The translations under genes and the position numbers were made by a program. Shown here one piece after another: positions 1 to 64,000 of a DNA stretch of 64,000 bases. Below the pieces are notes generated by a model, which saw only the letters and a program-made list of their open reading frames with translations, was not told where the DNA came from and did not search any database. The stretch spans positions 93,100 through 157,099 of the forward strand of contig CAZHYZ010000001.1 of assembly GCA_964537195.1 (NCBI GenBank), given 5' to 3'. How positions within the stretch are numbered: position 1 is the first letter of the stretch; the number at the start of each line of letters is the position of its first letter. The stretch is from an uncultured Methanosarcinales archaeon. GTDB taxonomy: Archaea > Nanobdellota > Nanobdellia > Woesearchaeales > GW2011-AR15.

Positions 1-1152
1 TCTCTTCAGGTTCTTCATACCTTTCTTTGATTTCCTCTTCGTTTTCTTGTTCAGTAGTATCTATTGATTCTTCAGATTGTAATTCTTCTTCAACTTCTTC
101 CGTTCTTTCAATTTCTCCCTGTTTTTCACTTAATGGAGTTTCTTTGGGTTCAGGACTTTTTTCTTGTTCTTTTTTCAGTTCTTCTTTCAATCTTTTACTT
201 TCTTCTTCAGGCTCAGGATCTCTAACCACAAGATTGGGAACAAATTCAATTCTGTCGAACATCTCATTTTTGTTTGTCCTTCCTTGAAACTTAACAATCT
301 TGCCAAGAAGATCATTCTTAATTTCTTCAAAATCCCCATCTTTTTTTTCTACTATCTCTTCGTGGTCCATATCAAATAGTTTTTGTGTTTGGTTTCTCCA
401 TAAAACAACACGGATATTATCAGAACCATCATCTAAAAACAAATTTGTAACATAAGAATAAGTAATTTCGTCAAGTTTTTTGTCATCAACATAATAGTCA
501 CCGTCTTTCATAATTGCCTTTTTTCCAGTATCTGGGTCTGCTTCCCAAAACCTAGGATCAAACACTTGTACAATTGTACCCAAAATCTCAACATTTGACT
601 CGTTTTCATTTAGGTCCTTAATCTTCTTTCTTTCAATAGTTATTTCCTTGACATCTATGTCTGGAGCATCCTCAGGGTTTAAGATTACTTTTGTCTTATT
701 ACCCAGATGGACTTCCATCCTTCCTCTATTTTCTCTGGCATATCCGTTTTCTATTCTTATTACCATATCTTGAGCTAATTTGTTTAGAATGTCTGCTTTA
801 TCATTCCAGGCTACAATTCTTATAACTCCTGTATTATCTCCAAGAAGAAAATTACCAACTTTGCCTTTTCTTTTTTCAGTTTCAAAATTTCTTACTTCAT
901 AAACTCTGACTACTTTACCAGTTAGTTCAACATTACGCATACCGGCCATGACGTTCTTTATATCCAATTTTCCAGATTCTTCAAATAACTTGACACCTAG
1001 TTCATTTGCTATTATGTGTAATGCTCCTTCTTCACTTATTAAACCTGAAAGTTGATCTAATTTGTCTTTAATCCTGCTTTGTATTTCCTTATCAGAAAGT
1101 CCAGATTTATCCTTTATCTTCTCTATTATAATGTCTTTTGGAACCTTAATCA
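1..1152 (-). CDS. Replication protein A-like ssDNA-binding protein (OB-fold); N-terminus at 1152, C-terminus beyond the window start (3' partial)
   Basis: Minus-strand translation from ATG 1150-1152 gives MIKVPKDIIIEKIKDKSGLSDKEIQSRIKDKLDQLSGLISEEGALHIIANELGV..., followed by OB-fold-like blocks and an acidic tail. This is typical of archaeal RPA/RFA. Plus-strand ORFs 27..287 and 164..379 are its antisense. Confidence 0.55.
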
Positions 1153-1243
1153 TTAATTACCCCCAACTAATAAGAAAGCTAAGTTATATATAAAAGTTAT
1201 TTATCAAAAAATTATTTAAACCTTAATATAAATATTAGATTAA

Positions 1244-1699
1244 ATGAACAAAAAAGCACAAGCCACTTCCTGGTCACTTAAAGAAATTTTTACTTTGTTT
1301 CTTAGAATAATGGCTGTTATTGTTCTTGTTGCATTTATTGCAGGAATTGTATCAATATTTACAAAACCAAAGATGTTGGGAAATGCTTATCAAGATTTGG
1401 AGAGAGTAGCAGGGGAAATACAAGATCTTGAAGAGGGTGAATCAATTATTGTTCCAACACTCTCAGTTGGTTATTCTGTAATGATTCGTACATCTGAAGT
1501 TGCCGAAAGTCTTAGACTTCCATGTAAAACAAAAGAAGCAGATTATTGTGCTTGTTTACTAGATAAGGATGAGAATATATTAACTTGTAAAGAAATTGTG
1601 ACTGAAGCAGATATTTCTAATATTGATTTTAATTTAAGATCTGGCGAAACAATTGTTGTTGAACACACAAACGATAGAATAACAATTGGACGAGCATAA
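1244..1699 (+). CDS. Small membrane-anchored protein with a pilin-like N-terminus (MNKKAQ...hydrophobic helix)
   Basis: N-terminal KKAQ followed by a ~25-aa hydrophobic segment. AT-rich TATA-like promoter at 1180-1235. Confidence 0.45.
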   Translation: MNKKAQATSWSLKEIFTLFLRIMAVIVLVAFIAGIVSIFTKPKMLGNAYQDLERVAGEIQDLEEGESIIVPTLSVGYSVMIRTSEVAESLRLPCKTKEADYCACLLDKDENILTCKEIVTEADISNIDFNLRSGETIVVEHTNDRITIGRA

Positions 1700-1702
1700 T
1701 TT

Positions 1703-4700
1703 TTATGTTACACCACTTGCAACTTCTCCATTACCCAATAAACAACCTTTCTGATTCATTTCAGAATATGCTGCAGAATTACAAATAGCAGCTTTCTGTA
1801 GTAAACTTGGAGAACAACCATTACTTATCAATATTTGGGCTAGTTGTTGTGCTGTCCACTCTTTACCATTTCTTATAAATCTATAATACTTACTACCGGA
1901 GTTGTATTCAGCACCCCATTCAGAACTTATTTGACCACTGCATCCGCCCTGCATGTGTTGTAGGTTATGGGTGATTTCGTGTTTGAATAGGGTGTTTAAG
2001 GTCTCTTTGCCTGCACTTTCTAATTTATCTCTTTTACAATATATCCCTATACCATGACAACCAGAGTGGACCCAACACCAGGCATTTTTATTAATGTCGT
2101 TTGTACAATCTGTATAAAGCTTATATGTGCCCCCCATATCGGCCTTTACTTGGTTGAATATTTCCATATGTGGTCCATCATATATCTCTCCAGTGCCTGG
2201 AGAATATTCTCCTGTTGATTGTATAGTACTTGGTTCTGAATATTCCATCTCAGGGATTTCTTTTACACCCTCACTATGCATTGTAACAGCAAACCTAACA
2301 TTAACAGGAAGTTCTGAATATTTATATCTGGAATAAGCATAAACTGTTTCTCCAGTTTCAATACAGAACTTTAATGTAGAACTTTCATCATAATCATCAG
2401 GTTTTTCTATGCAAGAAGTGCCGTCCCAAATACCCCCGCCAGTATAACAATCACTTTCTATTGAGCTATATGTACAATAGTCAATATTCCAATCATCTTT
2501 TCCATTTTCATCAAGCACTTCTTGTGCACATTCTTTATATGTAACATCCAGGTCTCTGCATTTCATTTCTTGCCCATCATCTTTACATAATTTTTCTTGT
2601 CCATCTTGTCCAATACATAAGGGTTGATCAAAGTGGAATTTACATTCATAGTCATATGAATAAGTTGTTGTGGGAGTTATAAAATTATAACATTCAAGAG
2701 TCTGGCCATCATTACTGCATGATTGATAATTTCCATTAATATCTAAACAAATATCTTTAGGGAGAATTCCTTCACAAGTATAATCATAGAAAGCACAATC
2801 TAATGTTTCTGTTATTAATTCATTGCTGGCAAATGCCATGTCATTATGGATGCTTACCAGATCAACATCTGATTCTTCATTAATTTCAGGATTTATAAAA
2901 TAAAATCCAGTGCTTAATTCTTTCATTAGTTTTGATAGGGCTATTAGGTCTAGTGTTTCTGTTAACTCATCAACCGGCTTAGTAGTTGTTGATGAAGGAT
3001 CCCATTCTATATCATTTGGACAGGCATCTTGAAATTGAACTGCCGTGGTATGGAAATCTTCTACATAGCTTTGGATCGCTCTGACAATATCTTCATAGTT
3101 ATCCTCATTCTCAAATGTAGGTGCACGACAACCCCAGCCATTATATAATCTTAAAGCCATATCCCACCCACGGTATACAACATGTTTATCAGGAATACTT
3201 GAAAATTCACTATTATAACAATCATATTCTTTACTAGAACTATGACAATTATATGCATTACATTTTTCCAATAATATTTTAGCGCCACATTCAATATTAT
3301 CATTAACTTTATAGATATCTAATTTGTGACCGTCTATCTCGCTATTACCACAATCTTTTCTGCCCGTTATTTGCATTATACCAACTCCACCGTCACCAGT
3401 AACTAATACACCACCATTTCTATAATGGTCACCACCGCTTTCTTTCTCTGCTATTGTTAATAATATAGTCCCAGGTATATCATATGCATTTGCAACTTGA
3501 CATACATTTTTTTGCTGATCTGATAATTGTTCATAAGTAACCTTACCAGTAATTTGATTGTCTTGAGGTTGAGATATTAATAAAAATGCAAATGCCAATA
3601 TAACAAAAACACCCATTGTAGAGAACACAATTATTTTCTTTTTCTTTATGTAAAAGAAAGCAAAAACAATCAACAAGGTAATAACCAGAGCAACAATGGT
3701 GGGAATTACAAGATTGTTATCCTCCTTTTTATCTGGGATTTGTGATTCTTCTTTTTTCGGAGGAACATATTCATTACCTGCTTTAGTATATTCAATTATT
3801 TCTTTTTGTTCTTCCGGAAGGTATTCTGTTGGAACTTCTTTTGCCTCAAATTGATTTTTACAAGTCCCCATACAACAAGCAGAGGTATCATAGGCAGATA
3901 TACTTAATCCAAAACAGCTTTTTCCCTCTGTACAGATGTCGCCACCAGTTTCTTCACATGATTTAAATTGTTCAAAAACAACAGGTTCTTCTTCTGCTTT
4001 TGGAATGAATTCAAAACTTGTTTCAGTTATTTCATTATCTTCAAGAACATCTACTGCTCTCCCACTTATTAAGGAATTTCCCAGATTACTATCAGAACAT
4101 ACTCGTTTACCCCCTATATAATGTTTGTTCCATTCCTCTTCTTCAAGACTTTTTATTTCTACATTATTTCCCACATGTATAAATTGACAATCTCCATAAT
4201 AAATACCAACATGTGAAATTCCTTGTTTTGATGTGTTTGCAAAAAATATTAAATCTCCTTTTTGGAATTCCTCACAATTTGGAGTTATTTCTTCCCACAC
4301 ATCTAACTCTTGTGTTGGGTCATGGTCAACAACAAACCCGATATTTTCTGCTTGCCATTCTGCGTTTCTTACAGGAATTGTGAAGTCTCCATCTTTTTCT
4401 TGATTTGAATAATAATTATAGACCCACTTTGTAAATGCACTACTGTCAGTGGGACATTTCCCAGTCATTCTCACAATCTCTTCCCATTCTTCCATTATTT
4501 CTGCCCATTCATCTTCACCATAATCAGCATGATTTAAGATTATATTAGAACAATCATCAGGTTCAAGAGGTAATCTTTCTGGATCCCATTCTCCACTACC
4601 AAAAAAATAAGGAAACCCAATACCTTTCTCAGCTATCTTTACAATTGTATCCCCACAATTACTTCCTTGAATAATCTCTTGTTCTTCAGTTGGTGGATTT

Positions 4701-5383
4701 CTGAGAATAAAAGGAGATTCACTAACAACAATATCCTCTCTATTTATACAATTTTCATCTTCTACTTCCTTTATACTTCTATATGAAGTTAGGATTTCTG
4801 GAGCACTTTCATAACATTCTCCTTCTGAAACTGAGAAATATAAAGGTCCTGCATTTGTAGATCCAACACAACACTTTCCCTTAAATTCTGGCATTATCTC
4901 AATTTTTAGATGATTTCCCGGGTAGCCATATAGCATGAATCCATCACTCGTTTCAGAGAACAACATATTGTAGTCGATTGTGGGCATTCCTACGTCCTGG
5001 AATTTTTCAGTATATGTTGGAAGAATTTCTTTAATATATAATGCTAAATTTGTAGAAACAGAAGGAGCACAAGAACCTTCATCACTGTTAATCAATTTGT
5101 ATCCATAATTTTCTCCAATTCCACAACTAAGGCCATACATAAATCCAGTTATAGAACCAGTATATATTCCTTCCATTAAAACTTGTCTTGCTGAAAAGTC
5201 TATATAGTGTTGTACTATCTCTCCTTTTTCATAAGCATCCATTAGGTAGAATTGAGTTGTTCCAGTTCTTTCTTTATATTGATTGAATTTCCCCCACATA
5301 TTTACAATGGTTGTTGTTACTAGAATTATCATTACTACTACTAAAAAAAGTGAGTACTCTGTTCCCCTTTTTCTTAGTTTCAT
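1703..5383 (-). CDS. Giant (1226 aa) class III-signal protein with NlpC/P60-like peptidase, two TM helices, SLT lytic transglycosylase domain, a Cys-rich region and a C-terminal HExxH motif
   Basis: N-terminus MKLRKRGTEYSLFLVVVMIIL. NlpC/P60-like block (DDCSN / DSSAFTKWVY ... GDLIFFANTSKQGISHVGIYYGDCQFIHVGN) at ~4150-4550. TM pair at ~3550-3700. SLT motifs (AEKESGG ... GIMQI ... AYN) at ~3130-3480. HEITHNLQH at ~1960-1990. Confidence 0.7.
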   Translation of the reverse strand: MKLRKRGTEYSLFLVVVMIILVTTTIVNMWGKFNQYKERTGTTQFYLMDAYEKGEIVQHYIDFSARQVLMEGIYTGSITGFMYGLSCGIGENYGYKLINSDEGSCAPSVSTNLALYIKEILPTYTEKFQDVGMPTIDYNMLFSETSDGFMLYGYPGNHLKIEIMPEFKGKCCVGSTNAGPLYFSVSEGECYESAPEILTSYRSIKEVEDENCINREDIVVSESPFILRNPPTEEQEIIQGSNCGDTIVKIAEKGIGFPYFFGSGEWDPERLPLEPDDCSNIILNHADYGEDEWAEIMEEWEEIVRMTGKCPTDSSAFTKWVYNYYSNQEKDGDFTIPVRNAEWQAENIGFVVDHDPTQELDVWEEITPNCEEFQKGDLIFFANTSKQGISHVGIYYGDCQFIHVGNNVEIKSLEEEEWNKHYIGGKRVCSDSNLGNSLISGRAVDVLEDNEITETSFEFIPKAEEEPVVFEQFKSCEETGGDICTEGKSCFGLSISAYDTSACCMGTCKNQFEAKEVPTEYLPEEQKEIIEYTKAGNEYVPPKKEESQIPDKKEDNNLVIPTIVALVITLLIVFAFFYIKKKKIIVFSTMGVFVILAFAFLLISQPQDNQITGKVTYEQLSDQQKNVCQVANAYDIPGTILLTIAEKESGGDHYRNGGVLVTGDGGVGIMQITGRKDCGNSEIDGHKLDIYKVNDNIECGAKILLEKCNAYNCHSSSKEYDCYNSEFSSIPDKHVVYRGWDMALRLYNGWGCRAPTFENEDNYEDIVRAIQSYVEDFHTTAVQFQDACPNDIEWDPSSTTTKPVDELTETLDLIALSKLMKELSTGFYFINPEINEESDVDLVSIHNDMAFASNELITETLDCAFYDYTCEGILPKDICLDINGNYQSCSNDGQTLECYNFITPTTTYSYDYECKFHFDQPLCIGQDGQEKLCKDDGQEMKCRDLDVTYKECAQEVLDENGKDDWNIDYCTYSSIESDCYTGGGIWDGTSCIEKPDDYDESSTLKFCIETGETVYAYSRYKYSELPVNVRFAVTMHSEGVKEIPEMEYSEPSTIQSTGEYSPGTGEIYDGPHMEIFNQVKADMGGTYKLYTDCTNDINKNAWCWVHSGCHGIGIYCKRDKLESAGKETLNTLFKHEITHNLQHMQGGCSGQISSEWGAEYNSGSKYYRFIRNGKEWTAQQLAQILISNGCSPSLLQKAAICNSAAYSEMNQKGCLLGNGEVASGVT

Positions 5384-5832
5384 GATTTGAATATTACCTC
5401 CAGATTCTCAATCTCTCCATTAATCATATAAGGAATTTTTGTTCTGGCATCAAGGTCTCCAATCTTCAAATCAGACATATCAACACAATTATTGTCTTCT
5501 TTAATTATGACACTTTCAAGAAACAAGGTCCAACAAACTTTTTCCCCAAATGCCTCTTCTAGAACATAATTGATTTGTGTTTTACTATCTGTAAAATCCT
5601 CTTCTAAATAGTCAGAGATTAATCTTTCTTGTAATCTTCCTTCTGGTGTTTCAGCTCTTAACAAGTTTAATAAAAACAAATCATTGTTAAGTTTATTTTT
5701 AGTTTCCTCAATCTTAAATACAGATTTCTCCATGAACCCAAGAGAAGCCATTAGAAAAATAAAAAGAAGAATAATTACAATAGTGGCAGCAACATCTACT
5801 TCCACAAAGGCTTTTTTCTTCATTTTCTCCAT
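5380..5832 (-). CDS. Small type IV pilin-like protein (class III signal peptide)
   Basis: MEKMKKKAFVEVDVAATIVIILLFIF N-terminus. Start/stop overlap with flanking genes, so operonic. Confidence 0.5.
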   Translation of the reverse strand: MEKMKKKAFVEVDVAATIVIILLFIFLMASLGFMEKSVFKIEETKNKLNNDLFLLNLLRAETPEGRLQERLISDYLEEDFTDSKTQINYVLEEAFGEKVCWTLFLESVIIKEDNNCVDMSDLKIGDLDARTKIPYMINGEIENLEVIFKS

Positions 5833-6290
5833 GCCACCTCAATTAACAAATTAGCAGGAGCTAAATCTTCAGTTAATACTAAATATCTTTTTTCTATAGC
5901 TTCATAATCATCTGAGAAAGCCAGAGGGAGAATATCTTCATAATACTCTTGGTTATAGTATATCGTTGTCTCTTGGTCTTTTTGTGTAAGTACTAATCTC
6001 GCACCAAGAGGTGTTTTTGATGGGGTCATACAATTGCCTATAGAATCCTCATTAAACTTATCTGTTTCAATAATTCCAGGATAAGCTCTAGTGTTCTCGG
6101 TTTTGATAAAGCAATCAGGCGAGAATAAAAAACGCTCTGCAATTGAATAATATCTCAAATCATCTGTATCAAGACTTTCTTCTATCGTTCCATTGATAAC
6201 AAATACAAGCAACCCAATGACAACAATGGTTCCAATAATTCTGGCAATCCATAAAACATTCTCTCCAGAATCACCTCTTTTATTCATCAA
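5820..6290 (-). CDS. Small type IV pilin-like protein (class III signal peptide)
   Basis: MMNKRGDSGENVLWIARIIGTIVVIGLLVFV N-terminus. Overlaps its neighbours. Confidence 0.5.
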   Translation of the reverse strand: MMNKRGDSGENVLWIARIIGTIVVIGLLVFVINGTIEESLDTDDLRYYSIAERFLFSPDCFIKTENTRAYPGIIETDKFNEDSIGNCMTPSKTPLGARLVLTQKDQETTIYYNQEYYEDILPLAFSDDYEAIEKRYLVLTEDLAPANLLIEVAWRK

Positions 6291-6822
6291 CTAAATCCTC
6301 CTTTGAATTATAAAACCTAATAGTATCTCCTGCTTTAATCATAGAAAGTTTTACTGGAATAACTGATTCAGGCTCATCTTTGTTTTCAAAAAAAGTGAAC
6401 AGGGGGGACATTTCATCATAATATACCTTAATGCTGGGATTTTCAATATAGGAAGATTTTGCAACACTTCCAATTATTATTCCATTCTTAGAGTTATATA
6501 CAGAAATCTCATTCTTTCTGACATCAAATGAGAAATCTTGTGTGTTCTTGTTGTAATTAAATATCAAATCATTTGGACTGGCCATTAGGGTGTCTGCTAA
6601 AATTGCTAAGTCAAGAGCAAGATAATTTTTTTCAAAATAATTTGATGTTGTTACCTGCATTATAAACATATAGACAGGTATGAATACAATAACAAAAACC
6701 ACTATGAACCTTACAATCACATTCCATGACAATGAGAAGTATTCACTACCTCTTTTTGACTTCCACAAATCCATGTCTTTTTCATAGTAAGTTTTCTTTA
6801 TATAGTTTTTTGTTAAAAACAA
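6280..6822 (-). CDS. Small type IV pilin-like protein. The true start is probably the internal MDLWKSKRGSEY (about 6774).
   Basis: KSKRGSEYFSLSWNVIVRFIVVFVIVF motif. Confidence 0.45.
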   Translation of the reverse strand: MFLTKNYIKKTYYEKDMDLWKSKRGSEYFSLSWNVIVRFIVVFVIVFIPVYMFIMQVTTSNYFEKNYLALDLAILADTLMASPNDLIFNYNKNTQDFSFDVRKNEISVYNSKNGIIIGSVAKSSYIENPSIKVYYDEMSPLFTFFENKDEPESVIPVKLSMIKAGDTIRFYNSKEDLVDE

Positions 6823-6857
6823 AACTTATTTAAATCTCAAAAAGCAGGTAAAAGTTA

Positions 6858-7013
6858 ATGTTTCCTAATATATTTAAGAAGGCTCAAACCACCACAATGG
6901 AGCCGGCCACAAGGTTGATAGGGGTTATTTTGCTTGGCGTAGTAATCTTTTTACTCATCTATTTTGCTATATCAGGAAAACTCTCACAGATACTTGTAAG
7001 TGATTTCATATGA
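6858..7013 (+). CDS. Mini pilin-like ORF (51 aa), absent from the ORF track
   Basis: Own translation: MFPNIFKKAQTTTMEPATRLIGVILLGVVIFLLIYFAISGKLSQILVSDFI. Its stop overlaps the ATG of the 7010 gene (ATGA). Confidence 0.35.
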   Translation: MFPNIFKKAQTTTMEPATRLIGVILLGVVIFLLIYFAISGKLSQILVSDFI

Positions 7014-8104
7014 AGAAAGGATATATGACAATACATGGAATAATGGGCATTCTGTTAATATTGGTAGTATTTATGATCTTGTTTGGAGCTACCCCATTAT
7101 ATTATCAGATTATATCTAATTTTGGAGAGGACACACAATGTCAGGCAAGCTTTATAGCAAGTGCTATGACAAGGACACTTGGAAAAACAGTAATAGATCC
7201 AAAATGTCAGACAAAAAGAATAACTTTTGTTGTTGATCAGAAAGAGGAAGGGCAGACAGAAACAGGAGGAGAGAAAAAAGCCATATTGAGAGATTATTCT
7301 AGTAATTTGCCTAGTTTACCTCATGATACTGTTGCAAGAGTTGAAGCTTGGAATGATATTGTTGATGATAATCCTGAATTTTCTGATAATCTAAAATATA
7401 CTTATTATGAGGATTATGAAGATTTGACAGATAAAAAAGAACTAGAGGAAGAAGATTATATTACAATGCGTTACAACATGGATTATTTGATGGCTGATGA
7501 ACTGCAGAGATGCTGGCAGATTGTAGGTAGGGGTAACTTGCCTTTATTTGATGAGTATTGGAAGTTTATTGGGTGTCGTGATTCAGAAGGTGGCCCTGTT
7601 AGAGAGTGTAAAGATGCTGATGATTTTTGGTCTAATGTTGAAAATATTAGGGCCTGGAAAACCAGACCAACAGCAAATTTCTGTGTTTTATGTTCCAGAG
7701 TAAAATTTGATACAGAGTTACAAGAAAAATTTCACGAAGAATATGAATCTATTAATGTATGGATGAAAGTAAATCCTTATACTACTTCCTTGACCGGAGA
7801 TGTGTCTGAAAAAAGTTATTATGAATATGTTATCGATGATTCATTTAAAGGGATAGGAGCACAGCCATATTTTAGTTATACTACGGATGAGGCACAGGCA
7901 GTTGTTTTCATTAGGTATAACTGGCACAAAGGATCTCAATTTGCTGCTGGAGCAGTTCAAATTTCAGACAACATTTTAGGTAAATTGCCTTTTTATGAAG
8001 GAACCTTTGATAACCAGATTGTTCACTATTATAACAGTCTTCAAATAATACCTTATTCAGAATTATCAAATGAATGTAATTACATAGTTGGTTCATATGT
8101 TTAA
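7010..8104 (+). CDS. Secreted/membrane-anchored hypothetical protein with a pilin-like N-terminus
   Basis: MKKGYMTIHGIMGILLILVVFMILFG. No recognisable catalytic motif. Confidence 0.5.
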   Translation: MKKGYMTIHGIMGILLILVVFMILFGATPLYYQIISNFGEDTQCQASFIASAMTRTLGKTVIDPKCQTKRITFVVDQKEEGQTETGGEKKAILRDYSSNLPSLPHDTVARVEAWNDIVDDNPEFSDNLKYTYYEDYEDLTDKKELEEEDYITMRYNMDYLMADELQRCWQIVGRGNLPLFDEYWKFIGCRDSEGGPVRECKDADDFWSNVENIRAWKTRPTANFCVLCSRVKFDTELQEKFHEEYESINVWMKVNPYTTSLTGDVSEKSYYEYVIDDSFKGIGAQPYFSYTTDEAQAVVFIRYNWHKGSQFAAGAVQISDNILGKLPFYEGTFDNQIVHYYNSLQIIPYSELSNECNYIVGSYV

Positions 8105-8240
8105 AAAATCAGAAATAACACTTGAAATGGTTATAATATATATACTTGCACTACTCTTTGCTGTGGTTGTAATTGTATTAGTTGTAAGAAATAATCAGTC
8201 ATTCAGAGATTTATTATCAATGTTTTCAAGAATACTATGA
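8097..8240 (+). CDS. Mini pilin-like ORF (47 aa), absent from the ORF track
   Basis: Own translation: MFKKSEITLEMVIIYILALLFAVVVIVLVVRNNQSFRDLLSMFSRIL, a textbook class III signal peptide. Overlaps the upstream stop by 8 nt and the downstream ATG (ATGA). Confidence 0.35.
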   Translation: MFKKSEITLEMVIIYILALLFAVVVIVLVVRNNQSFRDLLSMFSRIL

Positions 8241-11200
8241 ATAAAAGAGGTCTTACTTTAGAATTAGTTGTAAAAGCTGCAATCTTAGTAATTGTACTTT
8301 TTGTAATGGGGAATTTCATTAGGACAACTTTTTTAGCAGGGGAAGAAGCAAGACATGTAATATTACCAGATTATGGAGAATTTGAACCTTATGAGTATGA
8401 ACCTGTTGGTGATGACGCCACAGTTTCAGATTCTGTTAATGCATTGATTTGTGCTATAAATGCTGTTGCAAAGATTGACAACATAGATGACAAATATTTT
8501 TTGCAATATGAGGGTTATGAAACTTTCTTTGAGGAAAAAGACTGGAGGAAAGGAACTTGTGAAGGCGGTGTTGTAGTTGAGGAAATTGAGAAGGAGGAAG
8601 AACCCACAGGAACACTATGTAGAGCTAACTATGGAAATTGTGTTGCTTCATTAAGTAATGAGAAAGCACATTTTGAAGAAGCAGATTATGATGAGAACAA
8701 TAATGAGAATGTTGAAGAGTTATGTCCAGAAGAAAAACCTTTCTGTGAAATCCAATGTCCTTTTGAGTGGGGTAGTGGATGTAATGATGTTGGAGAAAAG
8801 AAATGTAGATTAGCAACTGCTCGATATTGTATGTCTTCTGGTTATTGGTGTCAGACAAATTGTAAAGAAGAGCTTTATAGGGGTGCTTGTTCAGAAGATA
8901 ATGGAGATATCTTTTGTGGATATTCAAATTATGTTGAATTCGAAATTGAGGAAGAAATTCAGAAACAAGTTGAGCAAGAAGAAACCACACTTAGCTGTAC
9001 AGATGGAATTCTATATGGTTCTAACTGTGTTCAATGTTTTGCTGAAGGAGCTACAAACTTCAAATGTACTGTTTCAGATTTCTATCTGCCTCAGACAGGT
9101 GCAGGAGACAGAGGCACTTTGGACAGGTGGATAGCAGGACTGGGAGATCCTGAATATATAGTTTATTACGAGAAATTTCCACAGGGAGAAGACATATATT
9201 GGACAGCAGATTTTGCATCATTCGGCCCAGCAGTATTGGTGCTTAGTGGGATATCAGCTTTTGTATTTCCATTAAGTGATGAGATTAAGGCAGCCACAAA
9301 AGTAGATGATTTTGGAGATGCCCTTAAAATTGCAAAGACACAGGTCCCATTCTATCGTGTAGTTACAGGTGGATCATCCTTGGTTTCGTCTATCGGAAAC
9401 GTAAGAAAATGGTTCAGTAAAGACACTTATGAAGGACTTGTCAAGAAAAAAGGTTTGAGACATATACTGATTACAAATCAAGATTATTTGCTTGATCCTA
9501 AAACCGCAGATGAGAAGATGGAAGTAATTTCTAAATACATTTCAGGAGGAACTTATAAAGCAGGAGCAAGTAGTACAGATATGATTGATGAATTAGCACC
9601 CTTATTCACTAAAGATCTTGATTCTATTTATTATACTGGAAGTGATGAAGCAGTTGCAGAACTAACTAAAATGATTGACGAAATTAAGCCAAAGCATGCT
9701 TCTTTTCTTAGATATCCTGAAGATGTCAGGAATGCTTTATATAGGGAAGCTTTAGCCAGGGAATTAACTCAAGAATTTGTTGATGAGGATGTAGGTAGAA
9801 TATTAAGTATTTCCAGTGGTGAAGTAATAGAGGAAATGGCTCAAAGACAAGCCACAAGACAAGGCATGAAAGCAATTGTGGGAAATATGTTTGATAGTTC
9901 AGGAGATTTTAGTGACAGAGCATTTAAAAATTTCCTTAAAGAACATGGCAAAAGTGCAGAAGGACTTGAATGGATAATAGATAATCAACAATTATCTGGG
10001 ACACAGACAAAGAAATTATTAACACATTTAAACGATGTAACCGGAGACATCCCATTAGACAGGCAAGTACTCTTTAATAGAAAAATTATGTCTGGACAAA
10101 TAGATGAAATCACACAAAGCATCGATGCTGGCGGAAACATAATTGAAAGTACTGCTTCAACAATGTCTTCAATTTATGGTGGGGCAAAGAATGTTCCTGT
10201 GTTTGGAAAGATTGTAGGGCTGCCTGAATTTGCTGCCAAATTAGGATTAGCTCCAGTCTCAACCCCAAGCAGACGTTTCTTTACTTGGGCAGCACTGTCC
10301 TATTATGGCACATTACACGATAGTGTAAATCAGAAATTTTATCCTTCTGGGAAAGATTCACTGGTCCTTACAACACCCAGTTTGATTGGAGTAAAGCACG
10401 AATTTAATCTTCAAAATGCAGAAAATTATGCTATTGCACTTAGAGAAGATGGTGACACACCAATAAGATTCCACATGGCTAGTCCTTGTAAAGCAGATTT
10501 AGAATTGTATCCTGCAACGGTTATTGCAAAATCAGATGAGACCTCGATAACAAGATACGATCTATATGACTTTGGATATGGATTTACCCCTGTTGAAAAA
10601 GGTTCTATACAATATGATGAGGTTGCTTTTGAATTTTCACAGAAGGAATATCCACAAGGGGATTCTTTAATTAGGGATGCAGATGAAGCAATGGAAGAAG
10701 AGAATTATAAAGAAGCACTAATAAAATATCTTGAATATCTTGAAAAATATCCAGATAGTAAAAAGTTTGATTCTGTGTTTAATAAGGTTGATTCAATCTT
10801 AACAACAGGAGAAATATTGACTACGTTTGATAAAGAAGAGTTAAGGGAAATTGCTTTTACAGACAGGTTAGATGTTGATACACGGGCCAGAATTAATAGT
10901 TATGCAATTAGAATGAAAGATTCCGTAGATGAAGGGTGTGGTAGTTATGAAGGATATAAAGAAAAAATTGAATGGTGTGAAGGACTTATTAATGGAGAAT
11001 ATTATGCATTTAGAGACTCGGTTTTCATTCAGGATAGTGGAGCGGTTTATGATCCTCTTTATGATTGGACTTACTTTGATTATTCTTATTATGGTTATTT
11101 GAAAAAACAGAGGTTTGAAGATATAAGTACAAAGTATATGTTGTCTTTATTGTATGTTGATTCTAGAACACACTTTGATGTTAGGACAGGAGAGTCTGCT

Positions 11201-12028
11201 TGGTTAATCGACGCCGATTATGATAATTTGGATTTTGATATTGGACTTCTAGAACTTTATAAATGGATTGGAGAAAGATTTAACTTTGGTTATGCAGATA
11301 GAGTGGTTTTTGGAGAAGCCGGTCAAGATCCTTGGATTTCTCCATTTATGTTTGACATAGGAGATTTCCCAGTTCCAAAACATTTACTCTACAAGCAAGA
11401 TGTTTACTTAGATAAGAAGATTTCTTGGCTACCAGATCCTGACACATATGAGGATGAAGTTGTTAGATATAATAGACAGCTCTTAAGAGATAGTTCATTT
11501 ACAGGAGAAAGTTATGGTGATTTGTTAAAAAAGAAAGTCTTGTATGAAACCAAGGCTTCAATCTTAGAAAATGTTCCTGGACAGAGCATTACAGAACAAG
11601 AGGTTGAAAACTGGGTTAGTATATCTAAGGAGATTCAAAATTCTTATGATGAAAAAATAACAAAAGAAAATGCAGTTAAACTTATTGGATTTGATGAAAC
11701 AGTATATCCAGAAGAGTCCTTTTTTGAGAGTGACTGGCACAAGTTTAGATCTATTACTATAGAAGCAGATATTGATGAATCTCTTGATTCAAATTACTGT
11801 TATCATGGACATCATCCAACAAGAGCAACAATAAGGACATTAGTTGTTGGAGCAAGCCTGTTTGCAGATGAAATTGGCGGAACACTTGCAGGAGGTGCTT
11901 GCGCATCTACGGCAGTTTTAGCTCCCTTTTCTGGGTTGTGTGCAAGAGGAGGAATGTTTGTAACAGACATCATTTTTGCTTTGGGAGAGAACTTTATTAA
12001 CAAACTAGACAAGTGGCCAAGACGTTAA
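8237..12028 (+). CDS. Giant (1263 aa) class III-signal surface protein of unknown function with Cys-rich and TPR-like segments
   Basis: MNKRGLTLELVVKAAILVIVLFVMG N-terminus. Cys-rich block at ~8600-9100. Hydrophobic C-terminal segment. Confidence 0.6.
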   Translation: MNKRGLTLELVVKAAILVIVLFVMGNFIRTTFLAGEEARHVILPDYGEFEPYEYEPVGDDATVSDSVNALICAINAVAKIDNIDDKYFLQYEGYETFFEEKDWRKGTCEGGVVVEEIEKEEEPTGTLCRANYGNCVASLSNEKAHFEEADYDENNNENVEELCPEEKPFCEIQCPFEWGSGCNDVGEKKCRLATARYCMSSGYWCQTNCKEELYRGACSEDNGDIFCGYSNYVEFEIEEEIQKQVEQEETTLSCTDGILYGSNCVQCFAEGATNFKCTVSDFYLPQTGAGDRGTLDRWIAGLGDPEYIVYYEKFPQGEDIYWTADFASFGPAVLVLSGISAFVFPLSDEIKAATKVDDFGDALKIAKTQVPFYRVVTGGSSLVSSIGNVRKWFSKDTYEGLVKKKGLRHILITNQDYLLDPKTADEKMEVISKYISGGTYKAGASSTDMIDELAPLFTKDLDSIYYTGSDEAVAELTKMIDEIKPKHASFLRYPEDVRNALYREALARELTQEFVDEDVGRILSISSGEVIEEMAQRQATRQGMKAIVGNMFDSSGDFSDRAFKNFLKEHGKSAEGLEWIIDNQQLSGTQTKKLLTHLNDVTGDIPLDRQVLFNRKIMSGQIDEITQSIDAGGNIIESTASTMSSIYGGAKNVPVFGKIVGLPEFAAKLGLAPVSTPSRRFFTWAALSYYGTLHDSVNQKFYPSGKDSLVLTTPSLIGVKHEFNLQNAENYAIALREDGDTPIRFHMASPCKADLELYPATVIAKSDETSITRYDLYDFGYGFTPVEKGSIQYDEVAFEFSQKEYPQGDSLIRDADEAMEEENYKEALIKYLEYLEKYPDSKKFDSVFNKVDSILTTGEILTTFDKEELREIAFTDRLDVDTRARINSYAIRMKDSVDEGCGSYEGYKEKIEWCEGLINGEYYAFRDSVFIQDSGAVYDPLYDWTYFDYSYYGYLKKQRFEDISTKYMLSLLYVDSRTHFDVRTGESAWLIDADYDNLDFDIGLLELYKWIGERFNFGYADRVVFGEAGQDPWISPFMFDIGDFPVPKHLLYKQDVYLDKKISWLPDPDTYEDEVVRYNRQLLRDSSFTGESYGDLLKKKVLYETKASILENVPGQSITEQEVENWVSISKEIQNSYDEKITKENAVKLIGFDETVYPEESFFESDWHKFRSITIEADIDESLDSNYCYHGHHPTRATIRTLVVGASLFADEIGGTLAGGACASTAVLAPFSGLCARGGMFVTDIIFALGENFINKLDKWPRR

Positions 12029-12678
12029 TATAATCTTATAATGATTGCATCATCTACTTCTTCTGCTAAAACTTCAGATTCAGAAATATCTCCAACAATA
12101 ATCCCGCCTTTTGATTCCATGTAATTATTACTAAAACGAGATTTATCATCATTTATTTTTGTATAATATATGCCATTAGAAATCTCCTCAAAATCAAATT
12201 CTTTATAGTTCTCATAATCAGCTCCCCAAAATATATTTGTCTTTTTCATTTGTTGTTTCCAGTCTTTATCAACAAAAATAAATGCAACTGGGTTGTCATC
12301 AATTATTCTTTCAATAATAAAACCTTCAATTACATTGTTATTAGGATTAAGCTCAGATGTGAATCTGATAAGAACATTTTCATCATCATCAACATATTCA
12401 TCCTTGAAATACACTCCTTTGTAGATTCCGTCGTGTCCAAAAGCAGTTCTGATTTGAGGTTGGTTTATCTGTTGACCTATATAATCTAAATAACTAGTAC
12501 CTTTTGTGGCTTCTTCTATATCAACTTCTTTTATATTTCCATTTGAGATTATCCAATCTCTTGGATCATCAGAATATTCATCCTTACTCGGAAAGAATTT
12601 GTATACAATAAAAGATCCAAGAGTAAAGACTACAATTGCAACAAGAAGTAATACCTTCTTTTGTTCACCTGATTTCAT
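12025..12678 (-). CDS. Membrane-anchored hypothetical protein. Start preferred at internal Met 12678 (MKSGEQKKVLLLVAIVVF); the ORF track extends it to 12792.
   Basis: The N-terminal TM follows the internal Met. The longer version would overlap the divergent 12750 gene and promoter. Confidence 0.4.
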   Translation of the reverse strand: MKSGEQKKVLLLVAIVVFTLGSFIVYKFFPSKDEYSDDPRDWIISNGNIKEVDIEEATKGTSYLDYIGQQINQPQIRTAFGHDGIYKGVYFKDEYVDDDENVLIRFTSELNPNNNVIEGFIIERIIDDNPVAFIFVDKDWKQQMKKTNIFWGADYENYKEFDFEEISNGIYYTKINDDKSRFSNNYMESKGGIIVGDISESEVLAEEVDDAIIIRLY

Positions 12679-12749
12679 ACATTTTTTTAGCCAGACCGAG
12701 TTTATATAATTTTCTTTTGGAAAAATATTTATATCTGTGTTCGTAGGAT

Positions 12750-13055
12750 ATGTATATGAATAAAAAAGGACTTGAGATATCACCACCTTCATTAGTAGTT
12801 GTCATTATACTTCTTTTGTTTGTTTTAGTCGTATTAGTATTTATATTTGGAGGACAGAGTGGAGAATTCTTAAAAATAATAAACAAATGGAGAGGAGACA
12901 TAACTTCTGAAGATAAATGTGAAAGTTCTATACTTGGCAGATATTGTGGGGAACCTCCTTGCGGGGAAGGATTAAGACCAAGAAAATTGCCACCCCCACC
13001 AAGTGGAGATTGGATAGATTGTACAGAAGGCTGTTATGAATGTATTCCAGAGTAA
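12750..13055 (+). CDS. Small pilin-like protein with a Cys-rich C-terminal knot
   Basis: MNKKGLEISPPSLVVVIILLLFVLVVLVFIFG, then CESSILGRYCGEPPCGEG...CTEGCYEC. Confidence 0.45.
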   Translation: MYMNKKGLEISPPSLVVVIILLLFVLVVLVFIFGGQSGEFLKIINKWRGDITSEDKCESSILGRYCGEPPCGEGLRPRKLPPPPSGDWIDCTEGCYECIPE

Positions 13056-13075
13056 GATAATTAGTTTCTATTTGT

Positions 13076-13366
13076 TTATTCAGAATTACCGATCTCAGGT
13101 ATTATTCTTTTACAACAAATGCCACCATCTTCACATTCAGCGCCAGGAACTCTGGCATAATCTTCTATGCATTTGTTGGAATCCTTAGAATCTCTAAAAG
13201 CATCATCACACTCTCCACCAACAGTCTCACAACTATTGGCTTGAGTAACAAACAAACCGGACTGCCTGCCAACAATAAACACCAGAATTATCAGGACCAT
13301 CAGAGCAATAACTGCTATCACAATTGTGTTTATTGAAATAGATTGAGCTTTTTTCATCTTATACAC
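13076..13366 (-). CDS. Small pilin-like protein with a Cys-rich tail (paralog of 13359..13634)
   Basis: MYKMKKAQSISINTIVIAVIALMVLIILVFIVG ... CETVGGECDD... Confidence 0.5.
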   Translation of the reverse strand: MYKMKKAQSISINTIVIAVIALMVLIILVFIVGRQSGLFVTQANSCETVGGECDDAFRDSKDSNKCIEDYARVPGAECEDGGICCKRIIPEIGNSE

Positions 13367-13634
13367 TTATACAACACACTTTGTCTGGATCTTCTTCGCC
13401 ATTAGTGTAACATGGGTGGTTGGTAACTTTCTGATAATCTCCATCACATGCATCTCCTTTATTAACAGCATCTCTGTCTTCACAACTACCGCCGACAGAA
13501 TGACAATTGTCTGTCTGTTGTCTCCAATTACCTAAGTTTTGTGTGGTGATTAAAAGAATTAAAATCAAGACTACAAGAGCAATAGCTGCAACAACTATTG
13601 TGTTTATTGAAATTGCTTGTGATTTCTTTCTCAT
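13359..13634 (-). CDS. Small pilin-like protein with a Cys-rich tail (tandem paralog)
   Basis: MRKKSQAISINTIVVAAIALVVLILILLIT ... CHSVGGSCED... Confidence 0.5.
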   Translation of the reverse strand: MRKKSQAISINTIVVAAIALVVLILILLITTQNLGNWRQQTDNCHSVGGSCEDRDAVNKGDACDGDYQKVTNHPCYTNGEEDPDKVCCISV

Positions 13635-13673
13635 GAGGAAAATTATTGATATTAAGATATATAAAAGTTTTGG

Positions 13674-14144
13674 TTATTTACAGATATCTAATCTAATCTC
13701 TAAAGTATTTAAGTATCTGAAACTTGGAGGATATTTCTCAGCAGCATCATCGCAGACAGAATTTTCAGGGATATCGGGTATTAATTTTTGACCTGTTTTT
13801 CTATTCTTTACACTGAATTTATATGGTTTTTTCCATTCTCCTAAAGTGATCTTTAAAGCATTAGAAATAGTCTGTCTCGCATATTCACAACAATCAGCAT
13901 TTGCACCACAGGCATCATTTCTTCCTTGAGCACAATCCAATAAAATATCAGAAACCTCTGAGTTAATCTCTGTCTTTGTATCCAGAATAACATTAAGAAA
14001 ACTCTGAGCTAATTCAGGATTAACATATTCTGAAGAGAGAGATTCTTCTTTATTAGTCCTTACAACAATCATAAAAAAACCAGCAATAACTAGGATTAAT
14101 ACAATAAAAACAATTCCAACAATCTCTGTTTGTGCTCTTTTCAT
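13674..14144 (-). CDS. Type IV pilin-like protein
   Basis: MKRAQTEIVGIVFIVLILVIAGFFMIV. Confidence 0.5.
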   Translation of the reverse strand: MKRAQTEIVGIVFIVLILVIAGFFMIVVRTNKEESLSSEYVNPELAQSFLNVILDTKTEINSEVSDILLDCAQGRNDACGANADCCEYARQTISNALKITLGEWKKPYKFSVKNRKTGQKLIPDIPENSVCDDAAEKYPPSFRYLNTLEIRLDICK

Positions 14145-14674
14145 CTATAAACACCCAGTTTTAAAACACCAAAATAATTTGAGTTTTTAATAGGGTCTCT
14201 TAATAAAACAGGATAATGAACATACATTATTCCATTATTTTCTGATGGAGGATTATCATAGATATTCCATTCCTCAATCCATTTATTTTCATCAGGGCTT
14301 GGATCAAATCTTTTTACAGTTATATTTAAATTTCCAAGAGCATTATGATAATACCTATCATCTTGAGTTTTTTCTTGCTCTAATCTATCCTTGAATGCAA
14401 TCATCTTTAATATGTCATAGCAATCTGGATCAATATCATTACTATCAGAACATTGCAACTCTGGTATGAAATTGAGAACTTGAGATTTCTTTACTATTTC
14501 CAGCCCCCTAAGTTGTTCAATTTTTTCTTTTCTATCTTGTTCCTGAATTGCCATAACAAAAATAAAAGCTAATATTAGAATAATAAATATAGTAATAAGT
14601 ACAAAGGAGTTCTCCATCATTTGTAACTGAGCTTTTTTTGACATTTTAATATATAGTTGGACAAGCCTTTTCAT
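14141..14674 (-). CDS. Type IV pilin-like protein (start probably MSKKAQ at ~14644)
   Basis: MSKKAQLQMMENSFVLITIFIILILAFIFVMA. Confidence 0.45.
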   Translation of the reverse strand: MKRLVQLYIKMSKKAQLQMMENSFVLITIFIILILAFIFVMAIQEQDRKEKIEQLRGLEIVKKSQVLNFIPELQCSDSNDIDPDCYDILKMIAFKDRLEQEKTQDDRYYHNALGNLNITVKRFDPSPDENKWIEEWNIYDNPPSENNGIMYVHYPVLLRDPIKNSNYFGVLKLGVYR

Positions 14675-15677
14675 TTAATCTTTCATTGATTACATTTAAT
14701 TCGGTGCTTGCATCAGCAATATTATTTATCTTCTCTTTTGTTATGTCCCCTCTTACTGAGGTATATTCTTCCAAATCGTTCAATAGAGAAAAGGCCTGAT
14801 TATAATATTGCAAATCACACAAAGAAGGCAGATTTGAATTTCTGATTATATTCACTCTTTTTTTTAGTACGTCTGTTAATCTGTTTAGTCTTTTGAAAGC
14901 CTTTTCATCGAGATTGCATTCATAAGTTCCACTATTTTCAGAATATACTGCTGCAATTAATGTTGCTGTATCTAAGTAATATGTCCTATCCTTTTCTACA
15001 AACATATTGCCTTGTTTTTCATAAAAAATTATCTCACCATCTTCTATAAGAATTGCAGTAACATCTTCATCGTTTGCTCTTATTACTGATGTGTGTAATG
15101 TAAATAAGCTAGGATCTTTTGAATTTGAAATAAATCTGATTTTGTAGTAATTTTCATTCCTGAAATTAAATTCTTCATTAATACTAATTAGAAATTTTGT
15201 TAGATCGTCTGGCATTTCCTCATAAAGATGTTCGTTCTCATAATCTTCTCCAACAAAGACATAAGAAACTTCCGGACTTGTCATGTATAAAAAATTATTT
15301 ACTTTAAATGGAACATTCCAAGACAAACCATAACTTAATATCTTTGTTTTAATTGTATGCGGACTAAACAAAGGAAGAAACTCCGTAGATCTGCCTTCTA
15401 AGTCAGACCCAGAGAACGTGTAAAAAAAACAATTGTCTCTTGTAGTACTGACTTCCAATTCTAATCCAGATAGTTCAATGGGGCTCTGAGTTCTTTCACT
15501 ACTTTGTAATCCAGTAAGAATCTCATCCAATATATTTATGGAATCAATCTCCAACTGTTTTTGAGAACTTTGTCTTATTCCAGAGATAATATTAACAAAA
15601 AACAGTAGAATAACTACTCCAATAACACCAATATAAATCCAGTTAAACTGTACTTCTACAACGGCTTTTTTGTTCAT
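14646..15677 (-). CDS. Type IV pilin-like protein (343 aa)
   Basis: MNKKAVVEVQFNWIYIGVIGVVILLFFV. Confidence 0.5.
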   Translation of the reverse strand: MNKKAVVEVQFNWIYIGVIGVVILLFFVNIISGIRQSSQKQLEIDSINILDEILTGLQSSERTQSPIELSGLELEVSTTRDNCFFYTFSGSDLEGRSTEFLPLFSPHTIKTKILSYGLSWNVPFKVNNFLYMTSPEVSYVFVGEDYENEHLYEEMPDDLTKFLISINEEFNFRNENYYKIRFISNSKDPSLFTLHTSVIRANDEDVTAILIEDGEIIFYEKQGNMFVEKDRTYYLDTATLIAAVYSENSGTYECNLDEKAFKRLNRLTDVLKKRVNIIRNSNLPSLCDLQYYNQAFSLLNDLEEYTSVRGDITKEKINNIADASTELNVINERLNEKACPTIY

Positions 15678-16156
15678 CTTAATAGAGCAGAATTACCCTT
15701 TCCTATTAATGTAACAGTTAATAATCCTTCGTTCTCTAAGCAAAGATAATCAGATTCTACATTCAAATTATCTACATAAAAAGAGTCCTCGATTATGTTG
15801 TTTTTTAATAAGAAAACATTCTTTGGGACATTATCTTTTATACTGTCTTCTATAAATAAATTATCAATATCAGCATCCAAATCAAAGACTTCTTCATCCG
15901 TCATGGAATCAACAAAACATATTGTGTCGAATCTATCGGGAAGCCGGAACTCATATTTTTCTACAGATTCATATTGTCTAGATATTTTAGACACGATTCT
16001 ATCAAAATCATCTTTTAAATTATCTAGTGGGATTTGGTTGCCTGCCTTAAGTATGGTAGAAACTGCCTTGTAGCCTACAGCAAGTATTATGACTACAATT
16101 ACAGCAGCCATTATATATACAAAAACTTGAGATGATATTTGTGCCTTTGATTTCAT
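15674..16156 (-). CDS. Type IV pilin-like protein
   Basis: MKSKAQISSQVFVYIMAAVIVVIILAVG. Confidence 0.5.
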   Translation of the reverse strand: MKSKAQISSQVFVYIMAAVIVVIILAVGYKAVSTILKAGNQIPLDNLKDDFDRIVSKISRQYESVEKYEFRLPDRFDTICFVDSMTDEEVFDLDADIDNLFIEDSIKDNVPKNVFLLKNNIIEDSFYVDNLNVESDYLCLENEGLLTVTLIGKGNSALLR

Positions 16157-18783
16157 TTTTCGCTTAATTTGTCTAATTTTTCTCTTTCTTCTTTTGTCAA
16201 ACTAGATTTTCTCTTTTTATCTCTCTTGCTAATAATTTCAAGTTCTTCAAATGCATCTTCTTTTGATATGTCTTCTAATCTATTAAATGAACTGCCTTTA
16301 GAAACTTTGTCAGGTATTTTTCCAAGTTTCTCGTAAACTTGCTTTTCAATAGGTCTTATCTTTGGCTCTGTTTCTTCAGCAAACTCATCAAAGATAGACC
16401 TCATTTTTTTTAATCTTAGTTTTTGTCTTTTTTCTCTTAGTTTTTGATCTAGTTCTGTTATTTGAGTACGTTGTTCTGGTTGTTGTGTTGATGTTGAAAC
16501 TGGCAATGGTTCTTTCTCCATTTGTTTTTGTGTCTCTTTAAAATTAACCATTGGTTTTTTCCCAGAGGGTTTAATCTTGGTTTTTGGAGTCTTTGGACTA
16601 TTTTGTGCAAATAGAACTATGCCTCCAACAACGGCTCCAAGTCCTAAAATAAACAATAATATATTCATGAAATATGATTTTGGAAAACTATCAGGATTAT
16701 CTGGTTCAGTGTCATTGTCATATTCCTGTTTATCTGTGTAGCCATCACCATCTGTATCTTCTTTATTTATGTCACTACCAAAAAAACATTCGATTTTATT
16801 TGTTAATCCATCACCATCATCATCAACATCAGCGTCGCTTGAATTATTTGGATTAAGCCCACATTCTTCCTCTTTTATGTCAGTTATTCCATCACCGTCA
16901 CTATCGGCATTGGGATCAAATGGTTTATCCGTATCATCATTTGGGTCTGAGTTTTCATTAATTTCTTCATAATCAGTGTAACCATCATCATCACTATCCT
17001 CTAGTAAGGGGTTTGTTTCATAATTATACTCTTCTAAATTAGTAAGGCCGTCATCATCAGCATCCTCTTCAGCATCTGTTGGGTCGTTAAGATTAAAACC
17101 ATATTCTGTTTCAAAAGCATCAGACATGCCGTCATCATCAGCATCCATGTTTTTTGGAAGACAATCAACATCCTCAGATTCTGTGCAATCTGGATCACAC
17201 ACAGAATCTTCTTCTCCAAGACAGCACCCATCTTCCTCATTTAAACACAAATCTACTTCAATTTCAAAAGAGCCACTAACAGATTTGTTTCCAGAATCTG
17301 TTGCTCTATAACAGATAGTGGAGTCTTCTTTTATTGAAAGGGGAACATAGTACGTTCTATATCCGCAAACCCCGCATTGTTGACAAGAACTATTTGTATC
17401 CGAATCAATAATAAAATATTGGACATTTTTACATGGTCCGTCATCGTCTTTACATATTAGGCTAATCTTAACTTCAGAAGCAGATGCTGCTTCAGTATAA
17501 TTAATTGTGGGGGGATTATTGGTTTGGCAATATTCGGCAGTGCTAGGTAAAATTTCTGTACTGCTGCTTTTTTTGGTAGTTCCATTATTCCCAGCCAAGT
17601 CAGTTGCATATACACTCCAATAGTACTCAACACCAACACTTAGGTTGAGTCCTCCAAGAATTGCTGTTTTTTCTGTAAATCCCTCAACTATTGTTTCGTT
17701 CTCATCTTCAAAAACATAATGATAACCTTTTAGTCCAATGTTGTCTGTACTTGAGAAACTTGCACTTATGTTTGTAGTATTACACCAATAATCTGGAGCA
17801 GATATTGTTGGCGTTGAAGGTTTACTTAGATCAACAACAAAAGATATCTCTTCTTCTTTTACATCTGGTTTTCCTTGGTCAAAAACACATTGTATAAGGA
17901 TATTATAAGGTCCTTGTTCTTTTATTTCTAATTGTCTTAGGTGTGTCTTTGTATGTTCTCCTTGGAAAGTATTAAGAAAATTCTCTCCATAATAACAAAC
18001 AGCATCTCTGTTTGTTTTAATAATGACATCAACCTCTTCAGTGGCAATATGTCCTGCTGGAGACATTTCTACTATTTTGTTAGGTAGGGATCTGTTGACA
18101 GCAAAAGTAATTGTTTCTGGAGCAGTTTTATCTCCAGCCCTATTTTCACAGAAGACAGCATATGTATAATTTGTGTTATCCTGAAGGTTAGTTATGTGAT
18201 ATTGATTATCTTGAGTAAAATCAGAAAGATTAACTTGGGAAAAGAAATTAGATATCTCCTCTTCTTGTGTTGGGGGTTCACCAAAAAAACAAACTGTCTT
18301 ATCATCTGTCTCTGCGTGTAAAGTTACTTCCAAATTCTCAATAACTGGATTAGGGTCTGCATATGCACTAATAATTGATGGAGGCGTCTTATCAACCCCA
18401 ATAGTTAATTCTTTTGGATACCCATTGTTAATATAACCATTATCTAGAACTTTACATAGGACATAGACTTTTTTCTCATCTTGTGGATAACCATAATGAA
18501 AATCCTCTATCGTATGATTAAAACCATCCCTTGTAAAATAATTGTCTGTTGAGAAAATCTCAGAAAAATTATAATTAGGGTTTGTACTATAACGACACTC
18601 AGAGATATTGCTAACACGAACAACAAAATTAAAAGTATCTACTTTTGAAATACCAAACATTGGTTCTAAAAGTGTGATATTAATGAGACTTCTGTTATAA
18701 TCTGCATATGCAAAAGGAACCACATAAAATAGTAAGAAAACTATCAAAATAACCCTGCTTAAACTATTTTTCAACAATTTCAC
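16153..18783 (-). CDS. Type I membrane surface glycoprotein (S-layer-like?) with Sec signal peptide, many N-glycosylation sequons, TSP3-like Asp-rich calcium-binding repeats, a C-terminal TM and a K/E-rich cytoplasmic tail
   Basis: MKLLKNSLSRVILIVFLLFYVVPFAYA|DY. More than 20 NxS/T sequons. DADDDGLTNLEEY / DSDGDGITD repeats at ~16700-17250. TM helix YFMNILLFILGLGAVVGGIVLF. Confidence 0.6.
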   Translation of the reverse strand: MKLLKNSLSRVILIVFLLFYVVPFAYADYNRSLINITLLEPMFGISKVDTFNFVVRVSNISECRYSTNPNYNFSEIFSTDNYFTRDGFNHTIEDFHYGYPQDEKKVYVLCKVLDNGYINNGYPKELTIGVDKTPPSIISAYADPNPVIENLEVTLHAETDDKTVCFFGEPPTQEEEISNFFSQVNLSDFTQDNQYHITNLQDNTNYTYAVFCENRAGDKTAPETITFAVNRSLPNKIVEMSPAGHIATEEVDVIIKTNRDAVCYYGENFLNTFQGEHTKTHLRQLEIKEQGPYNILIQCVFDQGKPDVKEEEISFVVDLSKPSTPTISAPDYWCNTTNISASFSSTDNIGLKGYHYVFEDENETIVEGFTEKTAILGGLNLSVGVEYYWSVYATDLAGNNGTTKKSSSTEILPSTAEYCQTNNPPTINYTEAASASEVKISLICKDDDGPCKNVQYFIIDSDTNSSCQQCGVCGYRTYYVPLSIKEDSTICYRATDSGNKSVSGSFEIEVDLCLNEEDGCCLGEEDSVCDPDCTESEDVDCLPKNMDADDDGMSDAFETEYGFNLNDPTDAEEDADDDGLTNLEEYNYETNPLLEDSDDDGYTDYEEINENSDPNDDTDKPFDPNADSDGDGITDIKEEECGLNPNNSSDADVDDDGDGLTNKIECFFGSDINKEDTDGDGYTDKQEYDNDTEPDNPDSFPKSYFMNILLFILGLGAVVGGIVLFAQNSPKTPKTKIKPSGKKPMVNFKETQKQMEKEPLPVSTSTQQPEQRTQITELDQKLREKRQKLRLKKMRSIFDEFAEETEPKIRPIEKQVYEKLGKIPDKVSKGSSFNRLEDISKEDAFEELEIISKRDKKRKSSLTKEEREKLDKLSEK

Positions 18784-18831
18784 CTGCTTTTTAACTAGAA
18801 ATAAGAAAAAGAGAGTTTAAATATTTTGTTA

Positions 18832-19575
18832 TTAGTCATTATCGACTCTCGGTGCAAGAACAAATGTAAGAGATAATTTGTCTGTAGTCTTATATTCTAA
18901 CTTTAATGGATAATCATCACTAAATCTGATAACTACTTTATCACTTAACTTGCTGCCCTGTATCATTTTTTTCAAGTATTCTATAGAATATTTTGATCTT
19001 ACAGGATCTTCACCTTCTTTTGTTATTACAGTACTATCTCCTTCGGGAATCTCAATCTTTGCTTGTGACAAATCACCTTCTGCTTTAACAGTAAACTTCT
19101 TTTGATCACATTGAAACTGTACAGATTCTGCAACTATAGAAACATCTTCAATTGCCTCATCCAAAATAGAAGTATCTGCCTGTATAGATAATGGAAATGT
19201 CAGAGAAGGAATTTTTTGTTCTCTTTCCTCCAATTCAATTATGGGCAAAAAGAAAGTTCTTGTTGTATTACCTTTTATTGTAACTTTAAAACGGCCATCT
19301 GATTGTTCTAATGTTAGAACATCTGCAGAACCAGCTCTCCTTAACACTTGTTTTAGATTATTGAGATTAAGTGCAATCTTTTGCGGTTTATCTACCTTAT
19401 ATTCTGTAAAACTACTACCTAGCAATTTGTAAATAACCATTGCTACGTTTGCAGGATCCATAGCAACCAAGTCTATGGAGTCTTTAGTTATTGAAAAACT
19501 AGCTTCTGTGACAAGTTCAGAAATTATTGATACACTATCTTTTAGTAATTTTGGATCAGCTAAAGTAAGTTTCAT
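18832..19575 (-). CDS. pcn: DNA polymerase sliding clamp (PCNA)
   Basis: 247 aa. MKLTLADPKLLKDSVSIISELVTEASFSITKDSIDLVAMDPANVAMV matches archaeal PCNA. Confidence 0.85.
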   Translation of the reverse strand: MKLTLADPKLLKDSVSIISELVTEASFSITKDSIDLVAMDPANVAMVIYKLLGSSFTEYKVDKPQKIALNLNNLKQVLRRAGSADVLTLEQSDGRFKVTIKGNTTRTFFLPIIELEEREQKIPSLTFPLSIQADTSILDEAIEDVSIVAESVQFQCDQKKFTVKAEGDLSQAKIEIPEGDSTVITKEGEDPVRSKYSIEYLKKMIQGSKLSDKVVIRFSDDYPLKLEYKTTDKLSLTFVLAPRVDND

Positions 19576-19631
19576 TTTACACCCCCAAATATATAGACCA
19601 AGAATAATGACATAATTTATAAATATTCCGC

Positions 19632-20966
19632 CTATAATTCCAGCCTCTGGCCGTCATTCATCAAGTGGACAGTTTTACCAAGTTTGTAGCCCATTTCTTT
19701 GGCTAACTCAGCCATATGAACTGTTTTCTCAATGCTAGCATGGGCAGGTATTATGTGCTTAGGTTTAACCATGTTAATGAAATCTCTGTGGTCTTCTCTT
19801 GAGGCATGTCCACTCTGATGAATACCTCTGAAGATTCTAACTTTTGATAATTTTAAATTATTTTCCAAGGCCTGTCTGTTTGCTATATTTACCGGAGAAG
19901 GAATAACAGAGCATGAGAAAATCACATGATCCTGCTCAAACAACTTAAAACCAATTTTTTTATTTGCTATTTCCTGCAATACAGAACCGGGTTCACCTTG
20001 GTGTCCAGTACACACAACTATATATTTATCACGGCCTTCTTTCTCTATATCTCTTAATTTTTTCTTTACTTTACTCTTCCAAGGAATAATTTCAACATGT
20101 TTTGAGAAATCAACAAGACCAATATCTTCTGCAGCATATACATATTTGGCAAGGGATCTGCCCATAAACACAATTTTTCTCTTCATTTCTTTCCCAAAAT
20201 CTATTATGGATTTTAACCTGGCTATATGAGATGAAAAAGTAGTAACAATAACTGCTTTATTCTTTGAATCAATATTGAGCATAACATCTTTTAACATTTC
20301 TCTGGCTATGTTTTCAGAAGGCGTCTTTCTTGGTTTATAGGCATATAATGAATCTAGAATTAGAGCATTTACTTTTCCTTCCTTTCCTAACATCTTAATT
20401 CTCTCATAATCAGGTATAGGACCAAAGACAGGATTATTATCTAGTTTGAAATCATTTGCATAAACAACTTGGCCTTCAGGAGTATGGATAACAACAATTG
20501 CAGTATGTGGAATACTGTGTGTTACTGCAACAAATTCTACAGTCAAAAAATTTGATAGTTGTTTTTTCTGTCCATTTTCCAGAACTATGATTTCATTATG
20601 GAGAGCAATTTTATTATCTTTTAAGATTGCTTTTAGAACAGATGCAGTATATGGTGTACAAATAATTGGAGCATCATATTTTGCAGCCATATAAGGGATA
20701 GCACCAATATGATCAAGATGTGCATGGCTTGGTATTATGGCAAGTACTTTCTTTTTTATTTTATTAATTACAGAATCATTTGGAATAGCTCCTGCAATAG
20801 TCAAATCTCTCATAGTCAAATTGTCTTGTTCTTCTTCGTCTGTTAATTGTATGTAGCTTTCTAAATGAAGACCCATGTCTAATATGACTGCCTCTTTTTT
20901 ATATTGAATAGCAGTCATGTTCTTTCCAACTTCTGAATATCCGCCGATTGTTGTTATTTTTACCAT
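19632..20966 (-). CDS. rnj: Metallo-beta-lactamase / beta-CASP ribonuclease, archaeal RNase J-like
   Basis: ITTIGGYSEVGKNMTAI N-terminus and HAHLDH motif. 444 aa. Confidence 0.7.
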   Translation of the reverse strand: MVKITTIGGYSEVGKNMTAIQYKKEAVILDMGLHLESYIQLTDEEEQDNLTMRDLTIAGAIPNDSVINKIKKKVLAIIPSHAHLDHIGAIPYMAAKYDAPIICTPYTASVLKAILKDNKIALHNEIIVLENGQKKQLSNFLTVEFVAVTHSIPHTAIVVIHTPEGQVVYANDFKLDNNPVFGPIPDYERIKMLGKEGKVNALILDSLYAYKPRKTPSENIAREMLKDVMLNIDSKNKAVIVTTFSSHIARLKSIIDFGKEMKRKIVFMGRSLAKYVYAAEDIGLVDFSKHVEIIPWKSKVKKKLRDIEKEGRDKYIVVCTGHQGEPGSVLQEIANKKIGFKLFEQDHVIFSCSVIPSPVNIANRQALENNLKLSKVRIFRGIHQSGHASREDHRDFINMVKPKHIIPAHASIEKTVHMAELAKEMGYKLGKTVHLMNDGQRLEL

Positions 20967-21047
20967 TCTCTTTTTTAGAAAATTATAGACTTATAAAACT
21001 TTGGTAAAGAGTTAGTTATAAAAGCAACATAAACATTTCTTTTAATA

Positions 21048-21836
21048 ATGAAACTTAACTTGAGAAAACCCTATAAATTAAAAGAGGAGAAAGTTGTCTC
21101 TGAGATACTTTTAAAAAAGAATAATAACGTTAAATTGGCTCGTGTTCTATTATTATTTAATACACCTATTAAGAAATATCCTAATTTTGGTGTTTGGTGT
21201 TATCTTATTTACTCTGATACTGGTGTGATAGTATTTGATACAGGTCCAAAATACAAGACGAGCGTACCTTTTGTAAGAATGAGGCGCCATTTTAGAGAAA
21301 ATAACAATGTAGATATTATCTTACAGACATTAGATAAATATTTTCCCGGAAAGACAATAAGAGAAATCTTACTGTCACATTATCATTTTGATCATTCTGA
21401 AACCGCACCAGAACTACAACAAAGAGTATATGAAGAATATGGCAACATACCTCCGATTAGATTACACATAAATGATTATTATCAAAGAAAATTCATGAGA
21501 CTTTATAGAGATTCTTTAGGTAAATTATACAAAAAAGCTGGTTATGACAATTGGTCTATTGGAAAATTTGTTGAAGATAACGAAGTTATTGATGGTACAA
21601 ATTTTGTAGTTAAACATCTTCCTGGCCACACAACCGGAACAATAGGTTTAGTTAATGATAAAGATAAAGTAGTTATTTGTGGTTGGTGGGCTCAGGAAGT
21701 AGATAATAAATTGATAAAAATAATGATGAAATTTCTTGATGAAGACCTCCAAGAATTAAAAAATTCTTCAAAAAAAGTACAATTTGAGGATTACAAATAT
21801 TATTATTATCACCCAAAATACTGGGCGGAAACTTAA
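21048..21836 (+). CDS. Metallo-beta-lactamase fold hydrolase
   Basis: LLSHYHFDHSETAPE (HxHxDH) and a downstream HLPGHTTGT His. Confidence 0.55.
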   Translation: MKLNLRKPYKLKEEKVVSEILLKKNNNVKLARVLLLFNTPIKKYPNFGVWCYLIYSDTGVIVFDTGPKYKTSVPFVRMRRHFRENNNVDIILQTLDKYFPGKTIREILLSHYHFDHSETAPELQQRVYEEYGNIPPIRLHINDYYQRKFMRLYRDSLGKLYKKAGYDNWSIGKFVEDNEVIDGTNFVVKHLPGHTTGTIGLVNDKDKVVICGWWAQEVDNKLIKIMMKFLDEDLQELKNSSKKVQFEDYKYYYYHPKYWAET

Positions 21837-22330
21837 TGTTTAATTTCTGTAATCTTTGGAACCCAATGGAGAAGCATAATATATATAATTAATCCAAACA
21901 AAGCTATGCCTAAGTCTGCTAGGTATAATAGCCTGATTATTCTTAATTCAATCCGGTTCTCAACAAAAACAATAGATATTTGATATAAAGAATAAGCTAT
22001 TGCAATAACATAATTTATTAAGATTCCGTGGTGAATTCCCATTACCAAGACCTTATTTTTTCTTTTCTTGAATTTTTTATTTCTTAACCTAGGGAAAATC
22101 TCTGTTGTACCAACATAAATTGTGAGGGCTGAGAAAACCATCCAGAATAACAAACTAACTGCTCTTCTTAATAAGAGAAGATCAAAATCAATCTCATTTG
22201 CTTTCCTGAATAATATGGTGATGCTTCCACCACTCAATATTCCAAAGAAAACAAAGAAACCGATTAAAGAGAAAGCCATTAGTAAGAATATGATTGTGCT
22301 ATGCACTCTTAGTCTTGTTTTTTCGTTCAT
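21833..22330 (-). CDS. Hypothetical multi-pass membrane protein
   Basis: Four or five hydrophobic helices. No recognisable motif. Confidence 0.4.
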   Translation of the reverse strand: MNEKTRLRVHSTIIFLLMAFSLIGFFVFFGILSGGSITILFRKANEIDFDLLLLRRAVSLLFWMVFSALTIYVGTTEIFPRLRNKKFKKRKNKVLVMGIHHGILINYVIAIAYSLYQISIVFVENRIELRIIRLLYLADLGIALFGLIIYIMLLHWVPKITEIKH

Positions 22331-22378
22331 TTAATTTTGTTAAATTAAGGTATATTAAAAGTTTTACGATATAAGAAA

Positions 22379-22617
22379 TATGCGAAGGGCAGATAAAGAT
22401 AATGCAGAGATAATCGACATTATCAGACCTGCACTTCTTGTGCACAAAAAACAATATGTTTTTTGGCATCCTGAAAATCAAAAAGATTTTCATGATTTCA
22501 ATGCGAAGGGCAGGAATTTCGTAATTTGACTTGGTCAAAACATTTCGAACCTGCGAACCCACTAAGGGAGCAGCTCTTGAGGCTGGCGCGTTTGGCCACT
22601 TCGCTACCTTCGCATGA
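22379..22617 (+). ncRNA. Candidate structured ncRNA (~240 nt), identity unresolved (SRP RNA-like GGGAGCAGC motif). Strand uncertain.
   Basis: Locally GC-rich island in an AT-rich intergenic gap. Perfect 9-bp terminal helix AUGCGAAGG...CCUUCGCAU. The 13-nt atgcgaagggcag occurs twice (22379 and 22500). TATA-like gtatattaaaa about 25 nt upstream. Several internal hairpins. Confidence 0.25.
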
Positions 22618-22648
22618 ATTAGAAAGAAACACAAACATCTTTTAAATT

Positions 22649-23155
22649 TTATCCAAGTTTAAACCTTTTTACAACATTCCATTCTTCTGGAACATCTCCC
22701 CCAGTAACTAAATTTATTTCTTTTACTTTAAATTCTGCAGATATGTCTCCAAGTTTTTTCACAATTTCTTTCTTAATTTTTTCAGGAAAATCACCATACA
22801 ACAAACTTAGATGAGGGAGATACTCTCTTATATTGTAATTAATGAAAAGACCTCTTGCTTTTTTTGCTGCATTCATAATCTCAGGACTTTTTTCTGCTAA
22901 AGCAATGACACATCTGTAATAATCAAACATATATGATGCTTTAACAATCTTTAGATTAAACGGTTTAATCTTTTTGCTGAGTATTTCTGTTTTCTCAAAG
23001 ACATCCTCATCAGTTACAGAAGCTATTAAGGTTACATGTGGTTCAAACTTCGGAGCATTATATTTCTCAGCAAGATTATTAATTATTTTTTGGAATTTAT
23101 TAAAAATAGAACCATTGGGCATCAACCATAGTGAATGTATCATTTTTTCTTTCAT
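22649..23155 (-). CDS. 2H phosphoesterase family protein (2'-5' RNA ligase LigT / ThpR-like)
   Basis: Two H-x-T/S-x motifs (HVTL and HLSL) at the expected spacing. 168 aa. Confidence 0.6.
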   Translation of the reverse strand: MKEKMIHSLWLMPNGSIFNKFQKIINNLAEKYNAPKFEPHVTLIASVTDEDVFEKTEILSKKIKPFNLKIVKASYMFDYYRCVIALAEKSPEIMNAAKKARGLFINYNIREYLPHLSLLYGDFPEKIKKEIVKKLGDISAEFKVKEINLVTGGDVPEEWNVVKRFKLG

Positions 23156-23188
23156 AACTATTAGTTAAAAAACAGAAATATTTATAAT

Positions 23189-23596
23189 TTGTTAATATGT
23201 AACAAATTTATGGAAAAACAAGATAAAACTTTCATTATCACTTTTTTGCTTACTTTGACATTGTTAGTTTTTTTGCTAAGAGGAACAATAACAGGACATG
23301 TTGTCCAAACCTCTTATTGTGATGACACGGACTGTTATGAATTCTGTACAAAAGAATCTGACTGTGGATTTACTGAAAAGTGTTGTCAAGAGAGAGATTT
23401 CGGAATATGTAAAGAGGACTGTGAAAAAGAGTATGTTTTTAGCCCAGAAATTAATATGGATTCATTGCCTAGATTAGAGCAACCTGCACAAGTTAAGAGC
23501 AACAACATATTGTATTTATTTCTGATATTTGTTACACTGATTATAGGAGGATCTTATTTCTTCCTTAGAAACAAACACATACACATAAAATACTAA
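23189..23596 (+). CDS. Small Cys-rich secreted protein with a C-terminal TM anchor
   Basis: Signal-like N-terminus, CDDTDCYEFCTKESDCGFTEKCC block, C-terminal hydrophobic helix. Confidence 0.35.
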   Translation: MLICNKFMEKQDKTFIITFLLTLTLLVFLLRGTITGHVVQTSYCDDTDCYEFCTKESDCGFTEKCCQERDFGICKEDCEKEYVFSPEINMDSLPRLEQPAQVKSNNILYLFLIFVTLIIGGSYFFLRNKHIHIKY

Positions 23597-23598
23597 TT

Positions 23599-24276
23599 TT
23601 ATTTTAGAATTCTACCATTCTTCATTGACCATAACAAAAGGTCAAGTTCATCCATATTTATATTAATATTATCACTAAACTCTTTGTATTTTTCTTCAAT
23701 CTCCAAATATTTATTTTTGTTCATGTATCTTGGCAGATTTATAACATCGTATTCTTCCAAAGTTCTTAAAATATGTTTGTCCAATATAGCAAGTCCAAAT
23801 ATTCCTATGTTTCTTAGAAAATGACTACTCTCTTTATAACCAAGACCCTTTATTTTTTCTGCAAACCATTCTCTCAACTCTTTTATATCATTGTGACTTT
23901 CAATAATCCCTTTAATATCCAATTCATAATTTTCTTTTAGTTTCTCCCGGGCTTCAATTATATATTCTGCTCTTTTATTTGGATATCTGTATCCTGATTC
24001 TTTTAATCTTTCTTGTAATTCTGGTAATGGGGCCGTAAACAAGATGTCTCTTATTGCATCTACACCTTTAAGGCCCATTTCTGCGGAAGTATTTGCAGTT
24101 AACAAACAGAAAACTATTTCTTCAAACAATCTTTCATTTGTGTTTCTTGATACAGGTCTTAACTTCATCTCATTATTCTCATAAAACCAAGACACAGGCT
24201 GAGTATAGAATTTTTTGAAATCTCTTAATCTAGACCTAATTTTTTCCTTCTTCATATCATAGACTTTTTTTATCAT
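23599..24276 (-). CDS. ogg: N-glycosylase/DNA lyase, archaeal Ogg2-type 8-oxoguanine DNA glycosylase (HhH-GPD)
   Basis: HhH with catalytic Lys (GLGYKESSHFLRNIG) and downstream Asp (LDKHI). 225 aa. Confidence 0.6.
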   Translation of the reverse strand: MIKKVYDMKKEKIRSRLRDFKKFYTQPVSWFYENNEMKLRPVSRNTNERLFEEIVFCLLTANTSAEMGLKGVDAIRDILFTAPLPELQERLKESGYRYPNKRAEYIIEAREKLKENYELDIKGIIESHNDIKELREWFAEKIKGLGYKESSHFLRNIGIFGLAILDKHILRTLEEYDVINLPRYMNKNKYLEIEEKYKEFSDNININMDELDLLLWSMKNGRILK

Positions 24277-24344
24277 TTTAAAAAATACGCGCCTGAGGAC
24301 AGCAGAAAAAAGTTTTCTTGGCCCTCAGTCGCTTCGCTTTGTTA

Positions 24345-24447
24345 CGCGCCTGAGGAGATTCGAACTCCCGGCCTTCACCTTAGGAGGGTGCTGCTCTTTT
24401 TGGCCCCCAAACAATGTTTGGAGGTATCCAAACTGAGCTACAGGCGC
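24345..24447 (-). tRNA. tRNA-Arg (anticodon CCU) with a ~28-nt non-canonical intron in the D-loop
   Basis: Hand fold of the minus strand gives acceptor GCGCCUG/CAGGCGC, T arm GGGAG-UUCGAAU-CUCCU, anticodon stem GCACC/GGUGA with loop CUCCUAA, and D stem GCUC...GAGC interrupted by ACCUCCAAACAUUGUUUGGGGGCCAAAA. No encoded CCA. Confidence 0.6.
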
Positions 24448-24603
24448 ATTTAAGATTAGCCAGGCCTCAGCTAACTCTCTTTCTCCCATAAAGGGACTAC
24501 TCCGAAGTATCCTCATCGGCCTGGTCATTAAAGGAAAAACATATACATTAAAAAAGTTTAGTAAAAGAAAAATATATAAAACATGTTTCTCTATGAAAAC
24601 ATA

Positions 24604-25137
24604 ATGAAAAAAAGAGGCCAGATAGCAGTAGAGTATATTCTTATTATAACAGTAGCGCTTATGATTATTCTTCCAGGAATTTATCTGTTTAGAAATTATG
24701 TGTCTCAATCAAGTGACCAGATAGTGGAAAGAAGACTAACTGAGATATCTAACTCAATAATAACAAAAGGGAGAAAGATGTATTATTATGGACCACCATC
24801 AAAATCAACGGTAACGGTTGAGTTGCCTCCTGAGATTAGGGCAATGTACCTTCTTGGAGTCAATGGCTCAGATAAGGAAGTAATTGAATCTTACCTAGTT
24901 TTTAGAACAATCTCCTCACAAGGAGAACAAGATTTTCTTTTTGAGTCAGATGTTCCTCTTTATGCTGTGGATGAAGCAAGTAGGTGTGAAATAAGTGATC
25001 AGTGTTCAAAAGGATACTGCATATGTTTTGATAACAGATTTTATTCTAAAGGAATAAAGAACTTTGAAGTGCAGGCTAAAGATTGTATTTTTGGTACTTG
25101 CATATTCATAGATGAAATCTCTCCGGATTTAAGATGA
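24604..25137 (+). CDS. Type IV pilin-like protein (archetypal DUF361-type class III signal peptide)
   Basis: MKKRGQIAVEYILIITVALMIILPGIY. The ORF track starts 21 nt upstream. Confidence 0.55.
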   Translation: MKKRGQIAVEYILIITVALMIILPGIYLFRNYVSQSSDQIVERRLTEISNSIITKGRKMYYYGPPSKSTVTVELPPEIRAMYLLGVNGSDKEVIESYLVFRTISSQGEQDFLFESDVPLYAVDEASRCEISDQCSKGYCICFDNRFYSKGIKNFEVQAKDCIFGTCIFIDEISPDLR

Positions 25138-25787
25138 AGCCAATAAAAAAAAATAATTTTTTTGTGGCCTTGGAAAATTTCAATTCCACGAAAAGTCAAA
25201 CTTATTGGGAGCAAAAAATTCACAAACTTTTTCGCTTTCGAGGGAAATCTCAAATTATAAGTATGGATTTTATAATGACTTTTGTAGTCTATATTTTTGC
25301 ATTGTCTGTTTTTTTCTTTGCTCTCGGAGATGCACTCCCAGTAAATGATGCAGATTTAGATGTTCAGGCTGATTTACTGTTTAATAAGTTGGCAGAAATA
25401 AATGAATCAGTTGATTTTCTTGACAATTCAAAGATTAAAAACCTAGAGTTAGGTAAATATTTTACCAAATATAATTATGATAGTGGGTATCGTCATATCT
25501 TTAGAGATTTTAACAATCCTGCATTCACAAGGACAGATTATTGTATTTATCTTGAGGATCCGAGAACAGGTCTTAGTACAAGAAATGTTGCTGCAGGATT
25601 ACAAGAAGGATATACCATTTATTTTGATGACACAAATAAATGTGGTGAAGTAATAAATAAAGTATATACTATGCAGCCTTATTGTGCTAAAAACATAAAA
25701 ACAGAATCAATAGTGCTAACAAAACCCGTGTTGTATAATGGACAAATAACAAATCTTAAGATATTAATCTGTGCAGAGAAAAGATGA
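25134..25787 (+). CDS. Type IV pilin-like protein
   Basis: RGKSQIISMDFIMTFVVYIFALSVFFFALG. Overlapping start/stop with its neighbours. Confidence 0.45.
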   Translation: MKPIKKNNFFVALENFNSTKSQTYWEQKIHKLFRFRGKSQIISMDFIMTFVVYIFALSVFFFALGDALPVNDADLDVQADLLFNKLAEINESVDFLDNSKIKNLELGKYFTKYNYDSGYRHIFRDFNNPAFTRTDYCIYLEDPRTGLSTRNVAAGLQEGYTIYFDDTNKCGEVINKVYTMQPYCAKNIKTESIVLTKPVLYNGQITNLKILICAEKR

Positions 25788-26326
25788 ATAAAAAAGCCTA
25801 CATATTTTTGATGGATGGTATAATTGCTGTAGTTATACTGACGGTTGGTTTTCTCCTAATTAGTTCGAATAAACCAGATGAGACAACAGAAATTCCAATA
25901 AGTATGATGACTGAGAACACTATGTCTTTATTTTCTAATATTAAATTGTATGAAATATGTGATTTTTCTGATTGTGGTTGCAGCAATGATAAGTTGTCAG
26001 AGTATTGTGCATCTGGTTATATTGAAAATAAAAATCAGACACTCTTAGATTATTTTGGTGAATTATATAATAGATCTATGCAAAGTAGAGCTGATGAGCT
26101 TTTCTATAATATAACAATAGAAAACGACTTGCTTAGGCAAGACATTTTTGGTGTAGAGTTTAAGATAAATGATGAAACAATATATCTACATGGCATAAAC
26201 AAAGAAAAAAGCAAAGACCTAATTTCTTCAAAAAGAATTATTTTCGGATATTATGAAGTGCCTTCTTCGGGTATAATTAATTACTGGGGGCCATATTTGG
26301 CAGAGGTGAATGTATGGCAAGAATAA
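25784..26326 (+). CDS. Type IV pilin-like protein
   Basis: MNKKAYIFLMDGIIAVVILTVGFLLISS. Confidence 0.5.
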   Translation: MNKKAYIFLMDGIIAVVILTVGFLLISSNKPDETTEIPISMMTENTMSLFSNIKLYEICDFSDCGCSNDKLSEYCASGYIENKNQTLLDYFGELYNRSMQSRADELFYNITIENDLLRQDIFGVEFKINDETIYLHGINKEKSKDLISSKRIIFGYYEVPSSGIINYWGPYLAEVNVWQE

Positions 26327-27078
26327 CAAAGAGGGCAATTATTTTTTCTATAGCAAGTTTGTTAATTGTCATAGTGTTTGTCGTTAGTACACAGCTCGTT
26401 ACAGAATTTAGATTGGCAGAATCAGAATTAGAAGTCACAAGAACCAGAGTTAAGATATTAAATGAATTAATAGATGATTTTGAAGAAACATATTTTGACA
26501 GGTTGCTTTATGTGACTTCCAAGAACACTCTTGAAGGATTATCAGAGTATTATGATAGGCATTACAATAATCCATCTGATTATCCTCACACATTAAAAAA
26601 AGCACTAAATATGACAATCCAAAACGGTATTTATATAGATAGAACTGGCAAGCATAACTTGTCAAAAGAAGGTTGTTTTGGGCCGTGTCTTAAAGAAGAC
26701 TATACTTTTAACAAATTAGCTGACTCAATTAAAGAAGAATTTGATTTTCTAGGTATTGATTTACAAATTAATATGAAAATCACAGAAATAGAACAAGTTA
26801 ATCCGTGGACTCTTTCTGTTAGTGCCGAGTTTGAATATTATTTTAAAGATAAAAACAATATCGCATCATGGAAAGGATTCACAGAGAGAACAGTAGAGGT
26901 TAGTATTTATGGGTTGCACGACCCTACTTCCTCATCAAATCCTATTGATAGTAGTTGGATAGTTGATACTAATGAAGATGGAGAATATACAGAAGCTTCT
27001 CTAGAGAGAAAACTTGAAGGTGTTCAAGACCATCAGATGACTTTTTTTGATTATGGGGTGTGTAGCGGAGGATGTTAA
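26314..27078 (+). CDS. Pilin-like membrane-anchored protein
   Basis: MARITKRAIIFSIASLLIVIVFVV. Confidence 0.45.
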   Translation: MARITKRAIIFSIASLLIVIVFVVSTQLVTEFRLAESELEVTRTRVKILNELIDDFEETYFDRLLYVTSKNTLEGLSEYYDRHYNNPSDYPHTLKKALNMTIQNGIYIDRTGKHNLSKEGCFGPCLKEDYTFNKLADSIKEEFDFLGIDLQINMKITEIEQVNPWTLSVSAEFEYYFKDKNNIASWKGFTERTVEVSIYGLHDPTSSSNPIDSSWIVDTNEDGEYTEASLERKLEGVQDHQMTFFDYGVCSGGC

Positions 27079-27989
27079 AAAAATCTCAGGTATCATTTGA
27101 GTTTATCCTAATATTTACACTTGTATTGATGGCATTGATAGGATTTATTTACATAATTAATAGGAGAATTGGAGAGATAAGTGAGCAACAAGAATTTCTT
27201 GCCATGAAAAATCTTGCTAATAACATTAAGAATGAAGTTGTGTTGGCTAGTTCTGTTAGAGATAATTATATTAGGAAGTTTGAGATACCATATAGGATAT
27301 TAGGAAAAGAATATAATATGTTCATTGAGAATGATGAACTTGTTATTGAGACCTTAGAAAATGAAAAAGTTTCTAATTCTTATTTTACTGTTTTCCCTAT
27401 TCATGTAAGAGGAACATTTATTGAAGACATTCAGCCAGATAATAGAGATCATTGTATAACAAAGAATGAATTTGATGGAATAAGGATTGCTAAGAATCAA
27501 GCTAGTCTAGCATCTGAGAAATTTAAGTATGAAGAAGGAGATGAATTTGATGTCCTTGTCAGATTAAACTGTCTTGAAAACATTCAAAGTTTTAGATTTA
27601 CTTTGAGTTATGATGACTCTGTTCTGGAATTAATTGATGATAAACCAGTTACAAGGGTGTCTGATCCTGACCTAAATCCTTTATTTAGTTCTTATACCAC
27701 TGTTTATGATTATTCACCAGACCCAAACATTACTCAGACCATATTGTTTGTTTATCCAGGTAGATTTACTTATGGATACATTGGTAGTGACTGTGAAACA
27801 GGTTCTGGAAATGTTGCTAAATTGAGATTTAGAATAAAAGATATTTCTGAAAATGTAAAAACAGAAATTAATTTTGACCAAACTTTTGAAGAAGACAATC
27901 TGCTTTTGTTGGATTGTTCTAACAAGATTACAAGAGAAGGTTTGCCAGATAGTAAGAAAGGAATTTCATTAACATTATTATCGTCTTGA
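27072..27989 (+). CDS. Type IV pilin-like protein (305 aa)
   Basis: MLKKSQVSFEFILIFTLVLMALIGFIYII. Confidence 0.5.
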   Translation: MLKKSQVSFEFILIFTLVLMALIGFIYIINRRIGEISEQQEFLAMKNLANNIKNEVVLASSVRDNYIRKFEIPYRILGKEYNMFIENDELVIETLENEKVSNSYFTVFPIHVRGTFIEDIQPDNRDHCITKNEFDGIRIAKNQASLASEKFKYEEGDEFDVLVRLNCLENIQSFRFTLSYDDSVLELIDDKPVTRVSDPDLNPLFSSYTTVYDYSPDPNITQTILFVYPGRFTYGYIGSDCETGSGNVAKLRFRIKDISENVKTEINFDQTFEEDNLLLLDCSNKITREGLPDSKKGISLTLLSS

Positions 27990-28047
27990 TTTCGAAAAGT
28001 TTATATAGCTGGGAAATGCTTTTTAGTTTGATAAAGGTGGGGTCGTT

Positions 28048-31000
28048 ATGATGAAAAATGAAAAATTCTTGAAGTTATTTGTAATTGCAATTGTTTTTTT
28101 GTTTGTGTTTTCTTTGATGCCTAAAGATGTTAATGCAGTGAAGTATGTTAATTGTCCAGTGAGTATTGATGGTGTTTCGTGTCCTGGATGTCATGGAAAT
28201 CTAGTAAATGGAGTGTGTCCTGATCCAAGAGAATGTCCGGTAGGTACTACTTGGGGAGGTTATAAATGTAAGAGTGACGGGCTTTGGCATAAAATACCTG
28301 CCTGTACACCAAGCTGTACAGGAAAAGAATGTGGTTCTGGCGGTTGTAATACAGGTAATACATACTGCGGTGTCTGTGTAGGACCATATCTTCAAGACAC
28401 AGCATGTAGTGATGGAGAATGTATGTATCAACCAGCAGAATTAGCAGCATCTGCAACAGAGCTATGTTTAGGAGAAGATGCATCTACATACGAATTTGTC
28501 TTAACTGGAACTAATTCATATTGTGGAGATGTAACAACAATAACTGCTCCATGGCACGAACCAGGAGAGGAAATTGTGATTAATGATAACACGTATGAGC
28601 CTTATACTTTTACAGAAACATTAACCCTACCAGAAGACTATGACCTAAACAATTTAGTTATTACAATCACAAGTAATAGAGAAACAATAAAAAATAATAG
28701 GGATCAAGAATTTGATTATAATGAAGTATGTGTACAAGAAGTAAATCTTGTTGTAGAGTTTGATAATTTTTTCTACTGTCCAAAACCCGGAGAGAATCAT
28801 GCAGGATTTGACTTTTATGAAGATTCAATATATTATGACTTCTATAATGAGGGTGTTGAGAGAGATTGGGATGAATGTGTTTCAAATGATAATATTCAAA
28901 GTTGCACACCGCATGCAACAGATTGTGTTTCTATAGGGGGTTCCTCAGTAAGTATGGGTTCTGCCTTTGATGGAGATGATGATGTGAATGAATATGAAGT
29001 TTGTCATTCTGAAAACAGCATACAAGGAGGCTGGCTTGATCCCGATGTAAATTCAGAAACTTGTGAAATAGTTGATTCTACTTCACCAAGGAGAGCAGAA
29101 TGGTATGATTGCGCACCAAGCCAAGAATGTAGTAAGGGCGTAGACAGTTTTGATAATGACCTTTCAACAGGATTATGTTGTGGAGATGAGGTTGGAGAAT
29201 TTGTTACAGAGACCCTGTCTAAAATTCAAGGAGACACAGAATATGTTAAGGATAACCAAGGCCAGAATTTAGAATACAGTGCATGTTGTGATGAGTCTAT
29301 TAGTTGTGTGGATGAATCTGGTATTTGTAGGGGAATAGGAAACGAGACTTGTGTGTCTAGCGGGGGTTATAGAGCCATTTGTGTTAATAATAATGGAAGA
29401 GGAGAATGGGAATTAGTTCCAGACAACAATTGTGAAGACCTCTGTAATAATTGTGATGTCAATGATGATGGAAAAGTTGACCAAATAGATACAAACACAA
29501 TAACAAGTAATGCATGCACTGAAAATTGCGATGACACTTTTGATATTAATGATGATGGTTTAGTAGATCAATTGGATGTTGATTTATGTACTCCTTTAGT
29601 TGAGGAAGGTGCTATTTGTTTTGGTTGTGGTGATAATGAACTAGATTCAGATGAAGGATGTGATTATGAATCTGATATATTACAATTTAATTGTGTCGAT
29701 GAAGTTTGTGATGGTGCAGTTCTAAAAACACGTTTAGATACTTGTACAGGTGTTTGTTCTTGTGAATATGAAGAATCTTGTGTTATTGGAGAGTGTGGTG
29801 CTGAATGTGCAGAAAATTCAGATTGTGGTGATGGTGAGGAATGTAATGGATGTTTATGCGAAAAGATTGGTTGCCCACCTGGTACACAATTATGTGAGGA
29901 TGACACTTGTAGTGAAAATTGTACTATAACAGACGATGGACCAAAAGGTTGCATTAATGATAACGGAGAATGTGATGAAGGAGAAGGCTGCGCATGTGAA
30001 GATTGTTTGGGGGAAAGAGATAGTTGTAGTGAGGGAGCAGTATGTGGAGAAGATGAACTATGTGGTTGTCCTGTTGGGACAACAATGTGTGAAGATGGTA
30101 CATGCAGTGCTAATTGTGAACTGACAGACGAAGGTGCTGTAGGATGTTTGAATAACAATGGAGAGTGTGATTTTGGAGAAGGTTGTGATTGTATTGATTG
30201 TCATGAAGAACAAGATAGCTGTGTATATGGTGCAGTATGTAACTATTATACAGAATCATGCGAATTACCTTGTGTTGTTACAGAAGACCCAGAAGTTACA
30301 TTAGATGATGGAATTGATAATGATTGTGACGGCTTAATAGATGAACCAAAATTTGATAGTGAATATGGTGCTTATGTTTGGGAATCCAATTGTAGATATT
30401 ATTTGTGTGCAAATGCTCGCGATTCTGAGCCACACACAACAAAAGGAGAAATAGGTGTTGAAGATCCTTATTATCTTTATAGTATAAGAACAATTTTCTG
30501 GGAAACTGCAGATGATTATTCAGTACTCTCAGACAACTTAGGTGTGGATTTTACCTCTTACATTAATAACGATAAAGACTGTATTTTGTTTAAGTCAGAT
30601 ACACTAATGAGTTTTGACCTTGATATGAATGGTTCTCATAGTACAGATAATGTATTCTTAACACAAGAAAAAATAAATCCAATAGAAAATCCTTTTGCAT
30701 TTGCTTCCCCTGAATGTACTCTAAGTTGTACAGATCCAGCAGATTGTGGTAGAGATTCTTTATTATATGGTACAAATTATTGTGGGTTTGAGGAATGTAT
30801 GTTTGATTGTGGGGGATACTGGGTAAATACTTCCTCCTTATTGGGAGATGTCTTTACACCAAGCACCAATCCAGGAGATTATTGTGAAGCCTGTACAGAA
30901 GAGGTTGAATGTTCAGACTATAACAATATAGCAAGTTGTTTGTTTAATCCATGTGATACAGGAGAGTCAATATTTGGTTGTTATTGGAATGAATCATCTT

Positions 31001-32484
31001 TGACATGTGATGATATCTTTGAACCATGTAAGCCTGGTACGACTTTATGTGAGGACGGTACTTGCAGTCATGATTGTGAAGAAACAGACACAGATGAGCA
31101 AGGTTGTATAAATGATAATGGAGAATGTGATGAAGGAGAAGGCTGCGCATGTGAAGATTGTGAAGGTGAACAAGACAGTTGTACAGAAGGTGCTATTTGT
31201 GATGATGATGGTTATTGTGGTTGTCCACCGGGCACAACTTTATGTAAGGACGGTACATGTAGTGACGATTGTGATGAGACAGATGATGGAAATATGGGAT
31301 GTATAGATGAAAATGGTGTCTGTGAATTAGGAGAGGGTTGTGCATGTGAGGATTGTAATGGTTACCAAGATAGTTGTGTTGATGATGCAGTATGTAATTA
31401 TTTCTTGGAGGAATGTGTAGAGCTTGAAATAGGAAATTGTCCCGAAGGTACAACTTTGTGTGAAGACTTAACCTGTGATGAAGATTGCGAAGGTCATGGT
31501 GGCAAGGCAGGCTGTATAGGAGACCCAAATGATGACTGTGAATTAGGAGAAGGTTGTGCATGTATTGATTGTAATAATAAAAGAGATAGTTGTGATGTGG
31601 GTTTAGTGTGTAATTATGAATATGAATTATGTGAAAGTCTTCCAAGTGGCGGCGGAACACAAGCTTGTGAAGATAATGACAATGATGGTTACTATGAAAT
31701 AGATGAAGATTGCTTTGGGAGCGATGATTGTAATGATTATAACTCGGCAGTCCACCCGGGAGCTATAGAACTTTGTAATAATATTGATGATGATTGTGAT
31801 GGTGACATAGATGAAAATTGTTTTTCAGATGATGGAGAAAGTTTAGATTTATCTATAAGTAGCACAACAGGTTCTGCAAGAGTATTAGACAAATTTACAC
31901 TTGTTGCCACAGTCAAGAATAGACTTGATAGAACTGTTTCTGATGTTTTGGTCTCATTAGAGGTTCCATCTAAATTTGCAGTTAAAGGTGGCTCAGTAAA
32001 GATTGATGAGATACCCGCAAATGGAGAAAAAGAACTTTCATTTGAAGTTATTGTAAAAGATTATACTCAGGAAAGTGTAGAATTCACACTAAATGCAAAA
32101 GTCTCAAATGATAATATTATATCTGAAGATTTCAATATAGGAATTGAGGTCCCAGACTTTTTAATAGCGCCAATGCCCATGTTTGAATATCCAAACACAA
32201 GAAGAGTTTGTTTAGACTTTTATTATGTAATAAACAATCCTTCTTTAGGAATGGTGGATGTTGAGTTTGAGATAACAAATCCAAAAGCAGTATTTGGAAA
32301 AAGTGTGGTTGTAGATTATGTTTCATCAGTTGATTCAGACAACATACTTGCTAGGCCATTGCTTTCAAACCCCTATTGTATTTCAGGAGGAGAAACATAT
32401 CATGTAAATGGCTATTTATATAAGCCCGGCGCATTTATTGTGGACAAGGTTGACGAAAGTTCAGAAACATTAGTATTAGGATAA
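28048..32484 (+). CDS. Giant (1478 aa) secreted Cys-rich adhesin-like protein with at least five EGF-like ~60-aa Cys modules, MopE-like DxDCDGxIDE motifs and a C-terminal CARDB-like beta-sandwich region
   Basis: Sec signal ...PKDVNA|VKY. Repeated CPPGTxLCEDGTCSxxCExTDDGxxGCINDNGECDEGEGCACEDC modules. DDGIDNDCDGLIDE and NNIDDDCDGDIDENC. LVATVKNRLDRTVSDVLVSLEVP...NGEKELSFEV. Confidence 0.65.
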   Translation: MMKNEKFLKLFVIAIVFLFVFSLMPKDVNAVKYVNCPVSIDGVSCPGCHGNLVNGVCPDPRECPVGTTWGGYKCKSDGLWHKIPACTPSCTGKECGSGGCNTGNTYCGVCVGPYLQDTACSDGECMYQPAELAASATELCLGEDASTYEFVLTGTNSYCGDVTTITAPWHEPGEEIVINDNTYEPYTFTETLTLPEDYDLNNLVITITSNRETIKNNRDQEFDYNEVCVQEVNLVVEFDNFFYCPKPGENHAGFDFYEDSIYYDFYNEGVERDWDECVSNDNIQSCTPHATDCVSIGGSSVSMGSAFDGDDDVNEYEVCHSENSIQGGWLDPDVNSETCEIVDSTSPRRAEWYDCAPSQECSKGVDSFDNDLSTGLCCGDEVGEFVTETLSKIQGDTEYVKDNQGQNLEYSACCDESISCVDESGICRGIGNETCVSSGGYRAICVNNNGRGEWELVPDNNCEDLCNNCDVNDDGKVDQIDTNTITSNACTENCDDTFDINDDGLVDQLDVDLCTPLVEEGAICFGCGDNELDSDEGCDYESDILQFNCVDEVCDGAVLKTRLDTCTGVCSCEYEESCVIGECGAECAENSDCGDGEECNGCLCEKIGCPPGTQLCEDDTCSENCTITDDGPKGCINDNGECDEGEGCACEDCLGERDSCSEGAVCGEDELCGCPVGTTMCEDGTCSANCELTDEGAVGCLNNNGECDFGEGCDCIDCHEEQDSCVYGAVCNYYTESCELPCVVTEDPEVTLDDGIDNDCDGLIDEPKFDSEYGAYVWESNCRYYLCANARDSEPHTTKGEIGVEDPYYLYSIRTIFWETADDYSVLSDNLGVDFTSYINNDKDCILFKSDTLMSFDLDMNGSHSTDNVFLTQEKINPIENPFAFASPECTLSCTDPADCGRDSLLYGTNYCGFEECMFDCGGYWVNTSSLLGDVFTPSTNPGDYCEACTEEVECSDYNNIASCLFNPCDTGESIFGCYWNESSLTCDDIFEPCKPGTTLCEDGTCSHDCEETDTDEQGCINDNGECDEGEGCACEDCEGEQDSCTEGAICDDDGYCGCPPGTTLCKDGTCSDDCDETDDGNMGCIDENGVCELGEGCACEDCNGYQDSCVDDAVCNYFLEECVELEIGNCPEGTTLCEDLTCDEDCEGHGGKAGCIGDPNDDCELGEGCACIDCNNKRDSCDVGLVCNYEYELCESLPSGGGTQACEDNDNDGYYEIDEDCFGSDDCNDYNSAVHPGAIELCNNIDDDCDGDIDENCFSDDGESLDLSISSTTGSARVLDKFTLVATVKNRLDRTVSDVLVSLEVPSKFAVKGGSVKIDEIPANGEKELSFEVIVKDYTQESVEFTLNAKVSNDNIISEDFNIGIEVPDFLIAPMPMFEYPNTRRVCLDFYYVINNPSLGMVDVEFEITNPKAVFGKSVVVDYVSSVDSDNILARPLLSNPYCISGGETYHVNGYLYKPGAFIVDKVDESSETLVLG
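29965..30006. repeat. 42-nt perfect intragenic repeat (copy 1; copy 2 at 31120..31161) within the Cys-module gene
   Basis: ggagaatgtgatgaaggagaaggctgcgcatgtgaagattgt is identical at both sites. Confidence 0.7.
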
Positions 32485-32527
32485 ATTTAAATACCAAATG
32501 AGGTTTATATGAAGAGGTGACTATCCA

Positions 32528-33592
32528 ATGTTTGTATTCGGAATAAATCTTCCATTGCCAGAAATTTTCTTTATACTAGTTTTCATATTCTTAATATGTC
32601 TATTTTTGATATTATATCAGTTACAGAGATTACAAAAAATGACTACAGAAGAACAAGCAGAGTTGGCAGAGTTAGAGAAACTAGCGCAAGAGGAAAAAAA
32701 GGATTTAGAACAAATTAAAGCATTTGAGACAATGGAAGGTCAGGATTTGGGGAAATTTGAAAAGGACATAGCAGAACTTGAACAGGATACAGAAACACTA
32801 TATCTAAAGAACCTTGCTCCTGATTTGTATAAATTACAGAATTATGTTCTTTGGGCCTTGAAAAAGGGAATGTCACCAGACCAGATTAAAGATAATTTAT
32901 TGAACAAAGGCTGGAAGGACGATAAGTTAATGGAAATGGTCATAAAGGATACCTTGAATTATGTTGATTATTATAAGGGCAAGAAGGGTAAAGTCCAAAT
33001 ACCTCATGTCAAAGTAGAGGAAAAAACCCACATTATTCATCCTGTAAAAATTATAGAGAAAGGATCTCCCAAAGTAGAGATGGAAATTGAGGAGAAACCA
33101 AGGGAAAAGACTACAAAGAAAAAATCAACTAAGAAGAAAGCTTCCAAATCAAAGACCAAGAAAAAATCAGCAACCACAAAAAAATCCTCAAAGAAAAAAT
33201 CAAAAGATGAGTTTGCATCAGTTGAGAAAGAATTGCAAAAACTAGAAAAAGAGTTAAAAAAAGAAGAAAAGAAAACAAAGAGTTCTAAGAAGAAGTCTTC
33301 TACAAAGAAATCAAACAAGAAGAAATCTACTAAGAAAAAATCAACTAAGAAAAGTTCTAAGAAAAAAAGCAAACCGAAGACCAAGAAAAAGACAGCAAAG
33401 ACAAAGAGTTCTAAGAAGAAGTCTTCTACAAAGAAAAGTCCTAAGAAGACTACTAAAAAGAAATCTTCCAAGAAGAAATCAACTTCCAAAAAGAAGAAAA
33501 CTACTAAAAAGAAATCTTCCAAGAAATCAAAGAGCAAGGGTGTTGTTGTAGAAGCAGACAAAGACGTAGATGTTCACGTAAAATACAAATAA
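32528..33592 (+). CDS. Membrane-anchored coiled-coil protein with a long Lys/Ser/Thr-rich histone H1-like tail
   Basis: N-terminal TM, EEQAELAELEKLAQEEKKDLEQ coiled coil, then ~180 aa of KKKSTKKKS-type low complexity. Internal in-frame 35-nt perfect DNA repeat (33276..33310 and 33402..33436). Confidence 0.5.
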   Translation: MFVFGINLPLPEIFFILVFIFLICLFLILYQLQRLQKMTTEEQAELAELEKLAQEEKKDLEQIKAFETMEGQDLGKFEKDIAELEQDTETLYLKNLAPDLYKLQNYVLWALKKGMSPDQIKDNLLNKGWKDDKLMEMVIKDTLNYVDYYKGKKGKVQIPHVKVEEKTHIIHPVKIIEKGSPKVEMEIEEKPREKTTKKKSTKKKASKSKTKKKSATTKKSSKKKSKDEFASVEKELQKLEKELKKEEKKTKSSKKKSSTKKSNKKKSTKKKSTKKSSKKKSKPKTKKKTAKTKSSKKKSSTKKSPKKTTKKKSSKKKSTSKKKKTTKKKSSKKSKSKGVVVEADKDVDVHVKYK

Positions 33593-33627
33593 TCCAAAAT
33601 TTCTTTTATTATTTTTCTAAATTAAAG

Positions 33628-33969
33628 TTATGTTATGGGTGTTCCTATATCAATTTCTTTTTCCACACTTAAGAGAACACATTCGCTTTCATCTTCTTTT
33701 TCAGCACACAATAACATCCCTTCAGAGAGTTCTCCCATGAATTTTGTGGGTTTTAGATTGACCAACACAACAATCTTCTTATCTTGTAGTTCTTCCTCAC
33801 TATAATATGGAACTAAACTTGTAACAATCTGAATTTCCTTATCTTGAATATCTACTTGCAATTTATAGAGTTTTTCTGTTTTTGGCACTCTTTCTACCTC
33901 TACAATTTTACCTACTTTCATCTGTAGTTTTTTAAAATCTTTATATTCAATTTCTTCCATAGCCATCAC
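33628..33969 (-). CDS. tRNA-binding domain protein (Trbp111/CsaA/MetRS C-terminal-like OB fold)
   Basis: KVGKIVEVERVPKTEKLYKLQVDIQDKEIQIVTSL...KPTKFMGELSEGMLL. 113 aa. Confidence 0.6.
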   Translation of the reverse strand: MMAMEEIEYKDFKKLQMKVGKIVEVERVPKTEKLYKLQVDIQDKEIQIVTSLVPYYSEEELQDKKIVVLVNLKPTKFMGELSEGMLLCAEKEDESECVLLSVEKEIDIGTPIT

Positions 33970-34174
33970 CTTTTTAATTGGATTTAAACAATGTTTATAT
34001 TTTTTCCTGGCAAAATTTTATATATAATCAGATATTAACTAAAAACATGTATAATTTACTGAAAACACTTATTGTGGTAGTGGTCAACTAGTTTTCAGTG
34101 GCTTTTTCTTCTAATGTTTTATGAAGAGTAATAGAAGAGAAAGTTTTTTATTACATAAAATAAAGGTGATTAAT

Positions 34175-36601
34175 ATGAAACTTCCAAAGAGATATGATCC
34201 AAAAGAATCAGAGAAAAAGTGGCAAGAATACTGGGAAAAGAACCAAATTTACAAGTTTGATAAAAAAGATACTAAAAGACCACTTTATGTAATAGACACA
34301 CCACCACCAACTGTTTCTGGTGATATGCACTTAGGACATGCTTTTTCATATTCTCAAAATGATTTTGTAGCAAGATATCAGAGAATGACAGGTAAGAATG
34401 TTTTTTATCCTTTTGGAACAGATGATAATGGTCTTGCAACAGAAAGATTGGTTGAAAGAAAAAACAAAATTCGTTCTGTAAATATGAAGCGCTCTGAATT
34501 CATTAAATTATGCCTTACCACTTTAGATAAGATAAGACCGGACTTTATCCAAGATTGGAAAAATATTGGAATGAGTTGTGACTTTTCATTATTCTATTCT
34601 ACTATTAATGACCATTGCCGTAGAATAAGCCAGTGGTCTTTCTTAGATTTATACAAAAGGGGTAGAGAGTACAGAAAAGAAGCACCAACTATGTGGTGTC
34701 CCGAATGCCAGACAGCAATAGCACAGGTTGAGTTAGAAGACAAAGAATTCAAGAGTACTTTTAATGACTTGATATTCAAAATAGGGGACAAAGATTTAAT
34801 TATCGCTACAACAAGACCAGAGTTATTGAGTAGTTGTGTTGCTGTTTTTGTACACCCAGATGATAAACGATATAAGAAATATGTTGGGAAGAAAGCAATC
34901 GTTCCAATATTCAATCATGAAGTTCCTATTTTAGTTGATAAAAGAGCTGATATGGAAAAAGGTACGGGGGCAGTAATGTGCTGTACTTTTGGTGACCAGA
35001 CAGACATTGAGTGGTATAAAGCACACAATCTCCCTTTAAGGATTTCTATAACAAAAGACGGAAGGATGACAAAAAAGGCAGAAAAATATGAAGGAATGTC
35101 TACAAAAGAAGCACGCAAGATGATTATTGAAGACCTGGATAAACAAGGTCTTCTTGTAAAACAAGAACCAATTAAACATACAGTAAATGTTCACGAGCGT
35201 TGTGGAATACCTGTTGAAATCCTAAATACAAAACAATGGTTTATACAATATCTAGATTTAAAAGACCTATTCTTAATAAAAGGGGCAGAGATGAACTGGT
35301 ATCCACAACATATGCGTTCTAGATTAGATAATTGGATAGAAGGATTACAATGGGATTGGTGTATCTCAAGACAGAGACATTTTGGAGTCCCATTCCCTGT
35401 GTGGTATTGTAAGAAATGTGATAAAGAGATTATTGCAAAACAAAAAGATTTACCAGTTGATCCCATGGAGGATAAGCCACCTGTAAAAAAATGTCCTGAA
35501 TGTGGCTCTACAGAATTTATTCCAGAAAAAGATGTTTTTGATACCTGGGCGACATCTTCATTAACTCCAATGTTGGCTGGAGAATTAATTAAAGGAACAC
35601 CTAATTACAAGAAGATGTATCCAATGGACTTAAGGCCACAGGCTCACGACATAATTACTTTTTGGCTCTTCAATACAATGGTTAAAAGTCAATTACACTT
35701 TGATAGAAATCCCTGGGAGGACATAATAATTTCAGGTTGGGCACTTGATCCTCACGGTAAAAAAATGTCCAAGAGCAAAGGCAATGTGATTCATCCACAA
35801 GAGATGATTAAGAAATATTCTGCAGATGCATTGAGATTCTGGGCAGCAGGCTCTAAACTTGGAGAGGATTTACCATTCCAAGAAAAAGACTTAGTTACGG
35901 GCAAGAAAACCATTACAAAATTATGGAATGCATCCAAGTTTTCACTAATGCATTTAGAAGATTACAAAGGAGAAAAGCCAGAACTTGAGGTAATGGATAA
36001 ATGGTTATTAACTAAATTGCAGAAGTTGATTTTTAGTGTTACTGAATCTTTTGAAAAATATGAATATTCAAAAGTTAAACAAGAGACAGAACAGTTTTTC
36101 TGGAATGTCTTTTGTGATAATTATCTTGAGATTGCTAAAGATAGGCTCTATAATCCTGAACAGCATAGAGAAGGTGCAAGAGAATCTGGCCAATATGCTC
36201 TTTATGAAGCCTCACTTAACATATTGAAGTTATTTGCTCCAATAATGCCTTACATAACAGAAGAAATCTACCAGTTATATCATGCAGAAAAAGAGAAATT
36301 ACTTAGCATACATGTATCTCAATGGCCACAGTTTAATGAAAAATTAGTATATAATGATGCAGAGAAAACAGGAGATTATGCTGTAGATATAATCTCTGCC
36401 GTTAGAAAGTTCAAATCTGAAAAAAATCTCTCCTTGAAAACAGAGCTTAAGATGTTGACAATTGAATGTTCTAAAAGGGTTAGAGAATTGCTTGAATTAA
36501 TATTGGGAGATTTATCTGCAACAACAAAAGCTAAAGATATTGAATTTGGAAAAGCAGATTTACAAATAAATGATAAAATAAAATTATCTATTGAATTATA
36601 A
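34175..36601 (+). CDS. valS: Valyl-tRNA synthetase (class I aaRS). Start preferred at MKLPKRYDPKE after the RBS aaaggtga; the ORF track starts at 34121.
   Basis: PPPTVSGDMHLGHA (HIGH) and KMSKSKGN (KMSKS). Editing-domain-sized insertion. Confidence 0.8.
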   Translation: MKLPKRYDPKESEKKWQEYWEKNQIYKFDKKDTKRPLYVIDTPPPTVSGDMHLGHAFSYSQNDFVARYQRMTGKNVFYPFGTDDNGLATERLVERKNKIRSVNMKRSEFIKLCLTTLDKIRPDFIQDWKNIGMSCDFSLFYSTINDHCRRISQWSFLDLYKRGREYRKEAPTMWCPECQTAIAQVELEDKEFKSTFNDLIFKIGDKDLIIATTRPELLSSCVAVFVHPDDKRYKKYVGKKAIVPIFNHEVPILVDKRADMEKGTGAVMCCTFGDQTDIEWYKAHNLPLRISITKDGRMTKKAEKYEGMSTKEARKMIIEDLDKQGLLVKQEPIKHTVNVHERCGIPVEILNTKQWFIQYLDLKDLFLIKGAEMNWYPQHMRSRLDNWIEGLQWDWCISRQRHFGVPFPVWYCKKCDKEIIAKQKDLPVDPMEDKPPVKKCPECGSTEFIPEKDVFDTWATSSLTPMLAGELIKGTPNYKKMYPMDLRPQAHDIITFWLFNTMVKSQLHFDRNPWEDIIISGWALDPHGKKMSKSKGNVIHPQEMIKKYSADALRFWAAGSKLGEDLPFQEKDLVTGKKTITKLWNASKFSLMHLEDYKGEKPELEVMDKWLLTKLQKLIFSVTESFEKYEYSKVKQETEQFFWNVFCDNYLEIAKDRLYNPEQHREGARESGQYALYEASLNILKLFAPIMPYITEEIYQLYHAEKEKLLSIHVSQWPQFNEKLVYNDAEKTGDYAVDIISAVRKFKSEKNLSLKTELKMLTIECSKRVRELLELILGDLSATTKAKDIEFGKADLQINDKIKLSIEL

Positions 36602-39600
36602 TCTTTTCAGAACTCCATCAATATATTCCTCATTAATGCCTTGCCCTTTTAGTAATGTCTTAATCTCCTCAGGATCATCTGTTTTGTATTTTTCTTTTAC
36701 TTCTTTTATCTTGCTTTTTATTATCTCATCCATCTTGTCCTCTTTTACAAATTCGAATTTTGTCTTTATCAAGACAACACCAAGAATTATTGCAATTAAG
36801 ATAAGAGATGGAATAGCAATATTAACTGGGGAATATTCTCCTTCTTTGAAATTAGATGAGTAAACAAAATCTTCTAGTTTATCTAAGCAGCCTTTGTCAA
36901 CAGTTCCTTCAACATCATATGTTATCTCTAGGTCTTCTTCAACATTGGCAAATCTCCAAGCAATAACTGGGTCATCTTCAATAACATTGTAGTTTTTCCC
37001 ATTAAAATATATGTTCTGAGATTGTTGAGCAAGACATTTTGGTACATTCTGATAGTAGACAAAATCTTCAACAGGATCCTCAACCTTCATAGAAAGTCTA
37101 TATCTTGTGAATTTCTTATCTTCTTTCATAAATACCATCTTCTCAAATTTTAAAGAGTTTTTCATCCTTTCAGAATTACTTTCTAATGTATTTCTCATTT
37201 CGGGGGAAACATTTAGGAATGAAGATTCCATAAGGTTGTTTAACTTTAATTGTTGTGTTCTTATAACTTGGTGGAAGGTCTCACTTACTATATTTATTTC
37301 AGAACAATCCTCTTGATTCGGGTTGTATTTGTTTGGACAGTTATCTATATTTCCGCAAATACTGTCTTCATCAATATCATTATTAGCATCTTCTGGACAC
37401 AAATCACATACGTTGCCTATTTTATCTTCATCAGAATCTTCTTGATTCGGATTGAAAACAGTAGGACAGTTGTCTATGTTGCCACAGATACCATCATCAT
37501 CAAAATCATTTAAAGGATCTGAAGGACATATATCACACTCATCTCCAATACCGTCATTGTCTGTGTCATTTTGTTTTGGATTATATATTTCTGGGCAATT
37601 GTCAACTATATCTTGGAAACCATCTCCATCAGAATCAGTTGAGCATGAAGAGTCAAAGTCGCAAGCATCTCCTATGCCATTGTTATCACAATCAATTTGG
37701 CTAGGATTGAATTTGTTTGGACAATTATCAAAATTACCGCAAATTAAGTCGTTATCAATATCATTCTCAGGGTCGTTTATACACTTATCGCACGTATCTC
37801 CTTTTCCGTCTTTGTCTGAGTCAAATTGGTTTTGGTTCTTAAGGGTGGGACAATTATCTATGTTGCCACAGATACCATCATCATCTATATCATTTAATGG
37901 ATCCAATGGGCAAATATCACAAGCATCTCCAATTCCATCTCCGTCTTTATCGAGTTGGTAGGGATTATCTATCTCAGCACAATTATCTTCTACATTAATA
38001 AATTCATCATAATCAATTTCTGTACTGCAATCAGAATCTAAGTCACAGGCATCTCCAGTGTTGTCATTATCGCAATCTATCTGGTTGAGATTAAATCTTG
38101 TTGGGCAGTTATCTATATTTCCGCAGATACCATCTTTATCAAGGTCATTATAAGGATCATCTCTACAAATGTCGCACACATCTCCAATCCCGTCAGAATC
38201 TATGTCTTTTTGATTGGTATTTCTTGTTAAGGGACAGTTGTCTACGTCCCCACAAATACCATCTCTGTCTTCATCATTAAAAGGATCTTGTGGACACCCA
38301 TCACAGGCATCTCCAATGTTGTCATTATCACAATCCTTTTGTTTTGGATTATATATTTCTGGGCAATTGTCAACTATATCTTGGAAACCATCTCCATCAG
38401 AATCAGTTGAGCATGAAGAGTCAAAGTCGCAAGCATCTCCAATGTTGTCATTATCACAATCTGTCTGGCTTGGATTATATCTTCCCGGACAATTATCTAT
38501 GTTGCCGCAATAATTGTCTGAGTCAATATCATTTAGTTCATCCTTTGGGCATTGGTCGCATATATTTCCCAGGCCATCATCATCTGAATCTACTTGAGTT
38601 GGATTATATTGATAAGGACAATTATCTATGTCTCCACCAACCCCATCATTATCAACATCATTAAATGGATCATTAGGAAAATCATCGCAGACATCTCCTA
38701 ATTTGTCTCCATCACTATCTCTCTGATTTTTATTTGATTTGCTTGGGCAGTTGTCTATGTTATCTGCTATACCGTCTCCATCAGAATCAGTTGAGCATGA
38801 AGAGTCAAAGTCGCAAGCATCTCCAATGTTATCATTATCACAATCTTTTTGTTGTGGGTTTGGTTTGTCTGGGCAATTATCTATGTTACCACACACACCA
38901 TCAAAATCCTTATCATTAAATTCATCTTCTGGGCAATCATCACACACATCTCCAATTCCATCTCCGTCTGAGTCTTCTTGGTCTTCGTTTGGATAATAAG
39001 GACAGTTATCTTCATCTGCACACTTACCATCTCCATCTATATCATTGTCCACATCATATGGACACTCATCGCAAGCATCTCCAGCTCCCGCACCATCAGA
39101 ATCTTTTTGTTGTGGGTTTGGAGTGTAGACACAATTATCTATTTCATCACACCATCCGTCATCATCATAATCATTATCTAAAATACAACTACCTTCTCCA
39201 CCACATTTAATAACACCCGGACAAGAGTTCATATTACACGGAATCTCTAAAGTGTAATCTCCTTCATCTTCTTCATTCTCATCTATTAAGGAATCACAGT
39301 CATCATCTAAACCATTACATACTTCTGTTTTTGGACCTATGCTGTTTCTGCAAGTAGACCATTCACCATTTACACATGTCTGAGTTCCTTGTTTACATTC
39401 TCCTGTTGATATGCCACATGGATTTGTCTCTCCATTATCACAGTTACCACAACCTTCATCTGTGCTTCCATCACAATCATTGTCTAGATTGTCGCCGCAT
39501 ATTTCATTTATGGGTTTAATTTCTCCAACACATTCTTTATTTGTAAAATCCCATTCACCATTTTCACAAGTTGCTGTTTGAGTTCCTTTTTTACATTCTC

Positions 39601-40501
39601 CAACATCAGAACCACATTTTCTCTTATTGGAACCCACACATATTTCTTCTTCTTCTTCACTAGCCAAAACACAATTGCTTGTATCTCTTTTGCAGCTACT
39701 GGTGCATATTAAGTTTCCACTTGAATAAATGCTGTTAAAATTTTTACAAGTTCCGTCATATATTCCAAAATCTTTTGTATCACATTCTTCTCCAAAATTT
39801 TTTATAGTGTTTCCACACTCATCTGGTATTTGTTCACCTTCACTAGGATCTGTTTCCTCTTCAGTTGGTACACATTTATTTTCAACAGGATCACATTCAT
39901 AACCCTCGCCACAAACACAACCATCTCCACAATCATTTGGTGGACAGGTTTCCTGTTCAGGTTCATCTTGATAGCATGTGTTTGTCTCTAAATCACATTT
40001 TAAATCATCGCTCGGACAAGGATTATCTTTGTCACAAGAAAATATTGAAAAAAGTGGCTTTGCCCCTCCAGTCCCACTAGGGACACATTGATTGCTCTGA
40101 ACATCACAAACCAAGCCTTCTCCACAATCCTTTTTTTCTGGCCTACAAATCGCGTTTTCAGTACAAAGACCATACTTACAACCCTCTCCACACCCAATTT
40201 GTCCGCATTGTTGTGCATCAGTCACTGGAATCTGAGTTAAAGGTGGTCTTTCTTCATCTCCCTCATCACTCTCTTCACAAAAATCCAAATAACAGCAATC
40301 AGGGTGAGAAAGTTTCTCTTCTCCACCACTTACAACAATACAATCTCCTGAGCTTTCTATTCTGTAGTATAAGTAATTTTCATTATAATCATTACATTGA
40401 TTGAACATTTTAAGGGTGGTACAGATTACTGGATCTGCAATCACAAACGTACTCAATGCCATAAACAACAGAAACAATATCACAACCTTTTTTTTATTCA
40501 T
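36596..40501 (-). CDS. Giant (1301 aa) secreted protein with ~20 thrombospondin type-3 calcium-binding repeats, N-terminal Cys-rich/MopE-like modules, a C-terminal TM anchor and a short cytoplasmic tail
   Basis: Sec signal MNKKKVVILFLLFMALSTFVIA|DP. Repeated DxDxDGxGDxCDxCPxDxxNDxDxDGxCGNIDNCPxxxNPxQxDCDNDNIGDACD units. TM IAIPSLILIAIILGVVLI. Converges on valS. Confidence 0.7.
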   Translation of the reverse strand: MNKKKVVILFLLFMALSTFVIADPVICTTLKMFNQCNDYNENYLYYRIESSGDCIVVSGGEEKLSHPDCCYLDFCEESDEGDEERPPLTQIPVTDAQQCGQIGCGEGCKYGLCTENAICRPEKKDCGEGLVCDVQSNQCVPSGTGGAKPLFSIFSCDKDNPCPSDDLKCDLETNTCYQDEPEQETCPPNDCGDGCVCGEGYECDPVENKCVPTEEETDPSEGEQIPDECGNTIKNFGEECDTKDFGIYDGTCKNFNSIYSSGNLICTSSCKRDTSNCVLASEEEEEICVGSNKRKCGSDVGECKKGTQTATCENGEWDFTNKECVGEIKPINEICGDNLDNDCDGSTDEGCGNCDNGETNPCGISTGECKQGTQTCVNGEWSTCRNSIGPKTEVCNGLDDDCDSLIDENEEDEGDYTLEIPCNMNSCPGVIKCGGEGSCILDNDYDDDGWCDEIDNCVYTPNPQQKDSDGAGAGDACDECPYDVDNDIDGDGKCADEDNCPYYPNEDQEDSDGDGIGDVCDDCPEDEFNDKDFDGVCGNIDNCPDKPNPQQKDCDNDNIGDACDFDSSCSTDSDGDGIADNIDNCPSKSNKNQRDSDGDKLGDVCDDFPNDPFNDVDNDGVGGDIDNCPYQYNPTQVDSDDDGLGNICDQCPKDELNDIDSDNYCGNIDNCPGRYNPSQTDCDNDNIGDACDFDSSCSTDSDGDGFQDIVDNCPEIYNPKQKDCDNDNIGDACDGCPQDPFNDEDRDGICGDVDNCPLTRNTNQKDIDSDGIGDVCDICRDDPYNDLDKDGICGNIDNCPTRFNLNQIDCDNDNTGDACDLDSDCSTEIDYDEFINVEDNCAEIDNPYQLDKDGDGIGDACDICPLDPLNDIDDDGICGNIDNCPTLKNQNQFDSDKDGKGDTCDKCINDPENDIDNDLICGNFDNCPNKFNPSQIDCDNNGIGDACDFDSSCSTDSDGDGFQDIVDNCPEIYNPKQNDTDNDGIGDECDICPSDPLNDFDDDGICGNIDNCPTVFNPNQEDSDEDKIGNVCDLCPEDANNDIDEDSICGNIDNCPNKYNPNQEDCSEINIVSETFHQVIRTQQLKLNNLMESSFLNVSPEMRNTLESNSERMKNSLKFEKMVFMKEDKKFTRYRLSMKVEDPVEDFVYYQNVPKCLAQQSQNIYFNGKNYNVIEDDPVIAWRFANVEEDLEITYDVEGTVDKGCLDKLEDFVYSSNFKEGEYSPVNIAIPSLILIAIILGVVLIKTKFEFVKEDKMDEIIKSKIKEVKEKYKTDDPEEIKTLLKGQGINEEYIDGVLKRL
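37573..37672. repeat. 100-nt perfect intragenic direct repeat (copy 1; copy 2 at 38341..38440; partial third copy at ~38777..38830) inside the TSP3-repeat gene
   Basis: gttttggattatatatttctgggcaattgtcaactatatcttggaaaccatctccatcagaatcagttgagcatgaagagtcaaagtcgcaagcatctcc is identical at both sites. Confidence 0.8.
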
Positions 40502-40582
40502 ACCCTTTACATTTCGTTATTAAAGTTTTTAAATCTTTTCAAAAAATTTTTAAACATCAACTTGTAATTACGTGCTATAATA

Positions 40583-42436
40583 ATGAGAAAGTCACAGTCA
40601 TCACTCTTTATAGTAATAGGACTTACCGTTCTTATTCTTTCTTCTATATTTATGGTAAAATCAACTCAAAAAAACCAAGTTGATTTAGAAAGTCAAAACT
40701 ATGAAGTTCGTTCAAACTTAATGATGAAGAAGGACATCAATGAGAATATTAACTTCTGTGTTGAAATTTCTGTTGAAACCTCAATTGAAGAGACAGGTAT
40801 AAGAGAGGAGACATTAAATGATTACAAAAAATTGGTTGCTTCTGAAATTAAAGAATGTATAACTCCTTTCTTTATTGACTTGGAGAAAAGATATTATGAT
40901 GTTGAAGAAGGAGATGTTGTTGTAGATGCCGGATTAAATTCAGAAAGCATTGTTGTAAATGTCATATATCCAATTACTATAGAAAACGGAAAAGAAATTG
41001 CACAATTTGATGAATTTCATTATACTTTTGACAGATCTAGTAAAGTAAGTATACCTGGCGGAATAACTGATAAGGAAACAAGAGTTGTCTCCCCAGATGA
41101 TAGAGCAGAACTTAGGATTCCTGAAGGAGTAGAGATTAGGGATGAAGAAGGTAATCTGGTTGATGAGGTTGGAATAAAAGTTGAAGATTTGCATTTTGAT
41201 GGTCTGGAAAACAAAGTTTTGATAGGTGAGCTTGTTTATGAGTTCTTTCCAGACGTTACTTTTTCAGAACCAGTTGAATTAGAAATTGAATTCAATCTTG
41301 AAGACATTCCAGAAGGTTATACAACAGAGAATTTGAAATTAGCATATTGGGACGAAGAAGACAGTATCTGGTATGCTCTACCTACAGAGATTAGAGATGA
41401 TAGAGCAATAGTAAATTCAACCCATCTTTCAAGATGGAGCCTTGGAATTGGAAGACCCATCTTGATTAATAAAAAAATCTTCAGGGAGAGATTTTCTCCT
41501 ACGGGTGGAAGTCCAAATAAAGGAGAAAAAGTTTGGTTAATTGGAGGCAGTGTTGGTGACCCTAAAGGAACAGTAAGGTTACAGATAAATTATGATCTTG
41601 AAAAATTGAAAGCCCACAAACAGTTTGGAGATTGGAGAGAAATAAAAAATGCAGAAAGGATTAATTTTACTTGGTTCCCTAAAACAGACTATGGTTATTA
41701 TGAGGATCCAAATGATTTTGATTCATTTGTTAACTGTGAAGAACCTGGAGAGAATTATGGTGTAGAATACCTGATGAAAGCAGGATATCCTTATTTTGTT
41801 GAAGAATACTATGATGATGAAACAAATACTACTAAAGAAAGAGACATCCTTGGTTGGCATAATCTACAGTGCAATGGCGGCAGAGTATTGCCAGAAGAAG
41901 GAAAACCAGTTTCTGATTTCTTGATATTCCAATCAAAAGGCAACTCAATACTTGGCCTTTCACACAGGGAAGATCCATTAATGAAGACTTTTGTCTATCC
42001 TATTGAAGGTTCAGTAAATAAATATTATTTATTAGATCCAGATAATGAAGATCCAAAATATACCTTCTATTGTGAATTTATTGAGTTTCCTGATGGAGGC
42101 ACAGTTAAAGAAATTACTCTTAATCCTGAGGATTTGGCAGGTTCTCCACTTCTAGAAGGCGGCTTAGATATAAACTCTAGCTATTTAACTTTCGGAGTAT
42201 ATGGAGTAAAAGCATTCAAAGATACAAATCATCCAATATCAAGATATGATACACATGCTCAATGTGAACTCTTTTGGTATTATTGGGGAAGTGGAGCAGA
42301 ATATACAAACGTTCCTGTTAAAGAGACTTTCAAAGGGTTAAAAATACCTTATGAAATTTGGATAGAACCTTTCACTGAGGATGCTTTATCCCTTTTAATT
42401 AAAGCAAAAAACACCATTACAGGATTTTTTGATTAA
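40583..42436 (+). CDS. Large (617 aa) class III-signal surface protein, paralog of 42487..44406
   Basis: MRKSQSSLFIVIGLTVLILSSIFMV. Shared blocks with the next gene (NINFC, HYTFDRS, IPGGITD, SPDDRAE, GWHNLQCNGGRVLP, AQCEL). Confidence 0.55.
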   Translation: MRKSQSSLFIVIGLTVLILSSIFMVKSTQKNQVDLESQNYEVRSNLMMKKDINENINFCVEISVETSIEETGIREETLNDYKKLVASEIKECITPFFIDLEKRYYDVEEGDVVVDAGLNSESIVVNVIYPITIENGKEIAQFDEFHYTFDRSSKVSIPGGITDKETRVVSPDDRAELRIPEGVEIRDEEGNLVDEVGIKVEDLHFDGLENKVLIGELVYEFFPDVTFSEPVELEIEFNLEDIPEGYTTENLKLAYWDEEDSIWYALPTEIRDDRAIVNSTHLSRWSLGIGRPILINKKIFRERFSPTGGSPNKGEKVWLIGGSVGDPKGTVRLQINYDLEKLKAHKQFGDWREIKNAERINFTWFPKTDYGYYEDPNDFDSFVNCEEPGENYGVEYLMKAGYPYFVEEYYDDETNTTKERDILGWHNLQCNGGRVLPEEGKPVSDFLIFQSKGNSILGLSHREDPLMKTFVYPIEGSVNKYYLLDPDNEDPKYTFYCEFIEFPDGGTVKEITLNPEDLAGSPLLEGGLDINSSYLTFGVYGVKAFKDTNHPISRYDTHAQCELFWYYWGSGAEYTNVPVKETFKGLKIPYEIWIEPFTEDALSLLIKAKNTITGFFD

Positions 42437-42486
42437 CTTCTTTTCAAAAATATTTATATATTACTAAATAAGTAGACTATGTAATA

Positions 42487-44406
42487 ATGAAAAAAGCGCA
42501 GTCATCACTATTTGTATTAATAGGTCTTGCCGTTTTAATTTTAGTTTCTATATTCTTTGTTAGTTTATCTGGAAGAAAACAAGTTAATTTTGAAGCAAAA
42601 AATTATGATGGCCTTACAGAATTAAGAATGAGGGAAGATATTAGTGAAAACATCAACTTTTGTATAGAAAACTCAGTAAGAACAACAATGCAGGATACAG
42701 GAATTAGACAAGAAACACTTGTAGAATATGAAAGTCTAACTACTACCAGAATAGATAATTGTGTCAGTCCTTTAATTGAAGAATTAGAAAGGCAGGAATA
42801 TGATGTTGATGAAGGCAATATTATTGTTGACATAAATCTAAATCCTGAAGCAATTGTTGTTGAAGTTGATTATCCTACAAAGATAGAAAAAGGTGACAGG
42901 CTAATTCAGTTTACTGATTTTCACTATACTTTTGACAGATCTGCCACAGTGAAAATTCCGGGTGGGATAACTGATGATGAAATAATTGTTGTTTCTCCTG
43001 ATGACAGAGCAGAAATAGTAATTCCTCCAGGAGTTGAGATTAGAGACCAAGAAGGTAATTTGGTTGATGAAATTGGATTGAAAGTTGATGATTTACATTT
43101 TGGTGGTTTAGAAAATAAACATGTTGTTGGACAATTAGTATATGAAGGTTATCCAGATGTTACTTTCTCCAAACCCGTTCAACTTTCTTTGGATTTTAGA
43201 GAAGAAGATATTGGTGATATTCCAGAAGAAGAAAGCATAGCAGTTTCTTATTGGGACGAAGATAATCAGGTATGGTATGCTTTTCCAACAGAGATACATG
43301 ATGGAGTTGCTACAGCCAATGTTACACACCTAAGTTTTTGGACAATTAATAGGTGGCTTCCAAGATATTTTATTACTGAAGAATTCAATACTAGATTCAC
43401 TCCCACAGGTGGAAGTCCTACCGAAGGTGAAAAAATTTGGTTAATAGGTGGTAGAGAATACTCTAAAGAAGGAACAGTCTCTTTTCAGATTAATTGGGAC
43501 TTTGAAAGATTGAGGGCCAGAGAGGATTATGAAGATTGGAAAGAAACTCTTGAAGAAATAAAAGACGATTATATTTCCTTTCCAGTAACAGAATTTGGAT
43601 ATTATATTAATCCAGAGAATCCCAATTCAGAATTTATAAATTGTGAAGAGTCCCAGGAAATGTATGGAGTGGAATATCTAATGAAAGACGGATATCCTTA
43701 TTACAAAGTCTGTAATCCTGGAGTTGAAAATGCTGTTCGTTGTGAAGGTTGTGGAGATTATGAGTATTCCTTAAATTATTTGGAATGCAACCCTATTTGT
43801 AATGGTACTATGATGGGGGATTCTCCAGGTCAACCAGGTAAAATTTGTGTTCCAATATCTTCAGGTTCAAAAAGATGTAAAATTAGAGATGAATGTATAG
43901 AAAGAGAAGGTTGGCATAACCTGCAATGCAACGGGGGGCGTGTTTTGCCAGGAGATGAAGATGCTGCATCCTTCTTTACTTGTGAAGGAAACGGAAATTG
44001 TGTTATATATCACTTAGTTGTTCAGGAATACCCTAATGGACCAAATGAGTTTACTTATGCTGATTTCAAATCAGTACTTGGACAAGGTTTTGATACTTCC
44101 CCTTTTGCTTTCTATTGTGATATAAAACCCTTTCCAGGCGAAGAGGGCAAAACTTTTCAAGATTATTTAGGAACACAGCACAGCAATTTTGAACTTTCAG
44201 ATGGTTCAGCAGCATGGGGAGTTTATGGTGTTGATATTTTTAAAAGAGTTGACCATGATAATGCTAGAATATCAACAAATGCACAATGTGAACTTATTTG
44301 GGAAATCAAGGGTAAGGGAGATATTACTTTCAATAATCCGAATGCTGTAAGCGGACAGGAGTTTATCAAGAAAAAGATAGAAGAAAGAAGAAATTCTAAT
44401 AATTAA
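42487..44406 (+). CDS. Large (639 aa) class III-signal surface protein, tandem paralog with an extra Cys-rich insert
   Basis: MKKAQSSLFVLIGLAVLILVSIFFV. Co-linear with 40583..42436. Confidence 0.55.
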   Translation: MKKAQSSLFVLIGLAVLILVSIFFVSLSGRKQVNFEAKNYDGLTELRMREDISENINFCIENSVRTTMQDTGIRQETLVEYESLTTTRIDNCVSPLIEELERQEYDVDEGNIIVDINLNPEAIVVEVDYPTKIEKGDRLIQFTDFHYTFDRSATVKIPGGITDDEIIVVSPDDRAEIVIPPGVEIRDQEGNLVDEIGLKVDDLHFGGLENKHVVGQLVYEGYPDVTFSKPVQLSLDFREEDIGDIPEEESIAVSYWDEDNQVWYAFPTEIHDGVATANVTHLSFWTINRWLPRYFITEEFNTRFTPTGGSPTEGEKIWLIGGREYSKEGTVSFQINWDFERLRAREDYEDWKETLEEIKDDYISFPVTEFGYYINPENPNSEFINCEESQEMYGVEYLMKDGYPYYKVCNPGVENAVRCEGCGDYEYSLNYLECNPICNGTMMGDSPGQPGKICVPISSGSKRCKIRDECIEREGWHNLQCNGGRVLPGDEDAASFFTCEGNGNCVIYHLVVQEYPNGPNEFTYADFKSVLGQGFDTSPFAFYCDIKPFPGEEGKTFQDYLGTQHSNFELSDGSAAWGVYGVDIFKRVDHDNARISTNAQCELIWEIKGKGDITFNNPNAVSGQEFIKKKIEERRNSNN

Positions 44407-44411
44407 TAAAT

Positions 44412-44984
44412 CTAAACAGGCGGACCAACATAACCTATCCATAACACAGCAAAAACACCAACCAATAAAACAAGCATCATGCCTAAGACCTTAGGGTGGA
44501 ATAATGTGGCCCCTAAATTCTGAGCATAACTTCCTGTTGCAACATCTCCTCCTTCTCCTGCTTGAACATTGTCAGGATCAACTGTCTGATTACCATTACC
44601 TAAAAACGGTCCTGCCTCTTGTCCAATTCTCAAGGAAATATTCAATAATAGGATAAATATAGAGATAACTAAAATCCAAGTTCCCAAGCTTTTTAATAAT
44701 GGTTCTGGTAGAGAAGAACCCACTGATTGAGTTACAATCAATACAAAGACAAGAGCAATCATCAATATAATAAACCAAGGAACAGTGTCTTTTATTATGT
44801 CAATAGCATCCTGTGAGAAAATAAAAATTAAAGAAACAGCAAACGCTAAAAGAGCATTTACACCTTTATCTCCTCCAAGAGGCTTCCTAAACATTAAAAC
44901 TCCGTAAGTAGCAGTAAATACAAATAAGATTACAAAAATATTTGAAAACTCGTTCAGGAGTGTTATGTCAAGGAATGATGCCAT
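44412..44984 (-). CDS. Hypothetical polytopic membrane protein (tandem paralog family, copy 3)
   Basis: ~190 aa with 4-5 TM helices. Gly/Asn-rich loop. Confidence 0.45.
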   Translation of the reverse strand: MASFLDITLLNEFSNIFVILFVFTATYGVLMFRKPLGGDKGVNALLAFAVSLIFIFSQDAIDIIKDTVPWFIILMIALVFVLIVTQSVGSSLPEPLLKSLGTWILVISIFILLLNISLRIGQEAGPFLGNGNQTVDPDNVQAGEGGDVATGSYAQNLGATLFHPKVLGMMLVLLVGVFAVLWIGYVGPPV

Positions 44985-45554
44985 TTAGTGTTGATCACCT
45001 TTGAATATTTTTCCCATACCTTCAAAAAAGTCTTTGAAGCCTTCACTTTCTTGATCTGGTTCTGAAGTTATGAACCACACAATTATTCCAAACACCAATA
45101 TTGCGACCAATAAAGATCTGGTTTGGTCATCTGCTAAAAATCCAATTTGATCTACTACTCCCGCAGATGCTAAGAAAGTATATGCAACAGCAATAATCGC
45201 AAATATCACAACAATACCTGCTAAAGGAGTACCTGCAACATTTACATTACTACCAAACACACCAATTAATAATAAGACCATCATAGATGCTATCATCAAT
45301 AATGAGACATTTGGCAGTGCCTTATTAATAATGTCTACTGCACTCGTTGCTTCCGGATTAGTAACATGAGGTATTATAACTACTAGCGCCAATACTAAAG
45401 CCAATATAACATTAAATTTGTGAGATTTCTCCCCAAGTATCTTTGATTTCTGTAAGACTGCAAATGCTATTGTGAATATCAATAAGAAAGGCAGTAACAC
45501 TTCTGTGATTCCCATTTGATCAAGTTGAATTATGTATGTTTCTAAAAGCGACAT
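44985..45554 (-). CDS. Hypothetical polytopic membrane protein (tandem paralog family, copy 2)
   Basis: Shares the N-terminal motif EVLLPFLLIFT with copy 1. Confidence 0.45.
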   Translation of the reverse strand: MSLLETYIIQLDQMGITEVLLPFLLIFTIAFAVLQKSKILGEKSHKFNVILALVLALVVIIPHVTNPEATSAVDIINKALPNVSLLMIASMMVLLLIGVFGSNVNVAGTPLAGIVVIFAIIAVAYTFLASAGVVDQIGFLADDQTRSLLVAILVFGIIVWFITSEPDQESEGFKDFFEGMGKIFKGDQH

Positions 45555-45557
45555 TTT

Positions 45558-46133
45558 TTATTCCTCCTTTTCGCTGCTGGCTTTTGGATTGCTTGTGATC
45601 CACATCATCATAACAACAAGCAATATTGTTAACACAAGTGCGCCAAACGCAGCATTGTCAATATTATTAACTATAAAACCCCATGCGAAATATAACCAGG
45701 GGGTACCATCATTTGTCTTTAAAGCATGTAAAAATATTACTAATATACCTATAAACATTATCCACATAAAAATGTTTTTGAATGGTTTTCCTAAGGAAAA
45801 TTCTTCTTTTCCGGTGTGGAATACTCCAGCAAGTAATAAAAACATTACTCCTAGTAACAGGAGTATGGTCATGTTAGCAACAGCCTCATTTACTGCAGCA
45901 ACTAATCTTGAACTTGCCACAACCAAAAAAGCAGTGACAAAAGCAAACATACTATTCAAGTTTTTCTTTGAAACCTCTTCTCCTGCAAATGTCTCGGTTC
46001 CAAACACTTTTGTTTTTTCTAGAATTGCATATACTAAGGTGAATATTAAGAGAAAAGGTAGTAAAACTTCATAAACACCCAATCTATCAAGAAACTGGAT
46101 ACCCGTAGCAAAAGGAGATGTATAATCTGCCAT
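45558..46133 (-). CDS. Hypothetical polytopic membrane protein (tandem paralog family, copy 1)
   Basis: MADYTSPFATGIQFLDRLGVYEVLLPFLLIFTLVYAIL. Confidence 0.45.
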   Translation of the reverse strand: MADYTSPFATGIQFLDRLGVYEVLLPFLLIFTLVYAILEKTKVFGTETFAGEEVSKKNLNSMFAFVTAFLVVASSRLVAAVNEAVANMTILLLLGVMFLLLAGVFHTGKEEFSLGKPFKNIFMWIMFIGILVIFLHALKTNDGTPWLYFAWGFIVNNIDNAAFGALVLTILLVVMMMWITSNPKASSEKEE

Positions 46134-46248
46134 ATTAGTATAGGTTTAGATGTTTGTAGCTATATAAATGTTTTGTTTCTCAGTCTATTTTTGAAGTCCA
46201 CAAAACAGGAATAAATTTTATAAATGACCCACTTTTACTTTTACATAA

Positions 46249-46824
46249 ATGATTGACAAAAAGATTTTTCCACAACTAAAAAAAGAGATAGAAGATCATG
46301 ATAATATCCGAGAAGAATTAATAGTAGAATCAAGACCTATATTACAGGAATCAAAGAAAGCAATTTATTCTATTCATAGAGGTAATCTAAAAAAAGCTAG
46401 ACAGATAATAAGAAAAGCAAAAAAACAACTTAAAAAATTAAACAAAAAAGCAAAAAACCCTAGCACGTTTACAGGAGCATATGACAATGCTTTACAAGAA
46501 TATGTTGAAGCAGTTACATATTATTGTTTTGTGAAAGAAAACAGATTAATGGGAAACAAAGAACTTGGTGTTGATGCTGAGAATTATCTTTTGGGCATTT
46601 GTGACTTAACTGGTGAGTTGGGCAGAAGAGCAGTTTTCTCTGTTGTAAATGAAGACTATGATAAAATACCTAAGATAAAAGAATTTGTGGAACAGATTTA
46701 TTACGAATTTTCACAGTTTGATTTTAAGAATGGACTTCTAAGAAAAAAAGCAGATTCAATCAAATATAACTTAAAGAAAATTGAAGAGATAATGTATGAT
46801 CTTAAGGTAAGGGATAAGATATGA
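46249..46824 (+). CDS. Translin-family protein (putative)
   Basis: YLLGICDLTGELGRRA and C-terminal LRKKADSIKYNLKKIEEIMYDLKVR resemble the translin signature blocks. Confidence 0.5.
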   Translation: MIDKKIFPQLKKEIEDHDNIREELIVESRPILQESKKAIYSIHRGNLKKARQIIRKAKKQLKKLNKKAKNPSTFTGAYDNALQEYVEAVTYYCFVKENRLMGNKELGVDAENYLLGICDLTGELGRRAVFSVVNEDYDKIPKIKEFVEQIYYEFSQFDFKNGLLRKKADSIKYNLKKIEEIMYDLKVRDKI

Positions 46825-47315
46825 TGAAGTTTAAGCAAGTATTTGAAAAATTACAAAAAAGCAAAGAGTTTAAAGATTGGAAAAAAGATCATGAGAAATC
46901 ATATGTTAGTTATGGTTTTCTAATGAAAGATTCCAAAGTAAAAAAAGAATGGCAGATTGGTTATTATAATCCAACTAAAGACACAATAACTACTTTCTCA
47001 ATTAGTTCTAAGATTACAATGAATCCTGAATCTCAGATATTTAAAGATAAAAAGAAAGTAAAAAAATTAGATATTGCAAAAGTCCATTTTGATATGGACA
47101 AAGCATTAAAAAAATCAAAGAAGCTTCAAGAAGAAAAATATCCACAGCATATGCCATCAAAAGAAATTGTTATATTGCAGAATTTAGATTTTGGACAGGT
47201 CTGGAACATCACTTATGTTACACAAACATTCAAAACTCTTAATATAAAAATAGATGCTTCTTCAGGCCAGATTTTGAAATATGAGTTAATGGATTTGTTC
47301 CGTGTTCAAACCTAG
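46821..47315 (+). CDS. Hypothetical protein translationally coupled to the translin-like gene (ATGA overlap)
   Basis: 164 aa, Lys-rich, no recognisable motif. Confidence 0.4.
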   Translation: MMKFKQVFEKLQKSKEFKDWKKDHEKSYVSYGFLMKDSKVKKEWQIGYYNPTKDTITTFSISSKITMNPESQIFKDKKKVKKLDIAKVHFDMDKALKKSKKLQEEKYPQHMPSKEIVILQNLDFGQVWNITYVTQTFKTLNIKIDASSGQILKYELMDLFRVQT

Positions 47316-47443
47316 ACCTGATTTAAAAAGTTTATTTTTCTCAAACATATATATTTGAATTTAATAGTTTTTATAAACAGTAAAAATAATCTTAGAATCG
47401 GACCAAATTGTTTTTGTATTGGCAATAATATTGGCTATAAAAA

Positions 47444-47872
47444 ATGGTAGAAATAAGACTAGTAAAATTACATGAAGACATGACAACTCCCCACTATTCT
47501 CATGAGGGCGATGCAGGTATTGATTTAAGATCTGCAGAAGAGTTTGTCTTAAAATCTGGCGAATCAAAAGTTGTTAAAACAGGAATCAAGATGGCCATTC
47601 CAAAAGGCTATGTCGGTCTAATTTGGGACAAGAGCGGATATGCTGCCAAAAGCAGTATTCATGTTTTAGCTGGTGTCATTGATTCAACATATCGCGGAGA
47701 AATTGGAGTTGTTTTAAAGAATCTTGGAAAAGAAGATTTTGAAATAAAGAAAGATATGAAGATTTCTCAAATACTAATTCAACCAGTTGTTACTGCTAAT
47801 TTAATTGAAACAGATTCATTACAAGATACAAAGAGAGGATCCGGAGGATTCGGAAGTACCGGGACACATTAA
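47444..47872 (+). CDS. dut: dUTP diphosphatase (dUTPase)
   Basis: AGIDL, GVIDSTYRGEIGVVL and C-terminal RGSGGFGSTG motifs. Confidence 0.8.
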   Translation: MVEIRLVKLHEDMTTPHYSHEGDAGIDLRSAEEFVLKSGESKVVKTGIKMAIPKGYVGLIWDKSGYAAKSSIHVLAGVIDSTYRGEIGVVLKNLGKEDFEIKKDMKISQILIQPVVTANLIETDSLQDTKRGSGGFGSTGTH

Positions 47873-48020
47873 GGTGATAATATGATTAAGAAAAACGAAC
47901 CAACAAATAACAAAACAACAGTAAGCTATAAAGAAATGATTAAAAGCAAAAAATTAGATTCTTTCTTTGATGAAGAAGAGTCAGAATAATTTTTTAAATT
48001 AATTATAGTTATCTCTTTCT

Positions 48021-48233
48021 ATGATAATATCAATGGACAAAATTGAAACAGACATCCCTGTTTATTCAAAAGCAAGGAATAAATTTGAAAAATGTGATTA
48101 TAGAGAATCAGAAACATGTAAATTATTCTTTTACACGTTTGATAATGCTTCAGATATTCTTCATCACTGTGGTTCATGCAAAGTAAATACAAAAGAACCA
48201 TCTACAGTTCGTGATGATGTAAGAAGTTGTTAA
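48021..48233 (+). CDS. Possible small zinc-ribbon-like protein (70 aa)
   Basis: C-x7-C ... HHCGSC spacing. Overlaps the convergent tmk 3' end. Weak. Confidence 0.25.
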   Translation: MIISMDKIETDIPVYSKARNKFEKCDYRESETCKLFFYTFDNASDILHHCGSCKVNTKEPSTVRDDVRSC

Positions 48234-48846
48234 CAGCTTTCTGAACTTTTTGATAGACTTCTTCAATAGAGCCAGAACCATCTATTGTTTTCCATTTTTC
48301 TTTTAATTCTGGTCTCTTAGAAAGTTCTAAATAAGTTTCTCTGGCTTTTTGAAAGAATTCAATGCTTTCTTTTTCGTGTTTGTCTCCTTCTTCATCAAGG
48401 TTTCTTCCCAGAGAAATCTCTGGGTGTAAATCAATAAAAATAACCAAGTCTGGGGTTAATCCAGATAAAGCAGTTTTATTTATTTCATATATCGTTTCAA
48501 TACCTAACTTTTTACTACCTCCTTGATAACTGCAGCTGGATAAATAAGATCTGTCAGAAATTACTATTGAGCCTTTCTCCAAAGCAGGCATTACAACCTT
48601 TCTTAGAGATTGGGCTCTGGCTGCAGCATACAAATATGCCTCACACACAGGTTCCATTGTTTCTCTGAAAGCTTTCCCCTGTACTAATTCACGTATGTCA
48701 TCAGCTATTTCTGTTCCTCCCGGTTCATATGTTAGTATAATTTTTTTATCAGGATATTTCTTCTTTAGAAATTCTTTTAATCTTCTGGCATGAGTAGATT
48801 TTCCAGTTCTTATAATTCCTTCAAACACAATATATAAGCTTGTCAT
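48202..48846 (-). CDS. tmk: Thymidylate kinase
   Basis: P-loop EGIIRTGKST, DRSYLSS lid and overall dTMP kinase layout. Confidence 0.8.
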   Translation of the reverse strand: MTSLYIVFEGIIRTGKSTHARRLKEFLKKKYPDKKIILTYEPGGTEIADDIRELVQGKAFRETMEPVCEAYLYAAARAQSLRKVVMPALEKGSIVISDRSYLSSCSYQGGSKKLGIETIYEINKTALSGLTPDLVIFIDLHPEISLGRNLDEEGDKHEKESIEFFQKARETYLELSKRPELKEKWKTIDGSGSIEEVYQKVQKAVNNFLHHHEL

Positions 48847-48924
48847 GTTCTGCTGTAATTATACACAGTTTAAAAAAATTATTATAAAAATCTATATAAA
48901 TGAATTATTACTCTGGATTTCTAT

Positions 48925-48996
48925 GGCGGCCGTGGCGTAATGGTAGCGTAGAAGCCTGTGGAGCTTCAGGAGTGGGTTCGATTCCCGCCGGCCGCC
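48925..48996 (+). tRNA. tRNA-His (GUG) with a genomically encoded G-1
   Basis: Hand fold gives acceptor GCGGCCG/CGGCCGC, anticodon stem GAAGC/GCUUC with loop CUGUGGA, T arm GUGGG-UUCGAUU-CCCGC and discriminator C pairing with G-1. Followed by a T-run. Confidence 0.85.
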
Positions 48997-49016
48997 CTCA
49001 AGCTTTTTAGAAAATT

Positions 49017-49037
49017 TTTGTGAAAAAATTTCACAAA
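49017..49037. promoter_or_regulatory. Perfect AT-rich palindrome TTTGTGAAA-AAA-TTTCACAAA downstream of tRNA-His. Terminator hairpin or transcription-factor site.
   Basis: 9-bp arms, 3-nt spacer, read directly. Confidence 0.3.
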
Positions 49038-49191
49038 CCCTGCCAAATCAAAAAGTTTACATTTTTGAAACGAAATCTCAAAGAATTTTCGGAATCTTTG
49101 ATTTGCGCTGGTTTGAGCAAAATCTGTGCGATATTAAGCTAACGCTTAAATCCCACTTTCTAAGTGTTTTCCGAGGGGAGAAACGAAAAGT

Positions 49192-49199
49192 TTTATAAA
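49192..49199 (+). promoter_or_regulatory. TATA box (tttataaa) of the ribosomal-protein operon, ~25 nt upstream of a leader hairpin
   Basis: Archaeal TATA consensus 74 nt upstream of the S13 ATG. Confidence 0.4.
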
Positions 49200-49223
49200 G
49201 GACCTATATTTCCAACAATCTAT

Positions 49224-49262
49224 CCCGAGTTAACGCGATTTGAGGGTAAGTTAATTCTCGGG
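49224..49262 (+). promoter_or_regulatory. 5' leader hairpin (CCCGAG...27 nt...CUCGGG) immediately upstream of the S13 start
   Basis: 6-bp GC-rich stem in an otherwise AT-rich leader. Confidence 0.3.
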
Positions 49263-49272
49263 GCAATATAAA

Positions 49273-49752
49273 ATGGCTGAAGATCAAAAATTAAAACACA
49301 TTATACGTGTAGGAAACACAGACCTTACAGGAAAGAAAGCAATAGCTACAGCATTAACAAAAATTAAAGGAATTGGAGATATATATGCCAACATGGTCTG
49401 TAGACTTGCTGAAGTTGATACACATAAGAGAGCAGGACACCTTACACCTTCTGAAGTTGACAGATTAAATGACCTAATACAGAATCCAGATAAATATAAT
49501 GTTCCAGATTGGATGATGAACAGAAGAAAGGACTATGAAACAGGCAAAGACAAACACGTTATTACTGCAGGCTTACAATTTATTCAAGAACAAGATGTTA
49601 GAAGATTAAAGAAAATTAAATCTTATAGAGGATTTAGACATGCAGCAGGACTTCCAGTAAGAGGTCAAAGAACAAAAGGTAATTTTAGAAGGAACAAAGG
49701 AAAAGCAATAGGAGTTAAAAGAAAGAAAGGAAGTAAATCAGGACGTGTATAA
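49273..49752 (+). CDS. rps13: 30S ribosomal protein S13 (uS13)
   Basis: MAEDQKLKHIIRVGNTDLTGKKAIATALTKIKGIGDIYANMV. Confidence 0.9.
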   Translation: MAEDQKLKHIIRVGNTDLTGKKAIATALTKIKGIGDIYANMVCRLAEVDTHKRAGHLTPSEVDRLNDLIQNPDKYNVPDWMMNRRKDYETGKDKHVITAGLQFIQEQDVRRLKKIKSYRGFRHAAGLPVRGQRTKGNFRRNKGKAIGVKRKKGSKSGRV

Positions 49753-49757
49753 ATAAA

Positions 49758-50465
49758 ATGGGAGATCCAAAATTACTAAGAAAGAAGTATTCAACGCCAA
49801 CACACCCTTGGCAAAAAGCACGAATTGAAGAAGAAAGGGGACTTACTAGAGAATATGGCTTTAAAAATAAGAAGGAATTATGGAAACTAAATTCTAAATT
49901 AAGGGCTTTTAAGTCGCAAGTTAAAGATATAGTTCCTAAGACTGATGAAATTGCACACGAACAAAAGCAGATGTTGTTGAAGAAATTACAGGGTCTTGGT
50001 TTAATTGATGAAAAAGCAATTTTAGAAGATATTTTGGCCTTGACATTAAAAGATTTGTGTGAAAGAAGACTACAGACAATTGTATTCAAAAAAGGCTTAG
50101 CTAGATCAATAAAACAGGCCAGACAATTGATTGTGCATGAGCATGTTGTTGTTGGAGAGAGAAAGATTACTTCACCATCATATATTCTAGATATAGCAGA
50201 AGAATCATTAGTTAATATTTCCAAAGATTCACCAATGATTTCTGAGGACCACCCAGAAAGAGTTCCTTTGGGCCTGGAAATAAAAAAGGAGATGGAAGAA
50301 ATAGGTTTAAAGAAGAAAGAACCAGAAGAGAAGAAAAAGGAAGAATTAAAAAAAGAACCAAAGGAAAAAGAAGAGATAGAAGAAAGACAAGAACCACAAG
50401 AAGAAGAGAAGAAAGAAGACCCTGAAGAAAAAGATTCAAATAAAGATGAGGAGACAGAAGAATGA
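49758..50465 (+). CDS. rps4: 30S ribosomal protein S4 (uS4) with a ~50-aa Lys/Glu-rich C-terminal extension
   Basis: [43 protein letters not shown]. Tail [41 protein letters not shown]. Confidence 0.85.
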
Positions 50466-50866
50466 AGAATACAAGAAAAGGAATAAGGTGGGGGATTTGT
50501 CATATTTACTCTTCATATAATAATACTATCATTCATATTACAGATATTACAGGCAGTGAGACAATTGCATTGTCTTCAGGTGGACAGATAGTAAAAGCAG
50601 ACAGATTAGAAAGTTCACCAACAGCAGCTATGGCTGCATCCAAAAAAGTTGCTGAGATAGCACTTGAGAAAGGAATTAATGGGATACATGTTAAGATTAA
50701 AGCTCCTGGAGGACATAATGGTCCAAGTAATCCGGGGCCTGGGGCACAAGCCGCTATAAGGGCCCTATCAAGAATGGGATTAAAGATTGGTATGATTGAA
50801 GATGTCACACCTGTTCCCCATGATGGTTGTAGAAAAAAAGGCGGAAGACGTGGAAGGAGGGTGTGA
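50462..50866 (+). CDS. rps11: 30S ribosomal protein S11 (uS11)
   Basis: [21 protein letters not shown]...[23 protein letters not shown]. Confidence 0.9.
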
Positions 50867-51639
50867 AAATGGTTGATTTTGAAGTTAAATCTCAGGAAGG
50901 AAACAAATTAAGCTTTTTTCTTATAGATAGCTCACCGGCATATAGCAATGCTCTGAGAAGAATAATGCTTAATGAAGTTCCAGTAATGGCAATTGAGGAT
51001 GTTGAGATTGTTAAGAACAGTTCTGCTTTATATGATGAGGTCATTGCACACAGATTAGGTTTACTACCACTTACAACAGATCTTAAATCTTATGAACTTC
51101 CCCAATCAGAGAAAGATATTGAAGAAAGAAAAGCAAAGTGTACTGTTCAAATGACTTTGAAAGCAAAAGGACCAAAAACAGTTTATGCTTCAGATTTAAA
51201 GACTGCAGATCCTAAAATAAAACCAGTTTATCCAGAAATGCCTATTGTCAAATTGCTTAAGGATCAAGAAATTGAGCTTTCTGCAATCGGAATACTTGGA
51301 AAAGGAAAGGACCACGCAAAATGGTCTCCTGGCCATGTTTGGTATAATTATAATCCAATTTTCAAAATAAATAATGCTAATATTGATAAATTTAAGGATA
51401 TGTATCCGGAACAAATTTTTGATAAGAAAGGAAAAATAGATGAAAAACTTATCCTAAAACATAATCTTACTGATGCTGTTGCTCATGTTAATGAGGAAAT
51501 CATCAAAGTAGATTATGATGATTCAACATATTTATTTTTTGTAGAAAGTTGGGGACAAATATCCCCAAAAGAGATTCTGACACAAGCCTGTGATGTTTTT
51601 GATGAAAGGCTTGAAGAAGTCAGAAAACTAATACCTTAA
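50863..51639 (+). CDS. rpoD: DNA-directed RNA polymerase subunit D (Rpo3)
   Basis: [47 protein letters not shown]. 258 aa. Confidence 0.85.
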
Positions 51640-51663
51640 ACAACCGCGTTAAGCTAACTTTAC

Positions 51664-51828
51664 GCGGGGGTGGCAGAGCCTGGTCAAATATTTAGAATAG
51701 ACCAAATGCGCAAGGTTGAGGTAACATAAATGTTTCAAACGCCTTGTCCCATAGAGGGTGCGCGTGTTCAAATATTGGCGCTTGTCGCTAATGCTTCGAA
51801 CGCCAGTGAGAAAGTCACGTCCCCCGCA
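51664..51828 (+). tRNA. tRNA-Leu (anticodon GAG) carrying apparently three introns (D-loop, canonical 37/38, T-loop)
   Basis: Acceptor GCGGGGG/CCCCCGC plus A73. Leu-type D-loop AGCCUGGUCAAA with an 18-nt insert. Anticodon stem CAAGG/CCUUG with UUGAGG followed by a ~19-nt insert. Variable arm CCC-AUAGA-GGG. T stem GCGUG/CACGU with GUUCAAAU followed by a ~42-nt hairpin insert. Mature length would be ~87 nt. Confidence 0.65.
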
Positions 51829-51841
51829 TATACTCACAAAA

Positions 51842-52189
51842 ATGAAAAATCAAAACTTGCAAAAACTAATAACTGAATTAAAGAAGACTTCCATAGAACA
51901 AAAAGTAAACTTATGGAAGCGTATTGCTTTAGAATTAGAAGGACCTACAAGCAAAAAACGTGTTGTTAATCTCAGCAAGATAAATAAATACTCAAACAAA
52001 GATGAAGTTGTGATTGTTCCAGGTAAAGTTTTATCAATGGGTGAGCTTGATAAGAAGATTACAATTGCTGCCCATAAATTTTCACAGACAGCATTTGAAA
52101 AAATCAACTCCTCAGGATCAAAAGCACTTACCATTGAAGAACTTTTAAAAGAAAATCCGAAAGGAGCAAAAGTGAGGATAATAGGCTAA
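51842..52189 (+). CDS. rpl18e: 50S ribosomal protein L18e (eL18). The ORF track's 5' extension from 51758 overlaps the tRNA and is rejected.
   Basis: MKNQNLQKLITELKKTSIEQKVNLWKRIALELEGPTSKKRVVNLSKINKY. Confidence 0.8.
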   Translation: MKNQNLQKLITELKKTSIEQKVNLWKRIALELEGPTSKKRVVNLSKINKYSNKDEVVIVPGKVLSMGELDKKITIAAHKFSQTAFEKINSSGSKALTIEELLKENPKGAKVRIIG

Positions 52190-52190
52190 A

Positions 52191-52610
52191 ATGATAATTA
52201 TTGATGCAACAGATAAGATAGCTGGAAGAATTGGTACTTTTGCAGCTAAGAAAGCATTAATGGGAGAGCAAGTCAGAATTATCAATAGTGAGAGAGCAGT
52301 TATAACAGGAAAAAAGAGTCAGGTATTCGATGAATTCTTGAGAAAAAGACAAAGAGGCACACCAAAAGGTCCACACTATCCAAAGAGACCAGATAGAATT
52401 TTGAGGAGAATAATAAGAGGGATGGTTCCTTTTAAAAAGTCAAGAGGAAAAGACGCATATAGGAGGATTCATTGTTATGTTGGTGTTCCTCAAGAATTTG
52501 AAAACAAAAAAACAGCTGATATTAAAGGATCAGATATATCTAAATTGCAAAGGAGAAGATATGTTTATTTGGAAACAATTTCAAAAAGACTAGGTGCTAA
52601 ATTTGAGTAA
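52191..52610 (+). CDS. rpl13: 50S ribosomal protein L13 (uL13)
   Basis: MIIIDATDKIAGRIGTFAAKKALMGEQVRIIN. Confidence 0.85.
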   Translation: MIIIDATDKIAGRIGTFAAKKALMGEQVRIINSERAVITGKKSQVFDEFLRKRQRGTPKGPHYPKRPDRILRRIIRGMVPFKKSRGKDAYRRIHCYVGVPQEFENKKTADIKGSDISKLQRRRYVYLETISKRLGAKFE

Positions 52611-53004
52611 GAAAACAATTGTAACATCAGGAAAGAGAAAAACTGCCGTTGCCAGAGCAACATTGAATAAAGGAGATGGTCGAATTAAGATAAATAATGT
52701 TCCTCTTAATCTTTATGAGCCAAAGATGTATAGATTAAGAATTAAAGAACCACTTATATTGGCAAAAGACATTACTAGTGAAGTTGACATTAGTGTTGCT
52801 GTCAATGGTGGTGGAGTTATGAGTCAAGCAGATGCTGCCAGACTAGCTATTGCTCGTGCTCTGTCAGAATATAAACCAAGTCTTAAATCTGTATTTCTAG
52901 ATTATGACAGACAATTACTTGTAGCAGATGTAAGAAGGAAAGAAACTCATAAACCAAACAGACATGGTAGTGCTAGAAGTAAAAAGCAAAAATCATACAG
53001 ATAA
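52594..53004 (+). CDS. rps9: 30S ribosomal protein S9 (uS9)
   Basis: GKRKTAVARATLNKGDGRIKINNVP ... C-terminal RHGSARSKKQKSYR. Confidence 0.85.
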   Translation: MLNLSKKTIVTSGKRKTAVARATLNKGDGRIKINNVPLNLYEPKMYRLRIKEPLILAKDITSEVDISVAVNGGGVMSQADAARLAIARALSEYKPSLKSVFLDYDRQLLVADVRRKETHKPNRHGSARSKKQKSYR

Positions 53005-53009
53005 AAATT

Positions 53010-54179
53010 CTATTTTTTTTCTAAATCTTCTTTTATCATTAATATTAGTGCAATAAATATTACAATAGCTGATGCAATCCCAAGACTCCCAGGATAAAAG
53101 AATGCAATCATTGAGTTACCGATTAAAGGACCAATTATTTGAGACATACTTCTCAAAGAAGTTCTTACACCATTTATAGAACCTTGTTCTTTCTCACTAA
53201 CTTGTCTGGATATTTCTCCAGATATTAAGGGCATTGCTAATCCTGAGCCAACAGCAAACAAGGTCATTGCCACAATAAATAGCCAAATTTGATTCAGGAA
53301 GCTTAAAAGGACCATACCTATGAACACAGAAGAAAGTCCAACATATCTTAATTTTAGTTCTCCAAATAAGTCGATTAATTTACCTAGTAAAAATCCCCTC
53401 ATTATTATACTTAAGAAGCCAACATAAGTAAGTAAGAAACCAACATTATCTGATTGAAAGCCAAGTTGTCTCTGTGCAAAATATGCAAACCCAGTAACAT
53501 AAATTGAATGCGTTAAGGAATATGCAAAATATTGATAGAGTTTAGGAGATATTTTCTTATTTGTAAGATATTTCTTAAAATCTTTTAGATGGAATGCCTT
53601 TCTAAAATTAAATTTTAGATTTTTCTTTCTCTTTATTGTTTCCTTTAATAAGAACTGGGTCAATATAATGGTTAAGAATGAAAATCCTGCAGCTATAAAT
53701 GAAGGAATACTATAATCTATCTTTGCTAATGTTCCGCCTATGGCCGGTCCAATAAGAAAACCAATACCAAAAGCAACACCAACAAAACCAAATGCTTTAC
53801 TTCTGTTTTTCTTAGTTGATATGTCACTAATGTAAGCAGTGGCAATTGTCATATTACTTCCCAGCATACCATCTACTATTCTGGATAAAAAAACCATCCA
53901 AATCGTATTTGAAAACCCTAATATTATAAAACTAATAAATGTTGAGAGTTGTGAGAAAATCAGTAAAGGTTTACGACCATAGTGATCACTCAATCTTCCC
54001 ATTATTGGAGCGGAAATAAATTGTAATAATGAAAACGTTCCTAATATCAAACCATAAGTTAAGGGTGAGGCTCCAAGATCATCTACAAAGTAAGGTAAGA
54101 AAGGTAATATTAAAGAGAATCCAAGAATCTCTGTGACCATTATTAAGAATATGACAACATATTCTTTAGTTATCCTCAT
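53010..54179 (-). CDS. MFS transporter
   Basis: 12-TM layout. GRLSDHYGRKPLL motif between TM2 and TM3. Confidence 0.75.
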   Translation of the reverse strand: MRITKEYVVIFLIMVTEILGFSLILPFLPYFVDDLGASPLTYGLILGTFSLLQFISAPIMGRLSDHYGRKPLLIFSQLSTFISFIILGFSNTIWMVFLSRIVDGMLGSNMTIATAYISDISTKKNRSKAFGFVGVAFGIGFLIGPAIGGTLAKIDYSIPSFIAAGFSFLTIILTQFLLKETIKRKKNLKFNFRKAFHLKDFKKYLTNKKISPKLYQYFAYSLTHSIYVTGFAYFAQRQLGFQSDNVGFLLTYVGFLSIIMRGFLLGKLIDLFGELKLRYVGLSSVFIGMVLLSFLNQIWLFIVAMTLFAVGSGLAMPLISGEISRQVSEKEQGSINGVRTSLRSMSQIIGPLIGNSMIAFFYPGSLGIASAIVIFIALILMIKEDLEKK

Positions 54180-54265
54180 CTATTGAAAGATTTTTAGGGT
54201 CTTTATATCCTTTTTCCTTGAGAAAGTTTTTTATATAAGATAAGGAAATTGTTTGAAAGAGGGTA

Positions 54266-54643
54266 GTGATGAAATTAATACTTTATTTACCTGGTAGTGA
54301 GGCACACAATTTTTTAGATAAATATGATCAACAGGATTTGTTGGAAGTTTCTCTGCAAGAATATACACCATCTGAGCTTTGTAGATCTATTAAAGAAATC
54401 AATCCTGAGAAAATCTTTTGGCTAGGTCTTGAAGATGAAATAAGTCTAGAGTATCTAACTAAATCTCTTGCAGGCCAAGATGTTTCACATGACCAAGCTG
54501 GACAGAAATTGTTTCAAGGTTATGTTAATGTTCTGGTTGGTACACATGCGAATTCTGTAATTATCTCAGAAAACAGTAAAATAAGAGCCTTTGCAAGAAT
54601 CAACAACATATCTTCTTATGATACTCTTGAAGATTCTCTCTGA
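54266..54643 (+). CDS. Hypothetical protein
   Basis: ORF with a weak RBS. No motif recognised. Confidence 0.3.
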   Translation: MMKLILYLPGSEAHNFLDKYDQQDLLEVSLQEYTPSELCRSIKEINPEKIFWLGLEDEISLEYLTKSLAGQDVSHDQAGQKLFQGYVNVLVGTHANSVIISENSKIRAFARINNISSYDTLEDSL

Positions 54644-54724
54644 TTCCAAACACTTATAAACAAACAACTCCTCTCTGTTCTTGACAAGTGTCTTTGCTGA
54701 TTCTTGTTTTTGTGAGGTGTTATT

Positions 54725-55219
54725 ATGGCAAAGAAAAAGAAAAGTTCATCTAAAAAGAAAAAGACTACATCAAAAGAGAAAAAAACAGGCAAAAAAACAG
54801 TAAAATCAGGTTCAAAAATCAAGTTTCATTATACTGGTAAATTAAAAACAGGAGAATTATTTGATAAATCTGAAGGTCGCGGACCTTTAGAAGTAGAAAT
54901 CGGCAAAGGAATGATTATTCCTGGTCTAGAAGAAGGAATTAGTGGCATGAAAGAAGGAGAGAAAAAAGAGATTACTGTGGAGGCAAAAGATGCTTATGGA
55001 GCTCCAAGGGATGATATGATAAAAGAGATTCCTAAAGGACCAATTCCAGATGATGTTAAACTGGAACCAGGAACAATGCTTTATTTAAGAACTCAACAAG
55101 GACAACCTTTTCCTGCCAAAATACTTGAGGTTAAGGATGACACGGTTGTGTTGGATTTAAATCATCCTTTAGCTGGTAAAGATCTAATCTTCGAGATTGA
55201 GATTGTTGAAATAGCTTAA
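54725..55219 (+). CDS. FKBP-type peptidyl-prolyl cis-trans isomerase (short archaeal FKBP with IF insert) carrying an N-terminal Lys-rich extension
   Basis: KIKFHYTGKLKTGELFDKS...LEVEIGKGMIIPGLEEGISGMKEGEKK...LAGKDLIFEIEIVEI. Confidence 0.75.
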   Translation: MAKKKKSSSKKKKTTSKEKKTGKKTVKSGSKIKFHYTGKLKTGELFDKSEGRGPLEVEIGKGMIIPGLEEGISGMKEGEKKEITVEAKDAYGAPRDDMIKEIPKGPIPDDVKLEPGTMLYLRTQQGQPFPAKILEVKDDTVVLDLNHPLAGKDLIFEIEIVEIA

Positions 55220-55260
55220 AATTTATATATTATTTTTTCTTTACTTTTTTAATTTTTGAG

Positions 55261-56730
55261 GTGTTCAAGATTAAGATACCAAGAACTATGTCGACACAGC
55301 ACCCTGATAATGTCAGGCAGCCTTTCTTTGTAGATAATTCTTTGATTGCAGGAGATGATGAGATTAAAGAAGCATATTATGCTTTTTCTCATTTAGATAT
55401 TAAAGAACAGTTATGGGACTGTGAAGGTAAGGAAGTTGATAATTTTGTTGTTGAAAAGTTATTGACAAAATATGAAGATTATTTTTCAAAGAAAAAGTTA
55501 GGAAAAGATGTTTTTATCACATTACGAGGGCCTAACCCAAGAGTTGAGGAGAACAAAGGAAAGCTATTGCTGGAAACTTTAGAAAGCATACCAAGGAATT
55601 ACGACATCGCAAATCATTTCTATAAAGAAGACATTGCACCAATATTTGAAATTGCAATTCCAATGACTAGTAGTGCAAATGAAATATTGAGAGTGAAAGA
55701 TTATTATAATAAATATATAGTTGGAAAACAAGACAAATTAACAAATGATATTAAAATAAAAGATTGGGTTGGTGAATTCAAACCTGACGAATTAAAGGTT
55801 ATTCCGTTAATAGAAGATAAAGAAAGCATGCTGGATGCGGATAAAATTGTTCATGACTATTTAAAGAAAACAAAAGAAGAATACATGAGAGTATGGCTTG
55901 CAAGAAGTGATACTGCTTTAAACTATGGTAATGTTTCTGCTATATTGATTAATAAGATGTCTTTCCAAAGACTGCATAAGTTAGAAGAATCAATTTCAGT
56001 AGATTTGTATCCTATTATTGGCTGTGGAAGTGTTCCTTTTAGAGGTGGCTTTCGTCCAGATAAATATCAAAATTGTATGAAAGCATATCCTTCTGTGCAG
56101 ACATTTACTTTACAATCTGCTTATAAATATGATTTTCCTGAAGATGTTGTCCGTAAATCTGTAGAACATATAGAGAATTCAAAAAGAAAAAATCCTGTGC
56201 AAGTAGATGAAGAAAGAGCTTTAGAAATTGTTGAAAAAGTCTCTTCCAAATATCAAGAACAAGTAACACATTTGGCTCCTTTAATAAACAATTTTGCCAC
56301 TTATATACCTAAAAGAAGGAAACGTAAGTTACATATTGGCTTATTTGGATATGCCAGAAAATATGCTAAAGTAACTTTGCCAAGGGCAATTAAATATTGT
56401 GCATCACTTTATTCATTAGGAATACCCCCGGAATTATTTGGTTTGTCTAGTTTAACAGAAAAAGATTTTGATTTTATTGAGGACGTAACAGAATCATTTA
56501 GAGAAGATATGAACGATGCTTTAAAATATGTGAATAAAGATAACTTGGAAATATTGCCTGAGAAAATAAAAAAAGATGTAAATAAAGTTTTAGAAAGGTA
56601 TGATTATGAAGTTGACATAAAACATAAAAAAATAACTTCATTTATATTGGATGAATATAAGAAAAATAAGACAGACTCTTTAATAGAAAATATAGAGAGA
56701 GCAGCTGCATCGAGAAATTTTTTAGGATAG
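55261..56730 (+). CDS. ppcA: Archaeal-type phosphoenolpyruvate carboxylase (PepcA-like)
   Basis: N-terminal IPRTMSTQHPDN block characteristic of archaeal-type PEPC. 489 aa. Confidence 0.65.
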   Translation: MFKIKIPRTMSTQHPDNVRQPFFVDNSLIAGDDEIKEAYYAFSHLDIKEQLWDCEGKEVDNFVVEKLLTKYEDYFSKKKLGKDVFITLRGPNPRVEENKGKLLLETLESIPRNYDIANHFYKEDIAPIFEIAIPMTSSANEILRVKDYYNKYIVGKQDKLTNDIKIKDWVGEFKPDELKVIPLIEDKESMLDADKIVHDYLKKTKEEYMRVWLARSDTALNYGNVSAILINKMSFQRLHKLEESISVDLYPIIGCGSVPFRGGFRPDKYQNCMKAYPSVQTFTLQSAYKYDFPEDVVRKSVEHIENSKRKNPVQVDEERALEIVEKVSSKYQEQVTHLAPLINNFATYIPKRRKRKLHIGLFGYARKYAKVTLPRAIKYCASLYSLGIPPELFGLSSLTEKDFDFIEDVTESFREDMNDALKYVNKDNLEILPEKIKKDVNKVLERYDYEVDIKHKKITSFILDEYKKNKTDSLIENIERAAASRNFLG

Positions 56731-56751
56731 TTTTAAATAATAAAATATATT

Positions 56752-57267
56752 TTGAGGTGGTTTACAACTATGACATCAATAACTGAAATTCATAAGGCAG
56801 GAAAGCCATTAATGGCGGTATTATATCCGGATACACAAATGAGACAAGGAAGTTTTCCAAATCCTAATCCGGAAAAGAAAAACATGCCTGAACTTTATGA
56901 GACAAACTTATTAGTTGTATGGACAACTACAAGTCACCAAGGCGACATTCAATTAAGGACAGAATATGTTTCGCCAATTGAAAAACAATTAATAGAAGAA
57001 CTGCCAGAACATTACCAGCCAGGTGAACAATTATTTAAGTCTGCTTTAGAGATATATAAAATGTTGCCAGAGAAAGTCGTTCCATTACTGGTCTTATCGG
57101 AAGATAGAGAGTTTGAGCAAAGCAGATACTATGTTAATTTAGTGTTTGAAAATCCTCAGGAACTTGGTTATTTTGCTTCACTGCCTTTAGAACATATAAT
57201 TAAATTAAAAAGGCCCACATATATTCCAAAAAGAGAAAAGGATGTAGATGAGACACCTAGTATCTAA
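56752..57267 (+). CDS. Hypothetical protein
   Basis: 171 aa. No motif recognised. Confidence 0.35.
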   Translation: MRWFTTMTSITEIHKAGKPLMAVLYPDTQMRQGSFPNPNPEKKNMPELYETNLLVVWTTTSHQGDIQLRTEYVSPIEKQLIEELPEHYQPGEQLFKSALEIYKMLPEKVVPLLVLSEDREFEQSRYYVNLVFENPQELGYFASLPLEHIIKLKRPTYIPKREKDVDETPSI

Positions 57268-57397
57268 TTAAAGATTAAGTGATTCTTTCAGATACTATGT
57301 TGAAAATATATTATAAAAAAATTCGAAAGACCAATCTATTATTGGCAAACTTTTAGGATAGATTTATATAATTAATTATGCTTAATAGAGGATAAAA

Positions 57398-59164
57398 ATG
57401 TTAAGAACAAATAATTGTGGCGAGTTAAGGGAAAAAGATATTAAGAAATCTGTTAAATTATGTGGATGGGTCCAGTCATATAGAGATCACGGTGGAGTCA
57501 TTTTTATTGACTTAAGAGACAGATATGGGTTAACACAAATAGTTTTTGACCCAAGTCACAATAAAAAGATGCATAAATTGGCTGATTCTTTGAGAAGAGA
57601 AGATGTTATACAGGCGGAAGGAAAAGTCCGATTTAGAGGAAAAGGACTTGTCAATAAAAAATTAGATACTGGAGAGATTGAGGTTCTTGCAGATTCTTTA
57701 GAAATATTAAACAAGAGTAAAGTTCCTCCTTTTGAACTTAATGACAGAATCTCTGTAAACGAAGATCTGAGATTAAAATATAGATTTTTAGACCTCAGAA
57801 GACCACAGATGCAGAGAAATATTAGGAATAGACACGAAGTAATACAGACAATTAGATCTTATCTGAATAAACAAGACTTTTTAGAGATAGAGACGCCATT
57901 ATTAGCTAAGAGTACTCCTGAAGGAGCTCGAGATTATTTGGTTCCCAGCAGGGTAAATCCTGGAAAGTTTTATGCACTCCCTCAGAGTCCTCAATTATAC
58001 AAACAGATATTAATGGTTTCTGGAATGGATCGTTATTATCAAATTGCTCGTTGCTTAAGAGACGAAGATTTAAGAGCAGATAGACAACCAGAATTCACAC
58101 AGATAGATATTGAGATGTCATTTGTTGAGGAAGAGGACATTTTCTCTTTAGTTGAAGGTATGTTAAAGAAAATCTGGAAAAAAGTTCTAGAAGTAAAAAT
58201 TAAGACACCTTTTCCAAGAATGACTTACCAAGAAGCAATGGACAAATATGGAACAGATAGACCCGATACAAGTTTTGATATGCATTTAATTAATTTGACA
58301 GAGGAAGTAAAAGAATCTAAATTTAAGGTTTTCAGTGATTTAGTAAAAAAAGGTGGTACAGTTAAATGTCTTAATGTTAAAAAATCTAACTTTTCAAGAA
58401 AGGACATTGATGAGTTTGCTGAATTTGTTAAGATATACGATGCTAAAGGTCTTGCCTGGATGAGGATGTCAGATAAGTTAGAAAGCAGTATTACGAAACA
58501 TTTTTCTGATAAAACCCTTAAGAAGATTGAGAAAAAGACAAAAGCGAAAAAAGGGGATTTGTTGTTGTTTGTTGCAGATAAAAAACACAAAATTGTAAAT
58601 GATGCACTTGCAGCTCTCCGCTTAAGGATAGGTGATGATTTAGGCTTAATAGACAAATCAAAATTCAACTTTTTATGGGTTATTGATTTTCCTATGCTGG
58701 AATTTGATGAGAATGAACAAAAACATGTTGCAGTACATCATCCATTTACAAGCCCAAAACCTGAAGATATGAAATATATGGATAAAGATCCTGGTAAAGT
58801 CAGAGCAAGAGCATATGATGTTGTTCTCAATGGTTGGGAAATAGGTGGAGGTTCTATTAGAATACACAATCAGGAATTACAAAAAAAAGTCTTTGATGTA
58901 CTTGGAATTTCAAAAAAAGAAGCAAAAGAAAGGTATGGCTTCTTATTAAGAGCATTTGAATATGGTGCTCCACCCCACGGAGGCATTGCACTTGGTGTGG
59001 ATAGACTGATTACATTAATTACTCAGAGTGAGTCTTTGAGAGAAGTAATTGCATTCCCTAAAAACAAGGATGCAGAGGAATTAATGGTGGGTTCTCCAAG
59101 TGAAGTAGATAAAAACCAATTAAAAGAACTCCATCTTAAATTAGATATAGTAAAGAAAAAATAA
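57398..59164 (+). CDS. aspS: Aspartyl-tRNA synthetase, bacterial-type (588 aa with insertion domain). Plausibly non-discriminating, given GatCAB downstream.
   Basis: Class II aaRS motifs (FFIDLRDRYG; QSPQLYKQ; GGGSIRIH; C-terminal GLDRL). Confidence 0.85.
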   Translation: MLRTNNCGELREKDIKKSVKLCGWVQSYRDHGGVIFIDLRDRYGLTQIVFDPSHNKKMHKLADSLRREDVIQAEGKVRFRGKGLVNKKLDTGEIEVLADSLEILNKSKVPPFELNDRISVNEDLRLKYRFLDLRRPQMQRNIRNRHEVIQTIRSYLNKQDFLEIETPLLAKSTPEGARDYLVPSRVNPGKFYALPQSPQLYKQILMVSGMDRYYQIARCLRDEDLRADRQPEFTQIDIEMSFVEEEDIFSLVEGMLKKIWKKVLEVKIKTPFPRMTYQEAMDKYGTDRPDTSFDMHLINLTEEVKESKFKVFSDLVKKGGTVKCLNVKKSNFSRKDIDEFAEFVKIYDAKGLAWMRMSDKLESSITKHFSDKTLKKIEKKTKAKKGDLLLFVADKKHKIVNDALAALRLRIGDDLGLIDKSKFNFLWVIDFPMLEFDENEQKHVAVHHPFTSPKPEDMKYMDKDPGKVRARAYDVVLNGWEIGGGSIRIHNQELQKKVFDVLGISKKEAKERYGFLLRAFEYGAPPHGGIALGVDRLITLITQSESLREVIAFPKNKDAEELMVGSPSEVDKNQLKELHLKLDIVKKK

Positions 59165-59196
59165 CATTTTTATATTCACTTCATTAACTTCTATTC

Positions 59197-60138
59197 ATGG
59201 TTGAAGTATTTTATGTTGATACAGAGAATATTAAGAAAGGTAAACTAGAGAAACTTACAAGCCATAAAACTTGGATTAGAGTAGTTAATCCTACTTTAGA
59301 TAAGATAGAATTACTTTCCCAACATACAAAAATCCCTCTCGAGGAATTAAAAGAATCTCTTGAGGAGGAGGAACGTCCAAAGGTTTCTTCTGGAGATTAT
59401 CTAGAGATAATTTATAGAGCACCTTATACAGTTTCACAAGATCTAGAAACATTGCCGATTTACTTCTATCTTTTTAGAGATAAATTAATTACGATTGAGA
59501 AAAAACCCTTGCCAATAATGGAAAAAATCTCCTCAGAGATGTCTAAAAACAAAAACAAATTTCTTTTTAAAAGAGGATTTCCATATTTCATTTTTCATGT
59601 AATTGACCAGATTAATGATGATTATCTTCTCAAGATAGATAAAATTGCAGCCCGTATTGACATCTATGAGAATTTTTCAAAACGGGAGATGACTGTAAAT
59701 GATATTGAGAGAATGTATGATCAGTCAGTCACTTTAAGTTTCTTTAATCAGGCATTAATAGCAAACGTTGAAGTACTTAACTCTTTAAGAAAAGGATATT
59801 TTAACTTATTAAGGCCCCGGGATAAACATATGTTTGAAGAACTTTATTATAATGTCTTACAGATAGTGGATACAGAAAAAGTTCAGAGAGAAGCAATTAC
59901 TAACTTGATCAATGTTCAAGCTATATTAACTTCTACGAGGCTTAATCAATTTATGAAGAGACTAACCTCAATTGCATTGATAGTTGCAATCCCTACATTA
60001 TTATCTGGAATCTATGGTATGAATTTCAAATATATTCCCTTAGCAGAACACAGATATGGGTTTTGGATAATCTCAGGTATAATGATTATAATTAGTATTA
60101 TGTTTTTGTATTTATTTGAAAAACTCGATTGGCTATGA
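59197..60138 (+). CDS. corA: CorA-family Mg2+/Co2+ transporter
   Basis: YGMNF signature followed by two C-terminal TM helices. Confidence 0.7.
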   Translation: MVEVFYVDTENIKKGKLEKLTSHKTWIRVVNPTLDKIELLSQHTKIPLEELKESLEEEERPKVSSGDYLEIIYRAPYTVSQDLETLPIYFYLFRDKLITIEKKPLPIMEKISSEMSKNKNKFLFKRGFPYFIFHVIDQINDDYLLKIDKIAARIDIYENFSKREMTVNDIERMYDQSVTLSFFNQALIANVEVLNSLRKGYFNLLRPRDKHMFEELYYNVLQIVDTEKVQREAITNLINVQAILTSTRLNQFMKRLTSIALIVAIPTLLSGIYGMNFKYIPLAEHRYGFWIISGIMIIISIMFLYLFEKLDWL

Positions 60139-60707
60139 TTTCGACATATATCTTTGATTTGGACGACACAATTATAGACACAAGTATTTATGCTAGAATG
60201 TATAACTCAGTAATACAAGAAATTCTTGATAATTTAGATATCTCAGAAATAGAATTACAAAAAAAAATTAATGAGATTAAAGAGGACTCACAGAGAAAAC
60301 CAGACACACATGAATTGTGTAAGAAACTGAATGTTGAGGAAATTTATTATAAAGTGTTGAAAAGATACATAAGACACACTTATACTTTAAAAACAAAGTC
60401 AATTCCTTCTATCTTCAAGAAAATAAAAGAAAAAGGAAAGAAAATTGGTATAGTGAGTAAATCTCAGGAAAAAACAATAGGTCTTTTTTTAGATAGGTTT
60501 AATCTTCTTGATTATGTTGATTTTATTGTTTCTGGAAAGAAAGATACGGTGTTATTTTGGATAACACTTGAGAAAAAACAGAAATTACAAAAAGAAGACA
60601 CTCTTGTAATAGATGATTCTGATGAAATTTTGGAAGTTGCAGAACATGCAGGATATAAGGTTCTTAATGTGAAGAATCTTGATAATATCGACAAATTTGA
60701 TTTTTAG
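60129..60707 (+). CDS. HAD-superfamily hydrolase
   Basis: FDLDDTIID motif I. Rossmannoid layout. Confidence 0.55.
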   Translation: MAMISTYIFDLDDTIIDTSIYARMYNSVIQEILDNLDISEIELQKKINEIKEDSQRKPDTHELCKKLNVEEIYYKVLKRYIRHTYTLKTKSIPSIFKKIKEKGKKIGIVSKSQEKTIGLFLDRFNLLDYVDFIVSGKKDTVLFWITLEKKQKLQKEDTLVIDDSDEILEVAEHAGYKVLNVKNLDNIDKFDF

Positions 60708-60739
60708 TAATAAGTTTTATATATTTTTCAGTAATATAA

Positions 60740-61030
60740 GTGACTATGAAAATAAATAAAAACGTGATAAAGCATGTTGCAGAGGTTGCTAGGCTTGAGT
60801 TAACTGGAGAGGAGATAAGAGAATTCTTGCCACAACTAAAAGAAATTCTAAAAACCCTTTCTAAGATACAAGAAGTTGATACAAAAAACACCCTCCCTAG
60901 TTATCATGCTGTTGATATTAAGAATGCATTAAGAGAAGATACTCCCAGAAATAGTCTTTCACAAGATGAAGCATTGAAGAATACAAAGAATAAGAAAGAC
61001 GGTTATTTTATGGGTCCGAAGGTAGTTTAA
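60740..61030 (+). CDS. gatC: Asp-tRNA(Asn)/Glu-tRNA(Gln) amidotransferase subunit C
   Basis: 96 aa. KHVAEVARLELTGEEIREF. Immediately precedes gatA. Confidence 0.75.
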   Translation: MTMKINKNVIKHVAEVARLELTGEEIREFLPQLKEILKTLSKIQEVDTKNTLPSYHAVDIKNALREDTPRNSLSQDEALKNTKNKKDGYFMGPKVV

Positions 61031-62400
61031 TGAACTCAATTGAATTTATCAAAGAAGCAAAAAAAGGAAAAGTTGATGTAGTTAAAAACACTGGAAAAAC
61101 CTTAAAAAAAATAAAAGATATCAACAAAGATTACAATTACTTTATAACGATTGATGAAAAGCATTCTCTAGAACAAGCCAAGAATATTAAAAAAGGTCGA
61201 TTATATGGGTTGCCTGTTTCTATAAAAGATTGCGTCTGTGTAAAGGATATGGAGACAAAATCAAGCAGTAAGATTCTAGAAGGCTATAAACCTGTTTTTG
61301 ATTCTACTGTTGTTAAGAAAATAAAGGATGAAGGCGGCATCATTGTCGGAAAGACAACACAAGATGTTTTTGGGTTTGGTTCCTTTAATACAAATGTTGG
61401 TATAGGATATAAAAAACCCAAGAATCCTTTTGATAAGAAAAGAGCTACTGGCGGTTCTTCTGGTGGAGCAGCAGGAATTACTCAGAAACTTGACGCACAT
61501 ATTGCTATAGCTGAGAGTACTGGAGGCAGTATTACTTGTCCTGCAGCTTATTGTGGTGTTTATGGGATAACTCCAACTTATGGCCGTGTTTCTAGGTATG
61601 GTCTAATAGATTATGCTAACAGCATGGATAAGATTGGAGTGATGGCTAAATCAATGGAGGAAATAGCCCTGATGCTTGAGATTATTTCTGGTTATGATGA
61701 AAAAGATTCAACTTCTGTGGATAAAGAATTTCCAAAGTTCACTAAACAGGAACACAGTAAGTTTAAGATAGCAATTTTAGAAGATTTTATGGGGAAAGGA
61801 GTTCAAAAAGGTGTTAAGGAAAATCTACTTAGTTCCTTAAATAATGTTGAATACAAGAAAGAAAAACTTCCTCTAACTTTCAAATATGGTATTCCATGTT
61901 ATTATCTCTTATCAATGTCTGAAGCCTCTACAAATTTAGCTAAATTATCTGGCATGAGATATGGATATGAAATTCCTGTTAAAGGAAACTTCAACGAATA
62001 TTTCTCTAAAGTTAGGAGTAAGGCTTTTTCAAAAGAAGCTAAACGAAGAATTATTTTAGGGACTTTTGCTAGAATGACAGGATTCAGAGATGCATTTTAC
62101 CTACAAGCCTTGAAAGTTAGAACAAAAATAATTGAGGAATACAAAAAACTGTTCAGAAAATATGATTTATTGATAACCCCAAGTATGCCTAACATTGCCC
62201 CCAAATTTACAGACATAGAAAGATTAACTCCTTTAGAGAATTTCATGATGGATATTATGACTGTAGGTCCAAATATTGCAGGATTGCCTCATTTAACAAT
62301 ACCTAATGGGTTCTCAGATAAAATGCCAACAGGCATGCAAGTTATTGCAGATCATTTCAATGAACAAAAATTAATAGATTTTGGAAGGTGTCTTAAATGA
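61030..62400 (+). CDS. gatA: Asp-tRNA(Asn)/Glu-tRNA(Gln) amidotransferase subunit A (amidase signature)
   Basis: GGSSGGAAG ... ESTGGSITCPAAYCGVYGITPTYGRVSRYGL. Confidence 0.85.
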   Translation: MNSIEFIKEAKKGKVDVVKNTGKTLKKIKDINKDYNYFITIDEKHSLEQAKNIKKGRLYGLPVSIKDCVCVKDMETKSSSKILEGYKPVFDSTVVKKIKDEGGIIVGKTTQDVFGFGSFNTNVGIGYKKPKNPFDKKRATGGSSGGAAGITQKLDAHIAIAESTGGSITCPAAYCGVYGITPTYGRVSRYGLIDYANSMDKIGVMAKSMEEIALMLEIISGYDEKDSTSVDKEFPKFTKQEHSKFKIAILEDFMGKGVQKGVKENLLSSLNNVEYKKEKLPLTFKYGIPCYYLLSMSEASTNLAKLSGMRYGYEIPVKGNFNEYFSKVRSKAFSKEAKRRIILGTFARMTGFRDAFYLQALKVRTKIIEEYKKLFRKYDLLITPSMPNIAPKFTDIERLTPLENFMMDIMTVGPNIAGLPHLTIPNGFSDKMPTGMQVIADHFNEQKLIDFGRCLK

Positions 62401-63185
62401 AAAAATTAGGTTTAGCTTTAAGTAGTGGTGGTGCACGTGGATTTGCTCATCTTGGTGTAATTAAGGTTTTAGAAAAACACAACATACCAATACATTGCAT
62501 TTCTGGAACAAGTATGGGTGCAATAATGGCAGCTTATTATGCTTTGTATCAAGAAACAGAAAAATTAGAGAAGATAGCGTCAGAATTTAGGAAGAGAGAC
62601 ATATTAAAACTTGTTGATCTTAATGATCCTAGAGTTTCAATAGTCAAAGGAGAAAAAGTAAGAAACTTTCTAAACGAATTCTTTGAAGGCAAGACATTTG
62701 AAGATACTAAAATTCCTCTTGCGGTTTCAGCCACAACTCTTGAAGAAGGTAAAGAAGTTGTTTTTAAATCTGGGAATATAATGGATGCAATCATTCCATC
62801 TGGAACTGTTCCAGGAGTTTTTCCTGCAAGAGAATATAAGGGCAAGCATCTTGTAGACGGAGGTTTGGCTGATGCCACTCCTGTAGATTTATGTGAAGAC
62901 CTGGGTGCAGAAGCTGTAATTGCTGTCAATCTTTATAATTTTACTAACACAGAGAACAGAAATTACAAAAACATGAAAGAAGTGCTTTTTAGAACATATG
63001 AGATAATTATGACAAAATTGTCAGAATACAGGATTAAGGAGTACAAAGAAAACATACTTGTTTTGAGACCTAAAACAGGCAATAAATTTCAGACATTTTC
63101 ATTTCATCATGCAAAGGATAATGTTGAAGCAGGAATTAGGGTAGCAGAAGAGAATATTGATAAAATCAAGAAATTAATAGAATGA
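62397..63185 (+). CDS. Patatin-like phospholipase
   Basis: GGARGFAHLGV (oxyanion) and GTSMG (Ser nucleophile), with DGG downstream. Overlaps the gatA stop and the gatB start. Confidence 0.7.
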   Translation: MKKLGLALSSGGARGFAHLGVIKVLEKHNIPIHCISGTSMGAIMAAYYALYQETEKLEKIASEFRKRDILKLVDLNDPRVSIVKGEKVRNFLNEFFEGKTFEDTKIPLAVSATTLEEGKEVVFKSGNIMDAIIPSGTVPGVFPAREYKGKHLVDGGLADATPVDLCEDLGAEAVIAVNLYNFTNTENRNYKNMKEVLFRTYEIIMTKLSEYRIKEYKENILVLRPKTGNKFQTFSFHHAKDNVEAGIRVAEENIDKIKKLIE

Positions 63186-64000
63186 AGCCAGATATTAAGA
63201 TAGGATTAGAAATTCATGTCGAACTTAATACTTTAAGTAAATTATTTTGTAGTTGCCCCACCCAAGGTAGTGAGGAGCCAAACACAAGAACTTGTGAAAT
63301 TTGTCTCGGTATGCCGGGTAGTAAACCAAAATTAAATGAAAGAGCCATAAAACATGTTGTGAAATTAGCAAAAGCCCTTAATTGTAAACTTTCTAAAGAA
63401 GTATTATTCTCAAGAAAAAATTATTTTTATCCAGACATGTCTAAAAATTATCAAATAACACAATATGAGATTCCTATTGGCTCTAAAGGTAAACTTGATA
63501 AAGTTGGCATAATAAGAATACATCTTGAGGAGGATCCAGCTTCTTTGATACATCCTATGGGAATAGAAAATTCAAAATATGTTCTTGTTGATTATAATAG
63601 GTCTGGAAATCCTCTTTGCGAAATTGTTACAGAGCCAGATATTGGTTCAGCAGAAGAAGCTCGTAATTTTATGAAGAAATTAATTTCCCTACTTAGATAT
63701 CTGGAGATTTTTGACCCGAAGAAACACAGGATAAAAGCAGATGTTAATGTCTCAATAAAAGAATCTGGTTACATAAGATCTGAAATAAAAAACATAACAG
63801 GAGCTAGAGAAATTTCTCGAGCCATAGAATATGAGATACCTAGACAAAAACAATTAGTTAAAGAAAAGAAATTAAATCAAGAAACCCGTGCGTGGAATGC
63901 TGAAAAAGGTATTACAAGTTTGTTGAGAACAAAAGAATCTGAAGAAGATTATGGCTATATTTTTGATCCTGATTTAGTAAAGATTGAACTGACAAATGAT
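63182..64000 (+). CDS. gatB: Asp-tRNA(Asn)/Glu-tRNA(Gln) amidotransferase subunit B. 5' part; continues beyond the window end.
   Basis: Own translation: [53 protein letters not shown]... Not in the ORF track because it has no stop in the window. Confidence 0.85.
   Translation, partial: [273 protein letters not shown]

Follow-up and report, generated by a model that had tools for sequence, protein, structure and literature searches.

What is encoded by a run of genes at positions 1244-16156 of a 64-kb stretch of archaeal DNA (the window), nearly all of whose products begin like prepilins? A first-pass annotation, made by inspection of the sequence, proposed a diversified repertoire of surface filaments or adhesins, possibly a host-contact apparatus. 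We examined the gene content, N-termini, relatives and domains of this locus, referred to below as island 1.

Gene content of island 1

An ORF listing and a rule-based scan place 17 genes, g1-g17, in island 1 (Table 1), rather than the nineteen consecutive genes counted earlier. Minipilins of 37 aa had also been reported; the smallest products are those of g8 and g6. The upper end of the described size range, 1263 aa, was correct, the two largest products being g2 and g9, and the operons with overlapping stops on both strands were confirmed, with stop/start overlaps at six example junctions (5380-5383, 7010-7013, 8237-8240, 14141-14144, 15674-15677 and 16153-16156).

Table 1 Genes of island 1 and g18. 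Slashes mark putative processing sites (for g18, the Sec-type site); identities refer to orthologues at L003, a syntenic locus in a second species; L009-L016 are loci of other lineages.
Gene	Coordinates	Strand	Length (aa)	N-terminus	Features and relatives
g1	1244..1699	+	151	MNKKA/QATSWSLKEIF...	Hydrophobic core 12 residues past site; detected only in the window and L003; 53% identity (first 40 aa 65%, remainder 37%)
g2	1703..5383	-	1226	RKRG/TEYSLF (leader)	Hydrolase
g3	5380..5832	-	150	MEKMKKKA/FVEVDV...	Positional counterpart in L013 (174 aa)
g4	5820..6290	-	156	MMNKRG/DSGENVLWIARIIG...	61% identity; L013 homologue (8.8e-6)
g5	6280..6774 (first-start ORF to 6822)	-	164	MDLWKSKRG/SEYFSLSW	60% identity; L013 homologue (6.9e-9)
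g6	6858..7013	+	51	...FKKA/QTTTMEPATRLIGV...	Helix-only mini-protein; predicted mature form 42 aa; 61% identity; ~40 aa counterparts in L012, L015
g7	7010..8104	+	364	MKKG/YMTIHG...	8 Cys; homologues in L010, L011, L015 (1e-26 to 5.5e-32)
g8	8097..8240	+	47 (first-start ORF 50)	MFKKS/EITLEMVIIY...	Helix-only mini-protein; predicted mature form 42 aa; 49% identity; small positional counterparts in g7-g9 gap of L009, L011, L013, L015
g9	8237..12028	+	1263	MNKRG/LTLELV...	Giant; 24 Cys; no domain recognised in domain search; 29% identity; homologues in L011 (1e-38), L015 (2e-21), L009 (2e-9)
g10	12025..12792 (likely start 12678)	-	217 from likely start		Type II membrane protein; homologues in L010 (1e-30), L015 (4e-41)
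g11	12750..13055	+	101	MYMNKKG/LEISPPSLVVV...	Small, Cys-rich, pilin-like
g12	13076..13366	-	96	KKA/QSISINTIVIAVIAL	Small, Cys-rich; candidate major subunit
g13	13359..13634	-	91	RKKS/QAISINTIVVAAIAL	Tandem paralogue of g12 (41% identity)
g14	13674..14144	-	156	MKRA/QTEIVGIV...	6 Cys; core family
g15	14141..14674	-	177 (ORF); 167 from likely start	MSKKA/QLQMMENSF... (likely start)	Core family; orthologue starts MRKRA/QLQIMENTF
g16	14646..15677	-	343	MNKKA/VVEVQFNWIYIG...	Core family
g17	15674..16156	-	160	MKSKA/QISSQVFVYIM...	Core family
g18	16153..18783	-	876	AYA/DY	First gene of g18-to-g12 operon

Prepilin-type N-termini

Class III (prepilin-type) signal peptides carry K or R at position -2 and G, A or S at -1, with a hydrophobic domain past the processing site. 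In 16 of the 17 genes, a basic leader of 3-15 aa ending in K or R is followed by G, A or S and then by a membrane-length hydrophobic helix, whose most hydrophobic 16-aa segment begins 4-12 residues downstream of the site. With a background of 17% G+A+S among the protein residues of the window, the binomial probability of this outcome is ~7e-12; the pattern noticed earlier is thus real and far above chance, although some of the numbers attached to it need correction. The one product to which the class III signature does not apply is g10, which has KKV here and KKQ in its orthologue. g10 is a conserved member of the cluster but a plain membrane anchor, not pilin-like, so that the pilin-like genes form two runs, g1-g9 and g11-g17.

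Comparison with L003, where amino acid identity ranges from 29 to 61%, shows that position -1 stays G, A or S in all 15 alignable families, with exchanges confined to these residues (G to A in g2, g4, g7 and g9, A to S in g6 and S to A in g8). Among 132 members of the g16 family, which have a median leader of 6 aa, K or R occupies -2 in 127 and G, A or S occupies -1 in 121 (92%). These alignments indicate that selection acts on the motif. The first 40 residues are better conserved than the remainder in 10 of 15 orthologue pairs, and in each cysteine-containing ectodomain the cysteines are even in number, which we count in favour of an extracellular location. The hydrophobic core begins late, 9-12 residues past the site, in g1, g4, g6, g15 and g16, whereas in textbook prepilins it lies earlier. 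At seven of the 16 N-termini the site reads K/R-[AGS]-Q, as is typical of proteins cut by the methanogen peptidase EppA (review PMC4371748). Two proteins of a further island in the same window (island 2) pass or nearly pass the Pfam pilin profile PF04021, and this cell therefore does use class III signals.

A conserved gene cluster in DPANN-type lineages

The comparison with other DPANN genomes that the first-pass annotation had called for recovered the cluster in eight further lineages, nine including this genome. It runs g18-g17-g16-g15-g14, small Cys-rich proteins, g6-g7-g8-g9-g10 and g5-g4-g3-SLT hydrolase; the order g18-g17-g16-g15-g14, small proteins, g7, g8, g9, g10 is kept in L009-L015. 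Named relatives, those of g16 among them, carry Woesearchaeota or Nanoarchaeota labels, and the S11 protein of this organism clusters at 90% or above with S11 labelled Woesearchaeota, which places it near DPANN genomes. The g16 family, comprising more than 1,200 clusters, is the marker of the cluster. At all related loci, the g12 family is present in two or three tandem copies; its N-terminus is conserved, and its Cys-rich C-terminus, which ends in CC, varies strongly.

g18 lies beyond the coordinates first assigned to the island but is part of the system: its homologues are found directly upstream of g17 in L009-L013, L015 and L016. It has an ordinary Sec-type signal, a fn3-like region, bacterial TSP3 repeats (Pfam TSP3_bac, 4.8e-10) and a C-terminal membrane anchor (TM 708-726) followed by a charged tail. 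Taken together, gene order and homology suggest that island 1 and g18 constitute a conserved, hitherto unannotated gene cluster of DPANN-type lineages. Apart from the small g11/g12/g13 trio, its genes are mutually unrelated, and most of them have orthologues whose order is kept in distant genomes, which argues for a fixed multi-component apparatus and not for a diversified repertoire. At L015, a protein with a GspG-type domain adjoins the cluster.

Peptidoglycan hydrolase domains

The most informative functional clue, missed in the first pass, is the presence of peptidoglycan hydrolase domains. g2 comprises an N-domain, an NlpC/P60 domain (343-425), a Cys-rich stretch, a membrane hairpin of two helices joined by a KKKK loop (558-602), an SLT domain (630-713) and a C-terminal region of 420 aa with a conserved HExxH motif. 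Both Pfam matches score above the cut-off (NlpC/P60 1.7e-12, SLT 3.8e-5), and LytE, CwlO and MepS are matched in PDB profile searches at 4e-10. The SLT lytic transglycosylase motifs ES, GIMQ and YNGWG are seen in the alignment, and identity to the g2 orthologue is 50% overall and 80% within the SLT region; at the nucleophile position of NlpC/P60, this genome has Ser. Since g2 has three membrane helices, it is not an extractable pilin. Hydrolases recur in the cluster, with NlpC/P60 and SLT in g2, SLT in L013 and Amidase_2 in L010, and share the same kind of N-terminus.

Profile and structure searches

The pilin profile searches proposed earlier gave no support: at E <= 0.1 to 1, the proteins of island 1 matched neither PF04021 nor any other Pfam or NCBIfam pilin model. 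One g16 relative carries the JGI name 'UPF0333 family', and the PDB entry that best matches the profile of the small Cys-rich family is a Thermus type IV pilin, which at E ~0.5 is not significant. The predicted structure of g16 (pLDDT 95.8) has a continuous N-terminal helix of 55 residues (3-57). No match to the model was found in the PDB, and fold searches with the globular regions of g14 and of g16 revealed no resemblance to solved pilins. The 64-kb window encodes neither an assembly ATPase nor a platform protein nor a prepilin peptidase, and in the related lineages that were sampled none of the three occurs in the cluster or its 10-kb flanks.

A proposed type-IV-filament-like apparatus and its alternatives

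Our preferred reading, which we hold to be somewhat better than even, is that the cluster encodes a surface apparatus resembling type IV filaments, built as a pilus or as a short pseudopilus, which may target bacterial walls. The sixteen products would be synthesised with class III-type signal peptides, inserted through Sec and cleaved past the conserved G, A or S by a PibD/EppA-type prepilin peptidase encoded elsewhere; their N-terminal helices would then pack, with assembly driven by an ATPase and a platform protein from elsewhere in the genome. The small, tandemly duplicated, Cys-rich g11-g13 would likely form the bulk subunits and the conserved g14-g17 minor or initiator subunits, while the helix-only g6 and g8, together with g7 and the giant g9, would form a distal or adhesive module. 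g18 would be a surface protein exported by Sec and anchored at its C-terminus. g2, accompanied by g5-g4-g3, would be held in the membrane and expose its peptidoglycan-cleaving domains. To our knowledge Archaea do not make murein, and the hydrolase would therefore most plausibly breach a bacterial partner's wall where the two cells touch. The combination of a pilin-like cluster with a wall-cutting enzyme suggests an unannotated machine for contacting or attacking bacteria in a tiny symbiotic-type archaeon. The surface-filament or host-contact part of the original proposal is consistent with the class III N-termini and the DPANN relatives; the pilin profiles and the lack of linked assembly genes count against it.

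The strongest competitor, though an unlikely one, is that the products keep their N-termini, uncleaved, as type II (N-in, C-out) signal anchors and form a membrane-tethered envelope or surface complex with no filament; the positive-inside rule would then account for the basic residues, and the small residue would merely be where the helix begins. The lack of linked assembly genes across nine lineages, the negative pilin profile and fold searches, the late hydrophobic core of several members and the co-occurrence of a polytopic g2 and a plain anchor g10 in one cluster would all fit. However, the positive-inside rule does not account for the restriction of -1 to G, A or S in ~15 unrelated families, in both species compared and in 92% of g16 family members, or for the frequent Gln at +1. 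N-termini that are better conserved than the ectodomains and a continuous 55-residue helix are typical of pilins. g10, a plain anchor from the same operon setting, has no such site in either species, and archaeal pilin genes are commonly unlinked from pilB/pilC (PMC4371748; PMC4858521).

We regard as improbable a bindosome-like or type II secretion-like pseudopilus, in which class III N-termini dock enzymes and binding proteins (g2, g7 and g9) on a short membrane-proximal scaffold that serves to scavenge nutrients from cell-wall debris, not as a long adhesive pilus or for host attack. Class III signals on functional non-pilins are established for Sulfolobus sugar-binding proteins and have been proposed to be widespread (10.64898/2026.04.22.720090; PMC4858521); the motif is present on the hydrolases, and the GspG-type neighbour at L015 points the same way. 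Against this, none of the loci has an ABC transporter or a substrate-binding domain inside or next to the cluster, and the small subunits, present in several copies and with Cys-rich tips that vary strongly, resemble exposed filament subunits. Mechanistically this reading overlaps with the preferred one, the main differences being filament length and purpose.

Few Pfam or NCBIfam families are detectable among the products, and a word-based search with g9 matched only itself, but the idea of a cassette of mobile or viral origin, or of rapidly evolving orphan ORFs whose N-termini are alike by chance, is refuted by the gene order kept across distant lineages and the size of the g16 family, and is hardly credible given a base composition like that of the remaining window, a placement between RPA and PCNA/RNase J that is kept in relatives and the absence of integrase, repeat or tRNA boundaries.

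Relation to known systems

The type IV filament-like apparatus we favour resembles the Epd pilus of Methanococcus maripaludis (archaeal type IV filament 'system 1'), a system type reported in DPANN (PMC4371748; preprint; PMC4858521). Both loci are multi-gene operons with many class III-signal proteins and large adhesin-like proteins; Epd processing sites (K/R-[GA]-Q, with Gln at +1) are similar to those of island 1, and the Epd major subunit, barely more than an N-terminal helix, recalls the helix-only proteins. The Epd locus, however, holds an ATPase, two platform genes and EppA, none of which is present in island 1, and lacks a murein hydrolase; its pilins match DUF361/PF04021, unlike those of island 1, whose families are all distinct from those described for Epd.

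Clade 4G pilus loci of Thermoproteales contain many putative minor pilins that are small, evolve fast and carry Cys residues (Makarova, Koonin and Albers 2016; PMC4858521), and two large proteins, one S-layer-like with a C-terminal membrane anchor, reminiscent of g18 and g9 (PMC4858521). Unlike island 1, these loci are recognised by the clade 4G ATPase and TadC linked to them; they belong to a different phylum and have no hydrolase and no detectable sequence relationship to island 1. The Sulfolobus bindosome (Bas) shares class III N-termini on large catalytic or binding, non-structural proteins, but its cargo consists of sugar-binding proteins beside ABC transporters, whereas that of island 1 is cell-wall hydrolases and proteins without recognised domains, in a single cluster.

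g2 is of the same kind as the large lytic murein transglycosylases of Woesearchaeota (genome AR20; Lake A), and large archaeal GH23/SLT enzymes have been read as pointing to an assault on bacteria (PMC9723730; PMC12352652). In the accessible portions of these reports, the transglycosylase is handled as a stand-alone gene, and a class III-like N-terminus, three small partners and a conserved pilin-like cluster context go unmentioned.

Bacterial minor-pilin/PilY1 operons likewise combine several small pilin-like proteins with a single, very large protein for the tip or for adhesion (PMC4858521), and the modular pilins PilB and PilC of Streptococcus sanguinis fuse pilin N-termini to functional modules (PMC8179133; PMC9934059). 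Bacterial pilins form an N-methylated family with Glu5, to which no homology of island 1 was detected; the island 1 giants exceed their bacterial counterparts in size, and g2 is polytopic.

A putative class III cleavage site recurs throughout island 1

The first-pass annotation counted nineteen consecutive class III genes in island 1. An ORF listing across the same interval (see the table) gives 17, g1 to g17, and the class III character holds for 16 of them. At the lower end of the size range are g8 (47 aa) and g6 (51 aa), not the 37-aa minipilins then described, while the layout of overlapping stops on both strands was borne out, with all 17 genes tightly packed and stop/start junctions overlapping. 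Site calls were made with our own rule-based scan, following a FlaFind-type definition, and by direct reading. In each of the 16 genes a basic leader of 3–15 residues ends in K/R, followed by G, A or S at the −1 position. The probability of finding 16 of 17 by chance is ~7e-12, with G, A and S together making up 17% of residues in the proteins of the window. The exception is g10, where KKV precedes the helix. All site-bearing products have a single N-terminal hydrophobic segment of at least 19 residues (g2 has additional helices); in g1, g4, g6, g15 and g16 hydrophobicity peaks in a window that begins 9–12 residues past the site.

Glutamine occupies +1 at 7 of the 16 sites (g1, g6, g12, g13, g14, g15 and g17); the g16 family described below has it in 26% of members. 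All seven sites read K/R-[AGS]-Q, the type that EppA of methanogens cleaves; this peptidase depends on a Gln at +1 (PMC4371748). Archaeal genomes commonly encode 16–47 predicted class III proteins (PMC4371748), so a large number of such genes is unsurprising in itself. The two mini-proteins g6 and g8 would each be exactly 42 residues long after predicted cleavage, and their stops overlap the starts of the far larger pilin-like genes g7 and g9, respectively. The overlapping junctions, together with the equal predicted mature length, suggest a paired function for g6 with g7 and for g8 with g9.

The site is maintained in a second species

A word-based search with g2, a 1226-aa hydrolase protein, recovered one ortholog besides g2 itself, at 50% identity (P0003), and the same search with the 1263-aa giant g9 returned only g9. 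With g2 as the seed, scans of genomes and metagenomes found only this second species, represented by locus L003 and by L005–L007, which are 99.9% identical to it. The L003 contig carries the whole of island 1, in the same order, beside the gene for replication protein A (RPA), with pairwise identities from 29% (g9) to 61% (g4 and g5). The motif is under selection. The −1 residue in L003 is G, A or S in 15/15 alignable families, and every substitution between the two species stays within this set: G to A in g2, g4, g7 and g9, A to S in g6 and S to A in g8. Neither species has the site in g10. In 10/15 ortholog pairs the first 40 residues are better conserved than the remainder.

Pilin identity and assembly machinery

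The first-pass annotation had proposed a check with PF04021 and TIGR HMMs; island-1 proteins were unmatched at E≤0.1 to 1. Pfam and NCBIfam scans assigned no pilin family to any protein of island 1 or of the small Cys-rich family typified by g11–g13, and the only matches accepted were NlpC/P60 and SLT in g2 and TSP3/fn3 in g18, the adjoining gene of the same operon. An ‘AtDEF-like’ Pfam match to g13 (26.8 bits against a threshold of 25) was rejected as probably reflecting a hydrophobic helix and Cys pattern, not homology, and a DUF6715 match to g17 was set aside as probably of the same kind, or below threshold. Among PDB profiles, the first hit of the small family was the Thermus narrow-pilus subunit PilA5, at E ~0.5 and just above generic membrane helices; it was not used. 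The N-terminus of this family is nearly invariant (KKAQ-S/G-x-S-x-N-x-I-V-V-A-A-I-A-L) and its Cys-rich tail highly variable.

No assembly ATPase, platform protein or prepilin peptidase is encoded within the 64-kb window, and T2SSE, T2SSF and Peptidase_A24 had no match within 10 kb of the cluster in L003, in the loci around relatives of g16 (L009–L016) or in a JGI contig. Separation of pilin genes from their assembly genes is usual in archaea (PMC4858521; PMC4371748), and helix-only subunits have been reported, as has a ‘system 1’ machinery in DPANN (preprint 10.64898/2026.04.22.720090). Because two proteins of island 2, a separate pilin-like operon, match PF04021 (those starting at 24583 and 27072; 6.8e-6 and 6.4e-5), we infer that a prepilin peptidase must exist in the source cell.

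The g16 family, the marker family of the cluster, was explored by exhaustive HMMER search, with sequences clustered at 50% identity. There are 1216 clusters at an E-value cut-off of 1e-3, of which 892 also pass 1e-10; most of the 150 matches listed span the full length of g16. No Pfam family covers it, and no member checked carries a functional annotation; one has been named ‘UPF0333 family’ by JGI. The N-terminal consensus is [KR][KR]-[GA]-x-[IV]-E-[IV]-Q-F-N-W-I-F-V-L-I-x-G. In 132 members, K/R stands at −2 in 127 and G/A/S at −1 in 121 (92–96%), after a leader with a median of 6 residues.

Type IV pilin subunits combine a helix of ~50 residues with a globular domain. The structural model of g16 (pLDDT 95.8, pTM 0.90) has an unbroken N-terminal helix from residue 3 to 57, the length expected for a type IV pilin, and that of g14 has a helix at 3–31, a low-confidence break and then an alpha/beta domain. 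These predicted models agree with the extended helix plus globular domain of type IV filament subunits. Fold comparison of g16 and g14 found no globular domains like those of solved pilins or pseudopilins, and the predicted fold of g16 is a confidently modelled one with no solved counterpart.

The main rival to a filament is a membrane-bound complex whose proteins keep their signal anchors uncleaved. This reading is favoured by the missing assembly machinery and by HMM and fold searches that came out negative. It leaves the strict G/A/S position unexplained, and g10, a plain anchor in the same cluster, does without the site.

A conserved cluster in nine lineages

We compared the neighbourhoods of nine g16 relatives, matching proteins by phmmer. 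The recurring order begins with a large TSP3/Big-type surface protein (g18), then g17, g16, g15 and g14; two or three small Cys-rich proteins of the g11–g13 type follow, and it ends with a ~40-aa mini-protein (g6), g7, a ~50–60-aa mini-protein (g8), the giant g9 and g10. In one locus, L013, homologs of g5 and g4 come next, then a positional counterpart of g3, an SLT protein and RPA. The window has the same cluster content, rearranged by inversions. In translated L009–L015, most members except the large surface proteins and g10 share such an N-terminus; exceptions are a few whose called N-terminus is incomplete or without the site. The neighbours of the cluster are conserved too (PCNA and RNase J, or RPA), which argues for vertical inheritance on the chromosome. 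The only paralogs within island 1 are g11, g12 and g13, and gene order is fixed across lineages; island 1 is therefore one multi-component system, not the diversified repertoire of variants first envisaged.

Murein hydrolases with pilin-like N-termini

The NlpC/P60 domain of g2 (residues ~308–430) matches Pfam at 1.7e-12, with LytE, CwlO and MepS the nearest solved structures at 4e-10. Its SLT domain (~630–760) scores 23.7 bits against a Pfam cut-off of 21.3, and this region is 80% identical in P0003, where AEKESGG, GVGIMQIT and YNGWG of g2 are all conserved. These contain the Glu-Ser (catalytic), G-x-M-Q and Y-N-G motifs, which we take to be those of family 1 lytic transglycosylases. By domain score and motifs, g2 is a putative GH23/SLT lytic transglycosylase. 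In the NlpC/P60 domain, the nucleophile Cys of D-C-S-x-F is replaced by Ser (DSSAF; codon AGT at 4442–4444, minus strand), with the downstream His residues kept; P0003 has Cys (DCSSF). The domain in g2 may be inactivated or a Ser-nucleophile variant. Three membrane helices, one N-terminal and two forming a hairpin (558–602) with a KKKK loop, are all kept in P0003; given these, g2 should remain membrane-bound, its two enzyme regions facing outwards.

Two further loci encode a hydrolase. L013 has a 407-aa SLT protein in the same position beside RPA (N-terminus ...SSKKG/FGVQYYFLIAAFF, the slash marking the putative site), with TESG, GLMQIN and AYNGLG as equivalents of the g2 motifs, and L010 has an Amidase_2 protein (MNKKG/DTTILKEAIYVVIG). 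None was seen in the remaining loci; in L009, L011, L012 and L014 the locus or contig ends before the cluster does. Large murein transglycosylases of Woesearchaeota were noted earlier as hints of attack on bacteria (PMC9723730; PMC12352652); the accessible sections of these reports make no mention of pili or of a pilin-like N-terminus.

A candidate filament-like surface apparatus

The most economical reading is that island 1 encodes a type-IV-filament-like surface apparatus whose subunits carry divergent class III signals and which includes, or acts together with, peptidoglycan-cutting enzymes. In such an apparatus the site would be cleaved, the subunits would assemble into a filament, the individual genes would take distinct roles and the target would be bacterial. 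A docking scaffold resembling a bindosome is a milder variant of this model.

Woesearchaeota- and Nanoarchaeota-type DPANN are abundant; we know of no cultured representative. We consider it rather unlikely, if conceivable, that the cluster is a phylum-wide, unrecognised DPANN filament or pseudopilus of ~15 pilin-like families, undetected by present pilin models, that carries or positions SLT, NlpC/P60 and Amidase_2 enzymes to breach bacterial walls, serving as the contact or feeding machinery of archaea living as parasites or predators of bacteria and as a marker separating bacteria-associated from archaea-associated DPANN.

Relative to the literature we found, the new elements are a conserved cluster of ~15–20 genes in nine lineages, whose families are absent from Pfam and NCBIfam; the lack, within 10 kb, of a linked ATPase, platform protein or peptidase, so that a survey starting from the ATPase would probably pass it over; murein hydrolases that recur and share the pilin-like N-terminus; and a core protein with a confident predicted model and no solved structural counterpart. 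Present class III and pilin models under-call such DPANN proteins. The result is a concrete, widespread gene set tying pilin-like surface proteins to bacterial-wall-cutting enzymes. If the link is functional, it would support a cross-domain interaction (an archaeon on a bacterium), supply marker genes from which a genome's host type could be predicted and account for ATPase-first surveys overlooking such subunits.

Genomic setting and other surface genes

The window belongs to an archaeal chromosome and is low in GC (30–37%), with no compositional break at island 1. An RPA gene runs off its left edge, and island 1 is followed by PCNA, an RNase J-like gene, ribosomal proteins, ValRS, AspRS and GatCAB. 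Repeat and tRNA scans of island 1 gave no sign of a mobile element, and an origin as a mobile element or as orphan ORFs is excluded by synteny. The S11 protein of the window falls in a ≥90% identity cluster with an S11 labelled ‘Candidatus Woesearchaeota archaeon’, and named relatives of g16 come from Woesearchaeota, Nanoarchaeota or ‘archaeon’ genomes; on these sequence affinities, a DPANN origin of the window is well supported. The contig of L003/L005 (CAZKFC010000001.1, GCA_964552005.1), from the closest related genome, is titled ‘uncultured Methanosarcinales archaeon’, in conflict with the DPANN signal. This label looks wrong: the locus is syntenic with the window, whose S11 protein and g16 relatives indicate Woesearchaeota/Nanoarchaeota.

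The rule-based scan found two further class III groups in the window, islands 2 and 3.

Table. Coordinates of island 1 and of other pilin-like and surface genes (window positions unless a locus is named).
Feature	Position	Strand	Description
Island 1 (g1–g17)	1244–16156	both	
g6	6858–7013		mini-protein
g8	8097–8240		mini-protein
g13	13359–13634	−	small Cys-rich protein
g18	16153–18783	−	adjoining surface protein gene
Island 2	24583–27989	+	pilin-like operon, five genes (184, 217, 180, 254, 305 aa)
1478-aa protein	after island-2 operon, to 32484	+	140 cysteines, Sec-type signal
354-aa protein	32528–33592	+	N-terminal membrane helix, coiled-coil-like acidic stretch
1301-aa surface protein	36596–40501	−	13 thrombospondin type 3 repeats, Pfam 1.3e-57
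Island 3	40583–44406	+	two paralogs (617 and 639 aa, 43% identical), MRKS/Q and MKKA/Q
Three membrane proteins	44412–46133	−	tandem, multi-pass, ~190 aa, directly after island 3, apparently paralogous
Island-3 homolog, L009	12284–16402 (L009)		1372 aa
545-aa protein, L015	14663–16300 (L015)	−	C-terminal type II secretion GspG (pseudopilin) domain

The island-2 N-termini are textbook class III (for example KKRG/QIAVEYIL), and the last protein of the operon also has a cohesin domain (1.2e-8). Because its L009 homolog sits inside the conserved cluster, between the counterparts of g14 and g13, island 3 may be a detached part of the island-1 system. The membrane proteins after it matched no known family above threshold. 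The 1301-aa surface protein has a Sec-type signal and is anchored at its C-terminus; it contains 109 cysteines and resembles g18 weakly at the level of its repeats. The 354-aa protein ends in a long K/S/T-rich low-complexity tail (KKKS repeats). The GspG-domain protein of L015, a groundwater contig, has no class III N-terminus and lies convergently, right after the g10 counterpart.

Follow-up and report, generated by a model that had tools for sequence, protein, structure and literature searches.

The locus described here raises the question of what a giant protein built from folds of murein hydrolases is doing in an archaeon, and in particular in a setting where its neighbours carry pilin-like signals. 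The gene in question, coding for 1226 residues and referred to below as the hydrolase, lies in a 64-kb stretch of DNA that was analysed as a whole (the window). The answer towards which we lean, judging from its domains, is that the protein is anchored in the membrane, exposed at the cell surface and probably able to cut bacterial murein in trans. Giant SLT proteins in Woese-/Pacearchaeota, together with the hypothesis of a bacterial host, have already been published (PMC8204110, PMC9723730, PMC10936187), and the hydrolase represents a well-resolved member of this previously reported class of DPANN cell-wall-cutting surface proteins.

The locus and its host

The hydrolase gene closes an operon of four minus-strand ORFs (6280–6822/6774, 5820–6290, 5380–5832 and 1703–5383; Table 1), whose coordinates, with successive overlaps of 11, 13 and 4 nt, bear out the overlapping stops and starts of the preliminary description; every motif quoted there was likewise found where it had been placed. 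The starts considered most likely for the first two genes agree with those of orthologues and with an independent gene call. The Logan assembly of SRR7048221, made independently, contains a protein identical to the hydrolase, and the orthologue P0002 is 50% identical. TATA-like boxes, recognised by pattern match only, lie 22–23 nt 5' of the first start codon of each of the two divergent operons.

Table 1. Features of the hydrolase locus (coordinates within the window; a slash in a signal marks the predicted site)
Feature	Coordinates	Strand	Basis or remarks
Divergent operon, four class-III-signal-like proteins (51, 364, 47–50, 1263 aa)	6858..12028	+	
Divergent intergenic region	6775..6857	.	TATA-like boxes, pattern match only
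164-aa class-III-signal-like protein, first gene of operon, start ATG 6774	6280..6774	-	
155-aa class-III-signal-like protein, start ATG 6287	5820..6287	-	ORF, orthologue starts, SRR7048221 assembly
150-aa class-III-signal-like protein	5380..5832	-	ORF; orthologues in L001, L006, L008
1226-aa multi-domain hydrolase gene, last of operon	1703..5383	-	ORF
Class-III-like signal (MKLRKRG/TEYS) and first hydrophobic helix, residues 1–30	5294..5383	-	
Conserved N-module, residues 31–175	4859..5293	-	invariant K32, G41, Y51, E55, C87, C105
NlpC/P60 domain, residues 232–436	4076..4690	-	triad positions S314-H391-H403
Codon AGT = Ser314, nucleophile position	4442..4444	-	TGT = Cys in relatives
TM hairpin, residues 555–605, with putative cytoplasmic KKKK loop	3569..3721	-	hydropathy scan
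Family-1 SLT (GH23) lytic transglycosylase domain, residues 606–800	2984..3568	-	putative catalytic Glu E648
Cys-rich middle region, residues 801–1039	2267..2983	-	conserved in P0002, P0005, P0006, P0023
C-terminal zincin-like metallopeptidase domain, residues 1040–1226	1706..2266	-	H1135, E1136, H1139, Q1142, E1155
Convergent 151-aa class-III-signal-like protein (MNKKA/Q...)	1244..1699	+	conserved in L001

The divergent operon is conserved together with the hydrolase operon. Synteny of the complete locus, about 10 genes long, extends to at least four loci of archaea, one in the window and three in other genomes or metagenome contigs (L001, L006, L008), so that homologous operons do recur in related archaea. 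The layout of small subunits followed by one giant protein is conserved across these loci; in L006, the homologue of the 164-aa protein is fused with a NAGPA glycosidase domain. The locus is chromosomal, with housekeeping genes on its flanks (RPA, RadA, TRAM and LigT adjoin it in L001, L008 and L009). Judged by these gene comparisons, the locus is inherited vertically; the hydrolase gene is its terminal gene, and the products of its roughly 10 genes are all class-III-signal-like. PCNA relatives carry Woesearchaeota or Nanoarchaeota labels, and by this marker the host is a Woesearchaeota-type DPANN archaeon, in keeping with the origin first proposed.

Enzymatic domains

The SLT domain is the most conserved module of the hydrolase (79% identity with the orthologue). 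Its Pfam match is marginal for the single sequence (PF01464, residues 630–713, 23.7 bits against a cutoff of 21.3). A family profile of 22 sequences matches lytic transglycosylases only, including MltC (8.7e-6), Slt70, EtgA, MltE and, weakly, a tape-measure lytic transglycosylase, with the ES and GLMQ motifs and the catalytic Glu aligned. The motifs are E648-S649, G668-I-M-Q671 and Y747-N748-G749, of which E648, G668, Q671, Y747 and G749 are invariant in the family and N748 is nearly so. The family-1 assignment and its ES and GIMQ motifs were therefore upheld, but NAYNC, earlier taken for a catalytic motif, was rejected, motif III being LRLYNGWG (744–751).

The Cys-rich region that follows has no match in Pfam or the PDB. 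The C-terminal domain shows a zincin fold of the gluzincin type, with HExxH on the active-site helix and a downstream Glu ligand. Within HEITHNLQH, H1135, E1136, H1139 and Q1142 are invariant, as is E1155 downstream. The third His (H1143) is not conserved and was discarded as a catalytic residue, whereas the HExxH...E signature and the core fold of the original zincin call were retained. The domain was not placed in any specific named family (M9, M48 and minigluzincins were among those tested).

The NlpC/P60 domain is recognised by Pfam (PF00877, MEROPS C40; 47.6 bits, cutoff 23, residues 343–425), by phmmer matches in the PDB to LytE, MepS/Spr and YkfC-like proteins (5e-8 to 1e-4) as well as to the Tn916-type hydrolases 4hpe and 9ubf, and by matches to PHROG phage tail-lysin families. 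H391 and H403 are conserved, 12 residues apart, and align with the SH(M/V)GIY...FIHAG motif of LytE. Position 314 is occupied by Cys in 18 of the 20 aligned family members, including the 50%-identical orthologue, and by Ser in the window protein and P0073; Ser314 is also found in the SRR7048221 assembly. The substitution flagged initially is thus genuine and sits at the catalytic position. Of the two nucleophile candidates named at that time, DSS marks this position, while DDCSN falls in a variable Cys-rich insertion and was rejected. The serine at the nucleophile and the marginal single-sequence SLT score (23.7 versus 21.3 bits) both count against the murein-cutting reading.

By its matches, the window copy belongs to the NlpC/P60 fold and family without having the canonical cysteine-peptidase nucleophile, and by analogy with PrgK and RipD the domain is probably either weakened or a binding or regulatory module. 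Carried further, this would make the hydrolase a mostly non-catalytic adhesin, whose hydrolase folds are kept as murein-binding modules that attach the archaeon to bacterial walls. The Cys-to-Ser change, shared with P0073, is a possible sign of such decay, and the inactive or regulatory LytM and CHAP domains of PrgK provide a precedent (PMC11323569), but the catalytic Glu and all motifs of the highly conserved SLT domain are intact, HExxH...E is invariant in the zincin and the NlpC/P60 cysteine is kept by those 18 relatives, which makes an adhesin the least probable of the readings weighed here.

Predicted membrane anchoring and the pilin question

A hydropathy scan delimits three hydrophobic helices in the hydrolase (8–30, ~556–578 and ~583–605), the second and third being the two internal helices already described. 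Because of these three helices, the hydrolase is most simply viewed as an integral membrane protein. The hairpin is conserved along with the SLT domain in P0002, P0005, P0006, P0009–P0015, P0020, P0033 and P0035. Basic residues at the N-terminus and in the KKKK loop that links TM2 to TM3 would agree with an N-in orientation in which both catalytic regions face outwards, and the 48 Cys residues of the protein are compatible with an extracellular location.

The N-terminus (MKLRKRG followed by TEYSLFLVVVMIILV) has a short basic n-region, G at -1 and a hydrophobic helix directly after it, while that of the orthologue reads KKA/TEYS; it is predicted to be a class-III-like signal or anchor. The pattern claimed for a class III signal is present, but none of the four operon proteins matches Pfam Class_IIIsignal (PF04021) at E<=1, although two further proteins of the window do. 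Nor is the pilin-like signal confined to four genes, as had been supposed: [KR][GAS] followed by a hydrophobic helix is seen in 16 of 17 consecutive genes (1244–16156; binomial P~2e-11), and G, A or S is kept at the predicted signal position across orthologues. The adjoining N-module makes up proteins P0025 and P0047 on its own and is joined to other hydrolases in P0008, P0009 and P0027. Its AF2 model (pLDDT 70) has a helix (7–79) and then a small beta domain, and structural comparison of this model gave no significant match and no pilin match.

The widespread signals, the operon layout, the long helix with a beta domain behind it and the two Class_IIIsignal matches would also suit a hydrolase borne on a pilus or pseudopilus. 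The small proteins and the N-module would then be minor-pilin-like subunits that are processed by a prepilin peptidase and form a short fibre or tip complex presenting the enzymes to the bacterial wall, much as bacterial minor pilins present PilY1. We regard this arrangement as unlikely, since the conserved TM hairpin should retain the giant protein in the membrane, the operon proteins lack the Pfam signal match, and no assembly (pilus) ATPase, platform protein or prepilin (A24) peptidase was found within the 64-kb window. The pilus tethering proposed earlier is supported by the N-terminal signal pattern only, and the three TM helices make an integral membrane protein the simplest view. The absence from the window of a pilus ATPase, a platform protein and a prepilin peptidase also counts against the murein-cutting reading.

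Substrate and proposed function

Relatives combine the modules of the hydrolase with Peptidase_M23, Glyco_hydro_25, SGNH/GDSL, beta-lactamase-fold and C39-like domains. In published work, murein is essentially the sole substrate described for M23 and GH25 enzymes, and this module swapping therefore points to murein as the likely substrate, consistent with the inference first made.

In the murein-cutting reading, a disulfide-rich protein would be held in the archaeal membrane by its N-terminal class-III-like helix and the internal TM hairpin, exposing one ectodomain with the conserved N-module and NlpC/P60, and a second with the SLT lytic transglycosylase, the Cys-rich region and the zincin metallopeptidase. 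The SLT domain would cut the glycan strands of murein, and its peptide stems would be cleaved or bound by the zincin and NlpC/P60 modules. The archaeon might in this way gain a hold on bacterial cells or wall debris, breach them or use them as food.

The same folds could be self-directed, with the SLT and peptidase domains remodelling a hypothetical wall polymer of the archaeon itself or opening a path for its own surface appendages, in analogy to lytic transglycosylases that bacteria dedicate to T3SS, T4SS and flagella (EtgA, VirB1 and FlgJ); EtgA is among the matches of the SLT profile, and a surface-appendage-like locus surrounds the gene. However, DPANN archaea are not known to have murein, and mur genes are absent from the window and from all loci compared with it. 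The architecture is similar to that of PrgK and CwlT of Gram-positive T4SS (PMC11323569), but archaea encoding PGHs are overwhelmingly not pseudomurein producers (PMC12352652), and a self-directed role seems very improbable.

A further reading, somewhat more doubtful than the pilus-borne one, is nutrient scavenging, in which free murein and necromass would be digested so that an auxotrophic archaeon obtains amino sugars and peptides, with no attachment to living bacteria. It calls for a catalytic set identical to that of the murein-cutting reading, DPANN archaea reportedly scavenge cellular compounds (PMC9723730), and membrane anchoring would keep the products close to the cell. Nevertheless, transporters for muropeptides, amino sugars or peptides were not found beside the locus, and its pilin-like or adhesin-like partners fit surface contact better.

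Relation to known systems

For large SLT proteins of Woese-/Pacearchaeota, binding or degradation of the bacterial wall has been proposed (Castelle 2021, PMC8204110; Vigneron 2022, PMC9723730). Rinke 2013 and Castelle 2015 are further references for the giant SLT proteins of DPANN archaea. The hydrolase resembles those of fam00969 (Castelle 2021) in its DPANN host, its SLT/GH23 domain and its nature as a very large, presumably exported protein, a likeness that rests on the Woese-/Pacearchaeotal host, the size (1226 aa) and the SLT domain; both also occur alongside numerous functionally uncharacterised proteins specific to the lineage, and for both a role against the walls of bacteria is proposed. 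Whereas the published proteins were annotated for SLT only, the hydrolase adds a Ser-variant NlpC/P60 domain, a TM hairpin and a zincin. Neither class-III-like signals nor a conserved locus of 10 genes in which hydrolase modules are exchanged are described for them, and the terms 'pili', 'pilin', 'NlpC' and 'peptidase' are absent from the text of PMC8204110.

Another parallel is found in the VirB1-like hydrolases of Gram-positive conjugative T4SS (PrgK of pCF10, CwlT of ICEBs1, Tn916 Orf14-type), which are likewise membrane-anchored and join an SLT/muramidase domain to a metallopeptidase domain and one of NlpC/P60 or CHAP type; degenerate or regulatory versions occur among these domains, and the 'SLT' domain of PrgK is a muramidase (PMC11323569). 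In contrast to these, the hydrolase has an archaeal host, no VirB4/VirD4 nearby, a reversed domain order, a zincin in place of LytM/M23, three TM helices and a class-III-like N-terminus, and its target wall would have to be that of another organism.

In experiments, PG hydrolases of archaea kill bacteria, and a survey notes how prominent and diverse such enzymes are in Nanoarchaeota (PMC12352652). Woldo/Danwoldo of Halogranum salarium (PMC12352652) are likewise archaeal proteins with murein hydrolase folds and are deployed outside the cell against bacteria, as proposed for the hydrolase, but they are small, soluble, Tat- or Sec-secreted proteins with catalytic and PG-binding domains, whereas the hydrolase has 1226 residues, a predicted membrane anchor, three enzyme folds and a pilin-like locus. 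Phage virion-associated (tail) lysins, to which the PHROG matches relate it, breach walls locally from outside, as the hydrolase may do; unlike theirs, its syntenic, housekeeping-flanked chromosomal locus holds no phage structural genes. Finally, the core zincin fold, HExxH and the downstream Glu of the C-terminal domain recur in minigluzincins (projannalysin, proabylysin, selecase) and in other HExxH...E zincins.

Architecture and catalytic residues of the giant hydrolase

The giant hydrolase, the 1226-aa product of the last gene of the minus-strand operon, is composed of discrete modules, listed in the table together with the other features of the window. The SLT domain is the most conserved of them in comparison with the 50% identical orthologue P0002 (79% identity, against 44–56% for the other modules, a range that leaves out the TM hairpin and the lineage-specific 176–231 insert, both of which are lower). 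Neither the SLT region alone nor the C-terminal 426 residues gave a significant phmmer match in the PDB, and family profiles were needed: the SLT profile, built from 22 sequences, matches MltC (8.7e-6), followed by Slt70, EtgA, MltE and a phage tape-measure lytic transglycosylase, every PDB match being a lytic transglycosylase, with the ES and GLMQ motifs aligned. The SLT identity proposed in the preliminary description thus stands, but the AYN at 709 (NAYNC) is not motif III, since the conserved element is the Y-N-G at 747–749. E648, G668, Q671, Y747 and G749 are invariant, and N748 is nearly so.

The Ser-for-Cys replacement noticed earlier in the NlpC/P60 motif is real. S314, encoded by AGT and so a single base away from the Cys codon TGT, sits at the nucleophile column of the family alignment; 18 of the 20 sequences have Cys in this column, and P0073 is the other one with Ser. 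H391 and H403 are conserved, with the 12-residue spacing seen in MepS and LytE. An assembly error is unlikely, as an identical protein is found in an independent Logan assembly, possibly derived from the same reads. P0073 is an unrelated family member whose close relative P0066 retains Cys, which suggests that the replacement is recurrent within the family. The other candidate nucleophile, DDCSN, falls in a variable Cys-rich insertion, out of register with the DCS column of the family, and is non-catalytic. In the C-terminal HEITHNLQH motif, the third His, a candidate ligand, is not conserved, while Q1142 and E1155 are invariant.

Coordinates of features in the window and residue ranges of the modules of the giant hydrolase
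Feature	Position	Strand	Remarks
Operon gene 1	6280–6822, more likely 6280–6774	−	ORF; revised start
Operon gene 2	5820–6290, more likely 5820–6287	−	ORF; revised start
Operon gene 3	5380–5832	−	ORF
Operon gene 4, giant hydrolase	1703–5383	−	ORF
Class-III-like signal and first helix	residues 1–30		MKLRKRG then TEYSLFLVVVMIILV
Conserved N-module	residues 31–175		stand-alone in P0025 and P0047; at head of P0008, P0009 and P0027
NlpC/P60	residues 232–436		Pfam 47.6 bits (cutoff 23); PDB matches LytE, MepS, YkfC-like and Tn916-type hydrolases
TM hairpin with KKKK loop	residues 555–605		hydropathy; accompanies SLT domain in ~12 relatives
Family-1 SLT	residues 606–800		Pfam 23.7 bits (cutoff 21.3); family profile matches lytic transglycosylases only
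Cys-rich region	residues 801–1039		no assigned function; kept in P0002, P0005, P0006 and P0023
Divergent intergenic region	6775–6857 (83 nt)		between minus-strand and plus-strand operons
Second giant	8237–12028	+	1263 aa, class-III-signal-like
Conserved locus	1244–12792		~10 genes
Run of 17 consecutive genes	1244–16156		signal pattern in 16
876-aa protein	16153–18783	−	bacterial TSP3 and fn3 repeats
Second pilin-like cluster	24583–32484	+	two proteins match Pfam Class_IIIsignal
Cohesin-domain protein	27072–27989		one of the two Class_IIIsignal proteins
1301-aa protein	36596–40501	−	11 thrombospondin type-3 repeats
Tandem paralogues	40583–44406	+	617 and 639 aa; MKKAQSSLF-type N-termini; no Pfam match
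AspRS	57398–59164	+	GAD domain (bacterial type)

A content of 48 Cys residues is in keeping with an extracellular location, and the basic N-terminus together with the KKKK loop predicts a topology in which both catalytic regions lie outside the cell. The term "surface-anchored" is well supported for the giant hydrolase.

Relatives and exchange of modules

A full-length word-indexed search with the giant hydrolase recovered a single orthologue cluster, while an exhaustive HMMER search recovered 1627 cluster representatives at E≤1e-3, 16 of them at E≤1e-30; no paralogue of any hydrolase module is present within the window. Each module turns up independently among these relatives. The N-module is combined with M23 and NlpC/P60 in P0008 and P0009 (the latter with SLT too), SLT with a GH25 muramidase in P0013 and P0020, and NlpC/P60 with a beta-lactamase fold in P0011 and P0027 or with a C39-like domain in P0018. 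An SGNH/GDSL esterase occurs in P0005, P0010, P0012 and P0023, accompanied by the SLT module in all except P0023, where a Cys-rich middle region takes its place, and by a C39-like domain in P0010. This shuffling of independent murein-specific enzymes provides the strongest indirect evidence that the substrate of the giant hydrolase is murein.

Operon organization and conservation of the locus

The ORF positions confirm a four-gene minus-strand operon whose stops and starts overlap by 11, 13 and 4 nt, the last as ATGA; the revised starts of the first two genes are those indicated by the N-termini of the orthologues and by gene calling done independently on the Logan assembly. In the divergent intergenic region, pattern matching places a TATA-like box 22–23 nt ahead of the first start codon of each operon, a spacing that would fit leaderless divergent transcripts. 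A scan for sigma-70 promoters (37 sites against 36.3 expected) was uninformative, the consensus being bacterial and the host archaeal.

The recurrence of homologous operons in related genomes was borne out: the whole locus is found in the same order, at 23–61% identity, in three loci from other genomes or metagenome contigs (L001, L006 and L008), namely 364-like, ~50-aa, giant (~1000–1260 aa), 255-like, 164-, 155- and 150-like proteins, with the hydrolase last. The second giant has a weakly conserved partner of ~935–1257 aa in all three and no match in Pfam, NCBIfam or PHROG. A scan of genome contigs found only the MAG of L001. What varies across loci is the enzyme payload: in L008 (6937–10712) the hydrolase is split into an N-module–M23 gene (358 aa) and an SLT–GH25 gene (903 aa), and L006 (5746–7038) encodes the 164-like protein as a fusion with a NAGPA (phosphodiester glycosidase) domain. 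PCNA and RNase J flank the locus in the window; in L001, L008 and L009 it adjoins RPA, RadA, TRAM and LigT. A prophage or mobile-element origin was rejected on the basis of this synteny and these flanks; shared gene order and housekeeping neighbours indicate a chromosomal, vertically inherited locus.

Class III-like signals and the question of a pilus

In all but one of the 17 consecutive genes, the first basic cluster is directly followed by [KR][GAS] and then by a hydrophobic helix (binomial P ~2e-11, at a G+A+S background frequency of 0.18), and G, A or S is retained at this position in orthologues. Together, these sequence patterns argue for a specific class III (prepilin) type processing site rather than generic signal anchors. 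The N-termini in this run generally take the form M-x-K-[KR]-[GAS], and several of the genes are tiny (47–101 aa). The operon proteins show no match to PF04021, and the predicted model of the N-module, moderately confident at pLDDT 70, consists of a helix (7–79) and a small beta domain. The 64-kb window encodes neither an assembly ATPase nor a platform protein, and no A24 prepilin peptidase. The giant hydrolase could, on account of its signal, be imagined as a pilus-tip warhead; incorporation into a fibre is unlikely given the conserved TM hairpin, and "pilus-tethered", as the preliminary description had it, is kept as a minority possibility.

Taxonomic affiliation of the host

Besides PCNA and an Rpb3-like RpoD, the window (GC content ~33%) codes for an RNase J and a PEP carboxylase of archaeal type. 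Without exception, the closest named relatives of PCNA (62–79% identity) carry the label Candidatus Woesearchaeota, Nanoarchaeota or Nanoarchaeia, so that the host was rightly called DPANN-like. The MAG carrying L001 and L004 (GCA_964552005.1, CAZKFC010000001.1) is titled "uncultured Methanosarcinales archaeon" at NCBI; as it holds the syntenic locus, and the marker relatives of the window belong to Woesearchaeota/Nanoarchaeota, that label was rejected in favour of the latter and is probably a mislabel.

Proposed function

Considered as a whole, the giant hydrolase is probably a membrane-anchored, multi-catalytic murein degrader that works in trans, at the surface of the archaeon, on the walls of bacteria. 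The SLT domain would cut glycan and the zincin domain, by its presumed substrate, peptides, while the Ser314 NlpC/P60 domain would be weakened or have a binding or regulatory role, for which RipD is one precedent. PrgK, whose LytM and CHAP domains are inactive, offers another for a non-catalytic domain of this kind (PMC11323569). Rivals to such a membrane-anchored degrader, besides the pilus tip, are a non-catalytic adhesin, the scavenging of necromass and a self-directed role.

A wider and rather doubtful proposal takes the whole locus as an archaeal surface apparatus not described before, built of pilin-like class-III-signal subunits and two giants and dedicated to the breaching of bacterial hosts by Woesearchaeota. 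As its terminal subunit the apparatus would carry a murein-cleaving "warhead" that can be exchanged, bearing NlpC/P60, SLT, zincin, M23, GH25, SGNH or beta-lactamase-fold enzymes depending on the genome, and it would serve as a cross-domain device for attaching to and breaching bacteria, functionally analogous, not homologous, to T4SS VirB1-type and phage-tail wall-breaching modules.

Relation to previous work and significance

Woese- and Pacearchaeota are among the most abundant uncultured archaea, and the locus bears on whether they live on bacterial or archaeal hosts. It also gives testable molecular handles. The three predicted catalytic domains are separable and their active-site residues have been identified; the natural replacement of Cys by Ser can be compared with an orthologue that retains Cys; the zincin domain represents a new family outside Pfam coverage; and the partner proteins form a conserved set. 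The enzymes are, moreover, potential antibacterials.

The observations of the preliminary description were confirmed and its interpretation held in part; its central inference, that DPANN murein hydrolases target bacteria, has been published before (PMC8204110, PMC9723730). A family of large extracellular proteins with an SLT domain (fam00969), reaching 3000 aa and described as specific to Woese-/Pacearchaeota, has been proposed to act on bacterial walls by binding or degrading them (PMC8204110); on the same basis, Vigneron et al. proposed "vampiristic" Woesearchaeota (PMC9723730), and ODZ DPANN MAGs likewise have large SLT-domain proteins (PMC10936187). Archaeal PG hydrolases, prominent in Nanoarchaeota, kill bacteria in experiments, and a Sec or Tat signal is recognised in only about one third of them (PMC12352652), a low share that class-III-like or anchor N-termini may help explain. 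Within the literature searched, three things appear undescribed: the architecture as a whole, with its Ser-variant NlpC/P60, its TM hairpin and a zincin that Pfam lacks; the class-III-like signals; and the conserved locus with swappable payloads.

Further genes of the window

In the second pilin-like cluster, the two Class_IIIsignal genes, one of which also encodes a cohesin domain, are followed by a 1478-aa ORF without a recognised domain. The 876-aa and 1301-aa repeat proteins look, from their sequences, like Ca-binding adhesins. The tandem paralogues share their N-terminal style with ~470-aa zincin-bearing proteins elsewhere, yet lack the zincin domain. Finally, the AspRS has a GAD domain of bacterial type although the genome is archaeal; encoded close by are CorA, a patatin-like phospholipase and an amidase resembling GatA.

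Follow-up and report, generated by a model that had tools for sequence, protein, structure and literature searches.

Within a 64-kb stretch of DNA from a tiny archaeon of symbiotic type (Woesearchaeota-like, DPANN; placed by the names of homologues and related genome records), called the window below, five pilin-like genes run on the plus strand toward a gene for a very large secreted protein. The features of this run are as follows.

24604-25137 (ORF opens at 24583), plus strand: pilin-like gene 1, 177 aa; N-terminus MKKRGQIAVEYILIITVALMIIL, Class_IIIsignal match, one hydrophobic segment
25134-25787, plus strand: pilin-like gene 2, 217 aa; RGKSQIISMDFIMTFVVYIFAL after a leader of ~38 aa, hydrophobic segment at aa 46-64
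25784-26326, plus strand: pilin-like gene 3, 180 aa; N-terminus MNKKAYIFLMDGIIAVVILTVGF, conserved in the related loci L001 and L004
26314-27078, plus strand: pilin-like gene 4, 254 aa; N-terminus MARITKRAIIFSIASLLIVIVFV, conserved in L001 and L004
27072-27989, plus strand: pilin-like gene 5 (ORF5), a pilin-cohesin fusion of 305 aa; class-III-like N-terminus MLKKSQVSFEFILIF; assigned with Pfam, AF2 and Foldseek
28000-28042, plus strand: TTTATATA (28000-28007) and GGTGGGG (28036-28042) ahead of the giant gene, as read from the sequence
28048-32484, plus strand: giant secreted protein, 1478 aa; Sec-type N-terminus at aa 1-30, no other hydrophobic anchor

The stops and starts of successive pilin-like ORFs overlap by 4, 4, 13, and 7 nt, and ORF5 is followed by a 58-nt gap and then the ORF of the giant. 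These coordinates and overlaps agree with the operon-like run of five overlapping pilin-like genes and a giant gene that a sequence-only reading of this DNA had described. We favor 24604 as the start of gene 1 because a TATA-like box (atatataa, 24572-24579) lies ~29 nt upstream of that ATG. The true start of gene 2 is uncertain, since a leader of ~38 aa would be unusually long if translation began at 25134; the homologues of gene 2 in L001 and L004 have the N-terminus ...KSQ(L/I)(V/I)SMDFI... in common. Ahead of the giant gene, the TATA-like box and the Shine-Dalgarno-like motif may be a promoter and ribosome-binding site of its own, so that strict cotranscription of the giant with the pilin genes would not be required.

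Archaeal type IV pilins (PF04021) are recognized by a short basic leader ending in [KR][GAS] and then a single hydrophobic N-terminal helix. All five proteins have this arrangement, each with one strongly hydrophobic N-terminal segment and [KR][GAS] directly before it. Against the Pfam Class_IIIsignal cutoff of 23.7 bits, ORF1 scored 26.3 and ORF5 fell just below at 23.2, while ORFs 2 to 4 gave no match and are assigned by pattern. The class III signals previously read in all five proteins therefore stand as a pattern, with ORF1 alone passing the Pfam threshold. For gene 2 the Pfam scan returned no match, and for genes 3 and 4 no Pfam family reached its cutoff. The scanned window proteins included neither a pilus ATPase nor a prepilin peptidase; at the syntenic locus L001, a T2SSE-family ATPase is encoded ~6 kb upstream.

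A pilin-like protein fused to a cohesin domain

In the fifth pilin-like protein, a pilin with a class-III-like signal is joined to a genuine cohesin domain:

27519-27980, plus strand: cohesin domain of ORF5, aa 150-303; found with Pfam, a family profile, AF2, and Foldseek

The AF2 model of ORF5 (pLDDT 90.5) consists of an N-terminal helix (aa 3-60), a beta domain (aa 66-148), and the cohesin (aa 150-303), and its long N-terminal alpha-helix followed by a globular beta domain is the architecture expected of a type IV pilin. Pfam Cohesin (PF00963) matched aa 154-275 at 35.7 bits against a cutoff of 24.1, and precomputed PF00963 annotation is present on most homologues. When the model was compared with the PDB using Foldseek, the best 50 matches were all cohesins at a probability of 1.0, with target TM-scores of ~0.7 for the best single-domain cohesins; the archaeal cohesin of Archaeoglobus fulgidus (2xdh) was found at rank 38 (TM 0.69). 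A profile of the ORF5 family likewise matched PDB cohesins at E=1.3e-8. In a set of 1.84 billion representatives, the full-length fusions group coherently into a small family, with ~30 clusters at 50% identity. Neither this cohesin nor the dockerin-like module of the giant, described below, had been noticed in the sequence-only reading, and we regard the fusion as the key feature of the locus.

The giant protein and its dockerin-like module

Within the giant, which is rich in Cys (9.5%) and in Asp plus Glu (21.5%), we distinguished the following parts.

29455-29604, plus strand: dockerin-like module, aa 470-519; two calcium loops with a helix after each, invariant Cys flanks
29872-30264, plus strand: Cys modules M1 and M2, aa 609-739; AF2 pLDDT <50
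30289-30345, plus strand: half MopE-type motif, aa 748-766 (...DDGIDNDCDGLIDE); PF11617, 20.3 bits against 27
31027-31635, plus strand: Cys modules M3, M4, and M5, aa 994-1196; M3 has a 42-nt tract in common with M1
31726-31815, plus strand: complete MopE-type putative metal-binding motif, aa 1227-1256; PF11617, 49 bits against 27
31840-32481, plus strand: conserved C-terminal region of ~215 aa, conserved in the homologues P0038-P0047

The only hydrophobic segment of the protein is N-terminal (MMKNEKFLKLFVIAIVFLFVFSLMPKDVNA), and its homologues P0039-P0048 are mostly of similar length or longer. Type I dockerins (PF00404) carry a duplicated 12-residue loop, D-x-N/D-x-D-G-x-x-D/N-x-x-D, each copy followed by a helix. 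The giant has this duplicated loop plus helix, its calcium loops being DVNDDGKVDQID at 29455-29490 and DINDDGLVDQLD at 29542-29577; two canonical 12-residue loops, here 29 aa apart, occur nowhere else in the six frames of the window. The module is kept, with both loops, in all 11 of 11 giant homologues, and in the AF2 model helices follow both loops at a pLDDT of 82-92. A profile of the module searched against the PDB gave dockerins for all of its best 18 matches (E from 4e-4), with both loops aligned. Pfam Dockerin_1 matched 10/10 family members below its cutoff, the window module scoring 17.6-18.2 bits against 22.9. A fold search with the module's model returned no significant match (best E 0.34), with X-dockerin chains at ranks 3 and 12 and a probability of at most 0.25, and the profile retrieved nothing at E<=0.001 from a set of 5.8 billion proteins, the module being too short for a database of that size. 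Unlike typical dockerins, which are terminal, that of the giant is internal and flanked by Cys.

The remainder of the giant is built around five Cys modules, each 65-66 aa long and containing 10 Cys (aa 609-673, 674-739, 994-1058, 1059-1124, and 1131-1196), in accord with the earlier count of at least five copies. They had been called EGF-like, a label that we dropped: M1-M2 matched no Pfam family at E<=1, a module profile searched against the PDB gave no relevant match (best E 0.5, to a nuclease), and the modeled modules have a pLDDT below 50, which leaves the EGF/hEGF reading unsupported. The perfect 42-nt repeat reported at 29965 and 31120 is exact (29965-30006 in M1, 31120-31161 in M3), with 14/14 codons identical in the tract and 45/71 elsewhere. 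Given that the repeat around the tract is only 67% identical, the expected number of such runs is ~2e-5, and this tract points to local gene conversion. Concerted evolution between the modules in general was considered and set aside, since pairwise module identities read both ways. Orthology across species is plain for M5, but for M1 and M3 similarity inside one protein roughly equals that between species, and nothing beyond the 42-nt tract hints at gene conversion. Gain or loss of modules, which the repeat had been thought to allow, is seen between species, with homologues holding 0, 2, 3, 4, or 5 modules, yet the 2+3 arrangement is stable in orthologues down to 42% identity.

One of the two MopE-like motifs claimed earlier is complete (aa 1227-1256), whereas the other (aa 748-766) is only half a motif, covering PF11617 profile positions 14-30. 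The NCBI name of the homologue P0040 is likewise "MopE-related protein," a resemblance that involves ~30 of the giant's 1478 aa and says little about the whole protein. Toward the C-terminus, where weak matches were obtained to several beta-sandwich families (CARDB, NPCBM_assoc, and the adaptin ear domain), the sequence probably forms Ig-like beta-sandwich domains. We downgraded the specific CARDB label (PF07705), as the giant scored 19.1-19.2 bits under a threshold of 22.7 and only 1/9 homologous C-terminal regions matched; the other weak matches are to unrelated beta-sandwich families, and we read the region as a generic beta-sandwich.

Related loci and a candidate cohesin-dockerin tether

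We compared related loci from genomes of Woesearchaeota and Nanoarchaeota, ~20 of them distinct. At ~13 of the ~20, the cohesin-pilin gene is followed closely on its own strand by a gene for a dockerin-bearing protein, which is mostly the next gene; at L015 and L035 one ORF intervenes. Loci with a downstream dockerin or dockerin-like gene are the window, L001, L006, L008 (the complete genome GW2011_AR15, CP010425.1), L009, L010, L012, L015, L018, L019, L023, L024, and L035/L036. In four of the downstream proteins, Dockerin_1 exceeds its cutoff (L018, 69.6 bits; L019, 34.8; L035, 29.8; L015, 24.3), and within this set the cargo differs, being Laminin_G+Kazal+PPC, a beta-propeller, or MopE/TSP3. 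The pairing of cohesin and dockerin is conserved in related loci even where the architecture of the cargo changes. No dockerin gene was found nearby in ~7 informative cohesin-pilin loci (L004, L011, L013, L016, L017, L020, and L039).

We propose that a calcium-dependent cohesin-dockerin pair tethers the giant noncovalently to a pilin in a type-IV-pilin-based display system of this Woesearchaeota-like archaeon, a reading that we place slightly above even odds (about 0.55). The five prepilin-like proteins would be processed and assembled by a type IV pilus apparatus whose genes lie elsewhere in the genome. By analogy with bacterial minor-pilin operons, they would probably supply minor pilins or a tip set and not the filament's bulk. 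As the N-terminal helix of ORF5 entered the filament, its beta domain and C-terminal cohesin would be left exposed. The giant, exported by Sec and without a membrane anchor, would fold as a disulfide-rich, calcium-rich extracellular protein, and its internal module (aa 470-519), with two EF-hand-type calcium loops, would dock onto the pilin cohesin. The pilus would in this way present the Cys modules, the MopE motif, and the C-terminal beta-sandwich, which would most likely act as an adhesin toward a host cell or a surface. What supports this directly is the fusion of a pilin to a cohesin, the dockerin-like module of a giant that has no other anchor, and the conservation of a downstream dockerin gene across cargo types; from these we infer the binding of the cohesin to the dockerin-like module, the location on a pilus, the position at its tip, and the adhesive function. 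The earlier idea of pilin-like proteins as anchor and giant as cargo fits this evidence and becomes more specific with the cohesin on ORF5, the dockerin-like module on the giant, and their conserved pairing. Its domain labels are weaker: EGF is unsupported, CARDB falls below threshold, and MopE holds in full for one motif.

Against the tether we counted the sub-threshold Dockerin_1 score of the window module and the fold search without a significant match, the ~7 loci without a nearby dockerin gene, the internal, Cys-flanked position of the dockerin, the lack of a pilus ATPase or prepilin peptidase among the scanned window proteins, and the giant's own promoter-like motif. The low Pfam score, the best fold-search E of 0.34, and the seven loci that keep a cohesin-pilin without a neighboring dockerin gene would also suit an account in which the two modules are not partners: the giant's EF-hand pair would be only a structural calcium site, the cohesin would bind something else (for instance, a dockerin protein encoded elsewhere or a ligand on the host surface), and the genes would adjoin only as surface-protein genes. 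The window does encode further calcium-repeat giants (13 TSP_3 repeats at 36596-40501 and TSP3_bac at 16153-18783), which makes acidic calcium motifs a common feature of this genome. We nevertheless judge this account unlikely, because a dockerin is kept just downstream although the cargo is unrelated, with L015, L018, L019, and L035 passing the Pfam cutoff, because the best 18 PDB matches of the module profile are dockerins with no generic EF-hands among them, and because the giant has no alternative anchor.

It seems less probable still that the five pilin-like proteins form a short type II secretion-like pseudopilus that aids export or release of the giant, with no displaying filament. Five small proteins with class-III-like N-termini, encoded in an overlapping operon, do resemble pseudopilin sets, and in Omnitrophota the neighbors of giant dockerin-type proteins include small class-III-signal genes and loci resembling type II secretion (bioRxiv 10.1101/2023.11.21.568195). 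The giant, however, has a Sec-type signal of its own, and a cohesin carried by a pseudopilin would imply capture of a dockerin protein all the same. Moreover, archaea of this kind have, to our knowledge, no outer membrane to cross. That cohesin-dockerin pairs are best known from cellulosomes, as the PDB matches reflect, would raise the thought of a miniature enzyme complex of the cellulosome kind that degrades polymers, but we give this very little credence: no catalytic or carbohydrate-active domain was found in the giant or its homologues, the domains found being only MopE, Laminin_G_3, Kazal, PPC, SLH, and beta-propeller, and each pilin carries a single cohesin.

A broader and more tentative extension of the tether, to which we give somewhat less than an even chance, is that the pilus-borne cohesin serves Woesearchaeota-type DPANN archaea as a general socket for differing dockerin-tagged surface proteins (Cys-module giants, lectin-like, Kazal-type, and beta-propeller proteins), in which case swap or loss of the cargo gene could retune adhesion, host choice included. 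Such a socket would be a new way to mount adhesins on type IV pili and would give cohesin-dockerin pairs a new cellular role. Little is known of how the very small DPANN archaea attach to other cells, and Woesearchaeota are almost all uncultured; a cohesin-pilin beside a dockerin-tagged giant provides a concrete hypothesis for this attachment. If the tether is real, cohesin-dockerin biology would reach from enzyme scaffolds to pilus-mounted adhesins, and type IV filaments would have a third means of taking on a large nonpilin protein. With its conserved position and changing cargo, the locus could also mark, at the genome level, how lineages differ in surface or host specificity.

Comparison with known systems

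Giant dockerin-type proteins near type II secretion-like loci and small class-III-signal genes have been described in Omnitrophota, with a proposed role in predation (bioRxiv 10.1101/2023.11.21.568195). They resemble the present system as extracellular giants with dockerin-like elements adjoining small class-III-signal genes; they differ in being bacterial and much larger, and a pilin-cohesin fusion is not reported for them. Archaeal cohesins outside cellulose degradation are represented by the noncellulosomal cohesin of A. fulgidus (2xdh) and by the cohesin/dockerin adhesins of ANME archaea and their sulfate-reducing partners (SRB), the latter proteins having been suggested to act as modules of cell-cell adhesion in ANME-SRB consortia (PMC10553843). 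For the A. fulgidus and ANME proteins, neither fusion to a pilin nor placement in a pilin operon was found in the searchable literature. That literature, which excludes most subscription journals, also yielded no description of a pilin-cohesin fusion, or of cohesin or dockerin in DPANN archaea or Woesearchaeota.

The gene order is reminiscent of the bacterial fimU-pilVWXY1E operon, in which four or five small pilin-like genes accompany a large, Sec-exported, calcium-binding nonpilin, PilY1, a pilus-displayed adhesin. This likeness is an analogy of gene organization alone; PilY1 joins the tip complex via its own C-terminal domain, without a cohesin-dockerin pair. A parallel to the proposed attachment itself lies in the anchoring scaffoldins of clostridial cellulosomes, exemplified by the type II cohesins of SdbA, OlpB, and ScaB (PDB 2bm3, 2b59, and 3l8q). 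There, a surface-anchored cohesin captures its dockerin partner via a calcium-dependent module, as we suggest may happen here, and the ORF5 cohesin matches theirs by both sequence profile and fold. Those scaffoldins are held by SLH domains or sortase signals. Here a type IV pilin N-terminus provides the anchor, each protein bears one cohesin, the cargo is a nonenzymatic Cys-rich giant whose dockerin is internal with conserved Cys flanks, and the organism is a DPANN-type archaeon.

A pilin gene cluster and its large secreted neighbor

The window has a low GC content (~33%) and is archaeal, as its genes for PCNA and an archaeal-type PEP carboxylase show. Homologs of the proteins described here belong to metagenome-assembled genomes of Woesearchaeota and Nanoarchaeota, including the complete genome 'Archaeon GW2011_AR15'. 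Our ORF map bears out the gene layout proposed in a sequence-only reading of this DNA:

24583-27989, plus strand: ORF1 to ORF5, five pilin-like genes
27072-27989, plus strand: ORF5 (305 aa), last of the five
28048-32484, plus strand: "giant" gene, Cys-rich secreted protein (1,478 aa)
32528-33592, plus strand: lysine-rich membrane protein, following the giant gene

Consecutive pilin-like ORFs overlap by 4, 4, 13, and 7 nt, and a gap of 58 nt separates ORF5 from the giant ORF. The position of a TATA-like box, ~29 nt 5' of the ATG at 24604, favors that codon as the ORF1 start and suggests a leaderless message. A TTTATATA box and a GGTGGGG motif precede the giant gene itself, whose expression may therefore not depend on that of the pilin genes.

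Two GC-rich elements lie upstream of the cluster:

24346-24447, minus strand: tRNA-like gene, missed by ARAGORN
24462-24531, minus strand: terminal stem CCAGGCC...GGCCTGG around GATGAGG and CTGA

The Rfam tRNA model matches only 24353-24405 of the former (22.7 bits, under the cut-off of 29), where the anticodon loop CUCCUAA indicates Arg (CCU). By eye, its 5' half (GCGCCTGTAGCTCAGTTTGGATA...) is set apart by a ~27-nt insertion in the D-loop region, suggesting that a non-canonical intron is present. Two copies of the 13-mer acgcgcctgagga lie at about 24288 and 24344. The second element resembles a C/D-box small RNA; an Rfam search with it gave no match at E<=0.1.

A cohesin on a pilin and a dockerin-like module on the giant

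In all five small proteins, a short basic leader with [KR][GAS] at its end precedes a single strongly hydrophobic segment, with none further. The class III signals ascribed to them hold as an N-terminal pattern (5/5), but only ORF1 exceeded the threshold of the Pfam class III signal model, with ORF5 0.5 bit short. What had been overlooked is that ORF5 is a pilin-like protein joined to a cohesin domain (Pfam, 35.7 bits against a cut-off of 24.1). Its AF2 model, built from a 22-sequence family alignment (pLDDT 90.5), begins with a 58-residue N-terminal helix and continues through a small beta domain to a beta-sandwich at the C terminus; a long N-terminal helix of this kind is typical of type IV pilins. 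When this model was compared with the PDB using Foldseek, the best 50 matches were all cohesins, an archaeal cohesin of A. fulgidus among them, and the family profile likewise matched PDB cohesins (E=1.3e-8). When 1.84 billion representatives were searched with a profile, only about 30 clusters covered the pilin and cohesin parts together, the remaining matches being multi-cohesin scaffoldin-like proteins or short pilins. The fusion thus forms a small, lineage-restricted family.

The giant is rich in Cys (9.5%) and Asp plus Glu (21.5%). Its N terminus is Sec-type, with a positive n-region, a hydrophobic core of 14 residues, and VNA before residue 31, and no later hydrophobic segment was found downstream. 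The reported Cys module is indeed present in five copies of 65 to 66 aa in a 2+3 arrangement, each with ten invariant or near-invariant Cys. Its EGF-like label found no backing among Pfam (E<=1) or PDB sequences, and AF2 modeled the modules with low confidence. One of the two proposed MopE-type motifs is complete (49 bits versus 27), but the other is a half motif. CARDB scored under threshold at the C terminus and matched only 1 of 9 homologous C termini; this region is probably an Ig-like beta-sandwich. The 42-nt perfect repeat is exact. With the duplicated block 67% identical outside it, such a run would not be expected (expected number, ~2e-5). Codons are identical at 14/14 positions within the repeat versus 45/71 elsewhere in the block, which points to a local gene-conversion tract.

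Also overlooked was a dockerin-like module at residues 470 to 519 of the giant, where calcium loops of the canonical dockerin type occur as a pair, DVNDDGKVDQID and DINDDGLVDQLD. The two-loop pattern occurs nowhere else in the six frames of the window, and the module is kept in all giant homologs together with four invariant flanking Cys. The best 18 PDB matches to its profile were dockerins with both loops aligned. Pfam Dockerin_1 matched 10/10 module members, all under the gathering score. AF2 placed a helix after each loop with good confidence; a fold search with the mixed-quality AF2 model gave no significant match (best E 0.34), with X-dockerin chains at ranks 3 and 12 (probability 0.25 or less).

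Related loci and the pairing of cohesin with dockerin

We gathered loci through the pilin-cohesin family from individual contigs, species genomes, and metagenomes, scanned them with the module profile, and removed duplicates before counting. In about 13 distinct loci, a same-strand gene with the dockerin-like module or a Pfam-grade dockerin lies just downstream of the cohesin-pilin, usually as the next gene (one ORF intervenes in L015 and L035); about 7 informative loci have no downstream dockerin gene. In the more distant loci, the downstream protein is, dockerin apart, unrelated to the giant: a Cys-poor beta-propeller (L019), a protein with Laminin_G_3, Kazal, and PPC (L015), one with two dockerins (L018), and one with MopE and TSP3 elements (L035), each with Dockerin_1 over the Pfam threshold. 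The constant neighbor of the cohesin-pilin is thus the dockerin, not the cargo.

Among close relatives, the cargo belongs to the giant's family and shows insertions or losses. In L001, which is syntenic, the ortholog of the giant has 2,058 aa with two extra Laminin_G_3 domains, and Cys modules number 0 to 5 among homologs. In L023, too, and probably in L001, the giant gene is followed by the lysine-rich membrane protein. The copy in L011 (10984-11784) comes directly after the cohesin-pilin, with no giant gene between, so that the giant gene varies in presence at a locus that is conserved.

Two further proteins were observed near related pilin genes:

L004:11356-13257, minus strand: 633-aa protein (GILT, DsbA, and thioredoxin-type domains), adjoining the pilin cluster of a relative without the giant gene
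L016:7254-11219, plus strand, Nanoarchaeota genome: 1,322-aa protein, two genes downstream of the cohesin-pilin, in which several Hint, intein-like, and AXH domains occur

The former may be relevant to disulfide formation in Cys-rich surface proteins; no dockerin was detectable in the latter.

The best-supported reading is a plug-and-socket display, of which we infer the binding, the filament location, and the adhesive function. The ORF5 pilin would supply the cohesin, and the giant, Sec-exported and with no anchor of its own, would supply the dockerin. Calcium-dependent binding between them would tether the giant to a pilus or pilin complex, where it would most likely act in adhesion. The main alternative, in which the calcium-loop pair of the giant has a purely structural role and the cohesin a different partner, draws on the sub-threshold Pfam score of the window's module and on the cohesin-pilin loci without a neighboring dockerin gene; we consider it unlikely.

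Other surface proteins and known systems

Pilin-like surface proteins are unusually frequent in this part of the genome. Other large proteins of the window, together with small pilin-like ORFs, are:

1703-5383, minus strand: 1,226-aa protein, class-III-like N terminus (MKLRKRGTEYSLFLVV)
5380-6822, minus strand: three small pilin-like ORFs, preceding the 1,226-aa protein
8237-12028, plus strand: 1,263-aa protein, class-III-like signal MNKRGLTLE...
13674-18783, minus strand: 876-aa protein (TSP3_bac repeats; weak fn3 match), then four small ORFs
36596-40501, minus strand: secreted 1,301-aa protein, 109 Cys, 13 thrombospondin type 3 calcium-binding repeats (191.6 bits)
40583-42436, plus strand: 617-aa protein, class-III-like signal MRKSQSSLF...
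42487-44406, plus strand: 639-aa protein, class-III-like signal MKKAQSSLF...

The 1,226-aa protein combines NlpC/P60 (47.6 bits) and SLT lytic transglycosylase (23.7 bits), which are peptidoglycan-cutting domains, on a pilin-like protein of an archaeon, and could be a tool against bacterial cell walls. The four small ORFs after the 876-aa protein have class-III-like N termini, which makes this another pilin-like cluster that adjoins a large surface protein; a scan of 14646-15677, the one of the four covered, detected no cohesin. The 1,263-, 617-, and 639-aa proteins had no Pfam match.

By analogy, the five-gene pilin set, with no assembly ATPase nearby, may be likened to bacterial minor-pilin operons, in which a large tip adhesin such as PilY1 is encoded alongside. 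There are precedents for cohesin-dockerin pairs, for archaeal type IV pilins, and for non-cellulosomal archaeal cohesins; we found no description in the searchable literature of a cohesin on a pilin or of cohesin-dockerin pairing in DPANN archaea. The closest published ideas are the cohesin/dockerin adhesins proposed for ANME-SRB consortia (PMC10553843) and the giant dockerin-type proteins beside secretion-system loci in Omnitrophota (bioRxiv 10.1101/2023.11.21.568195).

Follow-up and report, generated by a model that had tools for sequence, protein, structure and literature searches.

A perfect direct repeat of 104 nt within a thrombospondin type 3 (TSP3) gene of an uncultured Woesearchaeota-like archaeon is probably, at a probability of about 80%, the footprint of recent short-tract gene conversion inside that gene, with the number of units in its tandem array held constant at 15. 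The two copies, both read from a single metagenomic assembly, lie in the window, which is the whole 64-kb stretch of DNA analysed here (64,000 nt, 33% GC). The sequences of the units suggest that the exchange was a homologous recombination running from the junction of units 6 and 7 to the junction of units 12 and 13.

Results

The TSP3 gene and its neighbours

The gene, its parts and the genes beside it are as follows.

36596..40501, minus strand: gene for a 1301-aa membrane-anchored TSP3-repeat protein, putatively of the cell surface (ORF; Pfam TSP_3, E = 1.3e-57)
40436..40501, minus strand: putative signal peptide, aa 1-22, MNKKKVVILFLLFMALSTFVIA (recognised by reading the sequence)
39170..40435, minus strand: Cys-rich N-terminal ectodomain, aa 23-444, with two MopE-like motifs (sequence)
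37304..39169, minus strand: TSP3 array, 14 full units plus a half unit, aa 445-1066 (repeat families D1-D3, unit-HMM matches)
36827..37303, minus strand: C-terminal, predicted extracellular, beta-rich domain, aa 1067-1225 (alignment, AlphaFold2 model)
36599..36826, minus strand: transmembrane helix (aa 1226-1245, 36767-36826) and conserved cytoplasmic tail (36599-36766) (sequence, alignment)
34121..36601, plus strand: valyl-tRNA synthetase, in convergent orientation to the TSP3 gene (NCBIfam valine--tRNA ligase, E = 0)
40583..42436, plus strand: pilin-like neighbour, 617 aa, N-terminus MRKSQSSLFIVIGL, divergent from the TSP3 gene
42487..44406, plus strand: 639-aa paralog of this pilin-like protein, 43% identity (sequence comparison)

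The repeats had been placed inside a TSP3 gene by the original prediction, which left the strand unstated, and the Pfam match bears this out with 191.6 bits, spread over 12 stretches, against a gathering cut-off of 25. Each unit carries conserved cysteines and the Asp-rich calcium-site motifs D-x-D-x-D-G and DNC-P...N-x-x-Q-x-D-x-D-x-D-G-x-G-D-x-C-D, and Asp makes up 25% of the array. A surface location and a calcium-binding role are predicted for the protein, and a disulfide is predicted between Cys36 of one unit and Cys7 of the next. In the N-terminal ectodomain the MopE-like motifs, of the form C-x-G-x-D-x-D-C-D, lie at 39449-39502 and 39278-39322 and are visible as ICGDNLDNDCDGSTDEGC and VCNGLDDDCDSLIDE; hmmscan did not report the profile PF11617 in the TSP3 protein at E <= 0.01, and hundreds of distant PF11617 proteins match the Cys-rich region. 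The C-terminal domain has the alignment signature YYQN[IV]PKC...IYFNGKNY...DP.IAW.F...TYD.EG. and is modelled by AlphaFold2 mostly as strands (pLDDT 65). The anchor module that follows it also terminates 484 representative proteins. An identical NCBI protein (100%, P0001) occurs on one contig only, of 222,708 bp. Two antisense ORFs on the plus strand (37452-37961 and 38290-38664) are regarded as by-products of the repetitive coding strand.

The TSP3 gene and the pilin-like gene form a conserved pair. A homolog stands upstream of the TSP3 gene in the relatives L001-L006, L008, L010, L014 and L016, and the 617-aa protein of the window matches no Pfam or NCBIfam family. On the other side, the arrangement of valyl-tRNA synthetase and TSP3 gene, used as a synteny anchor for TSP3 orthology, is kept in L001-L004, L006, L008, L012 and L014. 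The nearest matches are 76% identical for the synthetase and about 59% identical for the TSP3 protein.

Position and extent of the identical tracts

The following copies were located by sequence comparison.

38337..38440, minus strand: copy A of the 104-nt tract, across the boundary of units 6 and 7 (tail GDACDFDSSCSTD, then head SDGDGFQDIVDNCPEIYNPKQ); probable donor
37569..37672, minus strand: copy B of the 104-nt tract, tail of unit 12 and head of unit 13; probable acceptor
38775..38830, minus strand: partial copy at the junction of units 3 and 4, 56 nt identical to 38391-38446
38307..38335, minus strand: patch of 29 nt within unit 7 that matches unit 6 exactly at 38433-38461, offset 126 nt

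Copies A and B are offset by 768 nt, or 256 codons, and both begin in codon phase 0. The identity first described, of 100 nt between 37573-37672 and 38341-38440, is exact and in frame, and actually extends to 104 nt. The partial third copy, first described at about 38777-38830, lies at 38775-38830; 50 nt of it are also identical to 37623-37672, and 15 further matches follow beyond one mismatch. These three tract copies are the longest exact repeats in the window, the next longest being one of 42 nt in another gene. Through the 29-nt patch the A-type unit 7 gains one more Cys as part of a C-type 'KDCDNDNIGDACD' segment. Many shorter near-identical copies had also been proposed. What stands of this is the periodic array itself, whose 14 full units and half unit are 60-77% identical to the reference copy; the 38-mer given as an example occurs once exactly (37464-37501) and once with 2 mismatches (37848-37885).

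Chance does not explain the 104-nt identity. With the protein sequence held fixed and codons weighted by their usage in this gene, synonymous identity at all 34 tract codons has P = 1.5e-11; outside the tract, codons match at 63% of the sites where the amino acids agree. In 200 reshuffles of the gene's synonymous codons, the longest exact repeat was typically short (median 21 nt) and never exceeded 42 nt, whereas the real gene has one of 104 nt. Gene conversion should leave synonymous identity in excess of what protein and codon usage provide, and this excess is seen. It should also leave edges that are sharp against diverged flanks and an acceptor unlike its positional orthologs. Directly outside the tract the identity falls to 63-70% on both sides, and units 12 and 13 of the window find their best matches in units 3 and 7 of L001 and L004. 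Units 6 and 7, by contrast, have kept units 6 and 7 of these two relatives as their best matches. Gene conversion, one of the two sources that the original prediction had offered for the perfect identity, is supported by the synonymous sites, by the edges and by the loss of positional orthology in units 12 and 13.

The direction of transfer is read from the same comparison. In relatives the junction of units 12 and 13 differs in appearance and has a C-[VI]-x-D tail. For the first half of the tract, the summed scores against the junctions of the relatives are 671 for 3/4, 656 for 6/7 and 329 for 12/13; for the second half the call of donor and acceptor is weak, with score sums of 816 vs 736. 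Duplication of a block of six units in recent time was considered and rejected, since the intervening units 7-11 retain their positional orthologs and the identity breaks off where the tract ends. GTDB genomes and JGI metagenomes were scanned with the C-terminal domain for close relatives, and only homologs of 37-47% identity were returned. No close relative was found by which the event could be dated or polarised.

Unit number across the family

The array has a period of 43/43/42 aa (129/129/126 nt), which yields a super-repeat of 128 aa, or 384 nt, with three unit types and 3+4+5 cysteines. Complete arrays were compared in 15 distinct family members, distant homologs with a mutual identity of at most about 60%. 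Every one of them has 15 units, no more and no fewer, which are contiguous and share the (43,43,42)x4+43,43 phase. Units are recognisable by position: 149 of 280 best matches across genomes fall on the same unit index, where about 20 are expected. Pairs of same-type units are 53-86% identical in DNA, and only units 7 and 13 exceed 80%, owing to the tract; outside the tracts the range is 53-78%. About half of the relatives have conversion tracts of their own, for instance of 46 nt in L001, 56 nt in L002, 35 nt in L008, and 101 and 72 nt in L014. These tracts are independent and significant, and they occur at other lattice positions and in other assemblies. The best explanation treats the array as an ancient structure of exactly 15 position-specific units.

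Discussion

Variable length as an alternative

Identical repeats could also mark a recombination hotspot, so that alleles in the population would differ in unit number as do the stalks of the Periscope type. Unequal recombination could plausibly act on perfect in-frame repeats of 104 nt that are 768 nt apart, and six units would then be lost. For Periscope Proteins, it has been proposed that variation in length stems from high DNA identity between the repeats (PMC8201768). Moreover, the contigs of L009, L012 and L013 end within the gene, and the family is a hard one for assemblies. Nevertheless, we consider such variation unlikely. The repeat-number hotspot foreseen by the original prediction is not supported by the 15 complete arrays, which all keep the count and the phase, including members whose own tracts measure 46-101 nt. 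These are distant homologs, and their constant count would be compatible with rare or transient length variants inside a population, such as an in-frame deletion of 768 nt between the two copies. The three unit types, the set cysteine pattern and the positional orthology between genomes speak against it as well, as does the divergence of same-type units outside the tracts. Homologs do differ in protein length, from 1170 to 2117 aa, and the difference sits only in the Cys-rich N-terminal part, where the region before unit 1 spans 357-1240 aa among complete homologs.

Assembly and nucleic-acid elements as alternatives

The assembler, or the polishing, might have overwritten or mis-threaded one copy of the tract. 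The source is a metagenome-assembled contig, the exact protein is known from a single contig, and a 104-nt repeat exceeds many assembly k-mers. We regard such an artefact as very improbable. De Bruijn mis-threading joins wrong flanks and so yields a deletion or duplication; it creates no identity between diverged paralogous segments. The array of the window stands at the canonical 15 units and in the canonical phase, which argues against a collapsed or expanded assembly. Reads of 150 nt would map uniquely by virtue of flanks that are 63-70% identical, and similar tracts are present in at least four other assemblies, from different samples.

Diversity-generating retroelements occur in DPANN archaea, and the tract length falls within the range of their template and variable repeats. 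Yet it is scarcely credible that the identity is kept as such a repeat pair or by selection on an RNA structure, an internal promoter or a binding site: the RNA of the tract is no more stably folded than its shuffled versions (z = 0.25), Rfam finds one tRNA only in the window, promoter-like sites are not enriched, the tract is not conserved in relatives, whose own tracts lie at other array positions, and the copies, both coding and in one ORF, are perfectly identical with none of the adenine-specific differences of a retroelement, while a non-exhaustive look at the window saw no reverse transcriptase accompanied by a template repeat that fits the tract.

Proposed course of conversion

Gene conversion at constant unit number may have proceeded as follows. 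The junction of units 6 and 7 would have been copied over the junction of units 12 and 13 of the same gene by non-reciprocal homologous recombination. Lesser events of the same kind may have connected units 3/4 to 6/7, as well as unit 6 to unit 7. Conversion would thus homogenise patches from time to time and leave the unit count unchanged, and variants with a gain or loss of units would be either seldom produced or purged by selection. Selection on length might arise because the array acts as a folded element of fixed length and not as an adjustable stalk.

Implications

Gene conversion among repeats is a well-known mechanism, and the case described here shows an ordinary mechanism at work in proteins of Woesearchaeota-like (DPANN-type) archaea whose family has been little described. 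It illustrates that a surface-protein gene with perfect DNA repeats need not encode a protein of variable length. Patches are shuffled by conversion and the count stays at 15 across deep divergence; the array is therefore a structural element whose length is set. For genome curation, the count of 15 units offers a simple check on the correct assembly of such genes. The TSP3 protein, its pilin-like neighbour and the widespread C-terminal anchor together are a candidate module for the cell surface or for attachment.

A wider proposal, which we hold only tentatively and think somewhat doubtful, is that the proteins form an undescribed and widely conserved family of these Woesearchaeota-like archaea, in which the 15-unit array would be a calcium-stiffened 'ruler' of fixed length, always paired with a divergent pilin-like gene and fastened by an anchor common to hundreds of ectodomain proteins. 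If so, recurrent conversion at a constant unit number would imply very strong selection on length and almost exclusively non-crossover resolution, and the pair of TSP3 and pilin-like proteins could belong to the host-attachment apparatus of these episymbionts.

Comparison with known systems

A literature search found no paper that joins 'thrombospondin type 3' with DPANN terms and nothing specific on TSP3 in DPANN archaea. The closest structural counterpart is the type-3 'wire' of eukaryotic thrombospondins and COMP (PF02412; PDB 3fby, 1yo8, 1ux6), which has the same DxDxDGxxDxxDNCPxxxNxxQxDxDxDGxGDxCD motifs and regular cysteine spacing. Sequence matches were obtained to the type-3 repeats of COMP (E = 2e-31) and of thrombospondin-1 and -2. 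Thrombospondins have a repeat number that is fixed across the family, and the archaeal family is likewise fixed, at 15 units. It differs in its archaeal host, in the arrangement of the 15 units as a 43/43/42-aa super-repeat of three types, and in the C-terminal transmembrane anchor. TSP_C (PF05735) is absent; Pfam finds TSP_3 only, and the PDB sequence matches are confined to the repeats. A TSP_C-like globe was also considered for the C-terminal domain and set aside, since Foldseek against the PDB, run with a weak model (pLDDT 65), returned nothing at E <= 0.001, with TM-scores of about 0.2.

Among prokaryotic TSP3-repeat surface proteins, NCBIfam gives matches at the level of the repeats to NF047638 (E = 7e-86) and NF045500 (E = 6.5e-94). 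These concern MtsC (a cell-cell cohesion MYXO-CTERM protein) and Omp28-related proteins, while the link to MopE-related proteins is the Cys-rich MopE-type motif PF11617, present in many distant matches; all of these are secreted or surface proteins. Neither NCBIfam name was adopted. The MtsC score of 288.8 lies below the cut-off of 350, the score for the Omp28-related (selenoprotein) family is the sum of 13 repeat stretches, and both matches come from the repeats alone. Architecture, anchor and taxon differ as well.

Periscope Proteins are bacterial surface stalks of variable length (PMC8201768). The TSP3 protein resembles them as a probable surface protein with a long tandem-repeat region and a stretch of perfect DNA identity between repeats. 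However, in Periscope arrays high identity runs from end to end and strains differ in the number of repeats, whereas the high identity here does not extend across the entire array, same-type units differing outside the tracts to the degree given above, and the number is invariant among the 15 homologs. The features agree instead with concerted evolution by ectopic or intragenic gene conversion, in which a tract identical at all sites likewise appears in diverged paralogs and the acceptor lacks positional identity. No essential difference from concerted evolution in general is seen, the setting being a TSP3 array of fixed length in an uncultured Woesearchaeota-like archaeon.

Exact repeats in the TSP3 gene

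The segment 37573–37672 is identical to 38341–38440 by exact sequence comparison, as the original prediction had noted, and this repeat is genuine and far from random. The full extent of the identity is 104 nt, with 37569–37672 repeating 38337–38440 at an offset of 768 nt. A third copy at 38775–38830 shares 56 nt exactly with 38391–38446 and 50 nt with 37623–37672. No exact repeat in the 64-kb window (33% GC) is longer than these three, and no inverted 22-mers were found in it. The next longest is a 42-nt direct repeat in a different gene, at 29965 and 31120 (offset 1155 nt, or 385 codons) of a 1478-aa ORF (28048–32484, +). This ORF has no match in Pfam or NCBIfam and may encode another large repeat-bearing protein. 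Two other ORFs carry Lys/Glu-rich low-complexity tandem repeats with periods of 15–36 nt (TRF; 33227–33525 and 50309–50419).

All copies lie in one minus-strand ORF (36596–40501) of 1301 aa, and a protein identical to its product is present in NCBI. Pfam detects only TSP_3 (PF02412; E = 1.3e-57, 12 stretches), and PDB sequence matches are confined to the type-3 repeats of COMP and of thrombospondin-1 and -2. The features, from the N-terminus, are:

Protein start (-): signal-peptide-like N-terminus
After the signal-peptide-like N-terminus (-): Cys-rich region, ~420 aa, with two MopE-like motifs
37304–39169 (-), aa 445–1066: TSP3 array, 14 full units and one half unit
38528–38785 (-): units 4 and 5 of the array
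C-terminal to the array (-): beta-rich domain, ~160 aa
Protein C-terminus (-): transmembrane helix, then conserved charged tail

This layout points to a surface protein with a type-I membrane anchor and a long array that is Asp-rich, disulfide-linked and, from what is known of the TSP3 family, presumably calcium-binding. The units keep a strict rhythm of 43/43/42 aa, forming a 128-aa (384-nt) super-repeat, and the three unit types have 3, 4 and 5 cysteines. The beta-rich domain, transmembrane anchor and tail make up a C-terminal module (235 aa; 36599–37303, -), whose cytoplasmic tail bears the conserved signature …EEIK.LL..QG..EEYI…K[KR]L. The same module is found at the C-terminus of 484 representative proteins, 222 of them at E <= 1e-10, mostly with other ectodomains, and these archaea may commonly use it to anchor surface proteins. 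A predicted model of the beta-rich domain (pLDDT 65) has no recognisable fold match in PDB. The family is poorly described, yet it is assembled from known parts. The window also encodes a second TSP3-motif protein, an 876-aa ORF (16153–18783, -) with the bacterial-type TSP3 repeat PF18884 (E = 4.8e-10).

Relatives and gene neighbourhood

The nearest homologs are 53–58% identical and come from Woesearchaeota, Nanoarchaeota and unclassified archaeal metagenome-assembled genomes. Gene order is kept in these relatives, with valyl-tRNA synthetase (ValRS) convergent downstream and a divergent gene of ~530–700 aa upstream. ValRS identity is highest (76%) with L002, one of the relatives' loci carrying TSP3-family homologs (L001–L016). 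A PEP carboxylase of the PEPcase_2 family (PF14010) and AspRS are present both in the window and on the L002 contig. The source organism is treated as Woesearchaeota-like (DPANN-type), as judged from relatives and not from marker-gene phylogeny. The divergent upstream neighbour is a pilin-like gene with a homolog in every family locus checked, and in the window it is followed by a paralog 43% identical to it:

40583–42436 (+): pilin-like gene, 617 aa
42487–44406 (+): pilin-like paralog, 639 aa

Both start with M[RK]K[SA]QSSLF[IV][VL]IGL, which resembles the class-III (type IV pilin-like) signal peptides of archaea, and neither has a Pfam or NCBIfam match.

Some genomes carry two TSP3-family paralogs (L005/L008 in isolate SI047_bin43; L009/L004 in isolate SRP319275_co4_76), one type with a long N-terminal part adjoining ValRS and the other with a short N-terminal part located elsewhere. 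The window gene is closest to the short type (59% to L005), yet adjoins ValRS. Three relatives' contigs start inside the gene: L009 (1–1439, from about unit 9), and L012 and L013, both cut in the N-terminal part. These starts are consistent with assemblies breaking in the repeats, in which case exact tracts that exceed the assembly k-mer would be under-represented.

Origin of the identity

A small doubt attaches to the possibility that the 104-nt identity is an assembly artefact. An assembler may misjoin the flanks of repeats, yet it does not turn diverged paralogous segments identical. The canonical unit count and phase show that nothing is collapsed or duplicated in this assembly, and similar tracts occur in independent assemblies. 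Alternatively, a functional nucleic-acid element could keep the tract identical. This is unlikely: tract RNA folds no better than its shuffles (z = 0.25), an Rfam search of the window returned only a tRNA, promoter-like sites are not enriched, and the tract is not conserved in relatives.

Both copies read the tract in one frame, as 34 whole codons (GDACDFDSSCSTDSDGDGFQDIVDNCPEIYNPKQ). With the amino acids identical and codons drawn at the gene's own usage, all 34 would match with a probability of 1.5e-11; over all pairs of same-type units in the array, only 63% of codons agree where the amino acid is the same. In 200 redraws of synonymous codons with the protein held constant, the longest exact repeat never exceeded 42 nt (median 21 nt), whereas 104 nt is observed. 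Directly outside the tract, identity drops to 63–70% on both sides. Protein-level constraint is therefore ruled out by the codon identity and the reshuffles, and recent duplication of a larger block by the sharp flanks. The copies show no differences at all and each is a coding part of the one gene, which excludes a diversity-generating retroelement pair.

The original prediction had read the repeats as recent gene conversion or slipped recombination, and gene conversion, an ordinary mechanism among repeats, holds in view of the synonymous identity, the sharp tract edges and the behaviour of units 12 and 13. Between genomes, the best unit match falls at the same unit index in 149 of 280 comparisons (~20 expected by chance) and is of the same unit type in 265 of 280. 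Window units 6 and 7 best match units 6 and 7 of L001 and L004, whereas units 12 and 13 best match units 3 and 7. Among the relatives' junctions, the tract's first half (…CDFDSSCSTD) fits 3/4 and 6/7 (summed scores 671 and 656) but not 12/13 (329), where their tails are of the C-[VI]-x-D type and often a residue shorter. The simplest reading is that the 6/7 junction was copied non-reciprocally over the 12/13 junction.

Further conversion events are indicated by the 56 nt that junctions 3/4 and 6/7 share exactly (72 nt with one mismatch), and by a 29-nt patch (38307–38335, identical to 38433–38461) through which unit 7 (38273–38401, -; KDCDNDNIGDACD) has acquired a segment of unit 6 and an additional cysteine, at a position where relatives have D-S-D. 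Because the patch adds this cysteine, units 1–14 have an odd number, 55, against 56 in L001; the patch seems more a mutational accident than an adaptation. Conversion is also seen outside the window genome. Exact intragenic repeats beyond all reshuffles (0/200) occur in L001 (46 nt), L002 (56 nt), L008 (35 nt) and L014 (101 nt); those of L003, L004 and L012 are marginal against 200 reshuffles, and the same test found none in L005, L006, L010 and L016.

Unit number

Matches to a unit HMM were counted in all family members whose array is complete (n = 15: the window protein, L001–L006, L008, L010, L012, L014, L016 and the database proteins P0005, P0121 and P0123), which are at most ~60% identical pairwise. 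Each array consists of exactly 15 units without a break, spaced (43,43,42)x4+43,43, save indels of 1–12 aa. L013 gave 14 contiguous units in the same phase, and the first is taken to have been missed by detection. Protein length varies from 1170 to 2117 aa, and the difference is located before unit 1 (N-terminal part 357–1240 aa).

Recombination between the two 104-nt copies would delete six units in frame, and such a product was seen in no TSP3-family member examined. The 15 homologs do not bear out the proposed hotspot for repeat-number variation. Rare, short-lived deletion alleles could exist within a population, compatibly with their fixed count. Tract-bearing relatives keep 15 units (for instance L014, with tracts of 101 nt between units 1/2 and 13/14 and 72 nt between units 4 and 5), so patches are exchanged repeatedly at a fixed unit number. 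In the window protein and in L004, Cys36 is missing from unit 4 (DDFPNDP and DPFPNDP, respectively) and Cys7 from unit 5 (GVGGD). That the two are lost as a pair suggests that a disulfide joins neighbouring units, which would help explain why the lattice does not easily gain or lose units.

Periscope proteins show high DNA identity throughout the array, and their repeat number varies between strains (PMC8201768). The TSP3 family described here differs in its fixed 15 units, which contradicts the expectation of a variable-length stalk.
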